This document shows positions 1 through 64,000 of a stretch of 64,000 bases of DNA, one piece after another; position 1 is the stretch's first letter, and the number at the start of each line of letters is the position of its first letter. The notes under the pieces are model-generated. The model did no database searches and was not told the origin of the DNA. It was given only the letters and a program-made list of their open reading frames with translations. A program made the translations under genes and the position numbers. Source of the stretch: an uncultured Verrucomicrobiae bacterium (lineage in GTDB: Bacteria > Chlamydiota > Chlamydiia > Chlamydiales > Rhabdochlamydiaceae); the NCBI GenBank assembly GCA_963818965.1, contig CAWFUG010000009.1, positions 320,001 to 384,000 of the forward strand, in the 5' to 3' direction.

Positions 1-1744
1 CGTAGAGATCGATGATCTCGAGGGGATCGATGATATTGCCCTTCGATTTCGACATCTTCTCCCATTTGGAATGCACGTTCGGAGGGACAGGTTGGCCTAG
101 GTCGTAGGAGATCCGCTCTTCTGGGGTGACGTAGGCAATGCCCGTCTCTTTGCTTTCGCGCCAATACGACTTTCCGTAGATGAGTCCGTGGAGGAATGTT
201 TCGGGAAAAGGGGGCGTATCGAGGACGTATTCTCCCATAAGGATCATCCGGGCTACCCAGAAAAAGAGGATATCGTGCCCTGTGATGAGCGTTGCATTGG
301 GGTAAAACTTTTTAAAATCGTCTGTTTTTTCCGGCCAGCCGAGGACGCTAAAAGGCCAGAGCGCAGAAGAGAACCAGGTATCTAATACATCTTCATCTTG
401 GATCCACGCGTCGGGATGGCGTGCGACTTCTTCAGGGACATTAGGGCCGTCGTAGCAAAGCAGAGTTTCAGGATCGTCTTTTTGGTACCAGATCGGGATC
501 CGGTGTCCCCACCAGAGCTGGCGCGAGATGCACCAATCGCGTAAGTGATCGATCCAGTGAAAATAAGTGTTTTCCCAGTGGACAGGGAGTAGCTTAACCG
601 CTTTTGTCTCTACGAGAGTGCGCAACTTGTCTTTAAAGACACTCATGCGGACGAACCACTGTTTAGAGAGGTAGGGTTCGATCACGGCTTTGGAACGGTA
701 GGAAACGCCCACGTGGAGTTTGTGCGGTTCGATCTTCTCCACCATCTTGAGTGCTTGCATCGCTTCGACGACGGCAGCCCGCGCCTCTTGCATGCTCAGT
801 CCTACAAATTCCCTTCCATTTTCATTGATCTTACCATCGGGGGTCATGATGTTGATCATCGGAAGCTGATGATTGAGTCCGATCTCATAGTCATTGGGAT
901 CGTGCGCAGGGGTGATTTTAACGGCTCCCGTTCCAAATGCGGGGTCAACAAATCGGTCTGCTAGGATCGGAAGGCGCCGGTGTGTCAGAGGGTGTACGAC
1001 GTATTTACCGACAAGAGCTATGTAGCGCTCATCAGAAGGGGAGACGGCGACCGCTGTATCTCCTAGCATCGTCTCAGGACGGGTCGTTGCGACCACGATG
1101 TAACCACTCTTGTCTTCAAGCGGGTAGCGGAAGTGCCAGAGGAAGGAATCCCGTTCTTCCCGTTCTACTTCATCGTCAGCAAGAGCTGTCTGCGTGAGGG
1201 GATCCCAGTGGACGAGGTAATCGCCGCGGTAGATCAACCCCTCATCGAACATCTTCTTGAAGACCTTGCGGACAGCGTGACTGCGCTTCTCATCCATCGT
1301 AAAGCTCAAGCGCGACCAATCGCACGAACAGCCGAGCAGCTTGAGCTGATTTAAAATCTGTCCTTCGCTCTTCTCTTTCCAATCCCAGACGTAGGAGAGA
1401 AATTCTTCTCGAGAGAAATCCTTGCGCCGCTTGCCGTGCGTCGCAATCAAGTTCCTTTCGACGACCGTCTGCGTCGCAATCCCTGCATGGTCAGTGCCCG
1501 GCATCCACAGCGCCTCATAGCCAGACATCCGTTTCCAACGCACCAAAACATCTTGCAGCGTATTGACGAGCGCGTGCCCCATGTGCAAAACGCCCGTGAC
1601 ATTAGGCGGTGGCATCGAAATGCAAAAGGGTGGCTTTGTCGAGTGGGCATCTGCGCTGAAAAAGCCCCCCTCATTCCAAAACTGGTACCACTTCGTCTCG
1701 ACACTCTTCGGATCGTAGGCCTTCGGGATCTCTTGTTCGTCCAT
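1..1744 (-). CDS. valS: Valine--tRNA ligase (runs off window edge)
   Basis: Manual translation from ATG 1744: [16 protein letters not shown]...[16 protein letters not shown] (HIGH-type). KMSKSKGN lies in the same frame near position 55. Confidence 0.96.
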
Positions 1745-1861
1745 GGGAAATGCTAGGGTAAATCGATGAATCCCCCAGGGTAGCATAGGGAATGCTTTTT
1801 GTGCTGTTTCTTTTTTTTATACTTTTGGTTTAAACTCAGGCAGTTTTCTGGAGGTCAAAAG

Positions 1862-2143
1862 ATGACTAGTTCAGCTTACCATTATACGGAATGTGGCCTA
1901 GAGGGCATCTATATTGTGGGTGGTTACAAATTTATTGACACCCCTAGAGGGCGCGCTGTTTCCATTAAAGATATGGATGAGTTGCATAGAGCGATTGGAT
2001 TATTAGAGGTGAGTGAAGAAGCGATTCGGTATTGGGAAACAGGAGAGGTAATGATACCGAAATCTTCTGAAGTATTAGTAAGGTCTGTCTATAAAAAGCA
2101 TTTACGAGGCTTGGGAATAAGCGGCGTGTACGATTTTTGCTAG
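1862..2143 (+). pseudogene. Internally deleted XRE/HTH antitoxin-like regulator
   Basis: YHYTECGL N-terminus and a WETG HTH end, but LHRAIG joins directly to LLEVSEEAIRYWE, so the first HTH helices appear to be missing. Confidence 0.5.
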
Positions 2144-2332
2144 AGTTTTGATGGTGGGGTTTTTCTGTTTGAGTATTTTGTATTCAGAAACAGATTTACA
2201 ATCGCCAAAGTGCCCATACGACTCGATTTTTTCTATTCTATCGCGAATTTGCACTTGGGACCGATTGGTTTGAGCGTCCAACCAATCTGTAAATTCAGTG
2301 GTTTTAAAGATCTGGTAAGACCCTTCTTTCAT
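2102..2332 (-). pseudogene. RelE/HigB-like addiction toxin N-terminus fused to antitoxin C-terminal remnant
   Basis: KTTEFTDWL...RIEKIESYGHFGDCKSV (killer-protein type) followed abruptly by NPTIKTLAKI (antidote HTH tail). Confidence 0.55.
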
Positions 2333-2565
2333 ATTTAGTTGTATCCTATAGTGGACGTATTTGACAATCGATTTTTTCGCCTAGTCAGTAACCGGGGCAT
2401 GGTAGAGTATAGGGTGAAAGAAATTTTCAGTGTATGCTCTTTTTTTTGATTCTCTAAAAAGATGGAAACCAGCCATTTAAACTTCCAAAGTCGAGTATTA
2501 ATCCTTGTCATAAAATTTGAATTTGTGTGTAGTGGTTTTTTTTTATACGCAACAAGGAGTTCGCT

Positions 2566-3777
2566 ATGAGCAAGAGAATGACAAAGTTTTTCCTGACTCT
2601 CACTGGTATCTTTGGATTGACACAAGTATTTGCTACAGACATCTTTCCTTTTTTCTTACAGCGCCAAGATGGAACTGTCTTGGAAGGCTATTTTTCTCCT
2701 CCGGGTACAATTGAAGCCCCGATTATTTTTGCGATTCAAGGTTCGTCTTGCGAGAGTGTTTTGGAGTGGCATAGGGATTTAAGTGATCAGGTGAGCTCCC
2801 TTGGTTTGGGGGTAATCGTTCTTGAAAAACAGGGGATTTCTGCGGAAGGTGTCAACTTACTCGCCTATAGCCAGACCAATTGTCTTCAAAATCGCCTTGA
2901 AGACTATATTGTGTGCCTTGAAAATGCGCATGTTATCTGTCCAGGATGGGAAGGGAAGCCCATTTTTTGGGGTGAATCTGAGGGGGGTATGCTAGCTGCT
3001 ACTTTGGCCGGCCAAACGCCGCAAACAACTGCTGTGTTGTTATTTGGTGCTGGAGGTGGCATGAAACCTCGAGAAGAGGTAAAATGGACGCTTCATCATC
3101 GCTTGGAGACACATGGAGCCTTGCAAGATGAGATTGATGAGTACATGAGTTTTTTGGATGAACAAATGGATGTTATGATCCTTGATCCTACTTCGGAAAA
3201 CCAATTTTTGGGGAATACATACAAATGGTGGGCTTCTTTTCTTGCTGCAGAAGGGGTTGCAATGCCTTTAAATCAACAATCTCTCCCCATTTATCTTGTC
3301 CATGGGGTTGAAGATAGTCAAATCCCTGTTCTCAGTGCCGATCTCGCCGCTGAGAGTTTAGCAAAGACGAATGCTCTTACCTACCTTCGTTTGGAAGGAT
3401 ATGGCCATAACTTGGATACTGCAGATGTTCAGGACGCGGCTAGTCATTGGCTGAGCTCCATTTTATTTGGGCAAGAGTTATCAAATGATGTCTTTGTAGC
3501 CCAGGCAGCTCCTTCCGCATTAACTTCGTCGGAGGATTGGAAAACGGATATTTCCCATTACATTTTGATTCGAGGAAAAGGAGAATACTATGCTGATGCG
3601 AAAGGGTATAAAGACACAGACGGAAACGAAAGTGCATCTGCTGGCGCTGGAGTTTCGAAGGAGTTTGATAATGGGGCTAGGGTTGATGTAAGGGGGGAAG
3701 CGAATGTCAAAAAGGACAGCAGTGGGAATACAAAAGGAGAAGTGAAGGTTGAAGGAAGGCTATCAAAAGGATTCTAA
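2566..3777 (+). CDS. Secreted alpha/beta hydrolase with beta-strand-rich C-terminal extension
   Basis: Signal peptide, GESEGG nucleophile elbow, HGVEDSQIP and GYGH motifs; Gly/Lys-rich tail ending in Phe. Confidence 0.75.
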   Translation: MSKRMTKFFLTLTGIFGLTQVFATDIFPFFLQRQDGTVLEGYFSPPGTIEAPIIFAIQGSSCESVLEWHRDLSDQVSSLGLGVIVLEKQGISAEGVNLLAYSQTNCLQNRLEDYIVCLENAHVICPGWEGKPIFWGESEGGMLAATLAGQTPQTTAVLLFGAGGGMKPREEVKWTLHHRLETHGALQDEIDEYMSFLDEQMDVMILDPTSENQFLGNTYKWWASFLAAEGVAMPLNQQSLPIYLVHGVEDSQIPVLSADLAAESLAKTNALTYLRLEGYGHNLDTADVQDAASHWLSSILFGQELSNDVFVAQAAPSALTSSEDWKTDISHYILIRGKGEYYADAKGYKDTDGNESASAGAGVSKEFDNGARVDVRGEANVKKDSSGNTKGEVKVEGRLSKGF

Positions 3778-5371
3778 ATATTTAAAATATTTAGTCCTGT
3801 TATTTATAGGCGTTGTGTTGAGTATAGGGGTGCTGTTGTGGCGCCCCTTTTCCGCAGGCTATTATAGTTCTATTGCCGTTACCTTTGGCAGATACGATTA
3901 CCCCTTCATTGCAACCGAAATGCAAAATCAGAGTTCTGCATTGGCGGTTGATATTGGAGGCCGTTTTCCCTTGGCTTTACGCCGCGAAACGCTAGATGGA
4001 ATCCCTGATAAGCAACCTCACGGTACTATCACGGTGCACAACATCGAGGGTTTAAAACGTGAGGCTCCTTCTTATCTCATCCGAAAGCTGAAAGTTGGAG
4101 ATTTGACGTTGAAGAACGTGATCGCCCATGAATCACAGGAAGAGAGTTATGATGCCTTGGGACAGTTTTTGGGAGGAGAATTCAATCTTTTTATAGACTT
4201 TCCACATTCTCGCATCATCGCCTGTGATACTTTTTCCAAACTCCAGGAAAAAAAACTCGCTGGCAAACATTGGGTGCGTACTCCTTTTGAGATGCATTGT
4301 GGTGGTATTGTTCTCAATGTCGATACCGATTCTGGGACTCGTAGGTTTGCTATCAACACAACTTGTACCTTCTCCCACCTTCGTTCATCTCTTATTCCTT
4401 CCGGTCAAACCTCTATCTCATCCTCTTTTTCTCTGGAAGGGAAACGATTTGGCAATGTCGTGTTTCGATCCATCGATTTGCCAGAGGGTCTTAGTGGAAT
4501 TGATGGATTTATCGGTGTAGATTTCCTTAGAACTCATGTCATTTATATCGATTACAAGAGCAAAATTGCTTATATTGAGCCCCCCGAGACATATTATGAA
4601 CATATCCCTGTTACTTTTGTCAGTCGCGGCAGTCCCACCGTCAATGTATCTATCGAAGGAAATGTTTATCCTTTAGAAATTGACCTTGGTAGCTCCTTTC
4701 CTTTTTCTTTGCACCAGGAGATTTTGCAAAATATACATAAAACTTCTTACGGCACTGCCGAGTGGAGCGATTTTAGAGGGCAAAGATATGAATCCCCCGC
4801 CTATAAAATTCCTGAGGTCAAAATTGGTAACTTGGTGTTCATCAATCAGATTGCTACACAAAATAGAGATGATTTTCATATCAATGCTACATTAGAGGCA
4901 CCTGCTTCTCAACCTATAGGGGTCATTGGACTTCCCATTCTTGAAAAATATAATCTGTTCTTGGATTTCCCCCATTCTGCAATGTATGCTAGCAATGATT
5001 ATCAAACCCTCCAGCAAGCCGATCTTTTATCTCAAGATCTTCTTGCCATTCCCTTTACTCTTCATCCGGATGGCATTTTATTCTCTGTTGAAACAGATGC
5101 CGGCATTCATCGCTTTCTCCTTGATACAGGCTGTACGTCTACAGCTGTACGAGCGCCACATCAGGCCTATACAAAGAAATTTCGCATTATGGGTTATGAT
5201 TTTGGAGGGCGTTTCATTAGAGCCATTGATTTGAATCCTCGCTTTGAGTTTGATGGCATTTTGGGTATGGATTTCCTTCTCGAATATTCTTGCTTTATTG
5301 ACTATTCTAATAAGCTTCTTTTCATCGATCTTCAAAAAGATCTCGCAAAAACTCAGTTGTCTGAACTTTGA
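3749..5371 (+). CDS. Membrane-anchored multi-domain retropepsin-like aspartyl protease
   Basis: N-terminal TM; four repeats with VDIGG/INTTC/IDLGS/LDTGC and GxLG-type motifs (DGFIGVDFL, DGILGMDFL). Confidence 0.7.
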   Translation: MKEGYQKDSKYLKYLVLLFIGVVLSIGVLLWRPFSAGYYSSIAVTFGRYDYPFIATEMQNQSSALAVDIGGRFPLALRRETLDGIPDKQPHGTITVHNIEGLKREAPSYLIRKLKVGDLTLKNVIAHESQEESYDALGQFLGGEFNLFIDFPHSRIIACDTFSKLQEKKLAGKHWVRTPFEMHCGGIVLNVDTDSGTRRFAINTTCTFSHLRSSLIPSGQTSISSSFSLEGKRFGNVVFRSIDLPEGLSGIDGFIGVDFLRTHVIYIDYKSKIAYIEPPETYYEHIPVTFVSRGSPTVNVSIEGNVYPLEIDLGSSFPFSLHQEILQNIHKTSYGTAEWSDFRGQRYESPAYKIPEVKIGNLVFINQIATQNRDDFHINATLEAPASQPIGVIGLPILEKYNLFLDFPHSAMYASNDYQTLQQADLLSQDLLAIPFTLHPDGILFSVETDAGIHRFLLDTGCTSTAVRAPHQAYTKKFRIMGYDFGGRFIRAIDLNPRFEFDGILGMDFLLEYSCFIDYSNKLLFIDLQKDLAKTQLSEL

Positions 5372-5629
5372 ACATTGGGGTCCACCTTATGGGTATAGTG
5401 ACACAAAGACGCCAGGCCGCGAAGACGTGGGGAAAGACAAAATCAGGCCCTTGGAGCGAGCGGTAAGGAAATGGTAGAATGATCTAATGATATAAATGAT
5501 GAAGAAAGAAATATTTTGTTGTATGCAGATTCGGTTTTCAGAAAAATAAAAAATTTCTATCATTCATAAGTGTATCCTTCCTATCATTTCCTTAGCTCTC
5601 TCTGCTGGAGTTCTATTGAGGGCTGTGCA

Positions 5630-5705
5630 TCCAATATGCTCAAAACAGGCAAATGTGCACTTTTGAGCATATTGGATTGACAGGGAGATCTTGCTTATTT
5701 ATAAT
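5630..5705 (+). promoter_or_regulatory. 16-bp perfect inverted repeat followed by consensus sigma70/sigma66 promoter
   Basis: TCCAATATGCTCAAAA-N15-TTTTGAGCATATTGGA (5630-5676), then TTGACA(5677)-17 bp-TATAAT(5700). Confidence 0.8.
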
Positions 5706-5712
5706 AAGCGTT

Positions 5713-7164
5713 ATGAAACCATTTGTAGGAAGAGAGAAAGAGCTAGAGCGTCTGGAAGATCTGTCTCGGTCAGGTCGGGCCTGTATTGCTGTCATTAAAG
5801 GACGCCGTCGGATTGGGAAGAGTCGACTTGTGGAAGAGTTCGGCAGAGGGAAAGTGTTTTTGTCCTTCAGCGGACAGGCTCCTGTTAAGAAGGTTACTGC
5901 GCAGGTTCAGCGAGATGGTTTTGCTCGTCAGTTGGCGGCTTTGTTTCATTTGCCCCCCTTTACTTTTACCGATTGGACGGATGGGTTTGCTCATCTAACA
6001 AGATGTCTGACAGAAAAACCGACGGTTATTCTCTTTGATGAGATTTCCTGGATGGCTTCAAAGGATCCCACTTTTGTCCCTAAATTGAAGGTCTGGTGGG
6101 ATCTCGTCTTGCAGAACCACCCGTCTGTCGTTTTCATTTTGTGTGGTTCTATTTCGACGTGGATCGATAAAAACATCATCAATAGCACGGCCCTTTTTGG
6201 AAGGGTTTCCCTTTACCTCGAATTGACAGAATTATCGCTTCCACAGTGCCGAGATTTTTTGCATTTAAAAGGTTTTAAAGGCTCAGACCTCGATTTATTC
6301 AAGATTCTCTGTGTGACAGGTGGGGTGCCCTGGTATTTGGAACAGATCCAGACAGATAAGAGTGCGGAAGAGAATATTAGACGTCTCTGTTTTGAAAAAG
6401 AGGGTCTTTTGGTCCATGAATTTGAACGGATCTTCAATGATCTTTTCAGTTCAAGAGGGGAGATTTATAAGAAAATCATCAAGGCACTTGGACAGGGGAT
6501 GAAAGATCGGGCAACGTTGCAAAAAGTGACGGCCTATTCACCGAGTGGTACACTGACTCATCATCTCAAGGCTCTTGAAATTTGCGGATTTGTGAGCAAG
6601 CATCCCGATTGGTCTTTAAAAACGGGAAAACTGGGAAAATCGACCCTCTATCGACTCTCTGATAACTATCTGCGTTTTTATACCCATTACATCGAACCTA
6701 ACCTTGCCAAAATCGAGCAGGGGTCGTTTTCTGAGGTGCCTCTTTCGAGTTTGCCAGGCTGGGAACCGATGATTGGATTTCAGCTGGAAAACCTGCTATT
6801 AAAAAACAGATCTCTAGTCTACAAGGCTTTAGGGATCCATCCTCAGGACATTCTCTTCGATAATCCCTATGTGCAAAAGGCGTCGGGAAGGAGGAAAGGA
6901 TGTCAGATCGATTATTTACTTCAAATGCAGTCGAATACTCTCTTTGTTTGTGAAATCAAGATGCGCCGCCGTGAGTTGGGCCTTGAGGTTATCGATGCCA
7001 TGAAAACCAAAATAGCTTCCTTTGACTTCCCCAAAGGTTTCGGAATTGCCCCTGTCTTGTTTCATTTGGGACTCGTATCTGACGCTCTTCTGAACAGTCG
7101 TTATTTCTACCGGATCATCGATGTCGCCGACTTAATGAATAGACCCCTTCCACCTCAATCGTAA
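5713..7164 (+). CDS. AAA-family (archaeal-type) ATPase with C-terminal PD-(D/E)XK-like domain
   Basis: FVGREKEL, Walker A GRRRIGKS, Walker B ILFDE, TGGVPWY, C-terminal QIDYL...VCEIK. Confidence 0.85.
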   Translation: MKPFVGREKELERLEDLSRSGRACIAVIKGRRRIGKSRLVEEFGRGKVFLSFSGQAPVKKVTAQVQRDGFARQLAALFHLPPFTFTDWTDGFAHLTRCLTEKPTVILFDEISWMASKDPTFVPKLKVWWDLVLQNHPSVVFILCGSISTWIDKNIINSTALFGRVSLYLELTELSLPQCRDFLHLKGFKGSDLDLFKILCVTGGVPWYLEQIQTDKSAEENIRRLCFEKEGLLVHEFERIFNDLFSSRGEIYKKIIKALGQGMKDRATLQKVTAYSPSGTLTHHLKALEICGFVSKHPDWSLKTGKLGKSTLYRLSDNYLRFYTHYIEPNLAKIEQGSFSEVPLSSLPGWEPMIGFQLENLLLKNRSLVYKALGIHPQDILFDNPYVQKASGRRKGCQIDYLLQMQSNTLFVCEIKMRRRELGLEVIDAMKTKIASFDFPKGFGIAPVLFHLGLVSDALLNSRYFYRIIDVADLMNRPLPPQS

Positions 7165-7168
7165 CCAC
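7140..7168. repeat. Isolated arm of TATACC palindromic element
   Basis: 28/29 identical to 58397-58425. Confidence 0.85.
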
Positions 7169-7712
7169 TTCTTTTTTGATCCGCCAAAAATAGCGCTGTG
7201 CAGAAGACCCCATCCACAGGAGCGCCGGACGCCATTTGCTGGCGGATTTCCTCTGGGGTCATGAGCTGAGTCTCGATGAGCTCGAAGGGCTCTCTTTCGG
7301 GGGGCTGCTTCCATTCGATCGCTTCGATGAGGATGAAGTGGATCGATTGTTCTGTGACAGAGGGGAGGGGAAAGATTGTGCCGATGGGGGTGGCTTTTGC
7401 TCCCGCGTAGCCGGTCTCTTCGAGCAGCTCTCGTTTGGCGGCGTCGAGGGGCGACTCGCCTGGGTCGATTCGGCCACCGGGGCAACCTAAGAGCCATTTG
7501 CCGACAGGGTGGCGGTACTCTTTAGTTACCAGAAACTTTCCGTCCGCAGTTTTGGCCACAATGGCTACGGCGTCGACGCCGATGTGGATGACGGTGTAGG
7601 CAAGAGTTGGGCCATGGGGCAGTTTTAAGTGATCGATCCGGACGTCGAGGTAACCTTTGTGGACGGTTTCGCTCTTTGTCACTTCAGGGATAGGAGTAGC
7701 GGGTTTTGACAT
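7155..7712 (-). CDS. NUDIX hydrolase (ADP-ribose pyrophosphatase-like)
   Basis: Nudix box GRIDPGESPLDAAKRELLEETGY; EYRHP. Confidence 0.9.
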   Translation of the reverse strand: MSKPATPIPEVTKSETVHKGYLDVRIDHLKLPHGPTLAYTVIHIGVDAVAIVAKTADGKFLVTKEYRHPVGKWLLGCPGGRIDPGESPLDAAKRELLEETGYAGAKATPIGTIFPLPSVTEQSIHFILIEAIEWKQPPEREPFELIETQLMTPEEIRQQMASGAPVDGVFCTALFLADQKRSGYD

Positions 7713-10461
7713 TTTTGAACTCTTTTTTGATCTGTTTGACGATCTGATCTCGTTTTTTAAATTCATTCGCACAGTGGTAGTAGAGCTGGAGCTGGCGGTA
7801 GAACTGGATCCTTTCCCAGGGGAATGCGTGCGTGATCCACCCTTTTTTTAGGGAGATTTTCTTTTTGAGAAAAGAGCTCAAGAGCATTGTTGTTGGGGGA
7901 TTGGGGAGGTCTTCCGTTCCGCTGAAATGGGAGAAGGCGATTTCCTTGCCCTCTTTTTGTCTCAAGAGACATCCCATGAGGGAATAGAAAGGGGAGTACC
8001 CGTCGGTCAATTGTTCGATGGGGTGTTTTTCGAGCAAGCGCTCTGCTTTTTCCCAATCGCTTTGCAAGAGTGCTGTCTGAATGGCTAAGGGGTCGAAGAG
8101 GGCAGTCTCAGGGATGGGATAGGTGGCGAAAGCGTGAGCGGCCACTTTTACTTGATTCTGAAGGAGAGTTTGGTCGAGGAGGAAATAGAGGCAGCGTTCT
8201 TGTGCTTCATTGAAGGGGGCAGAGAATGTCCTAAAGAACAGCTCGAGGGCGGCTTTGGGCCCTTTTTGGAAGAGGTGAAGGGCCGTTGCGATCTCTTTTT
8301 TTTCTCGTAGCGATGAGGGGAGACTTTCCACAACCCAATGTTCCAACCTGAGCGCCAAAAGGGCATAGATCGCATTGGATACATCCCCCTCATCGGTTCC
8401 ATTTTCGATGATTTCGATGAGTGGAAAGGGTTTGGGGATCCAGAAACTCAAAACAGTGGTTAACAGGCCTGTGTCGGATGCTGTGGGCAAGAAGAAGGGG
8501 AGCGCTTCGAGGTGATTTTTTAAGCTGGTAATGAGATTTTCGTTGTCGCGTTGGTGAAAGATCGCAGGGAGTTGTGAAAGTGCGAGGAGCGCGAAGTGGT
8601 AAGCTGCCACGCGGTCTTTTGCTGAGGATTCGTGTAGGCGGAAGACGATCTGCTCCTTAATCCGCGACAGTAAGGGGTGTTTGGGGTACTTGCGCAAAGA
8701 GAGCTCTAGGCACTTGATCTCCTCCTCGATCTCTGTATTCGCCTTATACACGAGGGATTTGCCGAGGTATTCTAGGGGAGCATCTGGAGTGAACCGCAAT
8801 TTGCCAAACTCCTCTAAAGCGAGAAGGTATTGGAGCTCCCTTGCCTTTTTGTCCTTGCATTTCACTACAGCCTCTAGGAGGGTAATCCCTGCGCGAAAGA
8901 GGGCTTCTCTCCCTTCGGCTCTTCTCGCAAAGGAGTTGGCGATGCGCCGGTATTCTGCGAGTGCTTTGGTGTAGTTTTTATTCCCTAGGAAAGCATCGGG
9001 AACGGCGAGGCAATGGACCATCGCGTTTTGGCTGCCGATACTTACCTTGATCGCCTTGAGCTCAAAATCGGCATCTCTGCAGAGCAATCCTAAGTGGCTC
9101 CCTGTCGCAGGGATGTGGCTGATGTATCTGCAAATCGGTTTTTCATCGAGGAAGAGATCGAGGTGGTGATCCACTTTTTCGATCGTGACGTGATACCATT
9201 TCTCTGTTGAGAGAGAAGCTTCCTGAATCGGCATCACTTCGACATGGTGACGGTAGAGATAGGAGGCCTTGCCCAACCAAAGACAATACCCCTCATTCCA
9301 ACCTTTACGCTCGATCACATCGGGAACGGCGAGTAAGAAACCGATCCCTTCAGAGTCGGAGCCTAATTTAAAGTCAGCTTCGATCTTGATATTTCCAGTG
9401 AATGACGCCTTCGAGATCATCAGGTTGACCCATTCCATGACATCGGCAGAGCGGGTGATCGCGAGGTGTTTGGTCATCAAGATGTTCTCTTGAAACTCCC
9501 AGTCGTTGCGGGAATCGATCTTCAAAATTGCCGTCGGAATCCACTCCGCTCTCCCCTCGAGAAAATTCTTGATCTCTTCGATGAGCTCATCGACACTTTG
9601 GAACCGCTCCTCTTTGGCAAAACGGAGGCATCGCTTAGCGATGTCAGAGAGGTGTTGAGGGATATCTCGATGGGGGGCGAGCTCAAGGGGGTCACGTAAG
9701 GTTTCTAGATGCATTGTCTTGCGAAAGCTCTTAACGGTCGATCGACGAAAGGGGGGTCTCAGGGTCAGGAGCTGGTAGAGGATAACGCCGAGGGAATAGA
9801 TATCCACGGTCACATCAGAGAGATCCCCTTGTACGCGCTCCGGGGCGATGTAGTTCAAAGTCCCTGGGACTTTACCGGGGCGTGTCAGATCCTTGTAGTC
9901 TTCTGAAAGAGGGAGGATCTCTTCTGAGAACGCCTCCTTTTGCCCGATCAAATCGGCGAGTCCCCAGTCTAAGATCAAGACCTCCCCATATTTTCCCACG
10001 ATGATGTTATCGGGTTTGATGTCTCGGTGGACGATCCCCTTAGCATGGGTATAGGCAATGGCTTGACATACGGAGAGGAAAATACGGGTTAGGGCTAAGG
10101 TCGAGCTCCCGATCGGATGGCCCGCTTCCCCCTCTTTTTCTTGCGAGGAAGCCTCTTTTAAAATCTCTTTGAGCGTCTGTCCTTCGACAAATGGCATCGT
10201 GTAGAAGACTTCGAGTCCACCCGTCTCGATCGAAAAAATCGGAATGATCGAAGGGTGGTTGAGCTGCGCTGCGACATGGGCCTCCCTTAAAAAACGCTCC
10301 TTGATGACCTCGTATTTAGAGAGGTCTTGGCGGATGCATTTGAGGGCAACAGTGCGTTTGCAGAGAGGATCGAACGCGAGGAAGACCTCTCCCATACCCC
10401 CCTTACCGAGGCTCTTTACGATCTCATAATGGCCGATCTTTTCTGGAAAAATCTCTTGCAT
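7684..10461 (-). CDS. pknD: Chlamydial Ser/Thr protein kinase PknD-like
   Basis: LGKGGMGEV, VALK, HRDIKPDN, DWG, GTLNYIAPE; ~925 aa; near valS as in Chlamydia. Start could be 10515. Confidence 0.85.
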   Translation of the reverse strand: MQEIFPEKIGHYEIVKSLGKGGMGEVFLAFDPLCKRTVALKCIRQDLSKYEVIKERFLREAHVAAQLNHPSIIPIFSIETGGLEVFYTMPFVEGQTLKEILKEASSQEKEGEAGHPIGSSTLALTRIFLSVCQAIAYTHAKGIVHRDIKPDNIIVGKYGEVLILDWGLADLIGQKEAFSEEILPLSEDYKDLTRPGKVPGTLNYIAPERVQGDLSDVTVDIYSLGVILYQLLTLRPPFRRSTVKSFRKTMHLETLRDPLELAPHRDIPQHLSDIAKRCLRFAKEERFQSVDELIEEIKNFLEGRAEWIPTAILKIDSRNDWEFQENILMTKHLAITRSADVMEWVNLMISKASFTGNIKIEADFKLGSDSEGIGFLLAVPDVIERKGWNEGYCLWLGKASYLYRHHVEVMPIQEASLSTEKWYHVTIEKVDHHLDLFLDEKPICRYISHIPATGSHLGLLCRDADFELKAIKVSIGSQNAMVHCLAVPDAFLGNKNYTKALAEYRRIANSFARRAEGREALFRAGITLLEAVVKCKDKKARELQYLLALEEFGKLRFTPDAPLEYLGKSLVYKANTEIEEEIKCLELSLRKYPKHPLLSRIKEQIVFRLHESSAKDRVAAYHFALLALSQLPAIFHQRDNENLITSLKNHLEALPFFLPTASDTGLLTTVLSFWIPKPFPLIEIIENGTDEGDVSNAIYALLALRLEHWVVESLPSSLREKKEIATALHLFQKGPKAALELFFRTFSAPFNEAQERCLYFLLDQTLLQNQVKVAAHAFATYPIPETALFDPLAIQTALLQSDWEKAERLLEKHPIEQLTDGYSPFYSLMGCLLRQKEGKEIAFSHFSGTEDLPNPPTTMLLSSFLKKKISLKKGWITHAFPWERIQFYRQLQLYYHCANEFKKRDQIVKQIKKEFKNVKTRYSYP

Positions 10462-10552
10462 GTCGACCGGTATACCAGGTCTATTTACTCTTTGCAAGAG
10501 CGGTTTTAGTTTCAAAGAAAACGAGAAATTTGGCAGACTGCGTATCTAAAAA

Positions 10553-10797
10553 GGCGTTGTCGCAGAAACAAAGAATTCACCACAGAGAGGGGAAACCACA
10601 GAGAGGAAATTTTTATACCCCGCGCGCTTGAGGATGGTGCATTTGAGCCTTTGATCAGCTCCCGCGGTTCGACGCGCTCAAATGCACCATTCTCAAGCGT
10701 GCGGAGTATAGATTTCTTGATCAGAAGAGCTGTTTAAAAAAATCCTCTCTGTGGTTTCTCCCCTCTGTGGTGAATTTTTGGTTTCCGCAACAACGCC
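10553..10797. repeat. CCACAGAGAG palindromic element carrying a nested insertion
   Basis: GGCGTTGTCGCA...CACCACAGAGAGGGGAAACCACAGAGAG / inverse ...GCAACAACGCC. Confidence 0.9.
10614..10710. mobile_element. TATACC palindromic MITE-like element (97 bp), TA duplicated
   Basis: TATACCCCGCGCGCTTGAGGATGGTGCATTTGAGC / inverse; empty site visible at 24652. Confidence 0.85.
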
Positions 10798-10802
10798 TCT
10801 AA

Positions 10803-12184
<1,382 letters not shown>

Positions 12185-12320
12185 TCTCGCCTCACTGGGT
12201 TGGGGTCTGTTTTTTTTATAGAACAGTTGACTTTTTTGTTAAAGACATTTATTATAACGTTTGTTTTTATCGTTTTTATTCCCCTTTTTTTGTTTAAAAA
12301 AATATGAATAAGGTGTCAAA

Positions 12321-14267
12321 GTGAATTTTTACCCAATTGTTGCGGGACGCTCAACTAAACAGTGGATCCTCCCTGAGGTTCTGGAAAATATCTATATGCG
12401 TTTGGATCCGAAGAGTCTACACCTCTTCTTTCAAACCAACAGATTCCTTTCCAACATGTATCAAAAGGAGTCTTTCAAAGCCCATTTGATCGATCTCCAG
12501 TTCCGCTGCACCCGGATCGATACCATGCCTGCTTCAGAACAGTATTGGCGCCTATTTCTATCCAGGATGCCTTGTGCAGGATTTGGAGGCAGATCGACCA
12601 TCCCCCTCCCACGAGGTTATGTCTTAGAAAATGATGATTCTTCCGAATATCGATTAAAAATAAATAGCTCTAGCTCGAGAGCGCTTTTAAGTGGCACGGA
12701 CAATTTAACCTTATTTTCAATGGATCTCAAAACTTTACGGGGTGTTGAAATCGAAAATGATGGGAAAAGGATCGATTATTTTGGGCTGAGTCAAGAAGGG
12801 AATTCCGTTTTTTTAGGGTCTTTAGAGGATGGAACGCTCCAATGGCGCAATGCTGAGACGGGAGAGTGCGAGAAGATCCTCAATTCTGAGACGGGAGAGG
12901 AAGAGTGCGAGAAGATCCTCAATTTTGCCGACAAAGAATTCCCTCATCTCGTCGCTGTGAAAATTAATGGCACACGAGCAATTTCCGTACACTCCGATCA
13001 GGCGCCCCTTCAGCACCCAACCGAAGGTGGGCCTATCGCTCAATTTTTGGGAAAGGTTTCCAAATTATGGGACCTCAGTACGGGAGAATGTCTTCATACG
13101 TTAAAGCATTTGACTCAGTCCTTCAGCTGGCTGAAAATGATCACTGCCGATGGAACTCAGTTTTTGTCTGGCTCCATCGATTTAAACGCAAAAGATTTCA
13201 CTGAGGTGCTCCCTTCAAAAAAATATGAGATAAACATCTGGAATTTTACTAAAGAAGGAACAAAAGATAGAGTGCGTTCTTTAGCTGTAACTGTGTTGTT
13301 CAGTCCTATATCGTCAATGATAGCTTCTCATCAGTGGTTAGATATTCCAGTAAAATTCTCTGCAAACAGAGAAAGAGCCCTTTTTACTTCTTGGGGTTGT
13401 AACTTGAAAAAAAACTTCGAGTACTGGGATCTTTCTGAAGGACGACATATCCAGCAGTTCGAGGGAGATAACAGTAAAGCACTATGGACAAAATTCTACT
13501 CTGATGGGACTAGAATGCTGACGTACGATAAATCTTGTAGCAGCTTGAAAGCATGGGATCCTGAAGAGGGGAAGCCTGTCGCTACTTTTCCACTAGGAAA
13601 TGGCAAATTAAGCGCATTAAAAATAAGTCCCGATGGAAAACAAGCTTATTGTTTAATAGAGACCAAGGAAGGGTCCATGATCAGGTTTAATGTAGTGGAT
13701 CTTTTACAACCTGCTCAATCCCCTCAGAACATAGCAGGATCTTGGAAGAAACCCATTGCTCGGTTAAAATTAACGCCCGACGGGCTGAGAGTGATTGGAG
13801 TACTCAACGCCGACAACGTAGCGATTTGGAATTGCGCTCCTCTTCCCCATGAACGGATCGCCCACGCTCTTTTACAAGGAAACGAGTTTTCGACTTTGCC
13901 ACCTTCTATTCGAAAATTTGTGACTGATGTTCAGACTTCCATTGGCTTAACGAAATATCTAAAAGAGGTCTGCGTCTCTCAAATGGTATCTATGTTGGAT
14001 GAATCTAAAGAGGGCACAGCAGAGGATCTTTCTCGGATCAAACAAGTGGTGAGGTGGATCGAAGAATCCCCATTTAAAAATCAGTTGCAAAACTGGATAT
14101 TGGATGAGTACACCACTCGGTTGGATCATTGGATCAGCACCCAGAATTTTGCTCAAATCTCCCTTATTCTTAACTCCGTAAAGCACATTGCCCCCGATCT
14201 CTATCAGGAATTAAACGAAGCTTTAGAAGGGCTCTTCGGTTGGGATACGACAGGGGGGAAGAATTAG
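12321..14267 (+). CDS. F-box-like/WD40 repeat protein, paralogue 1 (probably extends to 14386 across a G6 frameshift)
   Basis: LPEVLENIYMRLDPKSL F-box-like start; SKLWDLSTGECL, YWDL, AWD repeats; APLPHERI shared with paralogues. Confidence 0.8.
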   Translation: MNFYPIVAGRSTKQWILPEVLENIYMRLDPKSLHLFFQTNRFLSNMYQKESFKAHLIDLQFRCTRIDTMPASEQYWRLFLSRMPCAGFGGRSTIPLPRGYVLENDDSSEYRLKINSSSSRALLSGTDNLTLFSMDLKTLRGVEIENDGKRIDYFGLSQEGNSVFLGSLEDGTLQWRNAETGECEKILNSETGEEECEKILNFADKEFPHLVAVKINGTRAISVHSDQAPLQHPTEGGPIAQFLGKVSKLWDLSTGECLHTLKHLTQSFSWLKMITADGTQFLSGSIDLNAKDFTEVLPSKKYEINIWNFTKEGTKDRVRSLAVTVLFSPISSMIASHQWLDIPVKFSANRERALFTSWGCNLKKNFEYWDLSEGRHIQQFEGDNSKALWTKFYSDGTRMLTYDKSCSSLKAWDPEEGKPVATFPLGNGKLSALKISPDGKQAYCLIETKEGSMIRFNVVDLLQPAQSPQNIAGSWKKPIARLKLTPDGLRVIGVLNADNVAIWNCAPLPHERIAHALLQGNEFSTLPPSIRKFVTDVQTSIGLTKYLKEVCVSQMVSMLDESKEGTAEDLSRIKQVVRWIEESPFKNQLQNWILDEYTTRLDHWISTQNFAQISLILNSVKHIAPDLYQELNEALEGLFGWDTTGGKN

Positions 14268-14406
14268 CCCAAGAAATCAGGAAATCTCGGGACGCGGTGC
14301 GTTGCATCTTTAAAAAATGGATGGAAGCAAGGGAATCCCCTGAACGGAATCCGAAGCGCGTCCGTCGGCAACTCGATTTAGGATGAAGCTTATCGGGTAG
14401 GATTTT

Positions 14407-14477
14407 TGTACCACAACCGGCTTGAAACTTCGAATTTGGCGCGGCCAAATTCGAAGTTTCAAGCCGGTTGTGGTGTA
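14407..14477. repeat. Short TATACC-family palindrome
   Basis: Perfect 31-bp stem ACCACAACCGGCTTGAAACTTCGAATTTGGC with GCG loop; related to 58313 and 58564. Confidence 0.85.
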
Positions 14478-14573
14478 AATAGTTGTTGACTTTTCTAATT
14501 TAATCTGCTAATTTCTTTTATAAATCACTCATTAATTATAGTTTTTATATAAATCATTTATTAAGGTTTTAAA

Positions 14574-16376
14574 ATGTATGTTTGTCAGCCCATTACTTCG
14601 AAAGACCCCGCTGCGCTCTTTTTGCCTGGCGATATTGTGAAGCATTTTTATGCGTATTTAGATCTAAAAAGCACCTATTTATTCTCTCAGGCCTCTGTCT
14701 TCTCAAACGAGATATATCAATCTGAGGCTTTTCAAAACCAGCTCCTGGCACGGTACCAATGGACGCATAGCGAAGAGATCCCTCTTTCTGAACAAGTTTT
14801 GCGTTTAGTTCTGTCCCGCATGCCTTGCGCAGATTGGGCGGGTTATTCGTCGATGCCTTTGTTCGGTTCGATAGGGTTGCATCCCGGCGACTTAAAAATG
14901 AGCCCCTCTGGAAGAAAAGCGATTTTGTCCTTGGATACGGGATTCACGACACGTTCCTACGATTTTAAAACGTTAGAGATCGTTCTGCTAAAAACAGCGA
15001 GAAAGGCGGATTATTTCGGGATGAGCTCAAAAGGGGATACTGCTCTTCCATCCACTTTAAGCAAAGGGATCATGGATTTCTATGATCCGAAGACGGGAGA
15101 TCTCACGCAGACCTTAGACTTTGCAGATCCAGACTTTCCCACCCTTATTACCGTGGAAGTCAATTCTGAAGGGACGCGTGCGATTTCTGTCCACTCTAAT
15201 AGAGAGCCGCATTTGTTTCTTTCATACGGCCAGCTCGTGCCTCAGTTTTTTGCACAGGTTTCGAAATTATGGGATCTAAATACGGGCGAGTGCCTGGACA
15301 TTTTGGATCATGGAGATACTCCATTCAATTGGTTGCGGATGGCGTCTCCTGATGGGAGCCAATTTTTATCCGCTTCCGCCGACTTAACTGGATTAATGGA
15401 TGCTGCGGATTCTTCAGAAAGGCCTCAAAGGAAATATGAGATAAAAATCTGGGATTTTATACCCCGCACCATTCCTAAGCGCGCGGGGTATAATGCGAAA
15501 AAAGAAGAGAGGACAGGACACGTTTTAGATGTGACTCTATTTTTTCATTCTTCGTTCAGGAACATTGAAGTAGAGATCTCTTCAGATGGGACCAAAGCTC
15601 TTTTTTGTTGTAAGGATTACGACGATAACGAAAATCCTGTAGAATTTTGGGATCTTTCCGAAAAGAGGCTCATTCAGAAATTTAAAATTGGTAAAGGAGG
15701 CCTTCCACTCCAAATTAAGCCCAACAAGGAGGGACTAAAGGCACTGATATATAATGGGCTGTGGCTTAATAATAAAGTCGAAGATCCTTTTGCAATCCCT
15801 AAATTATGGGATCTTGAAGCTGGAAAAGTCATTTCTACTCTCTCATTCGATCATGCTTGTAGGGTAGTAAATCTAGTCGTAAGTGCTGATGAAACGCGCC
15901 TTTATGGCTACCTACAGGGTCCAATAGAACCGCTAACAAAAAAAACTACCACCCTCTGGGAATGGAACCTGCCGGACCTGTCTCAATCTCCCCGCCTTGT
16001 GCATACTTTTTTGAATAATCCGAGTAGCCTACCGGGCTTAGCAGTAACACCCGATGGGATGAATGGGATCACGTGGACAGATTCCAACCAGCTCTGCATT
16101 TGGAACTCAGCTCCCTTACCTCATGAGCGGATCGCGAATGTCTATTCCTGCTGCCTAGCGCAAAATGATCCCTCTTTACCTGTGCCTGAGTACGAAGCTC
16201 TGCCTTCCTCCATTAAGAGATTTGTCGAGGGTTTTCAGACCACCGATGCATCGGGTCAGCTCGTTACAGATAAGCTCAGAGGTTTGAGGGCTTACTTAAA
16301 GCCAAAAAAGCAAAAATGTGCGCAGGAGGCTTCGATTCGACCTCTTAAGCGCCAAAAGAAGGACGACAGGGCTTAG
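14574..16376 (+). CDS. F-box-like/WD40 repeat protein, paralogue 2
   Basis: LPGDIVKHFYAYLDLKS; GTRAISVHS, SKLWDL, APLPHERI; ends RPLKRQKK. Confidence 0.8.
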   Translation: MYVCQPITSKDPAALFLPGDIVKHFYAYLDLKSTYLFSQASVFSNEIYQSEAFQNQLLARYQWTHSEEIPLSEQVLRLVLSRMPCADWAGYSSMPLFGSIGLHPGDLKMSPSGRKAILSLDTGFTTRSYDFKTLEIVLLKTARKADYFGMSSKGDTALPSTLSKGIMDFYDPKTGDLTQTLDFADPDFPTLITVEVNSEGTRAISVHSNREPHLFLSYGQLVPQFFAQVSKLWDLNTGECLDILDHGDTPFNWLRMASPDGSQFLSASADLTGLMDAADSSERPQRKYEIKIWDFIPRTIPKRAGYNAKKEERTGHVLDVTLFFHSSFRNIEVEISSDGTKALFCCKDYDDNENPVEFWDLSEKRLIQKFKIGKGGLPLQIKPNKEGLKALIYNGLWLNNKVEDPFAIPKLWDLEAGKVISTLSFDHACRVVNLVVSADETRLYGYLQGPIEPLTKKTTTLWEWNLPDLSQSPRLVHTFLNNPSSLPGLAVTPDGMNGITWTDSNQLCIWNSAPLPHERIANVYSCCLAQNDPSLPVPEYEALPSSIKRFVEGFQTTDASGQLVTDKLRGLRAYLKPKKQKCAQEASIRPLKRQKKDDRA

Positions 16377-16425
16377 GGCTTGGTCGATTTTCTGGTTTTT
16401 TTAAAAGTTATTTCCGAGGTGTAAA

Positions 16426-18209
16426 ATGGTATGTAGTTATTTTCCGACGCAAAAGCAGGGGGACTATCTGTATATTCCCTCTGAAATTTTGACCACGATC
16501 TATTGGCACTCTGATCATCAGAGCGCAGCTCTCTTTTCGATAGTCTGCAAAGCACTCAGAGAGGTTTATGAAACGGAAGCAGTTCAAGAGCATTTTGTGG
16601 TCCGCTACAACTGCGTTCGACACATTACGATGAGCGCTTTAGAACAACACCAGCGTTTATTTCTCTCTAGGCTGCCTTACGCCCCCTTTGCAGGTCATAC
16701 GACGATCCCTTCTCCTAAAGGTTCTATTGAGCATATCTTGGCTAAGGGGTTTAGCGACTGTCCTTTGAAGATGACTCCTGAGGGAGACAAAGCCGTTTTG
16801 AGATACCGAACGTCCTCAAAAAGCGGATGCTTTTTAGTGGATGTCAAGAGCTCAACATCGATTTTTATAAAAAAAAAGGAAAGAGGATCGATTACTTCGG
16901 AATTAACTCTAAAACACAACGCGTTTTTTTCGGATCTTTGAGCGAGGCAAAGCTCCAATTTTATGATTTTGAGGGAAAACGCTCAGAGGAGGGTGAATTA
17001 GACCTTAAGGATCGCGATTATCCTCATCTTGTCGCCCTGGAAATCAACACGGAAGGGACACGGGCGATTTCAGTCCATTCTGATCGAAGGGAATCGGGGC
17101 GCTGTTTTATAGCGAAAATTTCCAAATTATGGGAACTCTGTAACGGCAGAGCGGGTGAATGTCTGGATGTGTTCGTACATCCGATGACACCTTTCTATTC
17201 CTGGAACATGATCGGTTCTGATGGGACCCAATTTTTATCGGGCAGCGTTGATTTCGAAGGAGTGGTTAAAGAAACCTTCCTAAAGAGTGAGATAAAGATC
17301 TGGAGCTTTAAAGCCCTAGAAAAAGAGGCCACAGTACGGACTCTCGATACCGCCGTGTGTATGCGCGCGCATAACTACGCTGCGCCTTTTCTCGATTTCA
17401 AAGCAGAAACGACCCAGGATGGGAGTCGGGCTCTTTTTCTCTCTCAAGAAGGTGATGCGGGGAATTTTTTAGAATTTTGGAGCCTCACAGAGAACCAGTC
17501 CATTCAGCGATTCCGAATAGGGAATAAAAATATTATCCAAAGGGTAAAGCTTTCTCCTGATGGGAGATGGGCGCTGACGTATTGTATGATGTGCGAGAAA
17601 GAGCCTTTGGAACTGTGGGATCTTAGCACAGGAAAGTGTCTTCATAAGATTGATTCTCACTGCAACCGAACATTACACGGTTTGACTGTGAGCGCAGATT
17701 GGACGCATGCGTATTGTCTTTTAGAGGGAGGAGGTGAACTTTTCCTAAAAGTGGTAGATCTTTTAAACCCTGAAAAATCTTATGAGGTCGATCACTTTCC
17801 TATGAGCAAAGACATGTACTCTATCCCATTTCAACTAACACCCGATGGAATGAAACTCATTTCGACCGACTCTTTGAACTTAAGCGTTTGGAACTGTGCA
17901 CCGCTTCCCCATGAACGACTGATTTACCTGCTTTCGCAATATGTCAAGCTCGTTTTAGATGAGAAAGACGGTTGGTTGGAGTTAGAATGGGATGACGCCA
18001 CAAAATCCTTTACAACAGAGGCGCATGCTGAGATAGAATCCCTGCTAGAGCAAGTGCAAAAAAGTGAGAACCCCGCGTATTACAGCCGCGTGCTCGAGTG
18101 GATCAAGACTTCTGGTTTTCAAGCGGAGTTGGAGCAGTATCTATTTCCGATCCAAGAGAGCCCCCTCAAACGGCAGCGAACCGACGCTAACCCCAGTAGC
18201 GGGGCGTAG
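16426..18209 (+). CDS. F-box-like/WD40 repeat protein, paralogue 3 (frameshift in A9 run 16869-16877)
   Basis: ORFs 16426-16941 and 16827-18209 together align with paralogues 1 and 2; ends SPLKRQRT. Confidence 0.75.
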
Positions 18210-18319
18210 CAAAGTCTAGGGAGATGGGGGGGCTGAAGAAATACACCCCCCTCTCTAGCAATTCAACACGGGAGCTTTCCCGAGGTCCTACGGCCAACTT
18301 TTGAGTCCACTTAGGTATA
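18210..18319. repeat. Truncated TATACC-family element (central hairpin plus right arm)
   Basis: GGGGGG-CTGAAGAAATAC-ACCCCCC hairpin, GGGAGCTTTC motif, and TTTTGAGTCCACTTAGGTATA end matching the reverse complement of 52040. Confidence 0.7.
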
Positions 18320-18390
18320 ATTCGCAGATAGCTTCTTAATCCCATCTCTTTTTTTTCGTTTTATTGCAAAAAGATTGTTTTTTCACTAAA

Positions 18391-18936
18391 ATGGTTTATA
18401 TTTTAATTATAAAAGATCAGTTGCAACAGTGGGTGTTGAAGAACTACTACAGCGCTCGAAAGGACGATTTTGTGCGTAAAATCGTGTCTCTTTTAGATAA
18501 AGCAGTATTAGAGCAGGATTCCCATTCGATCCAACAAGTGCTTAAGCAGATTGAAATATCCCCTATTAAAGATCAGTGGCAAGAGTGGCTATTGGAGAAC
18601 TACATCACTCGATTGGATGATTTGATCGTCGAGCAAAGGTCTTTTCAAATCTCTCATCTTCTCGATACGATTGGTTTTATCGCTCCCGATCTACAGCAGG
18701 AGTTAACTGTGGCTTTGGACTGTCTGTGTGCTAAGCAGGATTCTGCGTTTTTGGATTACCTCGATCGTATGGGCAATTTCGAATTTTCTGATGTAACGAT
18801 CGCCGAGCCGATAGATGATGAAGCTGGGTTAATTAAAGAGCGACAAGCAACAGTCCATCGTATATTCAAAGAGTGGGTAGAAACACGGCAACCTGTCGCG
18901 GAGCGACCTCTAAAGCGTCCTCGTTTAACTAAGTAA
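18391..18936 (+). CDS. Orphan C-terminal module of the WD40 family (possible truncated paralogue 4)
   Basis: SPIKDQWQEWLLENYITRLD...IAPDLQQEL matches SPFKNQLQNWILDEYTTRLD...IAPDLYQEL of paralogue 1; ends [10 protein letters not shown]. Confidence 0.65.
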   Translation: MVYILIIKDQLQQWVLKNYYSARKDDFVRKIVSLLDKAVLEQDSHSIQQVLKQIEISPIKDQWQEWLLENYITRLDDLIVEQRSFQISHLLDTIGFIAPDLQQELTVALDCLCAKQDSAFLDYLDRMGNFEFSDVTIAEPIDDEAGLIKERQATVHRIFKEWVETRQPVAERPLKRPRLTK

Positions 18937-21900
18937 TATATTTCCCTGTAAGGGATTGGGGATTGGCGGCGATCTGTTCGGGGGTGCCTGTGGCGACGAT
19001 GCGGCCACCCGAAGCGCCGCTGCCAGGGCCCATGTCGATGATCTGATCGGCGCACTGGATCACGTCGAGGTTATGCTCGATGAGCACGACGGTATTCCCT
19101 TTTTCTGTGAGTCTTTGGAAGATCGGGAGCAGCTTTACGATATCGTCGGCGTGAAGACCGACTGTCGGTTCGTCGAGCAAGTAGAGCGTGCGGCCGGTCG
19201 AGCGTTTGGAGAGCTCGCGGGAGAGGCGGATCCGCTGCGCTTCCCCTCCAGAGAGGGTTGCGATTTCTTGTCCCAATTGGAGATAGTCGAGCCCGACCGA
19301 TTGGAGTGTCTCTAAAATCCGCACAGCTTTGGGGATGGGAGGAAGGAATTGTAGAGCCTCGCTTACCGTCATTTGGAGCACGTGTCCTAAGTGTTTTCCC
19401 TTTACCATGACTTTTAGACTCATCGGATTGAACCGAAATCCGTGGCAGGCATCGCAGGTGACCTTGACGGGAGGCAAAAACTGCATCGCGATCGTTTGGG
19501 TGCCCAGTCCCTGGCAGCGGGTACACATCCCCTTGCGGTGATTGAAGCTGAAGTTTTTGGGTTGTAGGCCTCTTAATTTAGCCTCGGGAAGGCTTGCAAA
19601 AAAGGTGCGCAAGGGGGAGAGGAGATCGACATAGGTGCTGACATCGGCGCGATTGGTCTGCCCGATCGGGTTTTGATCCAGAACGAGCAATTTATCGATC
19701 TGATCGAATCCCGAAAAGCGAGCCCCCAGGTAGCTTTCAGGCTCTTCTGTCTTCTTCCGTCGGCGCAAGAAATTTTCAAGAGCGGGGCGCAAAAGGTCTC
19801 TGAGCAATGTCGATTTTCCCGAGCCAGACACTCCCGTCAAGCAGGTCACGATCCCAAGCCCTATCTGCACGTCGACATCTTTTAAGTTGTGCAACGTCCC
19901 ATTTTCAATAGAGATCCATTTTTTTGACTTTTTTCTTTCATCAGGGATTGGCACAGAGAGTTTTCCGCTGAGATAAGCTCCCGTAAGAGACTGGGGATTG
20001 TTTTTAATTTCTTCGATCGTGCCTGACGCCGTAATCGTTCCTCCCTGTTTTCCCGCATGAGGGCCGAAGTCGAGGATGTAGTCAGCCAGCTGGAGTGTCA
20101 AGGGGTCGTGTTCGACGAGTAGAAGTGTATTGCCGAGGGCGCAGAGGGTTTTGAGCGCTCGATTGAGCTTTTCATTGTCATGGGGGTGGAGTCCGATCGT
20201 CGGTTCGTCGAGGACATAGAGACAGCCTGTCAGGCCGCTGCCGAGTTGCCTTGCCAATCGAATCCTTTGGGCTTCGCCTCCGCTGAGTGTCGGTGCGCTG
20301 CGGCCCAAAGAGAGGTAGCCGAGGCCGATCTCTTTTAAAAAGTGGAGCTTCATCTTGAGCTGTTGGAGCGTCTCCTCCAAAAAGGGAGGGTGTTCTCCAC
20401 TGAGCTCCATCGCATCGAGAAAAAGAGAGGTCTCTGCGATGGGGAGCTCACAGAAGTCGGCGATGCTCTTTTCTCCAATGCGTACATTGCGCGCAAGGGG
20501 GTTGAGGCGCGCGCCCTGACACGCGAGACAGACGCTCGTTTCAAGCAGCGGAAGGAGGGCATCTTTAGTTTCTCTATTTGTGCTCTTCGAGAGGAGAGCG
20601 AGAAGAGTATTGAGGCCTTTCCAGTGCAAGCGCACCCCTTCTCTTTTCACGGAGCGTGGACTTCCTGTAAGAAAGAGCTCGAGAGCTTTTGGCGGCAGGC
20701 GCTCCAGGGAGACGTCGAGAGGGATCTCTTCTGCTTTAAAGAAAGAGCGAAAGAGAGCGAGAGAAGAGCGCGTTAAGGTCTCTTTGCAAAGCAGGTGTAA
20801 CCAGGAACTAATGGTGAGTTTCATGAGATCGGGATGGCGCAAGAGATCTGCGCCGTATTGGAGTCCGAGTCCCTGACATTCGAGACACATCCCGTGATCT
20901 GTATTGAAAGAGAAAGTGTGAGGAGTGATCGCTGGATAAGACTTCCCCGTGCGGATGACGGCGAAGGCGAGGTTGAAAAAGAGGTCTTCTTTCTCTGTAG
21001 CAGCAATGAGTGTACCTCCAGAGAGTTTTGTCGCTTGATCAATCGCTTCCAAGAGGCGCGGTTTACTCTCTTTCGAGAGCACGATCCGGTCGACAACGAG
21101 AAAGAGGGTATTTTTGCGCGACTTATCGAAAGGAATCTCCTGATCCAGCTCGTAATAGGTGTTATTGAGGCGCATGCGGACAAAGCCCTGTTGCTGCAGC
21201 TTTTCTTTCAACGCCTCGAACGAATCGGAGCGCTTTAAAGAAAGCGGTGCCAGGATCTGCACCTTGCTCTTCTCCTCTAATTCCAAAATCTTCTCCGCGA
21301 CGCTCTCTTTGCTGATCGTCTCGATTTTATCTCCCGTCTCAGGGCAATACGCCGTGCCGAGATAGGCAAAGAGCACGCGGAGGTAGTCGTAGACCTCTGT
21401 CATCGTCCCGATAGTACTGCGTGGGTTGCCGGCGTGGTTTTTTTGTTCGATCGCAATGGCGGGGGAGAGCCCTTCGATCCAGTCGACCTTGGGTTTAGGC
21501 ATCTGTTTGACGAACTGGCGGGCGTAGGGGGAGAGGGATTCGATGTAGCGACGCTGTCCTTCTGCGTAGATCGTCTCAAAGGCGAAAGAGGATTTTCCCG
21601 AACCTGAAGGCCCCGTGCAGAGGGTGATCTTACCGCGTGGGATCGAGACGCTGACCTTTTTCAGATTGTTTTGGCAGGCGTTTTGGACGGTGATCTCCGT
21701 CAGCGGTTGATGTGGGGGGCTCGGGGCTTTTTCTCCTTTGGAAAGTCCTTGAAATTTCAGAGCTTTTTTGAGGGCGATCCCTGTGGGGGTGCCTAATTTT
21801 GCGATCTTTTCAGGGGTCCCTGTGGCGATGATTTCGCCTCCATACTTACCCCCTTCAGGTCCTAAGTCGATGATCCAATCGGCTGTTTTGATGAGATCCA

Positions 21901-24573
21901 TATTGTGTTCGATCACGACGACGCTATTGCCCCGGTCGACGAGTGCCTGCAGCACTTGGATTAGTTTATGGATGTCGTGAAAATGAAGACCTGTCGTCGG
22001 TTCATCGAGGATATAGAGGGTATTGCCACTGGGAGGGCGGGTCAGTTCTTTGGCTAGCTTGATCCGCTGCGCCTCTCCTCCCGAAAGAGTAGGGGAGGGT
22101 TGGCCGAGAGAAAGATAACCTAAGCCGACGTCTAAGAGCGTCTGCAGCTTCGAGCGGATTTTAGGCAGGGCAGAGAAAAAATCGAGAGCCTCTAAGACCG
22201 TCATCTTCAAGACCTCACTGATCGTCTTTCCCTTGTACAGAATCGAAAGCGTATTGGCATCGAAACGCTCTCCCTGGCAATGGACGCAGTCGACCCAAAC
22301 ATCTTCCATGAAGTCCATGTCGATTTTGATCATCCCCATCCCGCAGCAATGGGGACAAGAGCCCTCTTTCACATTAAAACTAAAGCGCCCCGCTTTATAC
22401 CCCAGCGCCTGTGCTTGGGGTAATTGGCTGAAGAGGTCCCGGATCTCATCGAAGAGCTTGATGTAGGTCGCTGGATTGGAGCGGGGGGTGCGTCCGATCG
22501 GCGTTTGATCGATCGCGATGACTTTATCGATATTCAGAGAGGCCGTGGACCTTTTTGTGCGTGCCGATGGAGAGTTGAGCGTGGTGCAGGTGGTTGGAAA
22601 GCAGAGGGATAGAGGGTGTCGGTGATGAGAGAGGACTTTCCCGATCCAGAGACTCCCGTAATGGCTGATGAAGATCTCAAGGGGGATGTCGACGATCGAT
22701 CTCTTTCAGGTTGTGGTGAGAGGCTTTTTCGATCGTGAGCTGAGTTGTCGCTTTTCTCCTTTTAGGGATGGGGATCTTTATCCTCCCCGAGAGATAAGCT
22801 CCCGTGAGCGATTCTGGAGAAGCGAGCAGAGCATCGAGATCCCCATCGACGACGATCCTGCCTCCATACTGGCCAGCGAGGGGCCCTACGTCGACGATTT
22901 TGTCAGCGGCGACGATCGTCTCCTCGTCGTGTTCGACGACGATGACCGTATTTCCCTTGTCGCGTAAGCTCTTCAGCGTCTCGAGCAGTTTTGCATTGTC
23001 GCGCGGATGCAGACCGATCGAAGGTTCATCGAGCACGTAGGTCGCACCGACGAGTCCTGAGCCGATCTGAGAGGCGAGGCGGACCCGCTGCGACTCTCCT
23101 CCACTCAGCGTCGGTGCCGTCCGGTCGAGGGTGAGATAATGCAGGCCTACCCCATTTAAAAAACGGAGCCGCTCCTTGATCTCCTTCAAGAGCTCCTCTG
23201 CAATTTTCCACTCCCGCTCTGAAACCTCTAAATTTTCAAAGAAGCTCAGCGCCTCATCGATACTCAAACCCGTTAGCTCAGCGATCCTCTTTTTGCCCAC
23301 CTGCGTCGCGGCTGGATAGGGGCGGATCCGCTCACCCTCACAGCTCGGACAGACCGATTCGTGGAGGAAGGGTTTCCACTTGTTACGGTAAATCTCACTC
23401 TCCGCTTCATTGTAGCGCTGCTTGGCTTCAAACAAAACCCCGCGCCATTGCACATACTCGGTCCAACGCGTGCGTTTGATGGGATGGACGAACTCCATCG
23501 CCGTCCATTTTTTATCAATCCCATACAGAAAACGCTTTTTTTCCCTCCTCGGGCACCTTTTTCCAGGGCGTATCGATCTTAAATTTGTAGAGGCGCGCGA
23601 GATTGTCGTAGATATTGCCAAAACGCACTGTCTGATAAGAGCTCGCAATCGAGCAGCAGTCTTCTGCGATCGAGAGCTCTGGATCGATCACTAAATCGAG
23701 ATTGAATTCCTGCACATGCCCCAATCCTTGGCAAGTCGGGCACATCCCACTGGGGTGGTTGAAAGAGAAATCGGAAGGTTCGAGCGGTCCATACGAGAGC
23801 CCCGACTTTGGGGAATAAGCATGCTGCGAAAAGAGGGTCTCCTGTTCGAGATCGGGCAGTGAAGACACTCATCAGCCCAGAGCCCACTTCAAGTGCCGCT
23901 GCCACCCCTTCGATGAGCCGGTTTTCCTCTTGTTTATCCACGATCAATCGATCGATTACGATATCGACATCGTGCGCTACCTTCCCATCGACTGAGATCT
24001 CTTCACTCAAATCGATGATCTTTGCCATCGAGGCGCACCCGTGTGAACCCCTTGCGCACGAGTTCCAGCAAAATCTTCCTTAAACTCTCCCTTTTTATTC
24101 TGCGCGAAAGGGGCGAGCAGCACAATCCGGCTACCGAGAGGCAACTGTTGGATCTGATCGAGGATTTGCGCAGAAGTTTGGGGAGTAACCCTCTCGTGAC
24201 TGACGGGACAGTAGGCGATTCCGATGCGAGCGAAGAGAACCCTCAGGAAATCGTAAATCCCCGTCATCGTTCCGACAGTCGAGCGGGGATTGCGTCCCGC
24301 GGTCTTCTGCTCAATCGCAATCGTCGGCGAGATTCCACTGATCAGTTCTGCATCGGGCTTCGGCAAATCCCCCAAATGGCGCCGCGCATACGTGGAGAGC
24401 GATTCGACATAGCGCCGCTGCCCCTCGACGTAGATCGTATCGAAAGCGAGCGACGACTTTCCAGAGCCGGAAACCCCCGTAAAGACGATCAATTGGTTGT
24501 GGTCTAGCGTTAAGTCCACACTTTTTAAATTGTGAACCTTGACCTTTTTTAGGATAATCTGCTTTTCTGTCAT
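18929..24573 (-). CDS. uvrA: Excinuclease ABC subunit A, double-length chlamydial type; several frameshifts in this sequence
   Basis: Four Walker A (GxSGSGKS) and four LSGGE/LDEP motifs, zinc fingers; ORF pieces join by removing single bases. Confidence 0.92.
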
Positions 24574-24590
24574 GAAGGTAGGTATTGTAC

Positions 24591-24741
24591 GGCGTTATTG
24601 CAAAAACAAAGAATTCACCACAGAGAGGGGAAACCACAGAGAGAGAATTTTTAGACCTCTTGGTTAGAAAAGCTGTTCAAAAAATTCCCTCTCTGTGGTT
24701 TCCCCTCTCTGTGGTGAATTTTTACTTGATGCAACGACGCC
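24591..24741. repeat. CCACAGAGAG palindromic element (uninterrupted copy)
   Basis: GGCGTTATTGCA...CACCACAGAGAGGGGAAACCACAGAGAG / inverse ...GCAACGACGCC. Confidence 0.9.
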
Positions 24742-24781
24742 CCATTGTATGAGCTCTTCGGAATTACTTCAAGGTAGGGGT

Positions 24782-25865
24782 ATGCAGCACTTTTTTCTTC
24801 TCATCATTTTAATTTTCACTTGTAACTTTCTCTCTGCGGTTCCTCCCAAAGGTGCCGTGCTCGTAACTGGTGGCGCAGGGTACATCGGGACCCAGACCTG
24901 TAAGGCTCTTCACGAGGCGGGGTATCTGCCCATTGCCTACGACAACCTCTCGACAGGACACAAAGAAGCTGTTCGTTGGGGTATACTAGAAATTGGAGAC
25001 ATCGGCGACGCCAAACGACTCTCTGAGGTCATCGATAAATATAAACCCTTTGCTGCCATCCACTTCGCCGCCCTCAAATCCGTTGGGGAGTCGGTCAAAG
25101 ACCCTGACAAATACTACCGCAACAACGTCTCAGGCTCTTTGACCCTATTTAGCGTCTTGCGCGAAAAAGGCGTCAAAAAAGTCATCTTCTCCAGCAGCGC
25201 GACGATTTACGGAAATACGATCACCAACAAACCCATCCCCGAAGAGACCCCTGCCCGTCCGATCAACCCTTATGGGACGACGAAGTGGCTCGTGGAACAA
25301 GCATTACAAGATTTTCATGAAGCCTACGGATGGGAATACGTAATTTTTCGTTATTTCAACGCAGCGGGAGCCGATCTGTTAAACGAGTGCGGCGAGAGGG
25401 GGAGAGAGCCCCATCAATCTGGTCCCGATCCTCTTGCAAGTAGCGGACAAGAAGCGCCCCTCCTTTAAACTCTTCGGGACCGATTATGCGACCCAAGATG
25501 GATCGTGCATCCGCGATTTCGTCCACATCGCCGATCTCGCTGACGCCCACGTCAAGGCAGTCGATTACTTGAGCCAGGGCCTCCCCAGCCTTTGCCTCAA
25601 TATAGGATCAGGGGAGCCCGTTTCTGTCAAACAAGTCATCGATCTCGTGCAGAAGGTCACACTCCAATCATTCGAAGTGATCGAAGCAGAAAAGAGAGAG
25701 GGAGATCCCCCTTACTTGGTCGCCGATTTAGAGCGTGCTAAAAAAGTGCTCGGCTGGAGCCCCAAGCACTCCCAGCTCGAGACCATTCTAAAGACAGAAT
25801 GGGCCTGGATGCAAAAACAGAAGGAGCCGGTCGCCGACGCAAGTTCAGAGTCTGATGGAATCTGA
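24782..25865 (+). CDS. galE: UDP-glucose 4-epimerase (frameshift near 25412; hydrophobic N-terminal extension)
   Basis: TGGAGYIG, HFAALKSVGES, FSSSAT, YGTTK, FRYFNAAG; second ORF has DGSCIRDFVHI. Confidence 0.88.
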
Positions 25866-25914
25866 GCTGTAACATTGTGACTAAGACCGCGTTTGTTCGT
25901 GAAGAACAAGCGCA

Positions 25915-25941
25915 AACGAATTTTGAGTCCACTTGGATAAT
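25915..25941. repeat. Degenerate arm of TATACC element
   Basis: TTTTGAGTCCACTTGG matches the arms at 18300 and (reverse) 52045. Confidence 0.55.
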
Positions 25942-26026
25942 AGGACAGCTTCTTACGGAAGTGGGTAGTTGAAAAAAATAGGGCAGGACTCCCATGATGC
26001 AAAGCAGTATACCTGGAGAAGAGGCC

Positions 26027-27475
26027 ATGAGCACGCGCACGACGACACGGACGATGACACGGACAAAGATCATCTGCACCATGGGACCCTCTGTCAATCG
26101 CTACGAGACGATTTTGCAACTCATCGACGCGGGGATGAACGTTGCGCGCGTTAATTTTAGCCATGGGACTCATGAAGAGCACGCGGCGGTCATTGCTCTG
26201 CTCAAAAAAGCCCGTCACGAGCGCTCTTGCCCCCTCGCCATCATGGTCGACACAAAGGGGCCTGAAGTGCGCCTCGGTATGGTCAAAAACGAACAATTCC
26301 CCGTCACAGCCAAACAGCGCCTAAAGCTCGTCAAGCAAGAGCTCGAGGGAACGCCCGATCACGTCACCCTCACACCTCCTAGCGTGATCGACACACTCAG
26401 CGTTGGATCGCGCCTCTTGATCGATGACGGTTATCTCATCGCCCACGTCGTCGAAAAGAACTCTGATAGCATCCTCATCGAAATCGAAAATGCCGGCTTT
26501 ATCAAAAGCCAAAAGAGCCTCAACGTCCCTGGGGTCGATCTCCACCTCCCTGCGATGACAGAACAAGATGTCGCCGATCTCACGTTCGCCTGCGCACAAG
26601 ATGTCGATCTCATCGCCGCTTCCTTCATCCGCTCAGCACAACACGTTCATGAGATCAAACACCTCCTCGACAAAAAGAACAAAGCAGAGATTCAAGTCAT
26701 CGCAAAAATCGAAAATAGCCTTGGCGTTCAGAATTTCGACGAGATCGTCCAAGTTGCCGATGGAATCATGGTAGCCCGTGGGGATCTCGGCGTCGAGATG
26801 CCGTTACAACAGGTTCCCTCCCTCCAAAAAATGATGATCCGCAAGTGCTACCACGTGGCAAAACCGGTCATCACAGCGACTCAGATGCTCGAATCGATGA
26901 TTAAAAATCCCCGGCCTACCCGTGCCGAAGCCTCCGATGTGGCCAATGCCATCTACGACAGCACTTCTGCCGTCATGCTCTCTGGAGAGACTGCGGTGGG
27001 TCAGTACCCGATTGAAACTGTCGAGATGATGAAGAGCATCGTCGAAGAAGCGGAAAAAGATTTCAACTACCGCGCCTTTTTCCAACGCGATACCTCTACC
27101 AAAGACTCTGACATTTCCCACTCTGTAGCGCTTGCCAGCGTCAACACCGCCTATGCCGTGGGTGCCAGTGCCATCTTCTGCTTCACGAGCAGCGGAGCCA
27201 CCTCTCGGCTCATCTCCAGCTTGCGTCCTCAAATGCCCATCATCGCCCTCACCCCCAACGAAAAGGTCTACCATCAACTCGCCCTCACTTGGGGCACCAC
27301 CCCCATGGCCTGCCCCATCCCTAAAAATGCCCAAGACGCCTTCCTCGCCACCAGCACCTTCGCTTGCTCCAAGCATCTGGTCGCTGTGGGAGACCGCGTC
27401 GTCGTCACCTCTGGTTCCCCATTCGGCATCAGCGGCAGCACCAACATGATGCTCGTCGAGACAGTTGAGCATTAA
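26027..27475 (+). CDS. pyk: Pyruvate kinase
   Basis: TKIICTMGP, ARVNFSHG, DTKGPE, IAKIEN, MVARGDLG, ATQMLESM. Confidence 0.97.
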   Translation: MSTRTTTRTMTRTKIICTMGPSVNRYETILQLIDAGMNVARVNFSHGTHEEHAAVIALLKKARHERSCPLAIMVDTKGPEVRLGMVKNEQFPVTAKQRLKLVKQELEGTPDHVTLTPPSVIDTLSVGSRLLIDDGYLIAHVVEKNSDSILIEIENAGFIKSQKSLNVPGVDLHLPAMTEQDVADLTFACAQDVDLIAASFIRSAQHVHEIKHLLDKKNKAEIQVIAKIENSLGVQNFDEIVQVADGIMVARGDLGVEMPLQQVPSLQKMMIRKCYHVAKPVITATQMLESMIKNPRPTRAEASDVANAIYDSTSAVMLSGETAVGQYPIETVEMMKSIVEEAEKDFNYRAFFQRDTSTKDSDISHSVALASVNTAYAVGASAIFCFTSSGATSRLISSLRPQMPIIALTPNEKVYHQLALTWGTTPMACPIPKNAQDAFLATSTFACSKHLVAVGDRVVVTSGSPFGISGSTNMMLVETVEH

Positions 27476-27819
27476 AAAAATGTTTTGCCTTGTGAAACGA
27501 CCAAAATTGATCCGTTTTTGCCCTGGAATTTAGCCATGTCCGAGAGAATCAGGGAGTTCTATTTCGACGACAAAACCTCTCTAAAGACAGGTTTTTCCAT
27601 AGCAAACATTATGCTTCAGCGCTATATTAGCTCGTTCTTTACGGAAGGCTAAAGCGTGCTCTACTGGTCATCAGAGGCGCGACTACTGCCATAGCCAACC
27701 CCATTCAGCAGGAAAAGCTCAAATAAATCGACTCTCTCATACAGAGAGTCTCCCAGGAATTGCCGTCAGGGTCGTCGTCTACGGGGAAATCGGTTTTACA
27801 AAAATAGGAGATTTAAAAA

Positions 27820-29586
27820 ATGGTTAAAAAAACAGTGTGCGCCTCATTGCTCATCGGAGGCGCGATTGCCGCCGCCGCGGCGCCTCCTCAGGACCAAAGG
27901 CTAGAGAAGGTCGATTCGATGATGCAGACCGCCCTTGAGCGTCTAAAGATCCCCGGTATCGCGATTGGGGTCGTCATCGATGGAGATGTGGTTTTTACGA
28001 AGGGCTATGGAGTGCGCACTCTCTCTGACCCGGCACCTGTGACGGAAAATACCCTTTTTGGAATCGGGTCCTGTTCCAAGGCGTTTACCGCATTTGCCTT
28101 GGGCCAATTGGTCGATGAGAGAATCATCACTTGGGACGATCCCGTCATCAAACACCTCCCTGAATTTCGGCTGCGCGACATCCATGCGACCCACCATCTT
28201 ACCATTAGGGATTTGCTCTCCCACCGCTCAGGGCTCCCGCGCCATGATGCTGTGTGGTACAATGCGCAGCTCTCTCGACAAGAGATCCTCGAGCGATTGC
28301 AGTATCTAGAGCCCACTTGTGATCTGCGTGAAAAATTTCAATACAATAATCTGATGTATCTCGTAGCAGGTCTTGTCATCGAAAAGGTATCGGGTCAGAC
28401 TTGGGAAGAGTTCGTTGCCGCTCGTATTTTTCAACCCCTCAACATGACCCGCTCTAATTTTTCCGTAGAAGAGTCGCAGCGATCTGATGATTTTGCATCG
28501 CCCCATAGAGAAAAGGATGGGCAGGTTGAAGTGATCCCTTTCAGAAATATCTCAAATGTAGGGCCCGCTGGCTCCATCAACTCTTCCATCGAGAACATGG
28601 TCCGATGGGTGCAATTGCAGCTCTCTAATGGACAGCCTCTCATCGCTCCAGCGACGTTGGAAGAGCTGCACAGCGTCCAGATGGCGGTGCCTCCTCAAAG
28701 CATGAAAGGGTTCTGTGGTTTTGGGTATGGATTGGGGTGGTTTATGGGATTGCACAAGGGCAATTATCTCGTAGCGCATGGCGGTGGCATCGATGGATTC
28801 GTCTCCCATGTCGTCTTGTTCCCTGAAGAAAAAATGGGCATCGTCGTTTTGACCAACTCTGATAGGTCTTTCTTATTCCCCAATGCGGCGTCCCTTGCCA
28901 TTGCCGATCTATTGCTCGATAAAGAAGAGGATGAGTGGATCCTTAAGCTCGAAGAGAAAGATCAGGAGATGAAAGAACAGGGGAAAAAAGCAGAGCAAGC
29001 CGCAGAAGCCATCGAGGCGATCACCACACGTCCCCTCGAGCATTATGTCGGTGCCTTTGAACATCCCGGCTATGGAGTGATCGACGTCTCACTCGACGAC
29101 GGAGACTTGCGCGCAACTCATAATGGCAACGCTTACTTCTTAACACATAAATGCTACGATCACTTCACGGGATCCTTGATGCTATGGGAAGTGCTAAAAT
29201 TCGATTTTTCTTTCATCGGCGATGCATTGGGAGAGATCTCTGAATTGCGGTTTGATATAGAACCGGCATTGCCTGCTGCCGTTTTTAAGAAAAAAATAGC
29301 GACAGGGCTTCTCGCCTCTGATTACTTGAGAAAATTCATCGGCACCTTTGAATGCCCTCTCTTTTGCCTAGAGATCACGTTCAACAAAGGCAAGCTCTTT
29401 GGGACCATCTCAGGGCAACCTGCCTGTGAGATGAAACCGGAAAAAAGTAACTGCTTTTCTGTAAAAGAAGTGCCCAATTGCTCCGTGCAATTCTTCACAA
29501 AATCAGATGGCGCGGTCTCAGAGCTACAGATCCATCAAGGTGGACAAGTTTTTACCTTACAACCAGTATCTGCTAGAACACAATGA
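27820..29586 (+). CDS. Secreted serine hydrolase, beta-lactamase/AmpC-related family
   Basis: Signal peptide; SCSK (SxxK), YNN and HGG motifs. Confidence 0.88.
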   Translation: MVKKTVCASLLIGGAIAAAAAPPQDQRLEKVDSMMQTALERLKIPGIAIGVVIDGDVVFTKGYGVRTLSDPAPVTENTLFGIGSCSKAFTAFALGQLVDERIITWDDPVIKHLPEFRLRDIHATHHLTIRDLLSHRSGLPRHDAVWYNAQLSRQEILERLQYLEPTCDLREKFQYNNLMYLVAGLVIEKVSGQTWEEFVAARIFQPLNMTRSNFSVEESQRSDDFASPHREKDGQVEVIPFRNISNVGPAGSINSSIENMVRWVQLQLSNGQPLIAPATLEELHSVQMAVPPQSMKGFCGFGYGLGWFMGLHKGNYLVAHGGGIDGFVSHVVLFPEEKMGIVVLTNSDRSFLFPNAASLAIADLLLDKEEDEWILKLEEKDQEMKEQGKKAEQAAEAIEAITTRPLEHYVGAFEHPGYGVIDVSLDDGDLRATHNGNAYFLTHKCYDHFTGSLMLWEVLKFDFSFIGDALGEISELRFDIEPALPAAVFKKKIATGLLASDYLRKFIGTFECPLFCLEITFNKGKLFGTISGQPACEMKPEKSNCFSVKEVPNCSVQFFTKSDGAVSELQIHQGGQVFTLQPVSARTQ

Positions 29587-30533
29587 GAGCGCTCATTCTG
29601 AGTTTTCTCCTATCATGCGCACACGTGTGCGCTACAGATTACGACATTCCCTCTTCCATTCGCTTCTCTCTCAACCGGGAAGCGAGTGCTTCGCCTCTAG
29701 TCTACTACTTTTCTTCTCCAGAACTTCTCGACAACTCTTATCCGATCCTCGTCCTCTGCGACGGCTCTGAGAGCAAAGAAGATCTGAGGAGCGTCTTCTT
29801 TATCCGAGACTATTTCGCCGAGCGCATGCGCTCTTTAAATGTCGGCTACCTCACTGTTGAAAAATGGGGGATCGATGGGAACACAGTCGACGAGGCGGAA
29901 TTTTGGAGTCACTACACGTGCTCCCAACGCCTGAGCGACCATCTCCAAGTGATCCGCCATTTCGAAGAACATCCTCCTCGGGGATGGAATGGTCAATGGA
30001 TCTTCGTCGGCGTCTCTGAAGGGGGCCCGCTTGTGACCGACCTATCGATCCTCTGTTCCAATACACTAGCTACCATCAATTGGGTGGGCGCTGTAGAGGA
30101 GAGCTGGGCAGATCAATTCTGGCATTTTTTCGAATACGGAAAGAAAAAGTTATCTTGGGACTGTCCTCCAGACCTTCCAACCACGCGCCGGGAATTCGAC
30201 CTCCTCGCCCAACAGATCATCGCCCATCCGACCCCAGATTTATGGCTGGGTGGAATGACCTATCTCTACCACGCCGATGCCTTGCAAAAACCTCCCATCG
30301 ATTACAGCAAAATCAGAGCTCCTTTCTTAGCAGTTGTAGGAACAGAGGACAGTCTGCTAGACTCCTGTGATGCCTTCGTCGAAAAGGCGTTGGCAGCGGG
30401 AGCTCCGATCACGTATTTCCGAGTCGATGGGATGGACCACTACATTAGAAAAAAACCAGAGATCATCGATCGCTCTTTTGAGTGGTTGAAAAAACAGTAT
30501 TATGAAGAACACCTACCACCTAGAACATTTTAA
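29583..30533 (+). CDS. Secreted alpha/beta hydrolase
   Basis: GVSEGG, VEKWGI, GTED, DGMDH; homologous to 2566-3777. Confidence 0.8.
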   Translation: MRALILSFLLSCAHVCATDYDIPSSIRFSLNREASASPLVYYFSSPELLDNSYPILVLCDGSESKEDLRSVFFIRDYFAERMRSLNVGYLTVEKWGIDGNTVDEAEFWSHYTCSQRLSDHLQVIRHFEEHPPRGWNGQWIFVGVSEGGPLVTDLSILCSNTLATINWVGAVEESWADQFWHFFEYGKKKLSWDCPPDLPTTRREFDLLAQQIIAHPTPDLWLGGMTYLYHADALQKPPIDYSKIRAPFLAVVGTEDSLLDSCDAFVEKALAAGAPITYFRVDGMDHYIRKKPEIIDRSFEWLKKQYYEEHLPPRTF

Positions 30534-30924
30534 TACGATTCCCTATGAGAGTCTTCTTTTTCAGGGAGTGAGTGAGGAGGCTTTTCGCGCAAAACAGCTG
30601 CCTCCGATTCAACCTTTTAGTGTCTTTATAAAAGATGAGCAACAGAAGGTGTGGGGAGGAATTTCTGGGACAACTTTCTATGGCTCGCTTTATATCGATA
30701 GCCTTTGGATAGAGACCTCTTTACGCCGACAGGGGTGGGGGAAGCGATTGGTACATGAAGCGGAGCAACTCGGAAAGGAACGCGGTGCACGGTTCGTTAC
30801 GCTCCATACGATGGATTGGGAGGCTTTCCCTTTTTATGAAAAATTGGGATATGCCATTGAATTTACTCGCAAGGGGTATGATAAAGATTCGACGATGTTT
30901 CTTCTTCGAAAAGAGCTGAGGTAG
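30502..30924 (+). CDS. GNAT N-acetyltransferase
   Basis: LWIETSLRRQGWGKRL, FYEKLGY. Confidence 0.9.
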   Translation: MKNTYHLEHFNTIPYESLLFQGVSEEAFRAKQLPPIQPFSVFIKDEQQKVWGGISGTTFYGSLYIDSLWIETSLRRQGWGKRLVHEAEQLGKERGARFVTLHTMDWEAFPFYEKLGYAIEFTRKGYDKDSTMFLLRKELR

Positions 30925-30927
30925 CAA

Positions 30928-31554
30928 ATGACAATTGACTTAAGCTTCTTCCTCAAGGGCATGATCTTAGGATTTTCGATTGCAGCTCCTGTGGGACCAG
31001 TCGGAATTTTGTGTATCCGTAGGACATTGGAGTTCGGAAAGTTGTCCGGCTTTTTTTCAGGACTAGGTGCTGCCGTTGCGGATACGTTTTATGCCTGCAT
31101 CGCGGCTTTTGGACTCGCTTTCATCTCGAATCTGTTAGTGGCTGAACAATTTTGGCTCCGGCTGGTGGGAGGATTGTTCCTGATCTGTGTCGGTCTTAAA
31201 ACTTTCTTTGCCAAAGTGAACGATAAGACCAAAAAAGTCTCCCATAAGAGCATCCTCAACGACTTCATTTCGACTTTTCTTCTCACGCTCTCAAACCTGA
31301 TGAACATCGTCGTTTTCTTAGCCGTTTTTGCAGCTCTTGGTTTGTCCACCGTGGATAACACCTATTTCGAAGCGGGATCGCTTGTTCTCGGCGTCTTTTT
31401 AGGAGCTAGCATTTGGTGCCTGATCTTCAGCGAAGGAGTGACCCTTTTTCGGAGAAAGCTAACCAAAAAGGTCATGCGCTGGATCAATTCCATCTCAGGT
31501 CTTATTATCATTGGATTCGGCATTGCGGCATTATTGACAATTATCATTAAATAG
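30928..31554 (+). CDS. LysE-family transporter
   Basis: IAAPVGPVGILC, GLGAAVAD, TLSN; multiple TM segments. Confidence 0.9.
   Translation: MTIDLSFFLKGMILGFSIAAPVGPVGILCIRRTLEFGKLSGFFSGLGAAVADTFYACIAAFGLAFISNLLVAEQFWLRLVGGLFLICVGLKTFFAKVNDKTKKVSHKSILNDFISTFLLTLSNLMNIVVFLAVFAALGLSTVDNTYFEAGSLVLGVFLGASIWCLIFSEGVTLFRRKLTKKVMRWINSISGLIIIGFGIAALLTIIIK
31520..31554 (+). repeat. 35-bp direct repeat, left copy (3' end of lysE-like gene)
   Basis: GCATTGCGGCATTATTGACAATTATCATTAAATAG, identical at 32745-32779. Confidence 0.95.
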
Positions 31555-31590
31555 GGTTTTACAATCCTGTTCAGAGGTTTTTTCTTTTGA

Positions 31591-32613
31591 TTATGTAGGA
31601 GAATTGATCAATGCGGCTTTCTCAAATTCCTTAATGGTTTCTAGGAAATGTTCTTCAATGAGAGAAGGCGTATCCAGTGCTTGCTGCTGATATTTGGAAT
31701 ATTCAGTTCTGGCTTTATCAAGAGCTTCTTCATGGCTTATTTTCCCTGCATGGGAGAGAATCTCGCGGGAGGCCATTTTTAGAAAATCATCGAGTTTAGC
31801 AATCCAATCTTTCATATACATGGGATTCCTGCTTAATGCTTGCAATTCAGCAAAATCCAGGTAGAGAGATACGATTAGGTTGAGAACTTTCAGTTCCTCT
31901 TGATTAAGATAGTTCTTTGCAATTTCCGCATCAGTTTTTCGAGGCTTTTTACCTAACCAGGAGGTGAGGCCCATATTTGTTTTCTCAGCATTTGCTCGGG
32001 AATAAATGATCTCAGCAGCTGTATGACCATGAGCTGCCCAGTGCATCTTATTTTGCACAATTGAAAAAAACTGCTTTGAAACTTCCGTTCTTGGGTCATA
32101 GTCGATGCTTGTGGCGTAGATGTCGAGGACTTTGCGCCAGAATATTTTTTCAGAGGAGCGGATATCTCTGATTCTGGCTAAAAGTTCATTGAAATAATTT
32201 CCTCCACCTGCCTGCTTAAGTCGTTCATCATCAAGAGCAAATCCTTTAATTAAATACTCTTTTAGTCTATTGGTAGCCCAGATGCGAAACTGCGTGCCTC
32301 TATGCGAGCTGACTCTGTATCCTACTGAGATGATCGCATCTAAGTTGTAGAAATCTATCTGCCTAGCAACTTCGCGGGATCCTTCAGTTTGAACTGTCCG
32401 GAATTTCCGGACAGTTGAATCAAGGGAGAGCTCCCCCTCTCTAAAAATATTCTGTATATGCTCAGAAATTGTGCGCTTGTCCTTGTCAAATAACTCACAC
32501 AATTGTGCTTGGTTCAACCAAACGGTTTCATCTTGAAGGCGTACTTCGATGCGGGTTTGCCCATCTTCTGTCTGATAGAGCAATAAGGAACTATCTGTAG
32601 GGATAACGTCCAT
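31591..32613 (-). CDS. Virulence RhuM-family protein
   Basis: ETVWLNQ, YNLDAIISVGYRVSS, QFRIWAT, IRDIRSSEK, VQNKMHWA. Confidence 0.9.
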   Translation of the reverse strand: MDVIPTDSSLLLYQTEDGQTRIEVRLQDETVWLNQAQLCELFDKDKRTISEHIQNIFREGELSLDSTVRKFRTVQTEGSREVARQIDFYNLDAIISVGYRVSSHRGTQFRIWATNRLKEYLIKGFALDDERLKQAGGGNYFNELLARIRDIRSSEKIFWRKVLDIYATSIDYDPRTEVSKQFFSIVQNKMHWAAHGHTAAEIIYSRANAEKTNMGLTSWLGKKPRKTDAEIAKNYLNQEELKVLNLIVSLYLDFAELQALSRNPMYMKDWIAKLDDFLKMASREILSHAGKISHEEALDKARTEYSKYQQQALDTPSLIEEHFLETIKEFEKAALINSPT

Positions 32614-32744
32614 CTTTCCTTCGACCAATTGTTTTAATGTAAGCGATCAGCTTAGCTGGATGTAGAAAAAAATTCTATTTCTATATAGTGGATCCAAAAA
32701 CTGTCTGATCGCTGCGGATGGGTTCATGTATCCACTTCAGTTCA

Positions 32745-32779
32745 GCATTGCGGCATTATTGACAATTATCATTAAATAG
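32745..32779 (+). repeat. 35-bp direct repeat, right copy
   Basis: Identical to 31520-31554. Confidence 0.95.
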
Positions 32780-32800
32780 AGCTTTTCAAGGAGATAAACC

Positions 32801-33676
32801 ATGTGGCCCCTCTTAATCGTCCTCTTTTTCTGTAGTCCATTACTCGCTCATCCTCCAGCCGAAAAAACTCTGGAACAGACCATCGAACAATCGGTCAGTC
32901 AAGGGTATGATGAAGACTTTATCGATCTTATCGAAATGATCTATGGCAAAGGGTTTCTCTCTCAAGGAGGGAGCGCATCTGTCGAGCGGATGCTGGAAGG
33001 CAGCGCTCTAGAAAACCAGAAAATTTTAGATATCGGCTCAGGACTAGGGGGACCAGCACTTCATCTCGCAAAAACTTATCCTATCGAGATCACAGGGTTG
33101 GAGCCGCAGCAATGGCTGCATGAAAAAGCCGTTACAAGCCTCGAAGAAGAACCAGAATCCCTCAAGGGCTCTATCCGGTTTGTCTTGATGGATGATCCCT
33201 CTCGTTTGGCGCAGTTTGCCGATGAGACGTTCGATATTGTAATCAGCAAGGAGGCAATCCTCCATATCCCCATTCCCTATAAAAAGCCCTTTTTTGCAGA
33301 GATCCACAGAGTGCTAAAACCAGGAGGGGAGCTCATCGTCATGGATTGGATGCATGCAGGCCCCAAATACAGTGAAAAGACGCAGAAGATGATAGAAATG
33401 GATGGAATTGCCTACCATCTCGTGGCGCCAATAGAGTATCGAGAACTCCTCCAAGAGTCGGGATTTCTACAGATCGAAATGGAAAATATCTCCGCAGAAA
33501 CGGCTCAATTTTCTCAAGAGAACATCGATAAGATCGGAGAATTGGCCCCAGCCATCCGAGAAAAATACGGCCAAGAGGTCTATGATTACTGCATCGAAAC
33601 CTGGAGCTACCAGCGGGATGCATTCGCTTCAGAAGAGCTGATTACGACGATCTTCCGGGCCAAAAAGAGGCTCTAG
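32801..33676 (+). CDS. SAM methyltransferase, phosphoethanolamine N-methyltransferase-like, with signal peptide
   Basis: YGKGFLSQGG, LDIGSGLGG, SKEAILHI, LKPGG. Confidence 0.8.
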   Translation: MWPLLIVLFFCSPLLAHPPAEKTLEQTIEQSVSQGYDEDFIDLIEMIYGKGFLSQGGSASVERMLEGSALENQKILDIGSGLGGPALHLAKTYPIEITGLEPQQWLHEKAVTSLEEEPESLKGSIRFVLMDDPSRLAQFADETFDIVISKEAILHIPIPYKKPFFAEIHRVLKPGGELIVMDWMHAGPKYSEKTQKMIEMDGIAYHLVAPIEYRELLQESGFLQIEMENISAETAQFSQENIDKIGELAPAIREKYGQEVYDYCIETWSYQRDAFASEELITTIFRAKKRL

Positions 33677-33877
33677 CTGCCCGTGGGCAATGTGTAAAGT
33701 TTAGAATTTAATATATAAGATAATTAAAAATATAAATAGTTGTGTAAAAACGTCTTTTCCATAACTTGCTTAAAGTCACAAGGTTTTGTCTTTAAAGTAA
33801 ATGTTGTAATTGCTGTTAATTTTGTTTTATTTTATGATTAATTTATATTTTTTGTAATTTTTAAAAAGGTGTCTGTT

Positions 33878-35062
33878 ATGCAAGCTGTTCAACCCACGGC
33901 AAATTTTGCTTCCTATAATCAATTAGGAAATAGCTCCGATTTGGAGATTTTAAGTCGAATAGAATTAGCGGTCGAAGGGAATCCAGAATCGATTCAATTA
34001 CTCTATGAAGAATTAAGTCCAGCGACAAAAACTCTTTTAGACAAGCAGTGTCTAAAGATAACGGGACATTGGTTGTATGCGACGCAGTGGAAAGCGGTCC
34101 CGCAAACGACATTTTCTCCTCTCTGTACAAAATACAGTCAAAAACCGAAAAAGGGGGAGCCACGCAATGTCATTTACCAGACGATCGAAGCAGTTTCAAG
34201 AGTGATTCCAAAATTCCCTCGTCTCTCTCCAGAGCAGCGAAGAGAGCAATTTCCAGATTCAGCGGGTAAATTGTCTTGTATTCCCTGTGATATTTTCGAA
34301 ACGGAAATTCTTCCGCAAGTGAATACTTTAACATCTTTTTGTGATCTCGGAAGAGTCTGCAAACTTTTTTATCAGATGACGCAACCGCTTCTAGCTCCTT
34401 TAAATGACCCTTGTACAATTGTTTTTTGGAAAAAAGACTGGGAAAAAAGATTTATAGAGATTAAGGAAGAGCCCACACTTCCCAGAGATTTCTTTGATAA
34501 ACTTCCGATCTCTTATCCTTATCGACTGGCAGGCTCATCCACTGTGGATTCATATCCACCTCCTCTAGAATTATGTCGCTTTATTGTTTTGATGCCAAAT
34601 CAGGTTTGTCTGGAGCCTAATGAGGATTGTTGCTTGCCTTATAACTTGAGGAATTGGGCGGAGTTAACTCCTAATTTTGGTCTTGATTGGGAAGTGTGGG
34701 CACCACCGGAACTCGCAGGTGAGCTTGATGACCAACCTATAAAAAGGCCCTATGCAATAGAGATGGGAGGCTCACCCATTGAGCGGGGAAAACCTTATGC
34801 TAACCAAATCGAACAGCTTCCTACCGATTGGTGTAATGGAAGCACATTAGAAATCACGACCGTTTTTAAGGTTTGTAGAAATAAAGAAGGGTGTCTGTTT
34901 AGGCGCAATTCAGCAGGCGGAGACGAAAGCGCGGTTCGAGTGGAGGACGTAGTGGAAGGCAGACAGGTAGAAGTGCTTCGTTACGGAGATCGTTTAGAGG
35001 TAAGGAATCATTGCACACCTAGTTCTACTACAGGGATTATGCCCATCAGAAGATTCATTTAA
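33878..35062 (+). CDS. Hypothetical protein with internal F-box-like motif
   Basis: LSCIPCDIFETEILPQV...DLGRVCKLFYQM. Confidence 0.65.
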   Translation: MQAVQPTANFASYNQLGNSSDLEILSRIELAVEGNPESIQLLYEELSPATKTLLDKQCLKITGHWLYATQWKAVPQTTFSPLCTKYSQKPKKGEPRNVIYQTIEAVSRVIPKFPRLSPEQRREQFPDSAGKLSCIPCDIFETEILPQVNTLTSFCDLGRVCKLFYQMTQPLLAPLNDPCTIVFWKKDWEKRFIEIKEEPTLPRDFFDKLPISYPYRLAGSSTVDSYPPPLELCRFIVLMPNQVCLEPNEDCCLPYNLRNWAELTPNFGLDWEVWAPPELAGELDDQPIKRPYAIEMGGSPIERGKPYANQIEQLPTDWCNGSTLEITTVFKVCRNKEGCLFRRNSAGGDESAVRVEDVVEGRQVEVLRYGDRLEVRNHCTPSSTTGIMPIRRFI

Positions 35063-35078
35063 CGCGCCGAATTTTAGG

Positions 35079-35105
35079 ACAAAAGGGGCTCTAAGCCCCT
35101 TTTGT
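35079..35105. terminator. Bidirectional rho-independent terminator
   Basis: ACAAAAGGGGCT-CTA-AGCCCCTTTTGT between convergent genes. Confidence 0.85.
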
Positions 35106-35116
35106 ATCTACTCTTC

Positions 35117-35875
35117 CTATCTTGACCTTGCATAACTTTCCATAGCCGCAAACATAAACTCAAGCAGCTTGGGATGATGCTTATCGAAGGCCTCTTTCCA
35201 ATCCGGATGACCTAAGAAAAATTGAGCCTTTTCCACCAGCTCTTCTCGCTTGATCTCAATGCCGAACTGCTTGAGATGTTGCAAGTGGCGACGCACGAGC
35301 GCATGGGCGATAGGGGAATCGGGCGCCTCTTTTGCTTCAATCGCTCTGACGTAGTCCTTGAGCAATTGCTCCCAGCTCTGTTGCACTCGCTGCCAATCCT
35401 CAGGGGCCCATTTTTCTAGCTTTTGGCGCAGCTCCTGTACCTCTTCTTTCGTTGCATGCCCTCCTTCGATGATGTACCTTTCATGACCTTGCTGTTTGGG
35501 GCTATTCAATCCTTCAAAGAATTCTCGATCTTTCATCTTCTTTTTTCCTGTTAAGTGTTTGATCGTATTGTCGATGGTTCGGATCATCTCCTGCGTTTTT
35601 TCTAACTCCTGGAGCAGCATTTTTCGATGCGAGTGAAGAGCTGCCAGTTTGTCGAAATCCCCCTTTTTGAGAATGGCCCGAATTTTTTGCAGCTCGAATC
35701 CCAAATTCTTAAAAAAAAGGATCTGTTGCAAAAGAAGCAGCTGCTCCTCTTCATAGTACCTGTAGCCGTTGGCTCCAAAATAGGCCGGCTTAAGAAGACC
35801 TACTGCATCGTAATGATGGAGGGTCCTCACACTGACTCCAGAAAGTTTAGCTAATTTTTGAACCGTGTAAACCAT
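35117..35875 (-). CDS. MerR-family regulator with TipAS-like domain
   Basis: LAKLSGVSVRTLHHYDAVGLLKP, GYRYY. Confidence 0.92.
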   Translation of the reverse strand: MVYTVQKLAKLSGVSVRTLHHYDAVGLLKPAYFGANGYRYYEEEQLLLLQQILFFKNLGFELQKIRAILKKGDFDKLAALHSHRKMLLQELEKTQEMIRTIDNTIKHLTGKKKMKDREFFEGLNSPKQQGHERYIIEGGHATKEEVQELRQKLEKWAPEDWQRVQQSWEQLLKDYVRAIEAKEAPDSPIAHALVRRHLQHLKQFGIEIKREELVEKAQFFLGHPDWKEAFDKHHPKLLEFMFAAMESYARSR

Positions 35876-35918
35876 CGATCTCTCTCTTTAAATCCCTATG
35901 ATTTTAAAGAATGACACC

Positions 35919-35949
35919 AATATAAGCTATGACGTTACGTGAGAGTCAA
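35919..35949 (-). promoter_or_regulatory. MerR-type promoter with 19-bp spacer and operator dyad
   Basis: TTGACT-ctcACGTaACGTcatagct-TATATT on the minus strand. Confidence 0.8.
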
Positions 35950-35964
35950 TAGGTGGGAATTATT

Positions 35965-37437
35965 TTATTTTTCTTTCTCGATCAGAGAGGCTTGAAGGAG
36001 CTTTTTGCTCCATGCGATGCGCGCTTTTTCCGGTTCCCCCTCGAGAGCTTTAAACCCCTCAGGATCCAGTTCCCCGAGCGCTTCGACCCACACCTTTTGT
36101 GTCATGAGAAAGGCGTGTAGAGTGTCTTCATTCCCCAGTGCTGCCTCGACCCGTTCTGTCGCCGCCTGTAGTGATTCCTCCGATAAATCAGTGTAGGCGA
36201 GGTGGCTGAGATCGTCGATCTTTAGGAGTTGGAATTTGTCTTGAAAGAGATAGTGGTAGCCGAAATAGAGGTCGGTCTCGTCGACAAAGGGGAACCCTTT
36301 TTCTTGTTCCTTGACAATGGTTTGCAGGATCTCAGGGACAAAAACTACCCGGGTGAGCACACCGCATAAGCCCGGCAAATCTTGCTTGTTCCAGCCTGCG
36401 AGCTGATACTCCACCTCGACGTCCAGAAGCGATAGAGCGACTCGATTGCCCCACTTGGGGGTGCTATTCAGGAGGACACGGCGAAAAATAGGGCGAAAGT
36501 CATCCTGTTTATAGGCGCGCATTAAAAGATGGAGAATGCGCTGCGCGAGTTTGCTCGTTCTCTCATCTTGGCTCTTGAAATCTGCGTATTTAAATAACTT
36601 GAAAAACCAGTGTTGCAGCCTGGTTTCGAGTTCTGGGTCTGATAGAAACCTTTCGTATTTTAGATCGGTGAGGCAGTTTTCAGAAAGTTGTGCAGAGGTA
36701 TGGAGCGCTGTGAGGAATGTCTCTATGGGGCAGTTTCGACTGAATACTGAGGGGAATTCGCTGATGAAGACGCGCGGGGATGATTGCTGTCGGCAAAGGC
36801 GTGGGGTGACAGAGTCGGATAGGGCATTATTCCCGATGAGTGAGATGACACAAGAGGGGAGTTTTTTGATTTCCGTGGGAAAAGCCCTGATGGGGTTGCC
36901 ATCTAAAGAGAGTTTTTCGAGCGCTGTAAGAGAGCCGATGGTAGAGGGGATGGTCGTCAGGAGATTGCGCGAGAGGATAAGGATCTTCAAGGAAGAGAGC
37001 CTTTTAATCTCGGGAAACACCGTAGTGAGTTGATTGTTGTGGCAATTGAGTTTTTTCAAGTGGATTAAGAAGCGGAGCTCGGTCGGCAGCGTCTTGAGTT
37101 GGTTACTTTCGAGATTGAGATCTTCTAGTGCTGTTAGGAACTGAATAGTAGAAGGGAGGACTGTTAGGGCATTTTTGGAGAGATCGAGCACATGTAGGCC
37201 CTCACCGAATGCCGTAATGCGAAAGAGATCTGAGGGGATACTTTCTAACCCGTGGTTCAAAGAGAACTTTTGCCGTTGGGTTACGAACTGATTCACTTCT
37301 TCGGCTGCCGCCCTGCAAATTTCTTTGTATTCTGATGGGGTGCTTTCGATCCACGACTCGAGGACGCTGCCTAACAGACGGGGTGAAGCGGAGGGAGGGA
37401 GGGCACTGCAAGAGAGAGTAGGGAAAGAGCTGCTCAT
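35965..37437 (-). CDS. LRR protein with NEL-like C-terminal domain (1)
   Basis: LxxLxLxxNxL repeats; RVALSLLDVE, FVPEIL, FVDETDLY. Confidence 0.85.
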   Translation of the reverse strand: MSSSFPTLSCSALPPSASPRLLGSVLESWIESTPSEYKEICRAAAEEVNQFVTQRQKFSLNHGLESIPSDLFRITAFGEGLHVLDLSKNALTVLPSTIQFLTALEDLNLESNQLKTLPTELRFLIHLKKLNCHNNQLTTVFPEIKRLSSLKILILSRNLLTTIPSTIGSLTALEKLSLDGNPIRAFPTEIKKLPSCVISLIGNNALSDSVTPRLCRQQSSPRVFISEFPSVFSRNCPIETFLTALHTSAQLSENCLTDLKYERFLSDPELETRLQHWFFKLFKYADFKSQDERTSKLAQRILHLLMRAYKQDDFRPIFRRVLLNSTPKWGNRVALSLLDVEVEYQLAGWNKQDLPGLCGVLTRVVFVPEILQTIVKEQEKGFPFVDETDLYFGYHYLFQDKFQLLKIDDLSHLAYTDLSEESLQAATERVEAALGNEDTLHAFLMTQKVWVEALGELDPEGFKALEGEPEKARIAWSKKLLQASLIEKEK

Positions 37438-37592
37438 GAAAAAACCTAAATTGGCAAATTTTTTGCCGCAGATGCTAACCCGAGCCAACCTTAAATGGGA
37501 AGAGGAAAATTACCCCCTCCTTTCCGAAGTAAAAACGTCCCCAAAAAGGGACGGTATAACTTTGCATCGACAGGGGAATTTTTCTCGCCAGT

Positions 37593-39401
37593 CTAGGTCA
37601 GAGAGGCCTGAAGGAGCTTTTGGCTCCACGCGATGCGCGCTTCTTCTGGTTCCCCCTCAAGCGCTTTAAACCCCTCAGGATCTATTCTCTTAAGCGCTTC
37701 GATCCACACTTCTTGTGTCATGAGAAAACCATGCAGCGCGTCTTCATTTCCAAGCGTGGATTCGACGCGTTCTACTGCTGCGTGTAACTCTTCTTCAGAG
37801 AGATAGGTGTACGCGAGGTGGCGTAAATCATCGATCTCGAGGAGCTCGAGTCTTTCCCACAAAAGACTGTGGTAGCCGAAATAGAGATCCGTCTCATCGA
37901 CAAACGAAAACTGGTCTTTCTTTTCCTGGATAATCGATTTTAAGATCTCGGGAACAAACACCCCTCGAGCGAGCAAGCGACTCAAGCTCGGTAAATCGCG
38001 CTTGTCGCAGAGTGCGAGCTGATACTGCACCTCGATGTCGAGGAGCGACAGGGCGATTCGAGTGTCCTTTGCCTGCACACTTGCGATGACGACAGACCGA
38101 AACACAGCGCGGAACTGTGGGTCTTCAGTTGCGAGCTTCAAGAGATTGAACATCCTTTGGGCCAGCTTTCCCTTTCTAGTATCTTCGCTTTGAAAACTCG
38201 CATATTCGAATAATCTAAACAGCCAAGTATGCAATCGGACCTTGAATTCTGAATCTCCTTTATATAATTCTTCTAGATCTGTTTTCCCTCTAGATAGTAT
38301 TGTAAATCTACCGAGAGTTTGAATGAATGCCTCTATAGAATATTCCCGATTAAAATAGGGCCCGGACGACCCCTGCGAGAAGCGAGGGTAGCGAAGGTAG
38401 CAAAGGTAGCAAAGGTTTGTCTGCACAGATTGAGAGAGTGCATGCCCATACAGCTCAATAGTGCAAGATTTCAGATGATTGATCTCTAAAGGAAAGGCCC
38501 TGATAGGATTCTGTACAAGATATAGGTATTTCAAGGCTGTTAGGGAGCAGATAGTAGGAGAGGGCGCTGTGAGGCGATTATGGCTAAAATTGAGTTCTTC
38601 CAAGGAAACGAGGGTTCCTATTTCGGAAGGCATCACTGAGAATTTATTAGAATGGCAGGAGAGTTCTGTCAGAGTGGTCAGGGAGCTGATTGTGGAAGGG
38701 AGAGTTGTCAGATTATTGTGATTGATGCGCAGAGTTTTCAGAGCGGTCCATGATTCGATTTCAGAAGGAAGTGCGTCGAAATCATTAGAACCTAAATCAA
38801 GTCGCGTCAATCCTTGCAAGGAAACGAGTACAGTGGGGAAAGTCCTGAATTTATTGGCATCGAGATTGAGATGGGTCAATTGCGTTAAGGTGGCAAATTC
38901 AGCAGGGAGCTGCAATAGCTTATTGCTATTGAGCTGAAGGGTCGTCAATGCTATTAAAGATCCAATCGAACCATGGAGATAATGGATCTTATTTAAGGAG
39001 AGATTGAGGTCTTTAAGTCTATCTAATCCCTCCTCAATGTACCAAGTTTTGTCGAAAGCGTTACTCGAGAGATTGAGCTCCTCTAATGCCTTTAAGTGGC
39101 AAATCGTATGGGGCAGAGTCTTTAGGTGATTGTTAGAGAGCTCGAGTGTTTTTAAGTTTTGGCTCAGTATGGAAATGCGAAATAAGTCAAGAGGTATCGT
39201 CTGCAAACTCATTGCCTTTAACTTTAGGCGCTCTTTCTTTTCACCTGATACGACAGCGTAAATGCGCTGACTCGCCCTTTGGCAACTTGCTTTTTCATAG
39301 GGGGAACTAGCGCTTTTATCCCAACCATCGAGAATACCTGGTAGAGAACTCGGTGGTAAGAGGGAATCAGAGAGATGAGAGAGGGAAGTGAGCTGGCTCA
39401 T
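37593..39401 (-). CDS. LRR protein with NEL-like C-terminal domain (2)
   Basis: About 10 LRRs; same C-terminal domain. Confidence 0.85.
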   Translation of the reverse strand: MSQLTSLSHLSDSLLPPSSLPGILDGWDKSASSPYEKASCQRASQRIYAVVSGEKKERLKLKAMSLQTIPLDLFRISILSQNLKTLELSNNHLKTLPHTICHLKALEELNLSSNAFDKTWYIEEGLDRLKDLNLSLNKIHYLHGSIGSLIALTTLQLNSNKLLQLPAEFATLTQLTHLNLDANKFRTFPTVLVSLQGLTRLDLGSNDFDALPSEIESWTALKTLRINHNNLTTLPSTISSLTTLTELSCHSNKFSVMPSEIGTLVSLEELNFSHNRLTAPSPTICSLTALKYLYLVQNPIRAFPLEINHLKSCTIELYGHALSQSVQTNLCYLCYLRYPRFSQGSSGPYFNREYSIEAFIQTLGRFTILSRGKTDLEELYKGDSEFKVRLHTWLFRLFEYASFQSEDTRKGKLAQRMFNLLKLATEDPQFRAVFRSVVIASVQAKDTRIALSLLDIEVQYQLALCDKRDLPSLSRLLARGVFVPEILKSIIQEKKDQFSFVDETDLYFGYHSLLWERLELLEIDDLRHLAYTYLSEEELHAAVERVESTLGNEDALHGFLMTQEVWIEALKRIDPEGFKALEGEPEEARIAWSQKLLQASLT

Positions 39402-39479
39402 AAAAACCTAAAAGGGCAAATTTTTTGCCGCAGATGATAACGCAGCCTCTTTCTAAATGGGAAGGAAAATTTTTTCTCT

Positions 39480-41780
39480 CTAGGCCAGAGCGGTCTGGAG
39501 GAGCTTTTTGCTCCAGGCAACGGATGTTTCTCCCGCTGTTTCCTCGAGAGTTTTAAACCCTTCAGGGTCCAGTGCCTTGAGCGCTTCCAACCACACCGCT
39601 TCTGTCATGAGAAAACCATGCAGCGCGTCTTCATTTCCAAGCGTGGATTCGACGCGTTCTACTGCTGCGTGTAACTCTTCTTCAGAGAGATAGGTGTACG
39701 CGAGGTGGCGTAAATCATCGATCTCGAGGAGCTCGAGTCTTTCCCACAAAAGACTGTGGTAGCCGAAATAGAGATCCGTCTCATCGACAAACGAAAACTG
39801 GTCTTTCTTTTCCTGGATAATCGATTTTAAGATCTCGGGAACAAACACCCCTCGAGCGAGCAAGCGACTCAAGCTCGGTAAATCGCGCTTGTCGCAGAGT
39901 GCGAGCTGATACTGCACCTCGACGTCGAGCAACGACAGGGCGACTCGGGTGTCTTTTGTCTGCGCGCTTGCGATGACGACGGATCGAAAAACAGCGCGGA
40001 ACTGTGGGTCTTCGCTTGCGAGCTTCAAGAGGTTACACATCCTCTGGGCTAGTTTGGCCTCTTTCGTAAGGCCTCTTCCGAAATCTGCATATTCAAATAA
40101 TCTAAAGATCCAGGAGTGGAGTCGGATCTTGAATTCTGAATCTCCTTTGCACAATTGATCGGGATCGATTTGTCTTGCAAAGTGTGCGATCGACTCGAGC
40201 TTTTGAACAAAGCCCCCTACAGAGTGCTCTCGATCGAACTTAAACAGAGGTTTATACCCGTGAATTTGAGGAAATGAAGAACCTATTAGGCTCTGTTGTT
40301 GGATATATCTGCTGACCGATTCAGAGAGCCCATGGTTTTCTAGCTGAATGTGGCACGAGGTTCGGTGTCTGATTTCAGAGGGAAGGGCTCTAATTGGATT
40401 TTCCTTGAGATTGAGCTTTGCGAGCGCGGAATGGGCGCAAATGGCAGGAGAGAGCGTTGTTAGGGGATTATCAGAGAGGTCGAGAGTCTTTAAGAAAACG
40501 AAAGAGTCGAGCTCGGGTGGTGTTTTCGTTAGGCCATTGTCACGATAAAAAAGCTCTGTGAGGTTTGTTAGGCATCTCATTGTGGCGGGCAGGGTCTGAA
40601 AAAAGTTGGCAGAGATATCGAGTATTTTTAATGCCGTACAAGAACTTAGCTCAGAAGGAAGAACTCTTAGATAATTACTGTTTAGGTCGAGATGTGTTAG
40701 ATTTTTCAATAACTTAAGCCAAGAGGGGGGAATGTTTAGATCTCCGTTAGAGCCGAGCTTGAGCTTTGTCACTCGCGTTAGTTTTGCTATTTCAGAAGGG
40801 AGGAATCGTAACTTAGTATGGGATAGGTCGAGTTCTTCTAATGCCGTGAAACGTCCAATGTTCGAGTCGAGGTTTTCTAGTTCATTACACTGGAGATTGA
40901 GTTTTTTGAGTGCAGGCAGATCGGCACGGTAAATGGGTAAATCTTCGAAGCGATTTTGCGAGAGATTGAGCTCTGTGAGGTTGGTTAGATCTGCTCTTGT
41001 CCACAGCAGAGTCTCTTTAAGACAGTTTCCGGAGACATAAAGTACTTTTAGTGCTGTACAAGATTCTATTTCATCAGGAAGCGTATCTAAATGATTATTG
41101 TTTAAGTTGAGGTGTGTTAGATTTTTTAGAGATCTAATCCAAGAGGGGAGAACCTCTAGGTTGCTGTTAGAATTGAGATTTAATTTTGTCAATTGCGTTA
41201 GCGTCGCTAGTGTAGAAGGGAGGTAGCGGAGGTAATTGTTACCGAGCCCGAGCTCTTCTAGTGTTGTAAAACGTCCAATCTCACAGGAGAGCTCTTCCAT
41301 TTGATTCATGGAGAGATCGACTTTTTTGAGAGCAGGTAAATGCTGATGGGCGATCGGTGATACTTTGAAGCGATTATTCAATAGGTTGAGCTCTTCTAGT
41401 GTTGTAGAATCTTCGAGGGTGAGCCATTCGAGCTGATTATGCGAGAGATCGAGTATTTTCAGCGCGGGAAGACGCGTAGAGGTGATGGAGGAGAAATATT
41501 TCAAGCGATTATTCGAGAGGTTAAGCTCTTCAAGTGCTACTAAATATTGAGTAGGCGGCGGGTTTTCTAAATAGTTTCCAGAGAGATCGAGTACTTGGAG
41601 GTTTTGGCTGAAGGCTCCAGCGCAGAATAAACCAGGCGGCAACTCTTTTACCCCAGAGTTTAAGGAGTATTTTTTTCGACCACACGCTGTTTCTTCGTAC
41701 AGTATTTGATCTTCTGAGGAGGAGGAACTAAAGGAACCAGAGGAAGGGGAAATAGCAGATAAGGAGGAGTTCAGGCTCAT
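39480..41780 (-). CDS. LRR protein with NEL-like C-terminal domain (3)
   Basis: Ser-rich N-terminus, about 18 LRRs, same C-terminal domain. Confidence 0.85.
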   Translation of the reverse strand: MSLNSSLSAISPSSGSFSSSSSEDQILYEETACGRKKYSLNSGVKELPPGLFCAGAFSQNLQVLDLSGNYLENPPPTQYLVALEELNLSNNRLKYFSSITSTRLPALKILDLSHNQLEWLTLEDSTTLEELNLLNNRFKVSPIAHQHLPALKKVDLSMNQMEELSCEIGRFTTLEELGLGNNYLRYLPSTLATLTQLTKLNLNSNSNLEVLPSWIRSLKNLTHLNLNNNHLDTLPDEIESCTALKVLYVSGNCLKETLLWTRADLTNLTELNLSQNRFEDLPIYRADLPALKKLNLQCNELENLDSNIGRFTALEELDLSHTKLRFLPSEIAKLTRVTKLKLGSNGDLNIPPSWLKLLKNLTHLDLNSNYLRVLPSELSSCTALKILDISANFFQTLPATMRCLTNLTELFYRDNGLTKTPPELDSFVFLKTLDLSDNPLTTLSPAICAHSALAKLNLKENPIRALPSEIRHRTSCHIQLENHGLSESVSRYIQQQSLIGSSFPQIHGYKPLFKFDREHSVGGFVQKLESIAHFARQIDPDQLCKGDSEFKIRLHSWIFRLFEYADFGRGLTKEAKLAQRMCNLLKLASEDPQFRAVFRSVVIASAQTKDTRVALSLLDVEVQYQLALCDKRDLPSLSRLLARGVFVPEILKSIIQEKKDQFSFVDETDLYFGYHSLLWERLELLEIDDLRHLAYTYLSEEELHAAVERVESTLGNEDALHGFLMTEAVWLEALKALDPEGFKTLEETAGETSVAWSKKLLQTALA

Positions 41781-41913
41781 AAAAATCCAGCAGTCAATTT
41801 TTTTGACCCTAGGTTATAAAATAAACCGGCACTAAAGAGAAAGAAGAAATAGATTTCAGTCGGCACTCAGCCACGAGCAGTTTGTGGCTAAGTGCAGTTA
41901 CACCCACCATCGC

Positions 41914-42249
41914 TCAATAGCAGTGCAAAAAGCGCTCGAGTTGTGCCGATGCGTCTTTTAGCGCAGTCTGAAAGGCGATCCGTTGCATCGTGGGGGACAT
42001 CTCGGGGACCTCTGTCAGATCGATGATCGCAGATTTGAGGTGGATTTCGTGGGGCTTGATCTCTGCGTGGCGGGCATTGAGCAGGTCGATGATCAATTCC
42101 GCGTGATCTTCTAATTCGTTACGGGTCGGTGTGTACTTAGGCTCTTTGAGCATTTTAGAGAGCAGGGTGTCGACTTTGCCCTTGATCCTCTCTGCCTCTT
42201 TGCAGCAAGCGAGCGGGCGTTTCGAGGGTTGGGCATGCATTGCGGACAT
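41914..42249 (-). CDS. Hypothetical protein
   Basis: 111-aa ORF with GGAGG RBS; hairpin downstream at about 41864-41896. Confidence 0.6.
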   Translation of the reverse strand: MSAMHAQPSKRPLACCKEAERIKGKVDTLLSKMLKEPKYTPTRNELEDHAELIIDLLNARHAEIKPHEIHLKSAIIDLTEVPEMSPTMQRIAFQTALKDASAQLERFLHCY

Positions 42250-42315
42250 AGTTTCCTCCAGATTATCTTGTCTTAATCTTGATTATTTTGTTTATTATAT
42301 TATAATTCAAAGTAT

Positions 42316-43032
42316 TTATTGTTTTAATACTGTTTGTATTAAACTAAGTGCAACAAGCGGAGCGGTTTCTGCGCGTAAAATATTGGGGTGGAGGCGAACG
42401 CCTTTGGCCTTGAGGGTTTCTCTGAGGAACGTCTCTTCTCGGGGATCGAATCCCTTTTCTGGCCCGATGAAGAGGACGGCGGGGAGGGTATCGATCGGCT
42501 CGAGCGTCCAGAGATAGGGGGCTTCGGAGGTGAGGTCTCCAAAGAGGAGCGTCCCCTCGAGAGGTTTCCACTGAAGAAGGGGCGGTTTTAAGTGGATTGC
42601 AGGGAGATCGAGCCTGCCTGATTGTTTCATGGCGGCGATCGCGAGGTGGTTGAGGCGGGTGAGCATTGTGGATTTGAGTTCTACGATTTCGCTGCGCATC
42701 CCAGGGAAAAGCCAAAACTCTGCCGCCCCGAGCTCTGTGCCCTTTTCGATGACCCAATCGAGGTTGCTCTTGCGCGGCATTCCCAAAGCGAGGATGACGG
42801 AGGCCTTTGGCACAGCTCCTGTATAGACCTGCTCGACATGGACGTTAGCAGAGCGTTTTCCCAATGCCTCGACTCGGGCCTGTCCCAGCTGCCCCCGCCC
42901 GTTGACGAGCTCTAAAGGGGCACCGACTTTTGCGCGTGAGACGTGAGCGAGGTGGTGCCACTCTCCCTCAGTAATCGCGTAAGTCTTCCCCTTCTCGAGG
43001 GGCAGATCGATGTAGTACCGGTCGTGTGGCAT
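42316..43032 (-). CDS. rsmE: 16S rRNA m3U1498 methyltransferase
   Basis: EKGTELG, AMKQSGR, IGPEKGF, ILRAETA. Confidence 0.93.
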   Translation of the reverse strand: MPHDRYYIDLPLEKGKTYAITEGEWHHLAHVSRAKVGAPLELVNGRGQLGQARVEALGKRSANVHVEQVYTGAVPKASVILALGMPRKSNLDWVIEKGTELGAAEFWLFPGMRSEIVELKSTMLTRLNHLAIAAMKQSGRLDLPAIHLKPPLLQWKPLEGTLLFGDLTSEAPYLWTLEPIDTLPAVLFIGPEKGFDPREETFLRETLKAKGVRLHPNILRAETAPLVALSLIQTVLKQ

Positions 43033-43792
43033 AATTACCTTCTAGGCGTTCGTAGCAGGGGCAAGCGCTACCGTGATTGAATTGTAAAAAGTTCCAGGCT
43101 TCTCGGTTCAAAGGGTATAGAGGGTGCTCTGATTCTGTGTAAAGGGTGAAATGTGCATTATGACAAATTTCGCTGAGTTTTTGGCCGATTTTGAGATTAA
43201 TGTAGGAGTGGGGATGGGAGCAGAGTGGTTCCAGTCGCTCTTTGGCTAGCGGCTGGATCGTCTCATGGGAGAGCCATACACAGCGCTTGAGAATGATAAA
43301 GGCGTCAGAGAGGTAGCGCGGCTTGAGTGTTTCGATGGTGGCGTGGTGCTTTTGCGGGAGGTTTTTTAGAATAGTAAATGAAGCAGAGTTATACCCCGTC
43401 CGGTCAGGAATTGCGAATTTGAGCTGCGTGAAAGCTCCCGCGATTCCACGATCGAAAAGGGGGCCAGTATTGAGGAAATACAGGCCCCCTTTTCGATCGT
43501 GGAATCCCGGGGCTTTGACGCGCTCAAATTCGCAATTCCTGACCGGGCGGGGTATAAGTGCTGTGTCTGTTATTTTGTCAAATGCGATGAATCTCTCCTC
43601 TGGGTCGGAGATTTTTTGCAGTGTTGCTTTTTGGTCTGCCCAATAAGCATCTTCCGTGGAGGCGTGTGTGTGTTGCTGGGACAGGTAGCGTTGAGAAGAG
43701 GAAGGATCAGAGAGAAATGTGGTGGATAGAGGGTACATAGAGGAGTTCCAGTGGTTAAATACGACATCGTCACCACTTCCTATGGGCGCCAC
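42968..43792 (-). CDS. Hypothetical protein containing an in-frame palindromic insertion
   Basis: 274-aa ORF; start uncertain; 3' end overlaps rsmE. Confidence 0.45.
   Translation of the reverse strand: MAPIGSGDDVVFNHWNSSMYPLSTTFLSDPSSSQRYLSQQHTHASTEDAYWADQKATLQKISDPEERFIAFDKITDTALIPRPVRNCEFERVKAPGFHDRKGGLYFLNTGPLFDRGIAGAFTQLKFAIPDRTGYNSASFTILKNLPQKHHATIETLKPRYLSDAFIILKRCVWLSHETIQPLAKERLEPLCSHPHSYINLKIGQKLSEICHNAHFTLYTESEHPLYPLNREAWNFLQFNHGSACPCYERLEGNYATRPVLHRSAPREGEDLRDY
43390..43556. mobile_element. Full-length TATACC palindromic element (167 bp)
   Basis: 35-bp outer stem (1 mismatch), perfect 24-bp inner stem, GTATTGAGGAAATAC centre. Confidence 0.9.
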
Positions 43793-43929
43793 CGCCTCTC
43801 GCTTAAGGTTTCTAAAGGAATTCAGGCTTACGCCTTTACGTTTGGCGCGGAATAGATATTTTAATTTTTCCTAACATTGTGGCAAAATCCCAGGTGCTTC
43901 TTTCTTTTAGATAGAGCTTGGAGGATGTC

Positions 43930-46002
43930 ATGACAATGTCGACAAGCACAACGACTACAACCATAACAACATCGGTCTCGTTGGCTACCACCCAACAGGC
44001 CCTGTTTGGGACAGAGTCCGCACCTGCTTCTCCCGTCCGCGTTAAGCGAGAGGCTCCGCGATCGATCGGTCGCAGCAACACGGGGATTCTTCACCTGCCC
44101 CCTACGCTCATTCCAAAACCCTTACAAGAGGGTAAGGCCAAATCGAGCAGGGAACAATTAGGGGATCGGTCTTATCAGATCTCTGTCCGCAGAGCTTCGG
44201 GCGGAGAGCGGCATCCCCATGTCATTACTGTAGAGATCCCTATTTCTACCTTCCTTGATTTTATTCCGATTCCGGTCATTTCGCCGAAAAAGTGGAGGGA
44301 AGGTCTCTCTTGCACATTGGAACACGAGGCTCTCCAAAGCGATTTCTCATCAGATGAAAAAAAGAATATCATCCAGGGGCTATACAATAGATCTTTAGAA
44401 TATTCGAGTATCTTGCAGCGGATTCAGAAGACTATAGAGGCATTTGGTCGTGTGAAACGGTATGAGTTTTTAAAGCAATTTTCGCAAGAAACCAATCCTC
44501 TGCGTTTTTCTGAGCGCTATGGTAAGCTCTGCGAAAAATCGCGCTATCAAGGCGATGTATTATTCCACATTGCTGGAGCGGAACAGGCTCTTCACATCAT
44601 TCAGAGCGCAAGCGATCTTCAAGGGGAAGTCCTCAAGCGGAAGCTCGATATGGAATTTGATCGGATCGCATTTGTGGAGACGAAAAGAAAAAATCTATTG
44701 AATTCCTCCTTCGTATTTGAAAAAAAATTCGATGTAGAAAATCCCCAGATCATCCCTATCCCTATCTTTTTACTCGATTACAAGGAATTCGCTGAGACCT
44801 TTCGATCTTACTATTCCAAGGGCCCTTTTCCAGCGGATGCGCTCGTTATCAATGGTAAGAATATTCCCATCCCCAATTACGCCACTCTTCAAATAGAGGA
44901 GGAAAAGGGAGAAGAGTTTTTTCAGGAGTGGCTCATTGCGATCCTTCAACAAGAGCTCAACATTAAGGCAGCCCTGAGTGAAAGAGAGCAGATCGCCCTT
45001 TTTGCTTCCGAGGCGTCAGATGTGACTTTTTCTCCCAGGTCCTCCTCTGGCAAGGAAAAACGCAAGAAGAAGCAAGCAAAGCTTAAAAAATCAATCAAAG
45101 CCCATCTCGCGCAGGAATTCAAAACTCCCTGTGGGGATCTGTATTTTAAAATGACAGAATTTTTGACGAAATTAAGCAAAGAAAAGCAAACATTGGAATT
45201 TGCACAGCAGATGCTCCCTCATTCTTATTACCTCAGCAAATACCTTCGCTCCCACCCGGCATTTGCAGAAAAAAAGTGGGACGAAGTAGCAGATGAGCTC
45301 TATCGTATTTATTGCCGCACGCATCAGCTGCAGAAGAAATACCAAGAGATCCCTTTGTTGGCTCTTTTGAAATCGCTGTGTTATTCCGTTTTCGGGACAG
45401 CGGGTTGTCTCTTAGACGGGACTATATGCCCTAGTCTATCTATGCATGACGATGGGCTTGCTCCTCGACTCTGTGCGACCTATAGTAAGCCGAAAAAAGT
45501 TTCAGTGGTGCGCAAAGATGTGGAAGAGAATATTTCCGACTCGCTCGCCCTTCTCAAAGCATTTCCCTCTAGTGACAACGAGAACGATCTCAAATTCCGC
45601 GTTTACCAGCTGCAACACGATCATGCGTTCATCGGCTCTTATCGCGTTGAAATGGTCGGAAAGTTCTTTGAGGTAACGCACATTAAGGCATTTGATATCC
45701 TCCGTGTGGAAACGAGCAAGGAACCAGAAGAAACACCTGTTGCCAGTGGGGCGTCGAGTGAAAAAAAGGAAGAGAACAAAAAGAAGGCGCACTGTTTCGT
45801 GCATTGGGTGATAAAAGGGGAGCTCGGCTCGATCGACCATTCAGCGGAAATGCGCTTTGCCGATTTCGTCTTTCCTGCCGATTGTCTTTACCCAGAGCGC
45901 AAAATCATCATGGACAAATTTCACTTGGAGTGGCGCACGTGTCCTTGGGGGCATTATTTGAAACGGAATGATATAGTAGCTTCTCCTTCAGGCTCTCTTT
46001 GA
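43930..46002 (+). CDS. Hypothetical protein with Thr/Ser-rich N-terminus (effector-like)
   Basis: About 690-aa ORF; no family recognised. Confidence 0.7.
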   Translation: MTMSTSTTTTTITTSVSLATTQQALFGTESAPASPVRVKREAPRSIGRSNTGILHLPPTLIPKPLQEGKAKSSREQLGDRSYQISVRRASGGERHPHVITVEIPISTFLDFIPIPVISPKKWREGLSCTLEHEALQSDFSSDEKKNIIQGLYNRSLEYSSILQRIQKTIEAFGRVKRYEFLKQFSQETNPLRFSERYGKLCEKSRYQGDVLFHIAGAEQALHIIQSASDLQGEVLKRKLDMEFDRIAFVETKRKNLLNSSFVFEKKFDVENPQIIPIPIFLLDYKEFAETFRSYYSKGPFPADALVINGKNIPIPNYATLQIEEEKGEEFFQEWLIAILQQELNIKAALSEREQIALFASEASDVTFSPRSSSGKEKRKKKQAKLKKSIKAHLAQEFKTPCGDLYFKMTEFLTKLSKEKQTLEFAQQMLPHSYYLSKYLRSHPAFAEKKWDEVADELYRIYCRTHQLQKKYQEIPLLALLKSLCYSVFGTAGCLLDGTICPSLSMHDDGLAPRLCATYSKPKKVSVVRKDVEENISDSLALLKAFPSSDNENDLKFRVYQLQHDHAFIGSYRVEMVGKFFEVTHIKAFDILRVETSKEPEETPVASGASSEKKEENKKKAHCFVHWVIKGELGSIDHSAEMRFADFVFPADCLYPERKIIMDKFHLEWRTCPWGHYLKRNDIVASPSGSL

Positions 46003-47197
46003 ACGACTTACCCTCTTGCAATAATTCAGATAGAGTTGCGACGTCGAAGGTCGCAAGCTTCTTAAAGTGGGTTTGTAGTGCAGGTAGCGGCAAAAAATCA
46101 AACAGAAGCTTGAAGCGGTAGTCGCGCTGAAAGAGATCTTTCTCTATCCCATAGGGGATAACTTCAGCTTCTTCTACCTGTACAGCATCTTCTGATCCCT
46201 TGGGGACATAAAAGGTTAAGAATTCCGTCGGATAGATCTCTCGGAATACAGAGAGTTCTGCAAACCAAGGAGCTCTTTGGGGTAAGACGATCAGGATCGA
46301 CTCGTGGCGGAACCGTTTTTTGAGACGCCCAGGCGTCTGCTGTTTCCAGCGGTTATGGGAAAAGAGCCATTGCCCCGGATTTTTTTGGATGCTCTTTTCG
46401 AGCTCTAAAAGAGAGGCGCGCATCATCCGATCGACCTCTTGGTCGAGAGGTTGATCGCTCTTTGGCCAAATCGGATCGGAATAGTGGATGATGTATTTTC
46501 CCTTCTCTCTTCGCGTCGTAGCGACCATGATCGGAGCACCTGTACGATGGGAGAGAATGGCAGCCATAGGCGAGGTCCAGGCACGCTTTCCGAGAAAGGG
46601 GGAGCTGTAGCCGCTATCGGGCATCCCTTGATCCCCGACGATTCCTAAAAAAGCACCCCGCTTGAGCCCTCGAAGACCTTCTCTAATCGCATTCTTAGGT
46701 GCGATGATCTTGCCTCCATACTTCTGCCTAATCGAGAGAATCCAAGAATAGAGCAGAGAATTAGCCACCGGGCGACCGATAGCCACTCCCGGCATCCGCT
46801 TTGTCCCCTCTAAAAAGAGCACTTCCCAATTGGCTTGGTGTCCACAGAAGAAGATGATCGGCTTACCCTGGCGCATCAGCTCATCAGCACATTCGGGATT
46901 TTCACAATGAGCCACCCGGTGGATCTCTTTTTCTGAGGCGAACTTCGCATACTCGAGGCAAGTGATCATGAGATTCTGTAACGACGCCTTCGCTAGTCTA
47001 ATGAGTTCTTTTTCCGATAGGGCAAGCGTAGAGGCGAGACTCAGATTGCTGAGCGTGCGCTTGCGGTACTTGGGAAAAAGAAAATAGAGGAGCAGTCCCA
47101 ACTGATTCCCTAACCGATGGATTGCAGAATAGGGAAGCCAGCGGAGCGGCCACGTAAACAGGAGGATGAGAGTAAAAGAAATTCTATGCACTAACAT
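45908..47197 (-). CDS. htrB: Lipid A biosynthesis lauroyl acyltransferase
   Basis: GHQANWE, VGDQ, PGQWLFSHNRWK; synteny with ybbR-dacA-cydAB. Confidence 0.88.
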   Translation of the reverse strand: MLVHRISFTLILLFTWPLRWLPYSAIHRLGNQLGLLLYFLFPKYRKRTLSNLSLASTLALSEKELIRLAKASLQNLMITCLEYAKFASEKEIHRVAHCENPECADELMRQGKPIIFFCGHQANWEVLFLEGTKRMPGVAIGRPVANSLLYSWILSIRQKYGGKIIAPKNAIREGLRGLKRGAFLGIVGDQGMPDSGYSSPFLGKRAWTSPMAAILSHRTGAPIMVATTRREKGKYIIHYSDPIWPKSDQPLDQEVDRMMRASLLELEKSIQKNPGQWLFSHNRWKQQTPGRLKKRFRHESILIVLPQRAPWFAELSVFREIYPTEFLTFYVPKGSEDAVQVEEAEVIPYGIEKDLFQRDYRFKLLFDFLPLPALQTHFKKLATFDVATLSELLQEGKSFKESLKEKLLYHSVSNNAPKDTCATPSEICP

Positions 47198-47277
47198 ATG
47201 GATACTAGAATACCAGGAGGGGGAATTTTGTGGCCTAGGATTGTTCAGATAGGGATGTTATTGCATAAATAGCTGAA

Positions 47278-47377
47278 TTTCACCACAGAGAGGAAAAACC
47301 ACAGAGAGGGGAAACCACAGAGAGGGAATTTTTTAATATGAATTTCCTCTCTGTGGTTTCCCCTCTCTGTGGAGAAA
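47278..47377. repeat. CCACAGAGAG palindromic element (3+2 units)
   Basis: Three 16-bp units followed by two inverted units. Confidence 0.9.
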
Positions 47378-47482
47378 GTGCATTTATTCAAAATGGAATG
47401 ATGGGAAACTAGATTAGGTCTTCATGGCAAAAGCTCTTGAGAATAAAGGAACTGGGAAGGTAGACTCTGCGTCTTTAAAAAT

Positions 47483-47648
47483 TATACCACGCGCGCTTGA
47501 GGATGATGCATTTGAGCGCGTCAAAGCCCCGGGGTTCGACGATCGGAAATGGAGGTAGTATTGATGAAATACAACCCCCATTTCCGATCGTCGAACCGAG
47601 GGAGCTTTCACGCACTCAAATGCATCATCCTCAAGCGCGCGGGGTATA
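47483..47648. mobile_element. Full-length TATACC palindromic element (166 bp)
   Basis: About 35-bp outer stem, 24-bp inner stem, GTATTGATGAAATAC centre. Confidence 0.9.
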
Positions 47649-47665
47649 ACAATGGGATTTATTTT

Positions 47666-48604
47666 ATGTTTAAAGCAGATGGTTGCGCACCCGGTCGTTC
47701 CTCTCCGCCTCATTATCCGCCCCCTTTTCCCCCTAGTGATCTTTCCAGGTCCAATGCGCGCTTAACGCAAGATGCGTTTGCCGAGGAGTTGGAAAGCGCG
47801 CTTTTGCAATTGCAAAATAAACTAGACGCGGTTTTTTCAGAAAAAACACCGGACACTCTTAAGGGTTTTATCTATGTCCCGCCCCAGCCAGAGTATAGAG
47901 AGGCTTTAGAGTCGCGCCGTTCCTGGAGTATTCTGTATCCTCTTTTTTGCGGATTTCCCCTTTCTCAGCTGAAGACACTCGCTTTAGTCAACCAGAACTG
48001 GAATCTCTGTGCGAGGAAAGTAGTGGGGGAGCAGATGCGGGAAGAGGGCGCCTATTTTTTAAAAGAGGTTGCAACCTATTTGAAACGGTTTGAGGGGGAG
48101 TATTTCGACTACAAAAAGGATCAGCTCGAAGACTTTAGAGAGGAATATACAGAAAAGGTAGAGTGGGCCGAGTATTACCCCCTCGCATCACAAGCGAAGT
48201 TGATCGATCTCATCGCCTGTGAGTTCTCTAAAATATTTGAATTTGAGGAAGTGCAGATACTCCAATACAACACCGCTGAAAGTCCCTTTACCGATCGCTT
48301 TTTTCAATTGTACAACCGCTGTGGAGAGATCTTAGACATCGTCATTAGCGGAGACAAAAGGACAAAATTTTTTAAGCTCAACCAGCATGTTCATGTGCTA
48401 TTGCGAGAAAAGTATTTTGATTTGGCGATGATTACAGCGCAACATATCCCCGAGTGTGGTGTGGTCGATTTGAGTAGACCTGATCGGCCTTATTATGATC
48501 CGAAAAAGGAACTCATAGAACGCGTGCGGCACGAAGCGGCAGCAGAAGGGGTAATCATAAAAGCTAAACCAGTCGTTAATTCAAGAGCTGGAATAACCGC
48601 TTAA
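47666..48604 (+). CDS. Hypothetical protein with F-box-like motif
   Basis: ILYPLFCGFPLSQLKTLALVNQNWN; Pro/Ser-rich N-terminus. Confidence 0.6.
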   Translation: MFKADGCAPGRSSPPHYPPPFPPSDLSRSNARLTQDAFAEELESALLQLQNKLDAVFSEKTPDTLKGFIYVPPQPEYREALESRRSWSILYPLFCGFPLSQLKTLALVNQNWNLCARKVVGEQMREEGAYFLKEVATYLKRFEGEYFDYKKDQLEDFREEYTEKVEWAEYYPLASQAKLIDLIACEFSKIFEFEEVQILQYNTAESPFTDRFFQLYNRCGEILDIVISGDKRTKFFKLNQHVHVLLREKYFDLAMITAQHIPECGVVDLSRPDRPYYDPKKELIERVRHEAAAEGVIIKAKPVVNSRAGITA

Positions 48605-49728
48605 GCGCGCAAGGTCAGATCGACGATCTTTTTCAGTTGAAGGGAAAAGTCGAGATGGCGGGATGCGGCGCGGATCGCGCGGCTGCTCGCGACGGTTTTG
48701 CGCTTCTCGAACGTTTGGCGTAAGAGGGCAGCGAACTGGGAGGTGTCGTCGAGATCGGGGATGACGCAACCTGTCTCAGGGGTCAGGACTTCTTTCCCCC
48801 CGTTGTGCGCGGAAGAGAGGACGAAGAGGCCCATGCTCAATGCTTCGACGGTGACGTTGGCGAAGGGATCGTAGAGCGAGGGAATGATGAGCGTATCTGC
48901 CATCTGGTAAAACAGAAGAGAGGAAGGCTGGGGGCCGAGAAAAGAGACTTTTTGACTCAAGCCCCGCCGCTCTGCGCCCCTCTCAAAGTATCTGAGATTC
49001 TTTTCCTTTCCAACCACACTCAGGTGAAAATCTTCCCCTTGCAGTAATGCTAAAGCGTTCAGCAGTTTTTCTAGTCCTTTTCTTTGGTAGTTATGACCGA
49101 TGAAGAGCAGTTCATGGGTTGTCTTGCGCGGACAGAGTCTCTCTTTTTCCTCCTCCCAACGATCGAACGCCCCTTGTTTTTCCATCCATTCGACTCCATT
49201 GTGCACGACGGCAATTTTTTCAGGATCGATCGCATACTGGTTTAAAATCTCTTCCTTGACCATCTGAGAATTGGTGAAGAGCACTTTGAGCGCCGGATGT
49301 TCGAATGTCTTTTTTTCGAGGCGTAAAATAGCGCTGTGGAGAGGATTAAAGGCAAAGCTCTGCTTTTTCCACCACCCTTCTTCTTGAGCACGCCTTTTAA
49401 GGTAGGCGGCGTGGGAGCCATTGCCGGCGCGGTGGTGGGTTTGGAACCGGCACCGATCGAGGCTGAAGACGATCGACGTCGGGTGTTTTTGGAGATAGGC
49501 GTGACAGGCGCGGTCGAAATGGAGGAGGTTGAATACACTCAAGGCGTGGGCGATGGAAAAGGAATGGATCCTCAGAGCAGGGTGCTCGAAGGGGGGCGTA
49601 GGGGAACCTGTTGTGAGAAGCGTTACCTCTGCATTTTCCTGACAAAAACGCTCTGCGATTTGCCAGGTGTATTTCTCGAGACCCCCAATCCGATTTAAAT
49701 TGCTCTTGATGAGTATGATTTTAAGCAT
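48601..49728 (-). CDS. GT4 glycosyltransferase (RfaG/WaaG-like)
   Basis: GGLEKY, RKGLE, PSLYDPFANVTVEAL. Confidence 0.88.
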   Translation of the reverse strand: MLKIILIKSNLNRIGGLEKYTWQIAERFCQENAEVTLLTTGSPTPPFEHPALRIHSFSIAHALSVFNLLHFDRACHAYLQKHPTSIVFSLDRCRFQTHHRAGNGSHAAYLKRRAQEEGWWKKQSFAFNPLHSAILRLEKKTFEHPALKVLFTNSQMVKEEILNQYAIDPEKIAVVHNGVEWMEKQGAFDRWEEEKERLCPRKTTHELLFIGHNYQRKGLEKLLNALALLQGEDFHLSVVGKEKNLRYFERGAERRGLSQKVSFLGPQPSSLLFYQMADTLIIPSLYDPFANVTVEALSMGLFVLSSAHNGGKEVLTPETGCVIPDLDDTSQFAALLRQTFEKRKTVASSRAIRAASRHLDFSLQLKKIVDLTLRA

Positions 49729-49750
49729 GAACCTTGATTCTTTTTGAATA

Positions 49751-49837
49751 TATACCCCGCGCGCTTGAGGATGGTGCATTTGAACCGCGGGGCTTTCACG
49801 CGGCTCAAATGCACCATCCTCAAGCGCGCGGGGTATA
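49751..49837. mobile_element. TATACC palindromic element (87 bp)
   Basis: Outer arms near-identical to the 10614 copy. Confidence 0.88.
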
Positions 49838-49848
49838 ACATTATTCGT

Positions 49849-49925
49849 TTTCACCATAGAGGGGAGAAACCACAGAGAGAGAATGAAAAAATATCTCTCT
49901 GTGGTTTCTCCTCTCTGTGGTGAAA
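49849..49925. repeat. CCACAGAGAG palindromic element
   Basis: 2+2 inverted units, 11 bp from the TATACC element. Confidence 0.85.
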
Positions 49926-51191
49926 TTAAGGCTCTGGGGTCGACAGAGTAGCGGGTTTCTCGACTTGAATCTGGTCCCCATTTAACGAGATAGCGAGATC
50001 GAACTTAGTCTCATCCGATTCGAAGAGTTGGAAGCGGTTCATGTAACTGCGGAAGCGGTTGCGGAGGTATTCCTCTCGCAATGTCGGTTGCATGAGGCGG
50101 ATATCATTGTCAGAGACATCAGACATAAGGATGGAGACATACTTGTCTTCGAGTAATCGGGGATCGACGAATTGGACACTCCAGTCGAGGAATTTACGGT
50201 CGGTGCGAGGGGAGACGATGATGAGGATCTCGATCATGTCTCGCACCGTTTCTAAAAAGAGGGAATCGACCCCATTGGCATACAGGCGGGATTGAATCAA
50301 AAAAGCGCCGTTCAAGGGTTTCAATAGGGGGCTTGGCGCCATGCGCACAGTATCTGGGTTCAATTTCTGCAAATTCTGCGGAGGGAAGAACAAAGAGATA
50401 GGGATCATCGCATTCAAGGGAAGCTGATTGTAGCGGATGAAATCGATGCGCAGCCCCTTGGCCTGAGGGTCATCGATCTCGATCGGTTGATCAGAGAGGA
50501 TGGGGATATTGATCTGCTTCCACTGGTCAGGGACGAAAAAGCTCACGACATCGGAATTAGTCCCCGTAGTTTTTCGAGAAATGGCATCCAACTCCGCTTT
50601 AGGGATGTCGCTCAGATTGAACGTCACGCGCTGCTCTTTCGTCTTGAGCCGCTTGATCACCTCTTCTGGTCCGCTCACGCTCATAGTGAGTCGATAAGGC
50701 CAAACATCTAAGAACTGGTAGCCCCGCGGCGGTTCTCCGATCGGTTGTGTGATGACGATGGGGATTTGATCTGTGGTGAGCTTCGTCATGCGCACGATGA
50801 AATTGGGATGGTAAACCCGAGAAATTCCCTGGTTGATGTCGATCTCTGGGTTTAATGAGACTAGATTCTTCTTAGAGACGACGACGATCCATTCGCCCGA
50901 TTTATCGGCTGCATCCACCGTAATCTCGAGATCGGAAGAGGTGATCTCGTCGATGACAGCGCGATTGCCGACGAGAGTGAGCGTCAATTTCTTAGCGAGT
51001 TTGCCGTTGGGCTGCATCCCCTCTACCGTTTTCCCGGCGGGTAAGTTGATGATCCGGATGGGGACATTGCTGACATTTCGAGTGCTCGTGAGCGTGTGAT
51101 TGACGACGAGCCACGTGATGATCGCTAGGATAATCGCAACCAATTTTCTCGGCCAATGTTCGACGAACAGTTTTAGAATGAGACTTTTCAT
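49926..51191 (-). CDS. ybbR: YbbR/CdaR-like diadenylate cyclase regulator
   Basis: HWPRKLVAIILAIITW TM; ATGA overlap with dacA. Confidence 0.8.
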   Translation of the reverse strand: MKSLILKLFVEHWPRKLVAIILAIITWLVVNHTLTSTRNVSNVPIRIINLPAGKTVEGMQPNGKLAKKLTLTLVGNRAVIDEITSSDLEITVDAADKSGEWIVVVSKKNLVSLNPEIDINQGISRVYHPNFIVRMTKLTTDQIPIVITQPIGEPPRGYQFLDVWPYRLTMSVSGPEEVIKRLKTKEQRVTFNLSDIPKAELDAISRKTTGTNSDVVSFFVPDQWKQINIPILSDQPIEIDDPQAKGLRIDFIRYNQLPLNAMIPISLFFPPQNLQKLNPDTVRMAPSPLLKPLNGAFLIQSRLYANGVDSLFLETVRDMIEILIIVSPRTDRKFLDWSVQFVDPRLLEDKYVSILMSDVSDNDIRLMQPTLREEYLRNRFRSYMNRFQLFESDETKFDLAISLNGDQIQVEKPATLSTPEP

Positions 51192-51988
51192 TGGCGGAGC
51201 CACTCCCTCAAATTGAATTTTCTCTTAAAGTCTGCGTTTGATGGGGGGGTGAAAACACTACGGATGATCCCTTTGAAGCGATCGATTTTCACGCCTGGGG
51301 TCATGACCCCATCTCTGGAGATGGAGACCCGTCCTGTCTCTTCTGAAATCACGATGATGAGCGCATCGGTTAGCTGCGAAGCCCCGAGCCCTGCGCGGTG
51401 ACGCGTTCCCATCGAACGGGTGAGCTGGGAGTTGTCTTCAGAAAGAGGGAGGATCACAGCCGCAGCTACGATCGTCGTATCTCGGATGATCACAGCCCCA
51501 TCGTGTAGAGGCGTTGTCGTCGCGAAGATAGACTCGAGCAGCTCTGAGGAGAAGTTCGCGTTTAAAATCACCGCTTTGCGCGCCATCTCGTCGAGATTGT
51601 CTTCATTTTCCAAGACGATCAGAGCGCCGAGTCGCTTTTCCGCCATCCGGTAGGTCGAGTTCGCCAGATGGTCTAAAAATTTATCGAATTCCGTCATCTC
51701 TCTATAACGACGCCCTTTTAAACTCAATTTCGAGAGGGCGACGCGCAGCTCTGGCTGGAAGATGATCAAGATCCCGATTACAGCGACATTTCCGATGAGG
51801 AGCATGATCTTATGCAAAATCGGCAAGTTGAGCCAAGAGGAGACAGCGAAGATGAACAAGAAAGCGAGCATCCCCAAGACGAGGTCCATAGAGCGGGTAT
51901 TCCAGAAAAAAGAAAGGAGATAATTGAGCATCACGGCGATGATGACAATCTCAATCAGAGGAACAAACCCATGGAAGATAGGACTCAT
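51188..51988 (-). CDS. dacA: Diadenylate cyclase
   Basis: Three TM segments; IFQPELR, PLHDGA, GTRHRA, ISEETG. Confidence 0.93.
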   Translation of the reverse strand: MSPIFHGFVPLIEIVIIAVMLNYLLSFFWNTRSMDLVLGMLAFLFIFAVSSWLNLPILHKIMLLIGNVAVIGILIIFQPELRVALSKLSLKGRRYREMTEFDKFLDHLANSTYRMAEKRLGALIVLENEDNLDEMARKAVILNANFSSELLESIFATTTPLHDGAVIIRDTTIVAAAVILPLSEDNSQLTRSMGTRHRAGLGASQLTDALIIVISEETGRVSISRDGVMTPGVKIDRFKGIIRSVFTPPSNADFKRKFNLREWLRQ

Positions 51989-52039
51989 TTTTATACCCTT
52001 GCAGCGAGCTTGATAATAGCAGACGAATTTTTTTGAGTA

Positions 52040-52106
52040 TATACCCAAGTGGACTCAAAAGTTAGCCGTAGGGCCGCTTGATAAGCTCCCGCAAGGGGAT
52101 GGTATA
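52040..52106. repeat. Partial TATACC element
   Basis: TATACCCAAGTGGACTCAAAAGTTAGCCGTAGG...AAGCTCCCG...GGTATA. Confidence 0.75.
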
Positions 52107-52194
52107 ACCACAGAGAGGGGAAACCACAGAGAGAAAAAAATCCTCTCTGTGGTTTCCCCTCTCTGTGGTTATTTTCTCTTTGTGCAACAACGGC
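52105..52194. repeat. CCACAGAGAG palindromic element (left flank replaced)
   Basis: 2+2 units plus GCAACAACGGC right flank. Confidence 0.85.
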
Positions 52195-52268
52195 GGAAGA
52201 CACGGTTATTGACAATTTATTTGAGCGGAGTAGGATTAGAAGGAAATTAAAAACTTAAGGGCGCTGTT

Positions 52269-53636
52269 ATGGATGCTGTCATGCTCTCGAGAATTCAGTT
52301 CGCTTTGACGAGCTCTTTCCATTACATTTACCCTCCTTTGAGCATTGGGCTGGGGCTCATGTTGGTGATCTTCGAGGGAATTTACGTAAAGACTAAGAAC
52401 CCCCTCTACCGGCAAATCACTCGATTTTGGGTCAAGATCTTCGCCTTGACGTTTGCATTGGGGGTCGCAACAGGTCTCGTGCAGTTGTTCGGATTTGGGA
52501 CCAATTGGGCCCGTTATTCCCGCTTTGTCGGCGATGTCTTCGGGAGCGCTCTCGGTGCAGAGGGGGTCTTCGCATTTTTTCTAGAGGCAGGCTTTTTAGG
52601 GGTGATGCTGTTCGGTTGGGAGCGTTGTAGTGCTAAATTCCACTATTTTGCCACGATTTGCGTATCAGCTGGCGCCCATTTTAGCGCGATTTGGATCGTC
52701 GTCGCCAACTCTTGGATGCAGACGCCTGCAGGCTATAAAATCGTAGGAGAGGGGGGGCAAGCTAAAGCTGTCGTCACTGACTTTTGGCAGATGGTCTTCA
52801 ATCCCTCTTCCATCGATCGTTTGATCCACGTCGTCTTGGGCTGTTGGCTCTCAGGGATCTTCTTCATCTTGAGCGTGACTGCTTATTATTATTTCAAAGA
52901 CAAATACCGAGAGTTTGCTCAGAAGACGATGAAGCTCACTCTGTGGGCAGCTGTCGTCGTACTCATCCTCCATCTGATCTCCGCAGACACCACGGCGCGC
53001 GGGGTTGCCTACAATCAACCCTCGAAACTCGCTGCCATGGAAGGCGTTTTTGAGACGAAAAAAGCAACCCCTCTTACCCTCTTCGGATGGGTCGATGTGA
53101 AAAACCGGGAAGTCAAGGGGCTGAAGATTCCGGGACTATTGAGTTTGCTCACTTATTACAATACAGAGGTGCCTGTTAAGGGGTTCGATCAGATCCCCGA
53201 AGATGAGCGGCCGCCGATCCAAGCTGTCTTCCAAACCTACCACATCATGGTGCTGATGTGGGGTCTCATGGCCTTTGTCACTGCGTGCGCCCTCTGGCAA
53301 CTCAAGCGGGGACGACTCCAGCGTACAAAATGGCTGCTGTGGTCGTTGATGTTCTCCGTTGGGTTTCCCCAGATCGCTAACCAATGCGGATGGGCGACAG
53401 CGGAGATCGGCCGTCAGCCCTGGATCGTCTATGGCGTTCTCAAGACAGTACACGGAGTTTCACCCAATATCAGCCCCCATCAAGTCTGGCGATCGATTTG
53501 CATGTTTCTAGTGATCTACACTCTCCTCTTCATCCTCTTTATTTTCCTACTCGACCGAAAGATCAAACACGGACCAGAAGAGGTTGAAGATGAACCTGAG
53601 TTTCGTGACACTCTTACAAAAAAGGGGGCGAGATGA
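52269..53636 (+). CDS. cydA: Cytochrome bd oxidase subunit I
   Basis: SRIQFA, FHYIYPP, EGVFAFFLE, QPSKLAAMEG, EIGRQPW. Confidence 0.96.
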   Translation: MDAVMLSRIQFALTSSFHYIYPPLSIGLGLMLVIFEGIYVKTKNPLYRQITRFWVKIFALTFALGVATGLVQLFGFGTNWARYSRFVGDVFGSALGAEGVFAFFLEAGFLGVMLFGWERCSAKFHYFATICVSAGAHFSAIWIVVANSWMQTPAGYKIVGEGGQAKAVVTDFWQMVFNPSSIDRLIHVVLGCWLSGIFFILSVTAYYYFKDKYREFAQKTMKLTLWAAVVVLILHLISADTTARGVAYNQPSKLAAMEGVFETKKATPLTLFGWVDVKNREVKGLKIPGLLSLLTYYNTEVPVKGFDQIPEDERPPIQAVFQTYHIMVLMWGLMAFVTACALWQLKRGRLQRTKWLLWSLMFSVGFPQIANQCGWATAEIGRQPWIVYGVLKTVHGVSPNISPHQVWRSICMFLVIYTLLFILFIFLLDRKIKHGPEEVEDEPEFRDTLTKKGAR

Positions 53637-54661
53637 GCACAGACGTTCTTGCACATCTTTGGTATTTCGTCGTCGGCATCTGCGTCGTCTTTTACGTCGT
53701 TCTTGATGGGTTTGATTTGGGAGTGGGTTGTTTGCATCTTTTGGCGAAAAAGGATGACGAAAGGCGGATTTTTCTCAATGCCATCGGTCCTGTCTGGGAT
53801 GGAAATGAAGTGTGGCTTGTCATTGTAGGGGGCGCTCTCTTTGCAGGGTTTCCCGACGTCTACGCTACCCTCTTTTCTGGATTTTACGACATCTGCATGA
53901 TCTTGCTCGCAGGACTGATCTTCCGTGCCTGTGCGATCGAGTTCCGCAGCAAAGGGCCTTCTCTCCGTTGGCGCTCCACATGGGACCGGGTATTCTGTGT
54001 CGCGAGTATCGCGATCGCCTTTGGACTGGGATTGACCTTGGGGAACCTAATGGAGGGGATTCCTCTCGATGCGGAAGGAGACTTCGTCGGTACATTTTCC
54101 CTCTTCTTAAGACCCTATCCGATTCTGATCGGCCTTTTTACCGTATCACTGCTTAGCATGCACGGCTCGATCTACTTAGCGATGAAAACAGAAGGGGCTT
54201 TGAATGAAAAGGTCAGGCTTTGGGCAAAGCGTTGCATCGTCCTCTTCGTCGGGATGTTCATCTTGACGACTGTCGCCACTTGGGGTGCTGCCCCTAACAT
54301 GATCGAGCGCTTTCTCGAAGAGCCGTGGTTCTTTCTCGTGCCCCTCGTTTCGATTCTCGCCATCCTCGCCGTCCCACGGGCTTTTTCTCGCAATGAAGAT
54401 GGGTGGGCATTTCTCTACTCGTGCTTTTCGATCCTGTTTCTCTTCGGCGTCTTCGGCATTGCGACCTACCCTGATCTCATCATGTCGTCGATCGACCCTC
54501 AGCATACTAGCCTCACGCTCTATAATGCGGCGGCCTCACCCCTTACGCTCAAAGTACTCCTGATCATCGTCGCCATAGGCATCCCCCTCGTCCTCGCCTA
54601 CGGCACCATAATCTACCGGATCTTCCGCGGCAAGGTCAAGATCGGCTCTACGAGTTATTGA
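53633..54661 (+). CDS. cydB: Cytochrome bd oxidase subunit II
   Basis: LDGFDLGVG, GPVWDGNEVWL. Confidence 0.96.
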   Translation: MSTDVLAHLWYFVVGICVVFYVVLDGFDLGVGCLHLLAKKDDERRIFLNAIGPVWDGNEVWLVIVGGALFAGFPDVYATLFSGFYDICMILLAGLIFRACAIEFRSKGPSLRWRSTWDRVFCVASIAIAFGLGLTLGNLMEGIPLDAEGDFVGTFSLFLRPYPILIGLFTVSLLSMHGSIYLAMKTEGALNEKVRLWAKRCIVLFVGMFILTTVATWGAAPNMIERFLEEPWFFLVPLVSILAILAVPRAFSRNEDGWAFLYSCFSILFLFGVFGIATYPDLIMSSIDPQHTSLTLYNAAASPLTLKVLLIIVAIGIPLVLAYGTIIYRIFRGKVKIGSTSY

Positions 54662-55664
54662 AAGAGGTTTTATCCTTTCGTTTGTCGGATACAAAGGCGA
54701 ATCTCGCTTCTACACTATGTCTGAACGGATCGCGATCGCCTTCTTTTTCTTCATGGGTGACAGCCGCATGGGTGACAGCCGCATGAGGGGTCTCAGGCGT
54801 TTTAAAAACGATCACACCCCTTCTCTTGATGTCATTCTGGATAACCCATGTATGATAGGGTCTTGATTCAAGAGCCAAAGAAGGGACCAAAATGTCTGGG
54901 GGGAAAGGGGTTTTTATTTGAGAAGTATAATGTTTTAATTCCTCTGAAGGATCTTTCAATGTACTGATATCCACCAAAGCTAAAGTGTTGATGGAAGGGC
55001 GTTCATTCAAAGGGATCCACACATTGACGATTTCAGAAAACGCAACGTCATCAAGAGCTATCGAATCATCCTCAAAAGCCTCCTCCAATCCCTCTTGCAA
55101 AAGACGTTCAAAGGTATCCAATACGATTGGAAACTGGTCTTTAGAAAAATCGACGTGCGCCAGGGGGAGGATTTTCTGTGCATTCCAGAAATTTCCCGTA
55201 TGTCTATACTGAAGAGGGCTGATAGGAATGACAGCATCGAATGGAATCCCTTCTTTTTTCCCCCAGTCGGTCAAAAATAAGCGAACATCCTCGTAAATGC
55301 AAAGCATGTTGTGATAGGATCGTTCCTCTACGTAATTTCCGAGATGTTCTACTGTTTTTTCGTCAAATGTGCAAAATTCAAACCCATTTTCTTTGAAATT
55401 AAACTGTTTTGTGATCTCTAGCCCTGAATAGGCATGAATGAGTGGCGTCTTCTTTACCAAAACACCCTCTTCCGTAAGGCGCTCGAAATCATCTGCGCTA
55501 ATGGTTTGATCTTCTAAAGAAGGACGATTGGCGAAGTAGATCGATGAAACTGCCTGTTGCGCTTTTTCAGTGTTGGGTTGAGCGCTGCCTGTCACAACAG
55601 TCTGGTCGGAAGAGTCTTGAGGGTTTTGGAAACCCGTTTGATTGAAACTGTTTACTGTTGACAT
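54648..55664 (-). CDS. CmcJ/NvfI-like oxidoreductase with low-complexity N-terminus
   Basis: AHVDF, NVWIPL, LALVD, TPHAA, RHSVEARF. Confidence 0.6.
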   Translation of the reverse strand: MSTVNSFNQTGFQNPQDSSDQTVVTGSAQPNTEKAQQAVSSIYFANRPSLEDQTISADDFERLTEEGVLVKKTPLIHAYSGLEITKQFNFKENGFEFCTFDEKTVEHLGNYVEERSYHNMLCIYEDVRLFLTDWGKKEGIPFDAVIPISPLQYRHTGNFWNAQKILPLAHVDFSKDQFPIVLDTFERLLQEGLEEAFEDDSIALDDVAFSEIVNVWIPLNERPSINTLALVDISTLKDPSEELKHYTSQIKTPFPPDILVPSLALESRPYHTWVIQNDIKRRGVIVFKTPETPHAAVTHAAVTHEEKEGDRDPFRHSVEARFAFVSDKRKDKTSFNNS

Positions 55665-55933
55665 TATAACTCCTGTGTTTTTTTATTTATAATAACTTTA
55701 ATTATATCATTAAATAGATTTAATTTAAACTATGTATAAACAATTTTTTTTATACGGAGTGGGTTTAAGGCTTAAGTTATTGATATTCTGAGTGTTAGAG
55801 CTTTATCTTAAAGCAATTTCTTTGTGCGACAGAAAATTACTTGAAGAAAAAAACCGCTGAAATGCGACCATATCTCGTTGGTAATCAAGTAGCTAGGGAT
55901 TATAAAGCAGATCAGCGAGGTTTTTTCTTCAAG

Positions 55934-56815
55934 TCATTTTTTGTCGTATACGAAGGTGATTTTGGACAAAAGATCGAGGAAATAGGCAGTGGACCAGGTT
56001 TCTAAGACATTGGGGTTACGAATAAAATGGATGACATCTGCTTTGGCCGCAGCAATATCCAATGCTTTCATGCGTTGAGTATACAATTGTGAGAAAATTT
56101 CAGGCGTTAAATGGAGGTCTTTCTCAATGTAACCCGTTTGTTTTAAGCGCGCCTCAAGATGGGACAGATGAAGGGGGATTTTTCTAGCGACATACCAAAC
56201 CAGATCATACCAATCTCTCCCTTTAACACGCCCTTTCCATTCTCTTGCTAATAAGGCGCTCATTTTTCCTGCGAAGAGATCGGATAAAGCATAACTTTTA
56301 ACATAGTACAACCCAGGGAGATGCATTTCAGTCATTTCCGTTTTAAAACCAGGAGGGGGATCGGTATCGATTTCGATCTTTATTTTAATATTTTCATCGA
56401 CATGAATGCGTTGTCTTTCTTGTGCGTTCAAGCCAATTCGTATGACCTTTTCTAAGGTGTTTCCCTTTAGAAATGCAGACAAAACGGCACTTTGATGTGT
56501 TTTTTCTTTTTTTTGGATCGAAATATCAAATCCATAACTTTGAATATGTAATTCCACTGATTTTAGGTAAGGCTCCAATTTGAAATGAGGATCAGGTTCG
56601 AGAAGGGAAAAATCCAAGTCTTCGCTAAAACGATCGAGTTGATACAAAATTCTCAAACAGGTTCCTCCGTAAAAAGCACCTTTTTCAAAGAATTTTGCCC
56701 TTGCTAAACCTTCCAAGGTAATTTCTTGGATGATTTCTTGGAGGGCATTTCTGAAATCATCTTTCGTCTTACAGGAGTATTTTTTTAGCCACTGAGTGAT
56801 CACTTGATTAATCAT
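55934..56815 (-). CDS. AbiEii/AbiGii-like nucleotidyltransferase toxin
   Basis: FYGGTCLRI, RFSEDLDFS, GKMSALL, KGRDWYD. Confidence 0.9.
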   Translation of the reverse strand: MINQVITQWLKKYSCKTKDDFRNALQEIIQEITLEGLARAKFFEKGAFYGGTCLRILYQLDRFSEDLDFSLLEPDPHFKLEPYLKSVELHIQSYGFDISIQKKEKTHQSAVLSAFLKGNTLEKVIRIGLNAQERQRIHVDENIKIKIEIDTDPPPGFKTEMTEMHLPGLYYVKSYALSDLFAGKMSALLAREWKGRVKGRDWYDLVWYVARKIPLHLSHLEARLKQTGYIEKDLHLTPEIFSQLYTQRMKALDIAAAKADVIHFIRNPNVLETWSTAYFLDLLSKITFVYDKK

Positions 56816-57428
56816 AAATTGCTGCAATAAGGAGGTTTGTCATTTGGTAGGCTTTGAGGATTTTAATGATGGTGTTTTTGTTTAGTTTTCTTAAATCAGA
56901 TGGTTCCATTCGGAGATTTTCGTAAAGGTGCTCTTTCATCTCACTTACAATTGAAATGTCCTTGACCTGGGAAATAAAATCGACCAACGCTTTTTCAGGA
57001 CTTGCCATCAGGTAGCTCCCTTCCTGAGGAAGTTCTATGCTGATGAGTCCTAGGGAATAAACAGAAGGTGGACGTCGTGAATAAGAAAAAGTGGTTAGGG
57101 GTGTTTGGAATGTTTTTGAGCGATTCAGGCAAATGCTCGTGATCGTCATGACTCTCTCGGGAATCAGCCCATATTTTGATAAAGCGTATTCAAGTGAGAT
57201 ATAGGAAGGGGAATAGACGAGGTTGGCCAGAATTTCAAGGGAGATCGCTTTTTTCTGGTGGTGGGATCCAAAAATGTAGATCCCTTTTCGGATTCTAATA
57301 ATGGACTTATTTTTCAAAAGAAGGGAAATTTTATCGCGCGGCTTCTTATATTCCCTCAGGTGGTGCATCAGCACTTGGTAGTCAAAAATCTCACCCTGGA
57401 CAGCTTCTCTTAAGGTTTCAAAAGACAT
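56808..57428 (-). CDS. AbiEi-like type IV antitoxin
   Basis: IRIRKGIY, PSYISLEYALSKYGLIPE, ASPEKAL. Confidence 0.85.
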   Translation of the reverse strand: MSFETLREAVQGEIFDYQVLMHHLREYKKPRDKISLLLKNKSIIRIRKGIYIFGSHHQKKAISLEILANLVYSPSYISLEYALSKYGLIPERVMTITSICLNRSKTFQTPLTTFSYSRRPPSVYSLGLISIELPQEGSYLMASPEKALVDFISQVKDISIVSEMKEHLYENLRMEPSDLRKLNKNTIIKILKAYQMTNLLIAAIYD

Positions 57429-57468
57429 TCTTACTTTATACCCCTTTTCTTCATTTTATCTGGTCTGT

Positions 57469-57501
57469 GCTCATATGTCCATTATTTCTGGACATACGAG
57501 C
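57469..57501. promoter_or_regulatory. Inverted repeat upstream of the AbiE operon (candidate operator)
   Basis: GCTCATATGTCCA-N7-TGGACATACGAGC. Confidence 0.6.
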
Positions 57502-57701
57502 TTTTGTTATTTATGTAAGTTGCTTATTATTAGTCGCTTGCGTTTTGTGTAAAAAGTGGGCTTGTGGATAAACGGCTCAGTGTATTACTCCCCCCGTCGT
57601 TTGTTTTTTACTCTAAAAGAGGTGTCTGTGTTTGAGTTTGATGCGAAGGAATCGATCCTGCGCCCGAGAGGAGCGCGTTTTGTCGTGTACAAAGAAGCAA
57701 T

Positions 57702-58292
57702 CTAACGGCTGCCGGGGAACCCGACGACAGCTTTATAGCAGAGGAGGAGGTGTTTGACGCCGTTCATGGCGCGGTGAGGCTTTTCTTCCTTAGGCAGGCT
57801 GTGGAAGACGGCGATTTTATCCTTGGAGTAGCCGATCTCCCAGGGAAAGTTCCCTTCGCCCTTGGCGGCGCTCTTGAGCGATTCGACCCAATGCATCGAA
57901 GCGAGGTCGAGCCAGTGGTAGGGCCAGAGCATCTTTTCTTGGGCATCTACGTCGATAAGTTGGGAAAAGAAGACCCGGTCGAAGGAGGGGTTTTGGCACA
58001 TAAAGACAGCGGCGTTGCGTTTGATCCCATTTTTGTCGAAGTGGATGCAGATTTGTTCAGCGACAGCTTTCCGAGAAGGCGCCCTTTCGACTTCTTCCCA
58101 CGTAAATCCGTTGACTTTAAGGCTTTCAGGATCGCTTAAGGCCCACTCCTCAGAAGAGGTGGCGACGATCGACTCGAATGTATCCAAAACGTTGCCAGAA
58201 AACACATCGACGATTTGGAAAGCGATCTCGATCACCTTGTGCTTTTGCGCATTAAGACCATTTGTCTCACTATCTAGAAATATCCCCAGCAC
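57702..58292 (-). CDS. DEDDh 3'-5' exonuclease
   Basis: FLDSETNG, QNPSFD, LDL, PHRAMNG. Confidence 0.85.
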   Translation of the reverse strand: MLGIFLDSETNGLNAQKHKVIEIAFQIVDVFSGNVLDTFESIVATSSEEWALSDPESLKVNGFTWEEVERAPSRKAVAEQICIHFDKNGIKRNAAVFMCQNPSFDRVFFSQLIDVDAQEKMLWPYHWLDLASMHWVESLKSAAKGEGNFPWEIGYSKDKIAVFHSLPKEEKPHRAMNGVKHLLLCYKAVVGFPGSR

Positions 58293-58312
58293 GGTAAACC
58301 CTATTTAGTTTG

Positions 58313-58631
58313 TATACTCCAGTCGGCCTCAAACTTGGAATTTGGCCGGCGCGAAAGCTCCCGCCAAATTCCAAGTTTGAGGCCGACTGGGGTATATATA
58401 CCCCTTCCACCTCAATCGTAACCACAAGCAAACCGATTAAAAGCCTCAAAATTCGAATCAAAGGTCGGGGTCAATATTGAATTTAATATTAACCCCGACC
58501 TTTGATTCGAATTTTGAGAACTTTTCATTCGGTTTTCTTGGGTACGATTGAGGGGAAGGGGTATATACCACACTCGGCTTGAAGGACCCGATCCTTCAAG
58601 TTGTTTCGGTATACCCAATCACTTGGGTATA
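58313..58631. repeat. Tandem array of four TATACC...GGTATA hairpin elements (84, 169, 50, 22 bp)
   Basis: 58313-58396, 58397-58565, 58564-58613 and 58610-58631, joined at TA runs. Confidence 0.9.
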
Positions 58632-58733
58632 ACAAGAAGGGATGGATCTTGCAATAAATATTTGTTTGTTGACAACGGTTAAAATAATTACTACTCTTCA
58701 GTTTCAAAGGCTTGAGAGGCTTTGGGGAGGGTT

Positions 58734-59198
58734 ATGCACATTAATGGGGGGATTTCCGATCAGACGCGGCAGCTAATTAGCGACGGGTTGGCTGTTTTTT
58801 TGGCTAATACGTATGCTCTTTATCTAAAGACACAAAATTTTCATTGGAATGTCACAGGGCTAGAGTTCTATTCCTTACACATTCTTTTTGAAAAACAATA
58901 TCAAGATTTGGCGGAAGCGGTCGATGAGGTTGCTGAGAGAATCCGGGCTTTGGGATTTTATGTCGATGCGACGTTTCAGGGATTTAAAAAAATGGCGACG
59001 ATCACTCAAGAGGATAAGGTGTTAAGCAGCAGAGAGATGTTGCAAAGTCTTATCGACGGGCATGAAAATTTAATTCGCCATGTCCGCAAAGTTGCAGAGA
59101 TTTGCGATCAAGAAAAAGATTTTGCGACAGTCGATATGATCGGCAGGCGTCTAGGGGCTCATGAAAAAATGGCTTGGTTTTTGCGCTCCTCGATCTGA
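58734..59198 (+). CDS. dps: DNA starvation protection protein Dps
   Basis: KTQNFHWNV, LHILFEKQY, DEVAERI, HEKMAW. Confidence 0.95.
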   Translation: MHINGGISDQTRQLISDGLAVFLANTYALYLKTQNFHWNVTGLEFYSLHILFEKQYQDLAEAVDEVAERIRALGFYVDATFQGFKKMATITQEDKVLSSREMLQSLIDGHENLIRHVRKVAEICDQEKDFATVDMIGRRLGAHEKMAWFLRSSI

Positions 59199-59268
59199 AC
59201 CGTAGGAAAGGTGTAGAGCCAAACCGATAGATCTGGTATAGTCCTGGCCTTTTACTCAAGTAGATCTG

Positions 59269-59688
59269 ATGGCTATTGCGCCCCAAAAGTACCGAGAGAT
59301 TCTTTTTTTATTGCTCTATAGCTCCGATTTTGGGAGCGAGGATGAGGTCGTGGAGATCCTCATGGCGCAGCTCTCTGTCAGTAAGAGTGCGGTGCGCGAA
59401 GCTGTGGCTCTTCGGAAAAAAATTTCTGAAAAGCTAGGCGAGATCGATCTCTATATCCAGCAGCATTCCCAATCCTATGCGCTCGATCGGATTCCGATGG
59501 TAGAGCGGACGGTGTTGCGCCTTTCGATTTATGAGCTGTTGTATACTAAAGAACTCTCACACAAAATAGTGATTTCTGAAGCGATCCGCCTAACGAAGAA
59601 ATTCGCAACGGTGGACGCGGCTCATTTTGTCAATGCGATCTTAGATGCGGTGTATACCCATGTTGTTTCAGCAGGACAAGTCCCTTAA
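59269..59688 (+). CDS. nusB: Transcription antitermination factor
   Basis: VLRLSIYEL, ISEAIRLTKKF, FVNAILD. Confidence 0.93.
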   Translation: MAIAPQKYREILFLLLYSSDFGSEDEVVEILMAQLSVSKSAVREAVALRKKISEKLGEIDLYIQQHSQSYALDRIPMVERTVLRLSIYELLYTKELSHKIVISEAIRLTKKFATVDAAHFVNAILDAVYTHVVSAGQVP

Positions 59689-60520
59689 AGAGTTATCGAC
59701 TTTTGGCATCGGGGGGCTCGCCCAGTACTTTTGCGAAGTCAAGACGATTGAAGAGATGCAGTCGATCCTAGAGCATTGCCATTCTCAAAAATTACCCTTT
59801 CTCGTCATCGGCAAGGGGTCGAATTGCCTTTTCGACGATCGAGGATTTAAGGGGCTCGTCATTTTAAATAAGATCTGCTTTTGTCGGTTCGAGGGAGCGC
59901 TTGTCTCTGTCGGAGCAGGCTACAGCTTCTCCCTTTTGGGCGCGCAGACGGCGCGCAAAGGGTGGGCGGGTCTCGAATTCGCCTCAGGCATCCCCGGATC
60001 TGTCGGGGGCGCTGTTTTCATGAATGCAGGGGCGAATGGAGCGGAGACCCAAGATACGCTAATCGCGGTGAGTTTTGTCGATGAACGGGGTGTTTTAGAA
60101 ACCTTATCCAAAGATCAGCTCGCCTTTTCTTACCGCACCTCTTGTTTCCAAAAGCGCAAAGGAGCGATCGTCAGCGCCACATTTTCTCTTACTCCCGCAG
60201 AAGAAGCGCGCAAAAAACAATTGGGGATCATCGAATACCGCACCAAGACACAGCCTTACCAGGATAAATCGGCAGGTTGTGTGTTTAAAAATCCAGAAGG
60301 GTATGCCGCTGGAGCTTTAATTCAACAGTGTGGGCTAAAGGGAAAGAGAATGGGGGGTGCTGAAGTTTCAGAGCTGCACGGGAATTTCATCGTCAACCGC
60401 GAGGGAGCCACTGCAAAAGAGATCCTAGAACTCGCAGAGCATGTCAAAAGGGTCGTCAAAGAACAGACAGGGATCGATTTAGAACCAGAGATTCGGTATA
60501 TAGATCATGTTTCGTGCTGA
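59660..60520 (+). CDS. murB: UDP-N-acetylmuramate dehydrogenase
   Basis: TFGIGG, GKGSN, GIPGSVGGAVFMNAGA, SAGCVFKN, LEPE. Confidence 0.95.
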   Translation: MLFQQDKSLKELSTFGIGGLAQYFCEVKTIEEMQSILEHCHSQKLPFLVIGKGSNCLFDDRGFKGLVILNKICFCRFEGALVSVGAGYSFSLLGAQTARKGWAGLEFASGIPGSVGGAVFMNAGANGAETQDTLIAVSFVDERGVLETLSKDQLAFSYRTSCFQKRKGAIVSATFSLTPAEEARKKQLGIIEYRTKTQPYQDKSAGCVFKNPEGYAAGALIQQCGLKGKRMGGAEVSELHGNFIVNREGATAKEILELAEHVKRVVKEQTGIDLEPEIRYIDHVSC

Positions 60521-61319
60521 CCTACATTGCCACACCACGTTCAGCGATGGGAGCTTCACTCCAGAAGAGCTTCTCCGCCACGCCAAAGAGATCGGTCTCT
60601 CAGGGCTTGCCATTACCGATCACGACACGATCGACGCCTATACGGTAGCGCCTAAGATTGCAAAAGAGCTCGGTCTAAAATTGGGAAGTGGGGCTGAGTT
60701 TTCCTGTCACTTCAAACAAAAAAATGTCCACATCCTCGCCTACGATTTCGATTTAAAGAGCGAGTCGATCCGTTCGCTTTGCCTCAGGCATATCGAAAGG
60801 AGGCGGATGCGTAATTTGGAAATTCTAGAAAAGTTAAGCCGCATGAGCATGCCGATTTTCGAAGAGGAGCTCCAAGCGATTAGTCAAAAGAGTATCGGCC
60901 GGCCCCACATCGCTCATCTCATGGTGCAAAAGGGATATGTCTCCTCGATCACGCAAGCATTTGCCCTCTATTTGGGGGATCAATGCCCTTGCTATTCAGC
61001 TGGGAAACCGATCGCAGCCGAAGAGACGATCGACGTGATCCATGCAGCGGGTGGCAAAGCATTCATCGCTCATCCCCATCTCATCAAGCGGATGTCTGAA
61101 ATCAAAGCACTGCTCGAGCTGCCTTTCGATGGAATCGAGTGCTACTATGGGAACTTCCGCAAAGATCAGGAGAGACGATGGATCCAGATCGCAGAAGAGC
61201 GCCACTTATTGAAGAGCGGCGGATCTGATTTTCACGGCACCGACAAAGATTACTTGCGCTTCGGCTCTTCCTGGGTCGATGAAGAAACCTTTAACCTCAT
61301 TTTCCAAAAATTATGTTAA
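60507..61319 (+). CDS. PHP-domain phosphoesterase
   Basis: DLHCHTTFSDG, ITDHD, AHP, GGSDFHG. Confidence 0.92.
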   Translation: MFRADLHCHTTFSDGSFTPEELLRHAKEIGLSGLAITDHDTIDAYTVAPKIAKELGLKLGSGAEFSCHFKQKNVHILAYDFDLKSESIRSLCLRHIERRRMRNLEILEKLSRMSMPIFEEELQAISQKSIGRPHIAHLMVQKGYVSSITQAFALYLGDQCPCYSAGKPIAAEETIDVIHAAGGKAFIAHPHLIKRMSEIKALLELPFDGIECYYGNFRKDQERRWIQIAEERHLLKSGGSDFHGTDKDYLRFGSSWVDEETFNLIFQKLC

Positions 61320-62434
61320 TCCAGACAGGTACCCAGTCTCTAGAGAGCGCAGAAGCGTTGGACCATGCACTCGGGTTCCCCTCGCGCGCTTACCCTGTGA
61401 TCCATATCGCAGGAAGCAATGGCAAAGGCTCCGTCGCTCTAAAAATCGCAAAAGCATTGGAGCTCAGCGGCTACCGGGTCGGCCTCTACACCTCTCCCCA
61501 TCTTTTCTCCCTGCAGGAGAGAATCGCCGTCGGACAGGAGCTGATCCCCGAAGAAGTGGCCCTAGAAGGGATTGCGAAGATGCAAGCGCTCGGTGCACGC
61601 TCTTTTTTCGAGAGCATGACATTTGTGGCCTTTGAGTTTTTTAAAGAGAAGGGAGTCGATGTCGCCGTCATCGAAACAGGGCTAGGCGGGCGCTTTGATG
61701 CGACAAATGTCGTCCAGCCCATCCTATCGATCATCACCTCGATCAGCAGAGAACACACATCTCTCTTAGGCGATCAATTGGAAAAGATCGCGCAGGAAAA
61801 GGCGGGGATCTTGAAGGAAAACGTCCCTGTCGTCCTAGGACCTAAAGCCCGCTTTCAGGAGATCTACGAAAAGGGGAAACAGCTCAACTGCCCCCTCTAT
61901 CTCTCCAAAAAAATCAGCCACTTTTTCGATGAGGAAAATAGCGCCATTGCAGAACTTTCCCTCGGTGCGCTCAGCACCCATTTTACCCTCACGCCCTCTG
62001 CAATCCACGAGGGGATTGCGCTACGCCCCCCTTGCCGGTTTGAGAAGATCAACGGCGTGATCTTCGACGTCGCCCACAATCCCGACGCGATCTTTCACCT
62101 GATCCAGGCGTTGCACCAATTCTACCCCGATCGGACCTTCCGCTTTGTGGCAGGGTTTTCAAAAGATAAGGAATTTGATCTCTGTCTCGATCACATGGCA
62201 AAAGTGGCTTCGATGATCCACCTCGTCGAGGCTCCAAGCGAAAGAGCCGCCAGTGTCGCTCTATTGGAAAAAGCACTCGCTTCAGAAAAATGCATGAAGC
62301 ACGCCAGCATTCAAGAGGGCGTATCCAACGCCCTTCTCGCTGCGCGCTTAAGCGGAGATCAACTCGTCATCTGCGGCTCTTTTTACATCATGCAAGAGGC
62401 AAAAGAGGCCATCTTAGTCGGAACTACTCGATGA
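61313..62434 (+). CDS. folC: Folylpolyglutamate synthase / dihydrofolate synthase
   Basis: HIAGSNGKGS, TSPHL, ETGLGGRFDATN, DVAHN, CGSFY. Confidence 0.93.
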   Translation: MLIQTGTQSLESAEALDHALGFPSRAYPVIHIAGSNGKGSVALKIAKALELSGYRVGLYTSPHLFSLQERIAVGQELIPEEVALEGIAKMQALGARSFFESMTFVAFEFFKEKGVDVAVIETGLGGRFDATNVVQPILSIITSISREHTSLLGDQLEKIAQEKAGILKENVPVVLGPKARFQEIYEKGKQLNCPLYLSKKISHFFDEENSAIAELSLGALSTHFTLTPSAIHEGIALRPPCRFEKINGVIFDVAHNPDAIFHLIQALHQFYPDRTFRFVAGFSKDKEFDLCLDHMAKVASMIHLVEAPSERAASVALLEKALASEKCMKHASIQEGVSNALLAARLSGDQLVICGSFYIMQEAKEAILVGTTR

Positions 62435-64000
62435 GCTATATCCCTTCGATAAGTTAGGAACGCGAATAGAATCGATCAGTAGTCTTCTCATGTGGTCGAA
62501 TTCTGACGAATAACGACGGTTCTCCCCCTGCTGCAACCAAATTACGATATTTATCAGTCTTTGAGTCGTTTCTGTCCATTGTTCTCTTAAAGAAGGGTCT
62601 TTCAGTAGGATTTCTTGATTTATTTCTGCGAAATCTTCAACAAATAGCGGAAGAAATCCTTGATAGAATGTTGGGTAAATCCACTGACTGTTTTGTTCCA
62701 TGAGGGTAATGGCCAGATCACCTCGCTGAAGACGTAGTAGAGCTGTACAGATATTCACAATTCGATCGTCGTCTTTATAGGCGATTGCGCATTCCATTAA
62801 AAGTTCTACAGCTTTCGTTTTTTTATCGACGGCCTTTTCTGTGTATTTATTTGCAATTTCTAATAAAAGATTGTGAAGGACGATTCCTGTGTAGTTCGAG
62901 CGGATAAATGATTCAGTAGCTTCGAGGTCTTCTTGCTTAACGCACTTCTGAATGACGCTACTCAATAGTTGATCCGTGCTCTTTTGGTAAGGCAAAAGAT
63001 TGCTTTCTTGGCGCATAGAAATCAAGCTACAGGCTTCTTTCAAATGTCCAGCATTTACCAGTTTTTGTACTCCTTTTTTGAGTACACCTAAATCGAGATG
63101 GAATTGATATTCTTCGATGAGAGGCTTGGCCTTCTCAAGCTCTCCTCGACTTAGGTAGGCCATTGCCAAACTTTTTGCGAGGCGTTTTTGTGTTTTTGGC
63201 TCGAAAAATTCCTCGCTGACAAAACGACGAAATGCTGTGTCCGCCGTCGCAATGCAACCTTCTTCAATGCACACTTGACAGAATGTTTTATTTAGCAGCT
63301 CGTGTTTGTTTTTTACTAAGTTCAAGGAAGTGCATTTCTGTATTAAAGAAAAAACATTGCTGAAGCGACCTAACCGAATCAATGGTCTCATAGTCTCCTT
63401 TGCCCAAGCTCTGCCAAAATCGCGTGTGGGGTGGAATTTAGGATGTGCAGAGAGGAATTTCATCGCTTCCTTGCCGTGGCCACTAGCAAAGGCCATTCGC
63501 AAAGACCGGTTATGGATAATCTCATTCGTGAACATAGTCTCAGGCTCGGCATTTAAAGAAGCTAGTAGCAATCCAAGACTCCCGACGATTTCAATGATGG
63601 TCTTGTAGGGTTCCTTTCCGTTGCAGGCTTTACAAGCTTTATAAGCTGCATGTATTGCCCGAAGCATGGGATCTACATCGTTGTCAGTACCGGCGGATTT
63701 CCCCATCATTTGTTGGCATATTTCTGCGATTTCTCTTTCTACTTGAATCTTGTAGGTCAAAATCTCAGTGAGACTCTCTGGTTGTTGCAGCTCGTTTCTC
63801 TTCAGCAATCGGTTGCATGTGTTTTCAAGCAGTTGTTTCTGTAGAGGGAAACTTGCGACCAGCGGCTGTTCCACCAAATGCGTTAGGAGCTGGATGTAAG
63901 ATGAAATCAGGGGATCCTTTTTGCTGTCGCTCCATTTCACATCCATCATCCATGTGTTCCATAGGTAACAGACCTTTGAGACGTTTTCCCATGATTCTAA
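62414..64000 (-). CDS. F-box-like helical-repeat protein (5' end beyond window)
   Basis: Frame stays open to the window edge, adding LESWENVSKVCYLWNTW (F-box-like end). Confidence 0.6.
   Translation of the reverse strand, partial: LESWENVSKVCYLWNTWMMDVKWSDSKKDPLISSYIQLLTHLVEQPLVASFPLQKQLLENTCNRLLKRNELQQPESLTEILTYKIQVEREIAEICQQMMGKSAGTDNDVDPMLRAIHAAYKACKACNGKEPYKTIIEIVGSLGLLLASLNAEPETMFTNEIIHNRSLRMAFASGHGKEAMKFLSAHPKFHPTRDFGRAWAKETMRPLIRLGRFSNVFSLIQKCTSLNLVKNKHELLNKTFCQVCIEEGCIATADTAFRRFVSEEFFEPKTQKRLAKSLAMAYLSRGELEKAKPLIEEYQFHLDLGVLKKGVQKLVNAGHLKEACSLISMRQESNLLPYQKSTDQLLSSVIQKCVKQEDLEATESFIRSNYTGIVLHNLLLEIANKYTEKAVDKKTKAVELLMECAIAYKDDDRIVNICTALLRLQRGDLAITLMEQNSQWIYPTFYQGFLPLFVEDFAEINQEILLKDPSLREQWTETTQRLINIVIWLQQGENRRYSSEFDHMRRLLIDSIRVPNLSKGYSSSSSSD

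What the first reader, a model, noticed from the sequence alone, without database searches (positions are those of the whole stretch)
43390..58565. Family of 166-169 bp TATACC...GGTATA palindromic elements: geometry conserved, stem sequence swapped
Seen: copies at 43390-43556, 47483-47648 and 58397-58565 share one plan: TATACC end, ~35-bp outer stem, a mismatch module (AAAGCCCCG opposite CGGGAGCTTTCA; AAAAGCCTCA/TGAGAACTTTTCA in the third), ~24-bp inner stem, and a central TATT-N-AATA mini-hairpin. The stems differ greatly (GTCCGGTCAGGAATTGCGAA vs GCGCGCTTGAGGATGATGCA vs TTCCACCTCAATCGTA), yet both arms changed together. In the first two copies the central loop has the same orientation while the mismatch module is flipped. 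Shorter derivatives lie at 7140, 10614, 14407, 18210, 25915, 49751, 52040, 58313, 58564 and 58610. Known: TATACCC/GGGTATA ends with TA duplication are features of ERIC elements, and TA targeting is typical of IS630/Tc1-mariner. Inference: a non-autonomous mobile family in Chlamydiota recognised by folded ssDNA/RNA structure rather than sequence, and mobilised in trans.
Basis: partly seen in the sequence, partly recalled or inferred. Interest (0 to 1): 0.85.

Follow-up and report, generated by a model that had tools for sequence, protein, structure and literature searches.

The report
Hairpin mini-transposons that swap their ends
These are short hairpin-shaped jumping DNA elements, widespread in environmental chlamydiae, that borrow a transposase from IS630 insertion sequences and appear to swap their ends between transposase lineages, and the same IS630 lineage also matches the ends of the long-known ERIC repeats of gut bacteria.

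Summary
The three 166-169 bp rods are among 60 full copies in this genome. The family is found in 44 of 150 Chlamydiota genomes.

They are non-autonomous IS630-type MITEs. Empty paralogous sites show a TA duplication. The outer stems match terminal inverted repeats (TIRs) of one TATAC/TATAG-ended IS630 clade, and both prefer the same target. So the ends are probably read by sequence, not by fold alone. This genome holds only an IS630 remnant.

Arms co-vary strictly Watson-Crick with no G-U excess. Loop isomers, chimeras and a symmetrised copy point to DNA-level arm copying (inferred). Subfamilies carry ends of different IS630 subclades, and one inner core also occurs with IS5-type ends. The asymmetric module is the most conserved part (79% versus 44%); its role is unknown.

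One ERIC end matches gammaproteobacterial members of the same clade, which names a candidate ERIC transposase. The rods are not ERIC. The scan earlier noted an in-frame sulP copy in this genome. Verdict: new variant of a known kind.

The parts
43390..43556 (.). Full rod, end type A, 167 bp. It sits in frame in an orphan ORF (42968-43792, minus strand) whose gene status is unverified.
43390..43424 (+). Left TA plus outer stem (TIR), pairing with 43522-43556
43430..43442 (+). Long side of the conserved asymmetric module (extra T bulge plus two mismatches)
43467..43481 (.). Central AT-rich mini-hairpin with a 5-nt loop
43506..43517 (+). Short side of the asymmetric module
47483..47648 (.). Full rod, end type B, 166 bp; module flipped relative to the loop compared with the 43390 copy
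58397..58565 (.). Full rod, end type G, 169 bp. G-type ends match chlamydial IS630 subclade 2; the G-type inner core is shared with IS5-ended rods.
58313..58396 (.). Type C rod with a central deletion, abutting the G copy
58564..58613 (.). Short derivative sharing a TA with the G copy; right end of type J
58610..58631 (.). 22-bp minimal TATACC...GGTATA derivative
49751..49837 (.). Type B rod with a central deletion
10614..10710 (.). Type B rod with a central deletion
14407..14477 (.). Type F rod with a central deletion
15458..15492 (.).
52040..52106 (+). Type D left half including the module
18225..18319 (+). Type D right half (centre, module, TIR)
7140..7168 (+). Type G left-end fragment
25919..25942 (+). 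Type D right-end fragment

Best explanation
The rods are non-autonomous DNA transposons (type II MITEs) of a TATAC/TATAG-ended IS630 clade. SHOWN: they insert at TA and duplicate it; their outer ~26-30 bp match TIRs of that clade; they share its target preference. INFERRED: an IS630 transposase supplied in trans binds the TIRs and cuts and pastes the element, and G000's bursts date from an IS630 now lost or unassembled. INFERRED: because the element is an ~80-bp near-perfect palindrome, one arm is often copied onto the other at DNA level (template switching, hairpin repair or conversion). Crossovers in the stems invert the loop relative to the module, and crossovers between copies at the shared module or centre make chimeras that arm copying then re-symmetrises. 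This explains why both arms change together and how a core acquires matched new ends, from other IS630 subclades and even IS5-type ends. The asymmetric module is kept by selection. Most likely it is needed for amplification or persistence, as a binding site for the transposase or a host protein and/or a break in the palindrome that limits cruciform cleavage; this step is a guess. The net insert length is usually a multiple of 3 with open frames, so copies are tolerated inside genes, as with Rickettsia RPEs.
For: TA duplication: removing rod C1:218176-218342 plus one TA gives a sequence collinear with 5 paralogues. RlmD-like orthologues in 3 of 5 relatives lack the ~55-aa insert; the other 2 gave only weaker ~46% hits. 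TIR match: a complete 1113-bp IS630 with TATACC ends lies in G036. Against a profile of 40 Chlamydiota IS630 TIRs, distinct G000 rod ends score a median of 3.9 bits versus -13.3 for 963 other TATAC sites, and 27 of 47 exceed the background 95th percentile. In 25 of 39 other genomes the rod end scores over 5 bits with chlamydial subclade 1 (20) or subclade 2 (5) (tree). G371 (150 matches, capped) and G095 (76 matches) carry intact clade members whose TIRs rank 2-3 and 1-3 of 67 for their own rods. Target preference, R at -3 and T at -2: IS 50 of 85, G000 rods 43 of 113, other rods 44 of 126, random TA 577 of 5000. Arm copying: 54 of 63 pairs have two-sided changes, and 0 of 500 shuffles reach this. 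In non-G outer stems there are 20 private two-sided versus 19 private one-sided changes, against about 0.03 expected from independent hits. Stem G-T versus A-C: 18 vs 15 in G000 and 27 vs 27 elsewhere. Both loop isomers occur in 4 of 4 classifiable groups, and 1 of 60 copies has a fully symmetrised module. 11 of 104 paired ends are chimeric. End swapping: 6 cores homologous to the G-type core (shuffle p<=0.01) carry three non-TATAC end types, each the same on both arms. Two of those end types resemble TIRs of IS5-family elements in L012 and L016. Frame: 47 of 60 net lengths are 0 mod 3; 7 of 13 copies inside ORFs leave the frame open.
Against: No intact IS630 in G000, only a degraded remnant (E 4e-6); the genome is 88% complete. 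IS630 (PF13358) does not co-occur with rods across relatives: 5 of 15 rod-positive versus 8 of 25 rod-negative. 3 of 10 genomes with the clade transposase had no rods and one had only weak hits of another family. In 5 of 8 genomes holding both, the co-resident TIR is not near the top (ranks 13-62). The window's A and B types (43390, 47483) match no sampled TIR (all three profiles at or below about 0 bits). Rod ends score below true TIRs (leave-one-out median 11.9 bits). 'Private' two-sided changes may be inherited from unsampled master copies, and single-linkage clustering merged types A and B. Frame preservation is weaker across genomes (19 of 35). The IS5-ended rods share the inner core but not the module, and nested insertion followed by deletion could produce them. 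No transposition or conversion event was observed.
Confidence: 0.8

Rival explanations
1. The folded ssDNA hairpin, with its extrahelical T and mismatches, is the substrate of a structure-reading enzyme (Y1/HUH as for REPINs, or a tyrosine recombinase as for attC sites), and the stem sequence is free.
For: The bulged module is the most conserved part across 39 genomes. Stem covariation is extreme. G000 has 4 tyrosine-recombinase matches over the Pfam cut-off, whose surroundings I did not examine. A and B ends match no sampled TIR.
Against: No Y1 transposase in G000. TA duplication, TIR matches sorted by IS630 subclade and a shared target preference all point to a DDE/IS630 enzyme.
Confidence: 0.08
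2. The covariation reflects selection on a structured RNA, for example an RNase III-processed regulatory hairpin as reported for Correia/NEMIS elements.
For: Very stable rod. Precedent for RNase III/E effects of MITE transcripts (PMC10969869 passages; PMC2229807 passages).
Against: No G-U excess on either strand. No orientation bias behind genes: 12 vs 7. No Rfam family at gathering score; only sub-threshold miRNA-precursor hits. RNA effects may still be a by-product.
Confidence: 0.07
3. IS630-mobilised MITE, but the arms stay matched only through selection: the transposase needs two matching TIRs and compensatory mutations accumulate in master copies. No copying mechanism is involved.
For: Old copies do accumulate one-sided mismatches, so correction is not constant.
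Against: Natural IS630s of the clade have left and right TIRs that differ at many positions, so matched ends are not required. Inner stems, which are not TIRs, co-vary too. A copy with a symmetrised module, indel included, needs tract copying.
Confidence: 0.12
4. Assembly artefact (fold-back chimeric reads).
For: Contig C4 is a 21.6-kb fold-back palindrome.
Against: Fixed length, a conserved asymmetric module, empty sites, and presence in 44 of 150 separately assembled genomes.
Confidence: 0.01

Closest known systems
ERIC/IRU/RU-1 (127-bp MITE of Enterobacteriaceae and Vibrionaceae)
   Same: TATAC[CT] termini with TA, long stem-loop, non-autonomous. One ERIC end scores 16.4 bits on the gammaproteobacterial subclade of the same IS630 clade (best of 418 E. 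coli background sites: -0.4). The ERIC core resembles the rod module over about 17-19 nt.
   Different: 161-173 bp and near-perfectly palindromic, with a second inner stem. The motif points the opposite way relative to the ends. K-12 ERIC copies score at most 21.6 bits on the rod model versus 94-180 for full rods. The host phylum differs.
RUP of Streptococcus pneumoniae
   Same: TA-targeting MITE tied to an IS630 by TIR similarity (IS630-Spn1; PMC2229807 passages). The same line of evidence is used here.
   Different: RUP is 107 bp with stop codons in all six frames (same paper). The rods are longer, mostly frame-preserving, and carry ends of several IS630 subclades.
Rickettsia palindromic elements (RPE)
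   Same: ~150-bp palindromes inserted in frame in unrelated genes of an intracellular bacterium (PMC10969869 passages). Here aroA, rlmD-like, recC-like and sulP carry rod-derived peptide.
   Different: Sequence homology to RPE was not tested. Here the TA duplication and a matching transposase clade are identified.
YPAL/RU-2 of Yersinia
   Same: ~168 bp, stem-loop forming.
   Different: YPAL lacks TA termini and has 3-26 bp duplications (PMC2229807 passages).
Bacillus cereus bcr1
   Same: ~155 bp, with compensatory changes maintaining a cruciform-like structure (PMC3184786 passage).
   Different: bcr1 has 5-bp direct repeats, and its covariation was interpreted at RNA level. Here G-T and A-C mismatches are symmetric.

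Membership tests
IS630-type MITE (type II) | Terminal inverted repeats around a short core with no transposase | tested here: met
IS630-type MITE (type II) | TA target-site duplication | tested here: met
   Empty paralogous sites hold one TA; orthologues lack the insert
IS630-type MITE (type II) | TIRs similar to an autonomous IS630 | tested here: met
   27 of 47 G000 ends above the background 95th percentile; 25 of 39 genomes over 5 bits. Window types A and B individually unmatched.
IS630-type MITE (type II) | Cognate transposase present in the same genome | tested here: inconclusive
   G000: remnant only. G371 and G095: present and top-ranked; 5 of 8 genomes holding both are not.
IS630-type MITE (type II) | Mobilised in trans by that transposase | not testable with these tools
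   Needs a transposition assay
ERIC | ~127 bp length | tested here: not met
   Rods 161-173 bp; 8 K-12 ERIC copies at 124-127 bp
ERIC | ERIC consensus sequence along the element | tested here: not met
   ERIC loci at most 21.6 bits on model R1, below an unrelated hairpin in the window (40 bits)
ERIC | Central GGAGCTTAC-type core | tested here: inconclusive
   Local similarity p<=0.05 in 10 of 42 rods, median p 0.145, opposite orientation
ERIC | TA at both termini | tested here: met
Rickettsia RPE | In-frame insertion into protein genes | tested here: met
   7 of 13 in-ORF full copies leave the frame open
Rickettsia RPE | Sequence homology to RPE families | not tested
   No RPE sequence was fetched
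REP/REPIN (RAYT-mobilised) | Associated Y1/RAYT transposase | tested here: not met
   PF01797 not found in G000, 88% complete
YPAL/RU-2 | No TA termini; variable 3-26 bp duplication | tested here: not met
   TA termini and TA duplication
Any Rfam family | Score at the gathering threshold | tested here: not met
   0 hits in the window; only sub-threshold hairpin hits

The most novel reading that the evidence does not exclude
The hairpin core is a long-lived chassis rather than a decayed IS. Its palindromy lets any end acquired on one side be copied to the other, so it outlives individual transposases by re-tooling across IS630 subclades and even to IS5 enzymes. The phylum-wide bulged module is a dedicated site read in the extruded hairpin or cruciform by the transposase or a host factor and is required for amplification. 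ERIC would be the gammaproteobacterial branch of the same IS630-dependent system.
Probability: 0.3. Interest if true: 0.85.

Novelty: new variant of a known kind. Interest (0 to 1): 0.66.

Why it matters
(1) It describes an abundant mobile family of environmental Chlamydiota, about 1% of this genome and present in 44 of 150 genomes, that adds 55-residue loops to housekeeping enzymes. I found no description of it in the searches run. (2) It gives a concrete mechanism for how a non-autonomous element can survive loss of its transposase: arm copying plus end capture. (3) It makes an old question testable. Delihas 2007 (PMC2229807, passages) states that TIR-IS similarities had not been found for bacterial MITEs other than RUP and that transposase mobilisation lacked experimental support. 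A specific IS630 clade with ERIC-matching TIRs on Vibrio and enterobacterial plasmids is a ready candidate. From recall, unverified, some IS reviews already group ERIC with IS630-related MITEs in general terms; three papers that might bear on this were not held.

Tried and rejected
Transposases in G000: PF13358 and PF01797 gave nothing. The only multi-copy transposase seen in a self-comparison of 2147 crudely called ORFs was an IS4-like one in 3 copies with unrelated ends.

Co-occurrence of rods with PF13358 across 40 relatives: none. A first profile dominated by gammaproteobacterial TIRs fitted rods poorly (5 of 50 ends above 0 bits); only the Chlamydiota profile fitted.

Rods outside the phylum: no match in plasmids by blastn, none in viral contigs by exact module pattern, and 0 of 5 Gammaproteobacteria carrying the IS630 clade by covariance model. 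This also shows the model does not fire on any hairpin, although it gave 40 bits to an unrelated window hairpin.

Rfam: nothing. No sigma-70-like promoter at the 43390 copy. No orientation bias. The ORF around 43390 has no homologue.

Sequencing runs: no RNA holder listed. The one DNA run covered two short pieces away from the rods, so it was uninformative.

The count of 23 of 60 abutting ends came from a loose pattern and was dropped. Inspection's 18 rows leaves about 11 true abutments. One search crashed after its first table and was rerun. The tree is the quick tree; the careful search did not finish; 2 short rows were dropped. G045 was not scored.

Papers: passages only were read for PMC10969869, PMC3184786, PMC2229807, PMC3733652 and PMC5896051; PMC2874221 gave reference-list hits only. 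No supplements were read. PMID 16533821, PMC1291288 and PMC7190074 were not held. Searches for a prior description were.
Full report
Observation. The three elements are present as described and fold far better than shuffles (z -18 to -22). The window is C9:320001-384000 of a 2.24-Mb, 88%-complete genome. A same-order genome is labelled Chlamydiae. A strict scan found 86 TATAC-ended palindromes, 51 of them 160-175 nt. A relaxed scan gave 60 full copies, peaking at 170 and 167 nt, plus many deletion derivatives and solo ends (241 loci; 393 ends of 13 types).

Distribution. BLAST found the element in 15 of 40 relatives. A covariance model from 32 copies found it in 44 of 150 phylum genomes, G000 included, in 10 of 27 families. 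It was found in 0 of 26 genomes of family f20, whose listed genomes are 1.0-1.2 Mb (probably Chlamydiaceae, my inference); one genome was not scored. Inspected hits carry the module in 35 genomes. It was not found in 5 Gammaproteobacteria, in plasmids or in viral contigs. Between 39 genomes, mean identity is 0.79 for each module side, 0.56 for the inner stem and 0.44 for the outer stem.

Mobility. Removing one rod plus one TA gives a sequence collinear with five paralogues. RlmD-like orthologues in 3 of 5 relatives lack the insert. Of 60 copies, 47 have a net length divisible by 3; 13 lie inside ORFs, versus 233 of 400 random TA sites; 7 of those 13 keep the frame open. Carriers include EPSP synthase, RlmD-like, RecC-like and SulP proteins. 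An earlier scan note (e1-3868245) reported the sulP case. Across genomes the frame rule is weaker (19 of 35).

Mobiliser. G000 has no PF13358 or PF01797 match, only an IS630 remnant, and IS630 as a whole does not co-occur with rods. But G036 holds a complete 1113-bp IS630 with TATACC ends. Its relatives form a TATAC/TATAG-ended clade in Chlamydiota (50 of 400 genomes), Legionellales-type Gammaproteobacteria and Vibrio and enterobacterial plasmids. The quick tree shows three main subclades. Rod ends fit a profile of 40 chlamydial TIRs far better than other TATAC sites do (median 3.9 vs -13.3 bits; 27 of 47 above the 95th percentile), though less well than true TIRs (11.9). They sort by subclade: types D, E and J and 20 of 39 genomes go with subclade 1; types G, C and F and 5 of 39 go with subclade 2; the window's A and B types match none. 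In G371 an intact member sits inserted among nested rods. In G371 and G095 the resident TIRs rank in the top 3 of 67, in G098 3rd-4th, and in five other genomes not near the top. IS and rods share a target preference. I conclude IS630 mobilisation in trans; this is inferred, not observed.

Why both arms change together. 54 of 63 pairs show two-sided changes (copies are related, so this is not a probability). The changes are Watson-Crick with no strand bias, G-T about equal to A-C. Private two-sided changes are as common as one-sided ones, 20 vs 19, against about 0.03 expected, with the caveat of unsampled master copies. Loop and module occur in both relative orientations in all 4 classifiable groups (12 copies unclassified), and 1 of 60 copies has a symmetrised module. 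11 of 104 paired ends are chimeric, and outer and inner stems are mosaic. Natural IS TIRs of the clade are not perfectly matched, so perfect symmetry is not a transposase requirement. DNA-level arm copying plus inter-copy recombination explains these best.

End swapping. G000 also holds other 160-172 bp rods with different ends. Six cores of one such family are homologous to the G-type inner core (palindrome-preserving shuffles, p<=0.01), while matching only 4-5 of 42 rod cores overall. They carry three non-TATAC end types, each symmetric. Two of those end types resemble TIRs of IS5-family elements in G036 and G034. These rods have a different mismatch module, so the GAAAGCTCCCGCG module goes with IS630-type rods only. 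Nested insertion followed by deletion is a sufficient origin and is itself a route to end capture.

Module. It is conserved in sequence and asymmetry and rarely symmetrised (1 of 60 in G000; 2 of 76 elsewhere), although copying should erase it. Selection for amplification or persistence is inferred. No RNA evidence bears on it.

Relation to ERIC. K-12 ERIC copies are not members by length or model score. The core similarity is inconclusive. But one ERIC end scores 12.7-16.4 bits on the gammaproteobacterial subclade profile in 4 of 12 distinct ends; the other end scores about 1.5, and none of 418 E. coli background sites exceeds -0.4. A mixed profile gave 8 of 12 ends above 5 bits. This names a candidate ERIC transposase clade.

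Literature. Passages of PMC2229807, PMC10969869, PMC3184786, PMC3733652 and PMC5896051 describe RUP, ERIC, RPE, YPAL, bcr1 and QMITE but no chlamydial family. Searches listed none by title or abstract opening. The library lacks most subscription papers, and three relevant ones were not held.

Verdict. A real, apparently undescribed, phylum-wide IS630-type MITE family: a new variant of a known kind, with unusual arm copying, end swapping and an unexplained conserved module. Interest 0.66.

Noticed in passing
G000 genome-wide; window 24591-24741, 47278-47377, 49849-49925, 52104-52172: A second, very abundant hairpin family built on ACCACAGAGAG units (dozens of copies), often nested with the rods and with GGCGTTGTTGCATAA-ended elements. 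From recall, such repeats accompany GxxExxY proteins; not tested.
   Followed up: no
G000 C11:347445-347608, C11:18446-18610, C1:312616-312777, C11:188220-188391, C8:219499-219634: Further rod-like families of 136-172 bp with other ends. Several converge on 160-172 bp, and their cores are not detectably related to the TATAC rods.
   Followed up: partly
G000 C2:113868-114037, C8:219266-219437, C1:295449-295616 and cores near C1:37974, C1:199863, C8:382317: Rods sharing one core and module but carrying three different IS5-like end types.
   Followed up: yes
L075-L087 versus L088-L094: E. coli ERIC ends match TIRs of IS630 elements on Vibrio, Escherichia, Klebsiella and Enterobacter plasmids.
   Followed up: partly
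G000 contig C4: A 21.6-kb fold-back palindrome centred on a fragment resembling the start of the IS4-like transposase, duplicating genes of C12; possibly an assembly artefact.
   Followed up: no
window 35965-41780: Three tandem LRR proteins, two with a C-terminal NEL E3-ligase domain: effector-like.
   Followed up: no
window 18929-24573: UvrA-like gene split into three ORFs.
   Followed up: no
window 55934-57428: AbiEii-like nucleotidyltransferase with an upstream partner ORF; possible type IV toxin-antitoxin pair.
   Followed up: no
L245 (G000 C9:99500-100900): The sulP frame is open through the rod, but the ORF ends 96 codons later in unrelated-looking residues, suggesting a separate downstream frameshift.
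   Followed up: no
G000 C9:237740-237878: Degraded IS630 remnant with a G-type rod fragment just downstream.
   Followed up: partly
L114 (G371:C2:49562-53578): Intact IS630 inserted at the terminal TA of a rod that is itself nested in the centre of another rod.
   Followed up: partly
L150, L164 (G161): Rods with type-A-like TATACT ends but a wholly different interior: a possible reverse case of core swapping.
   Followed up: no
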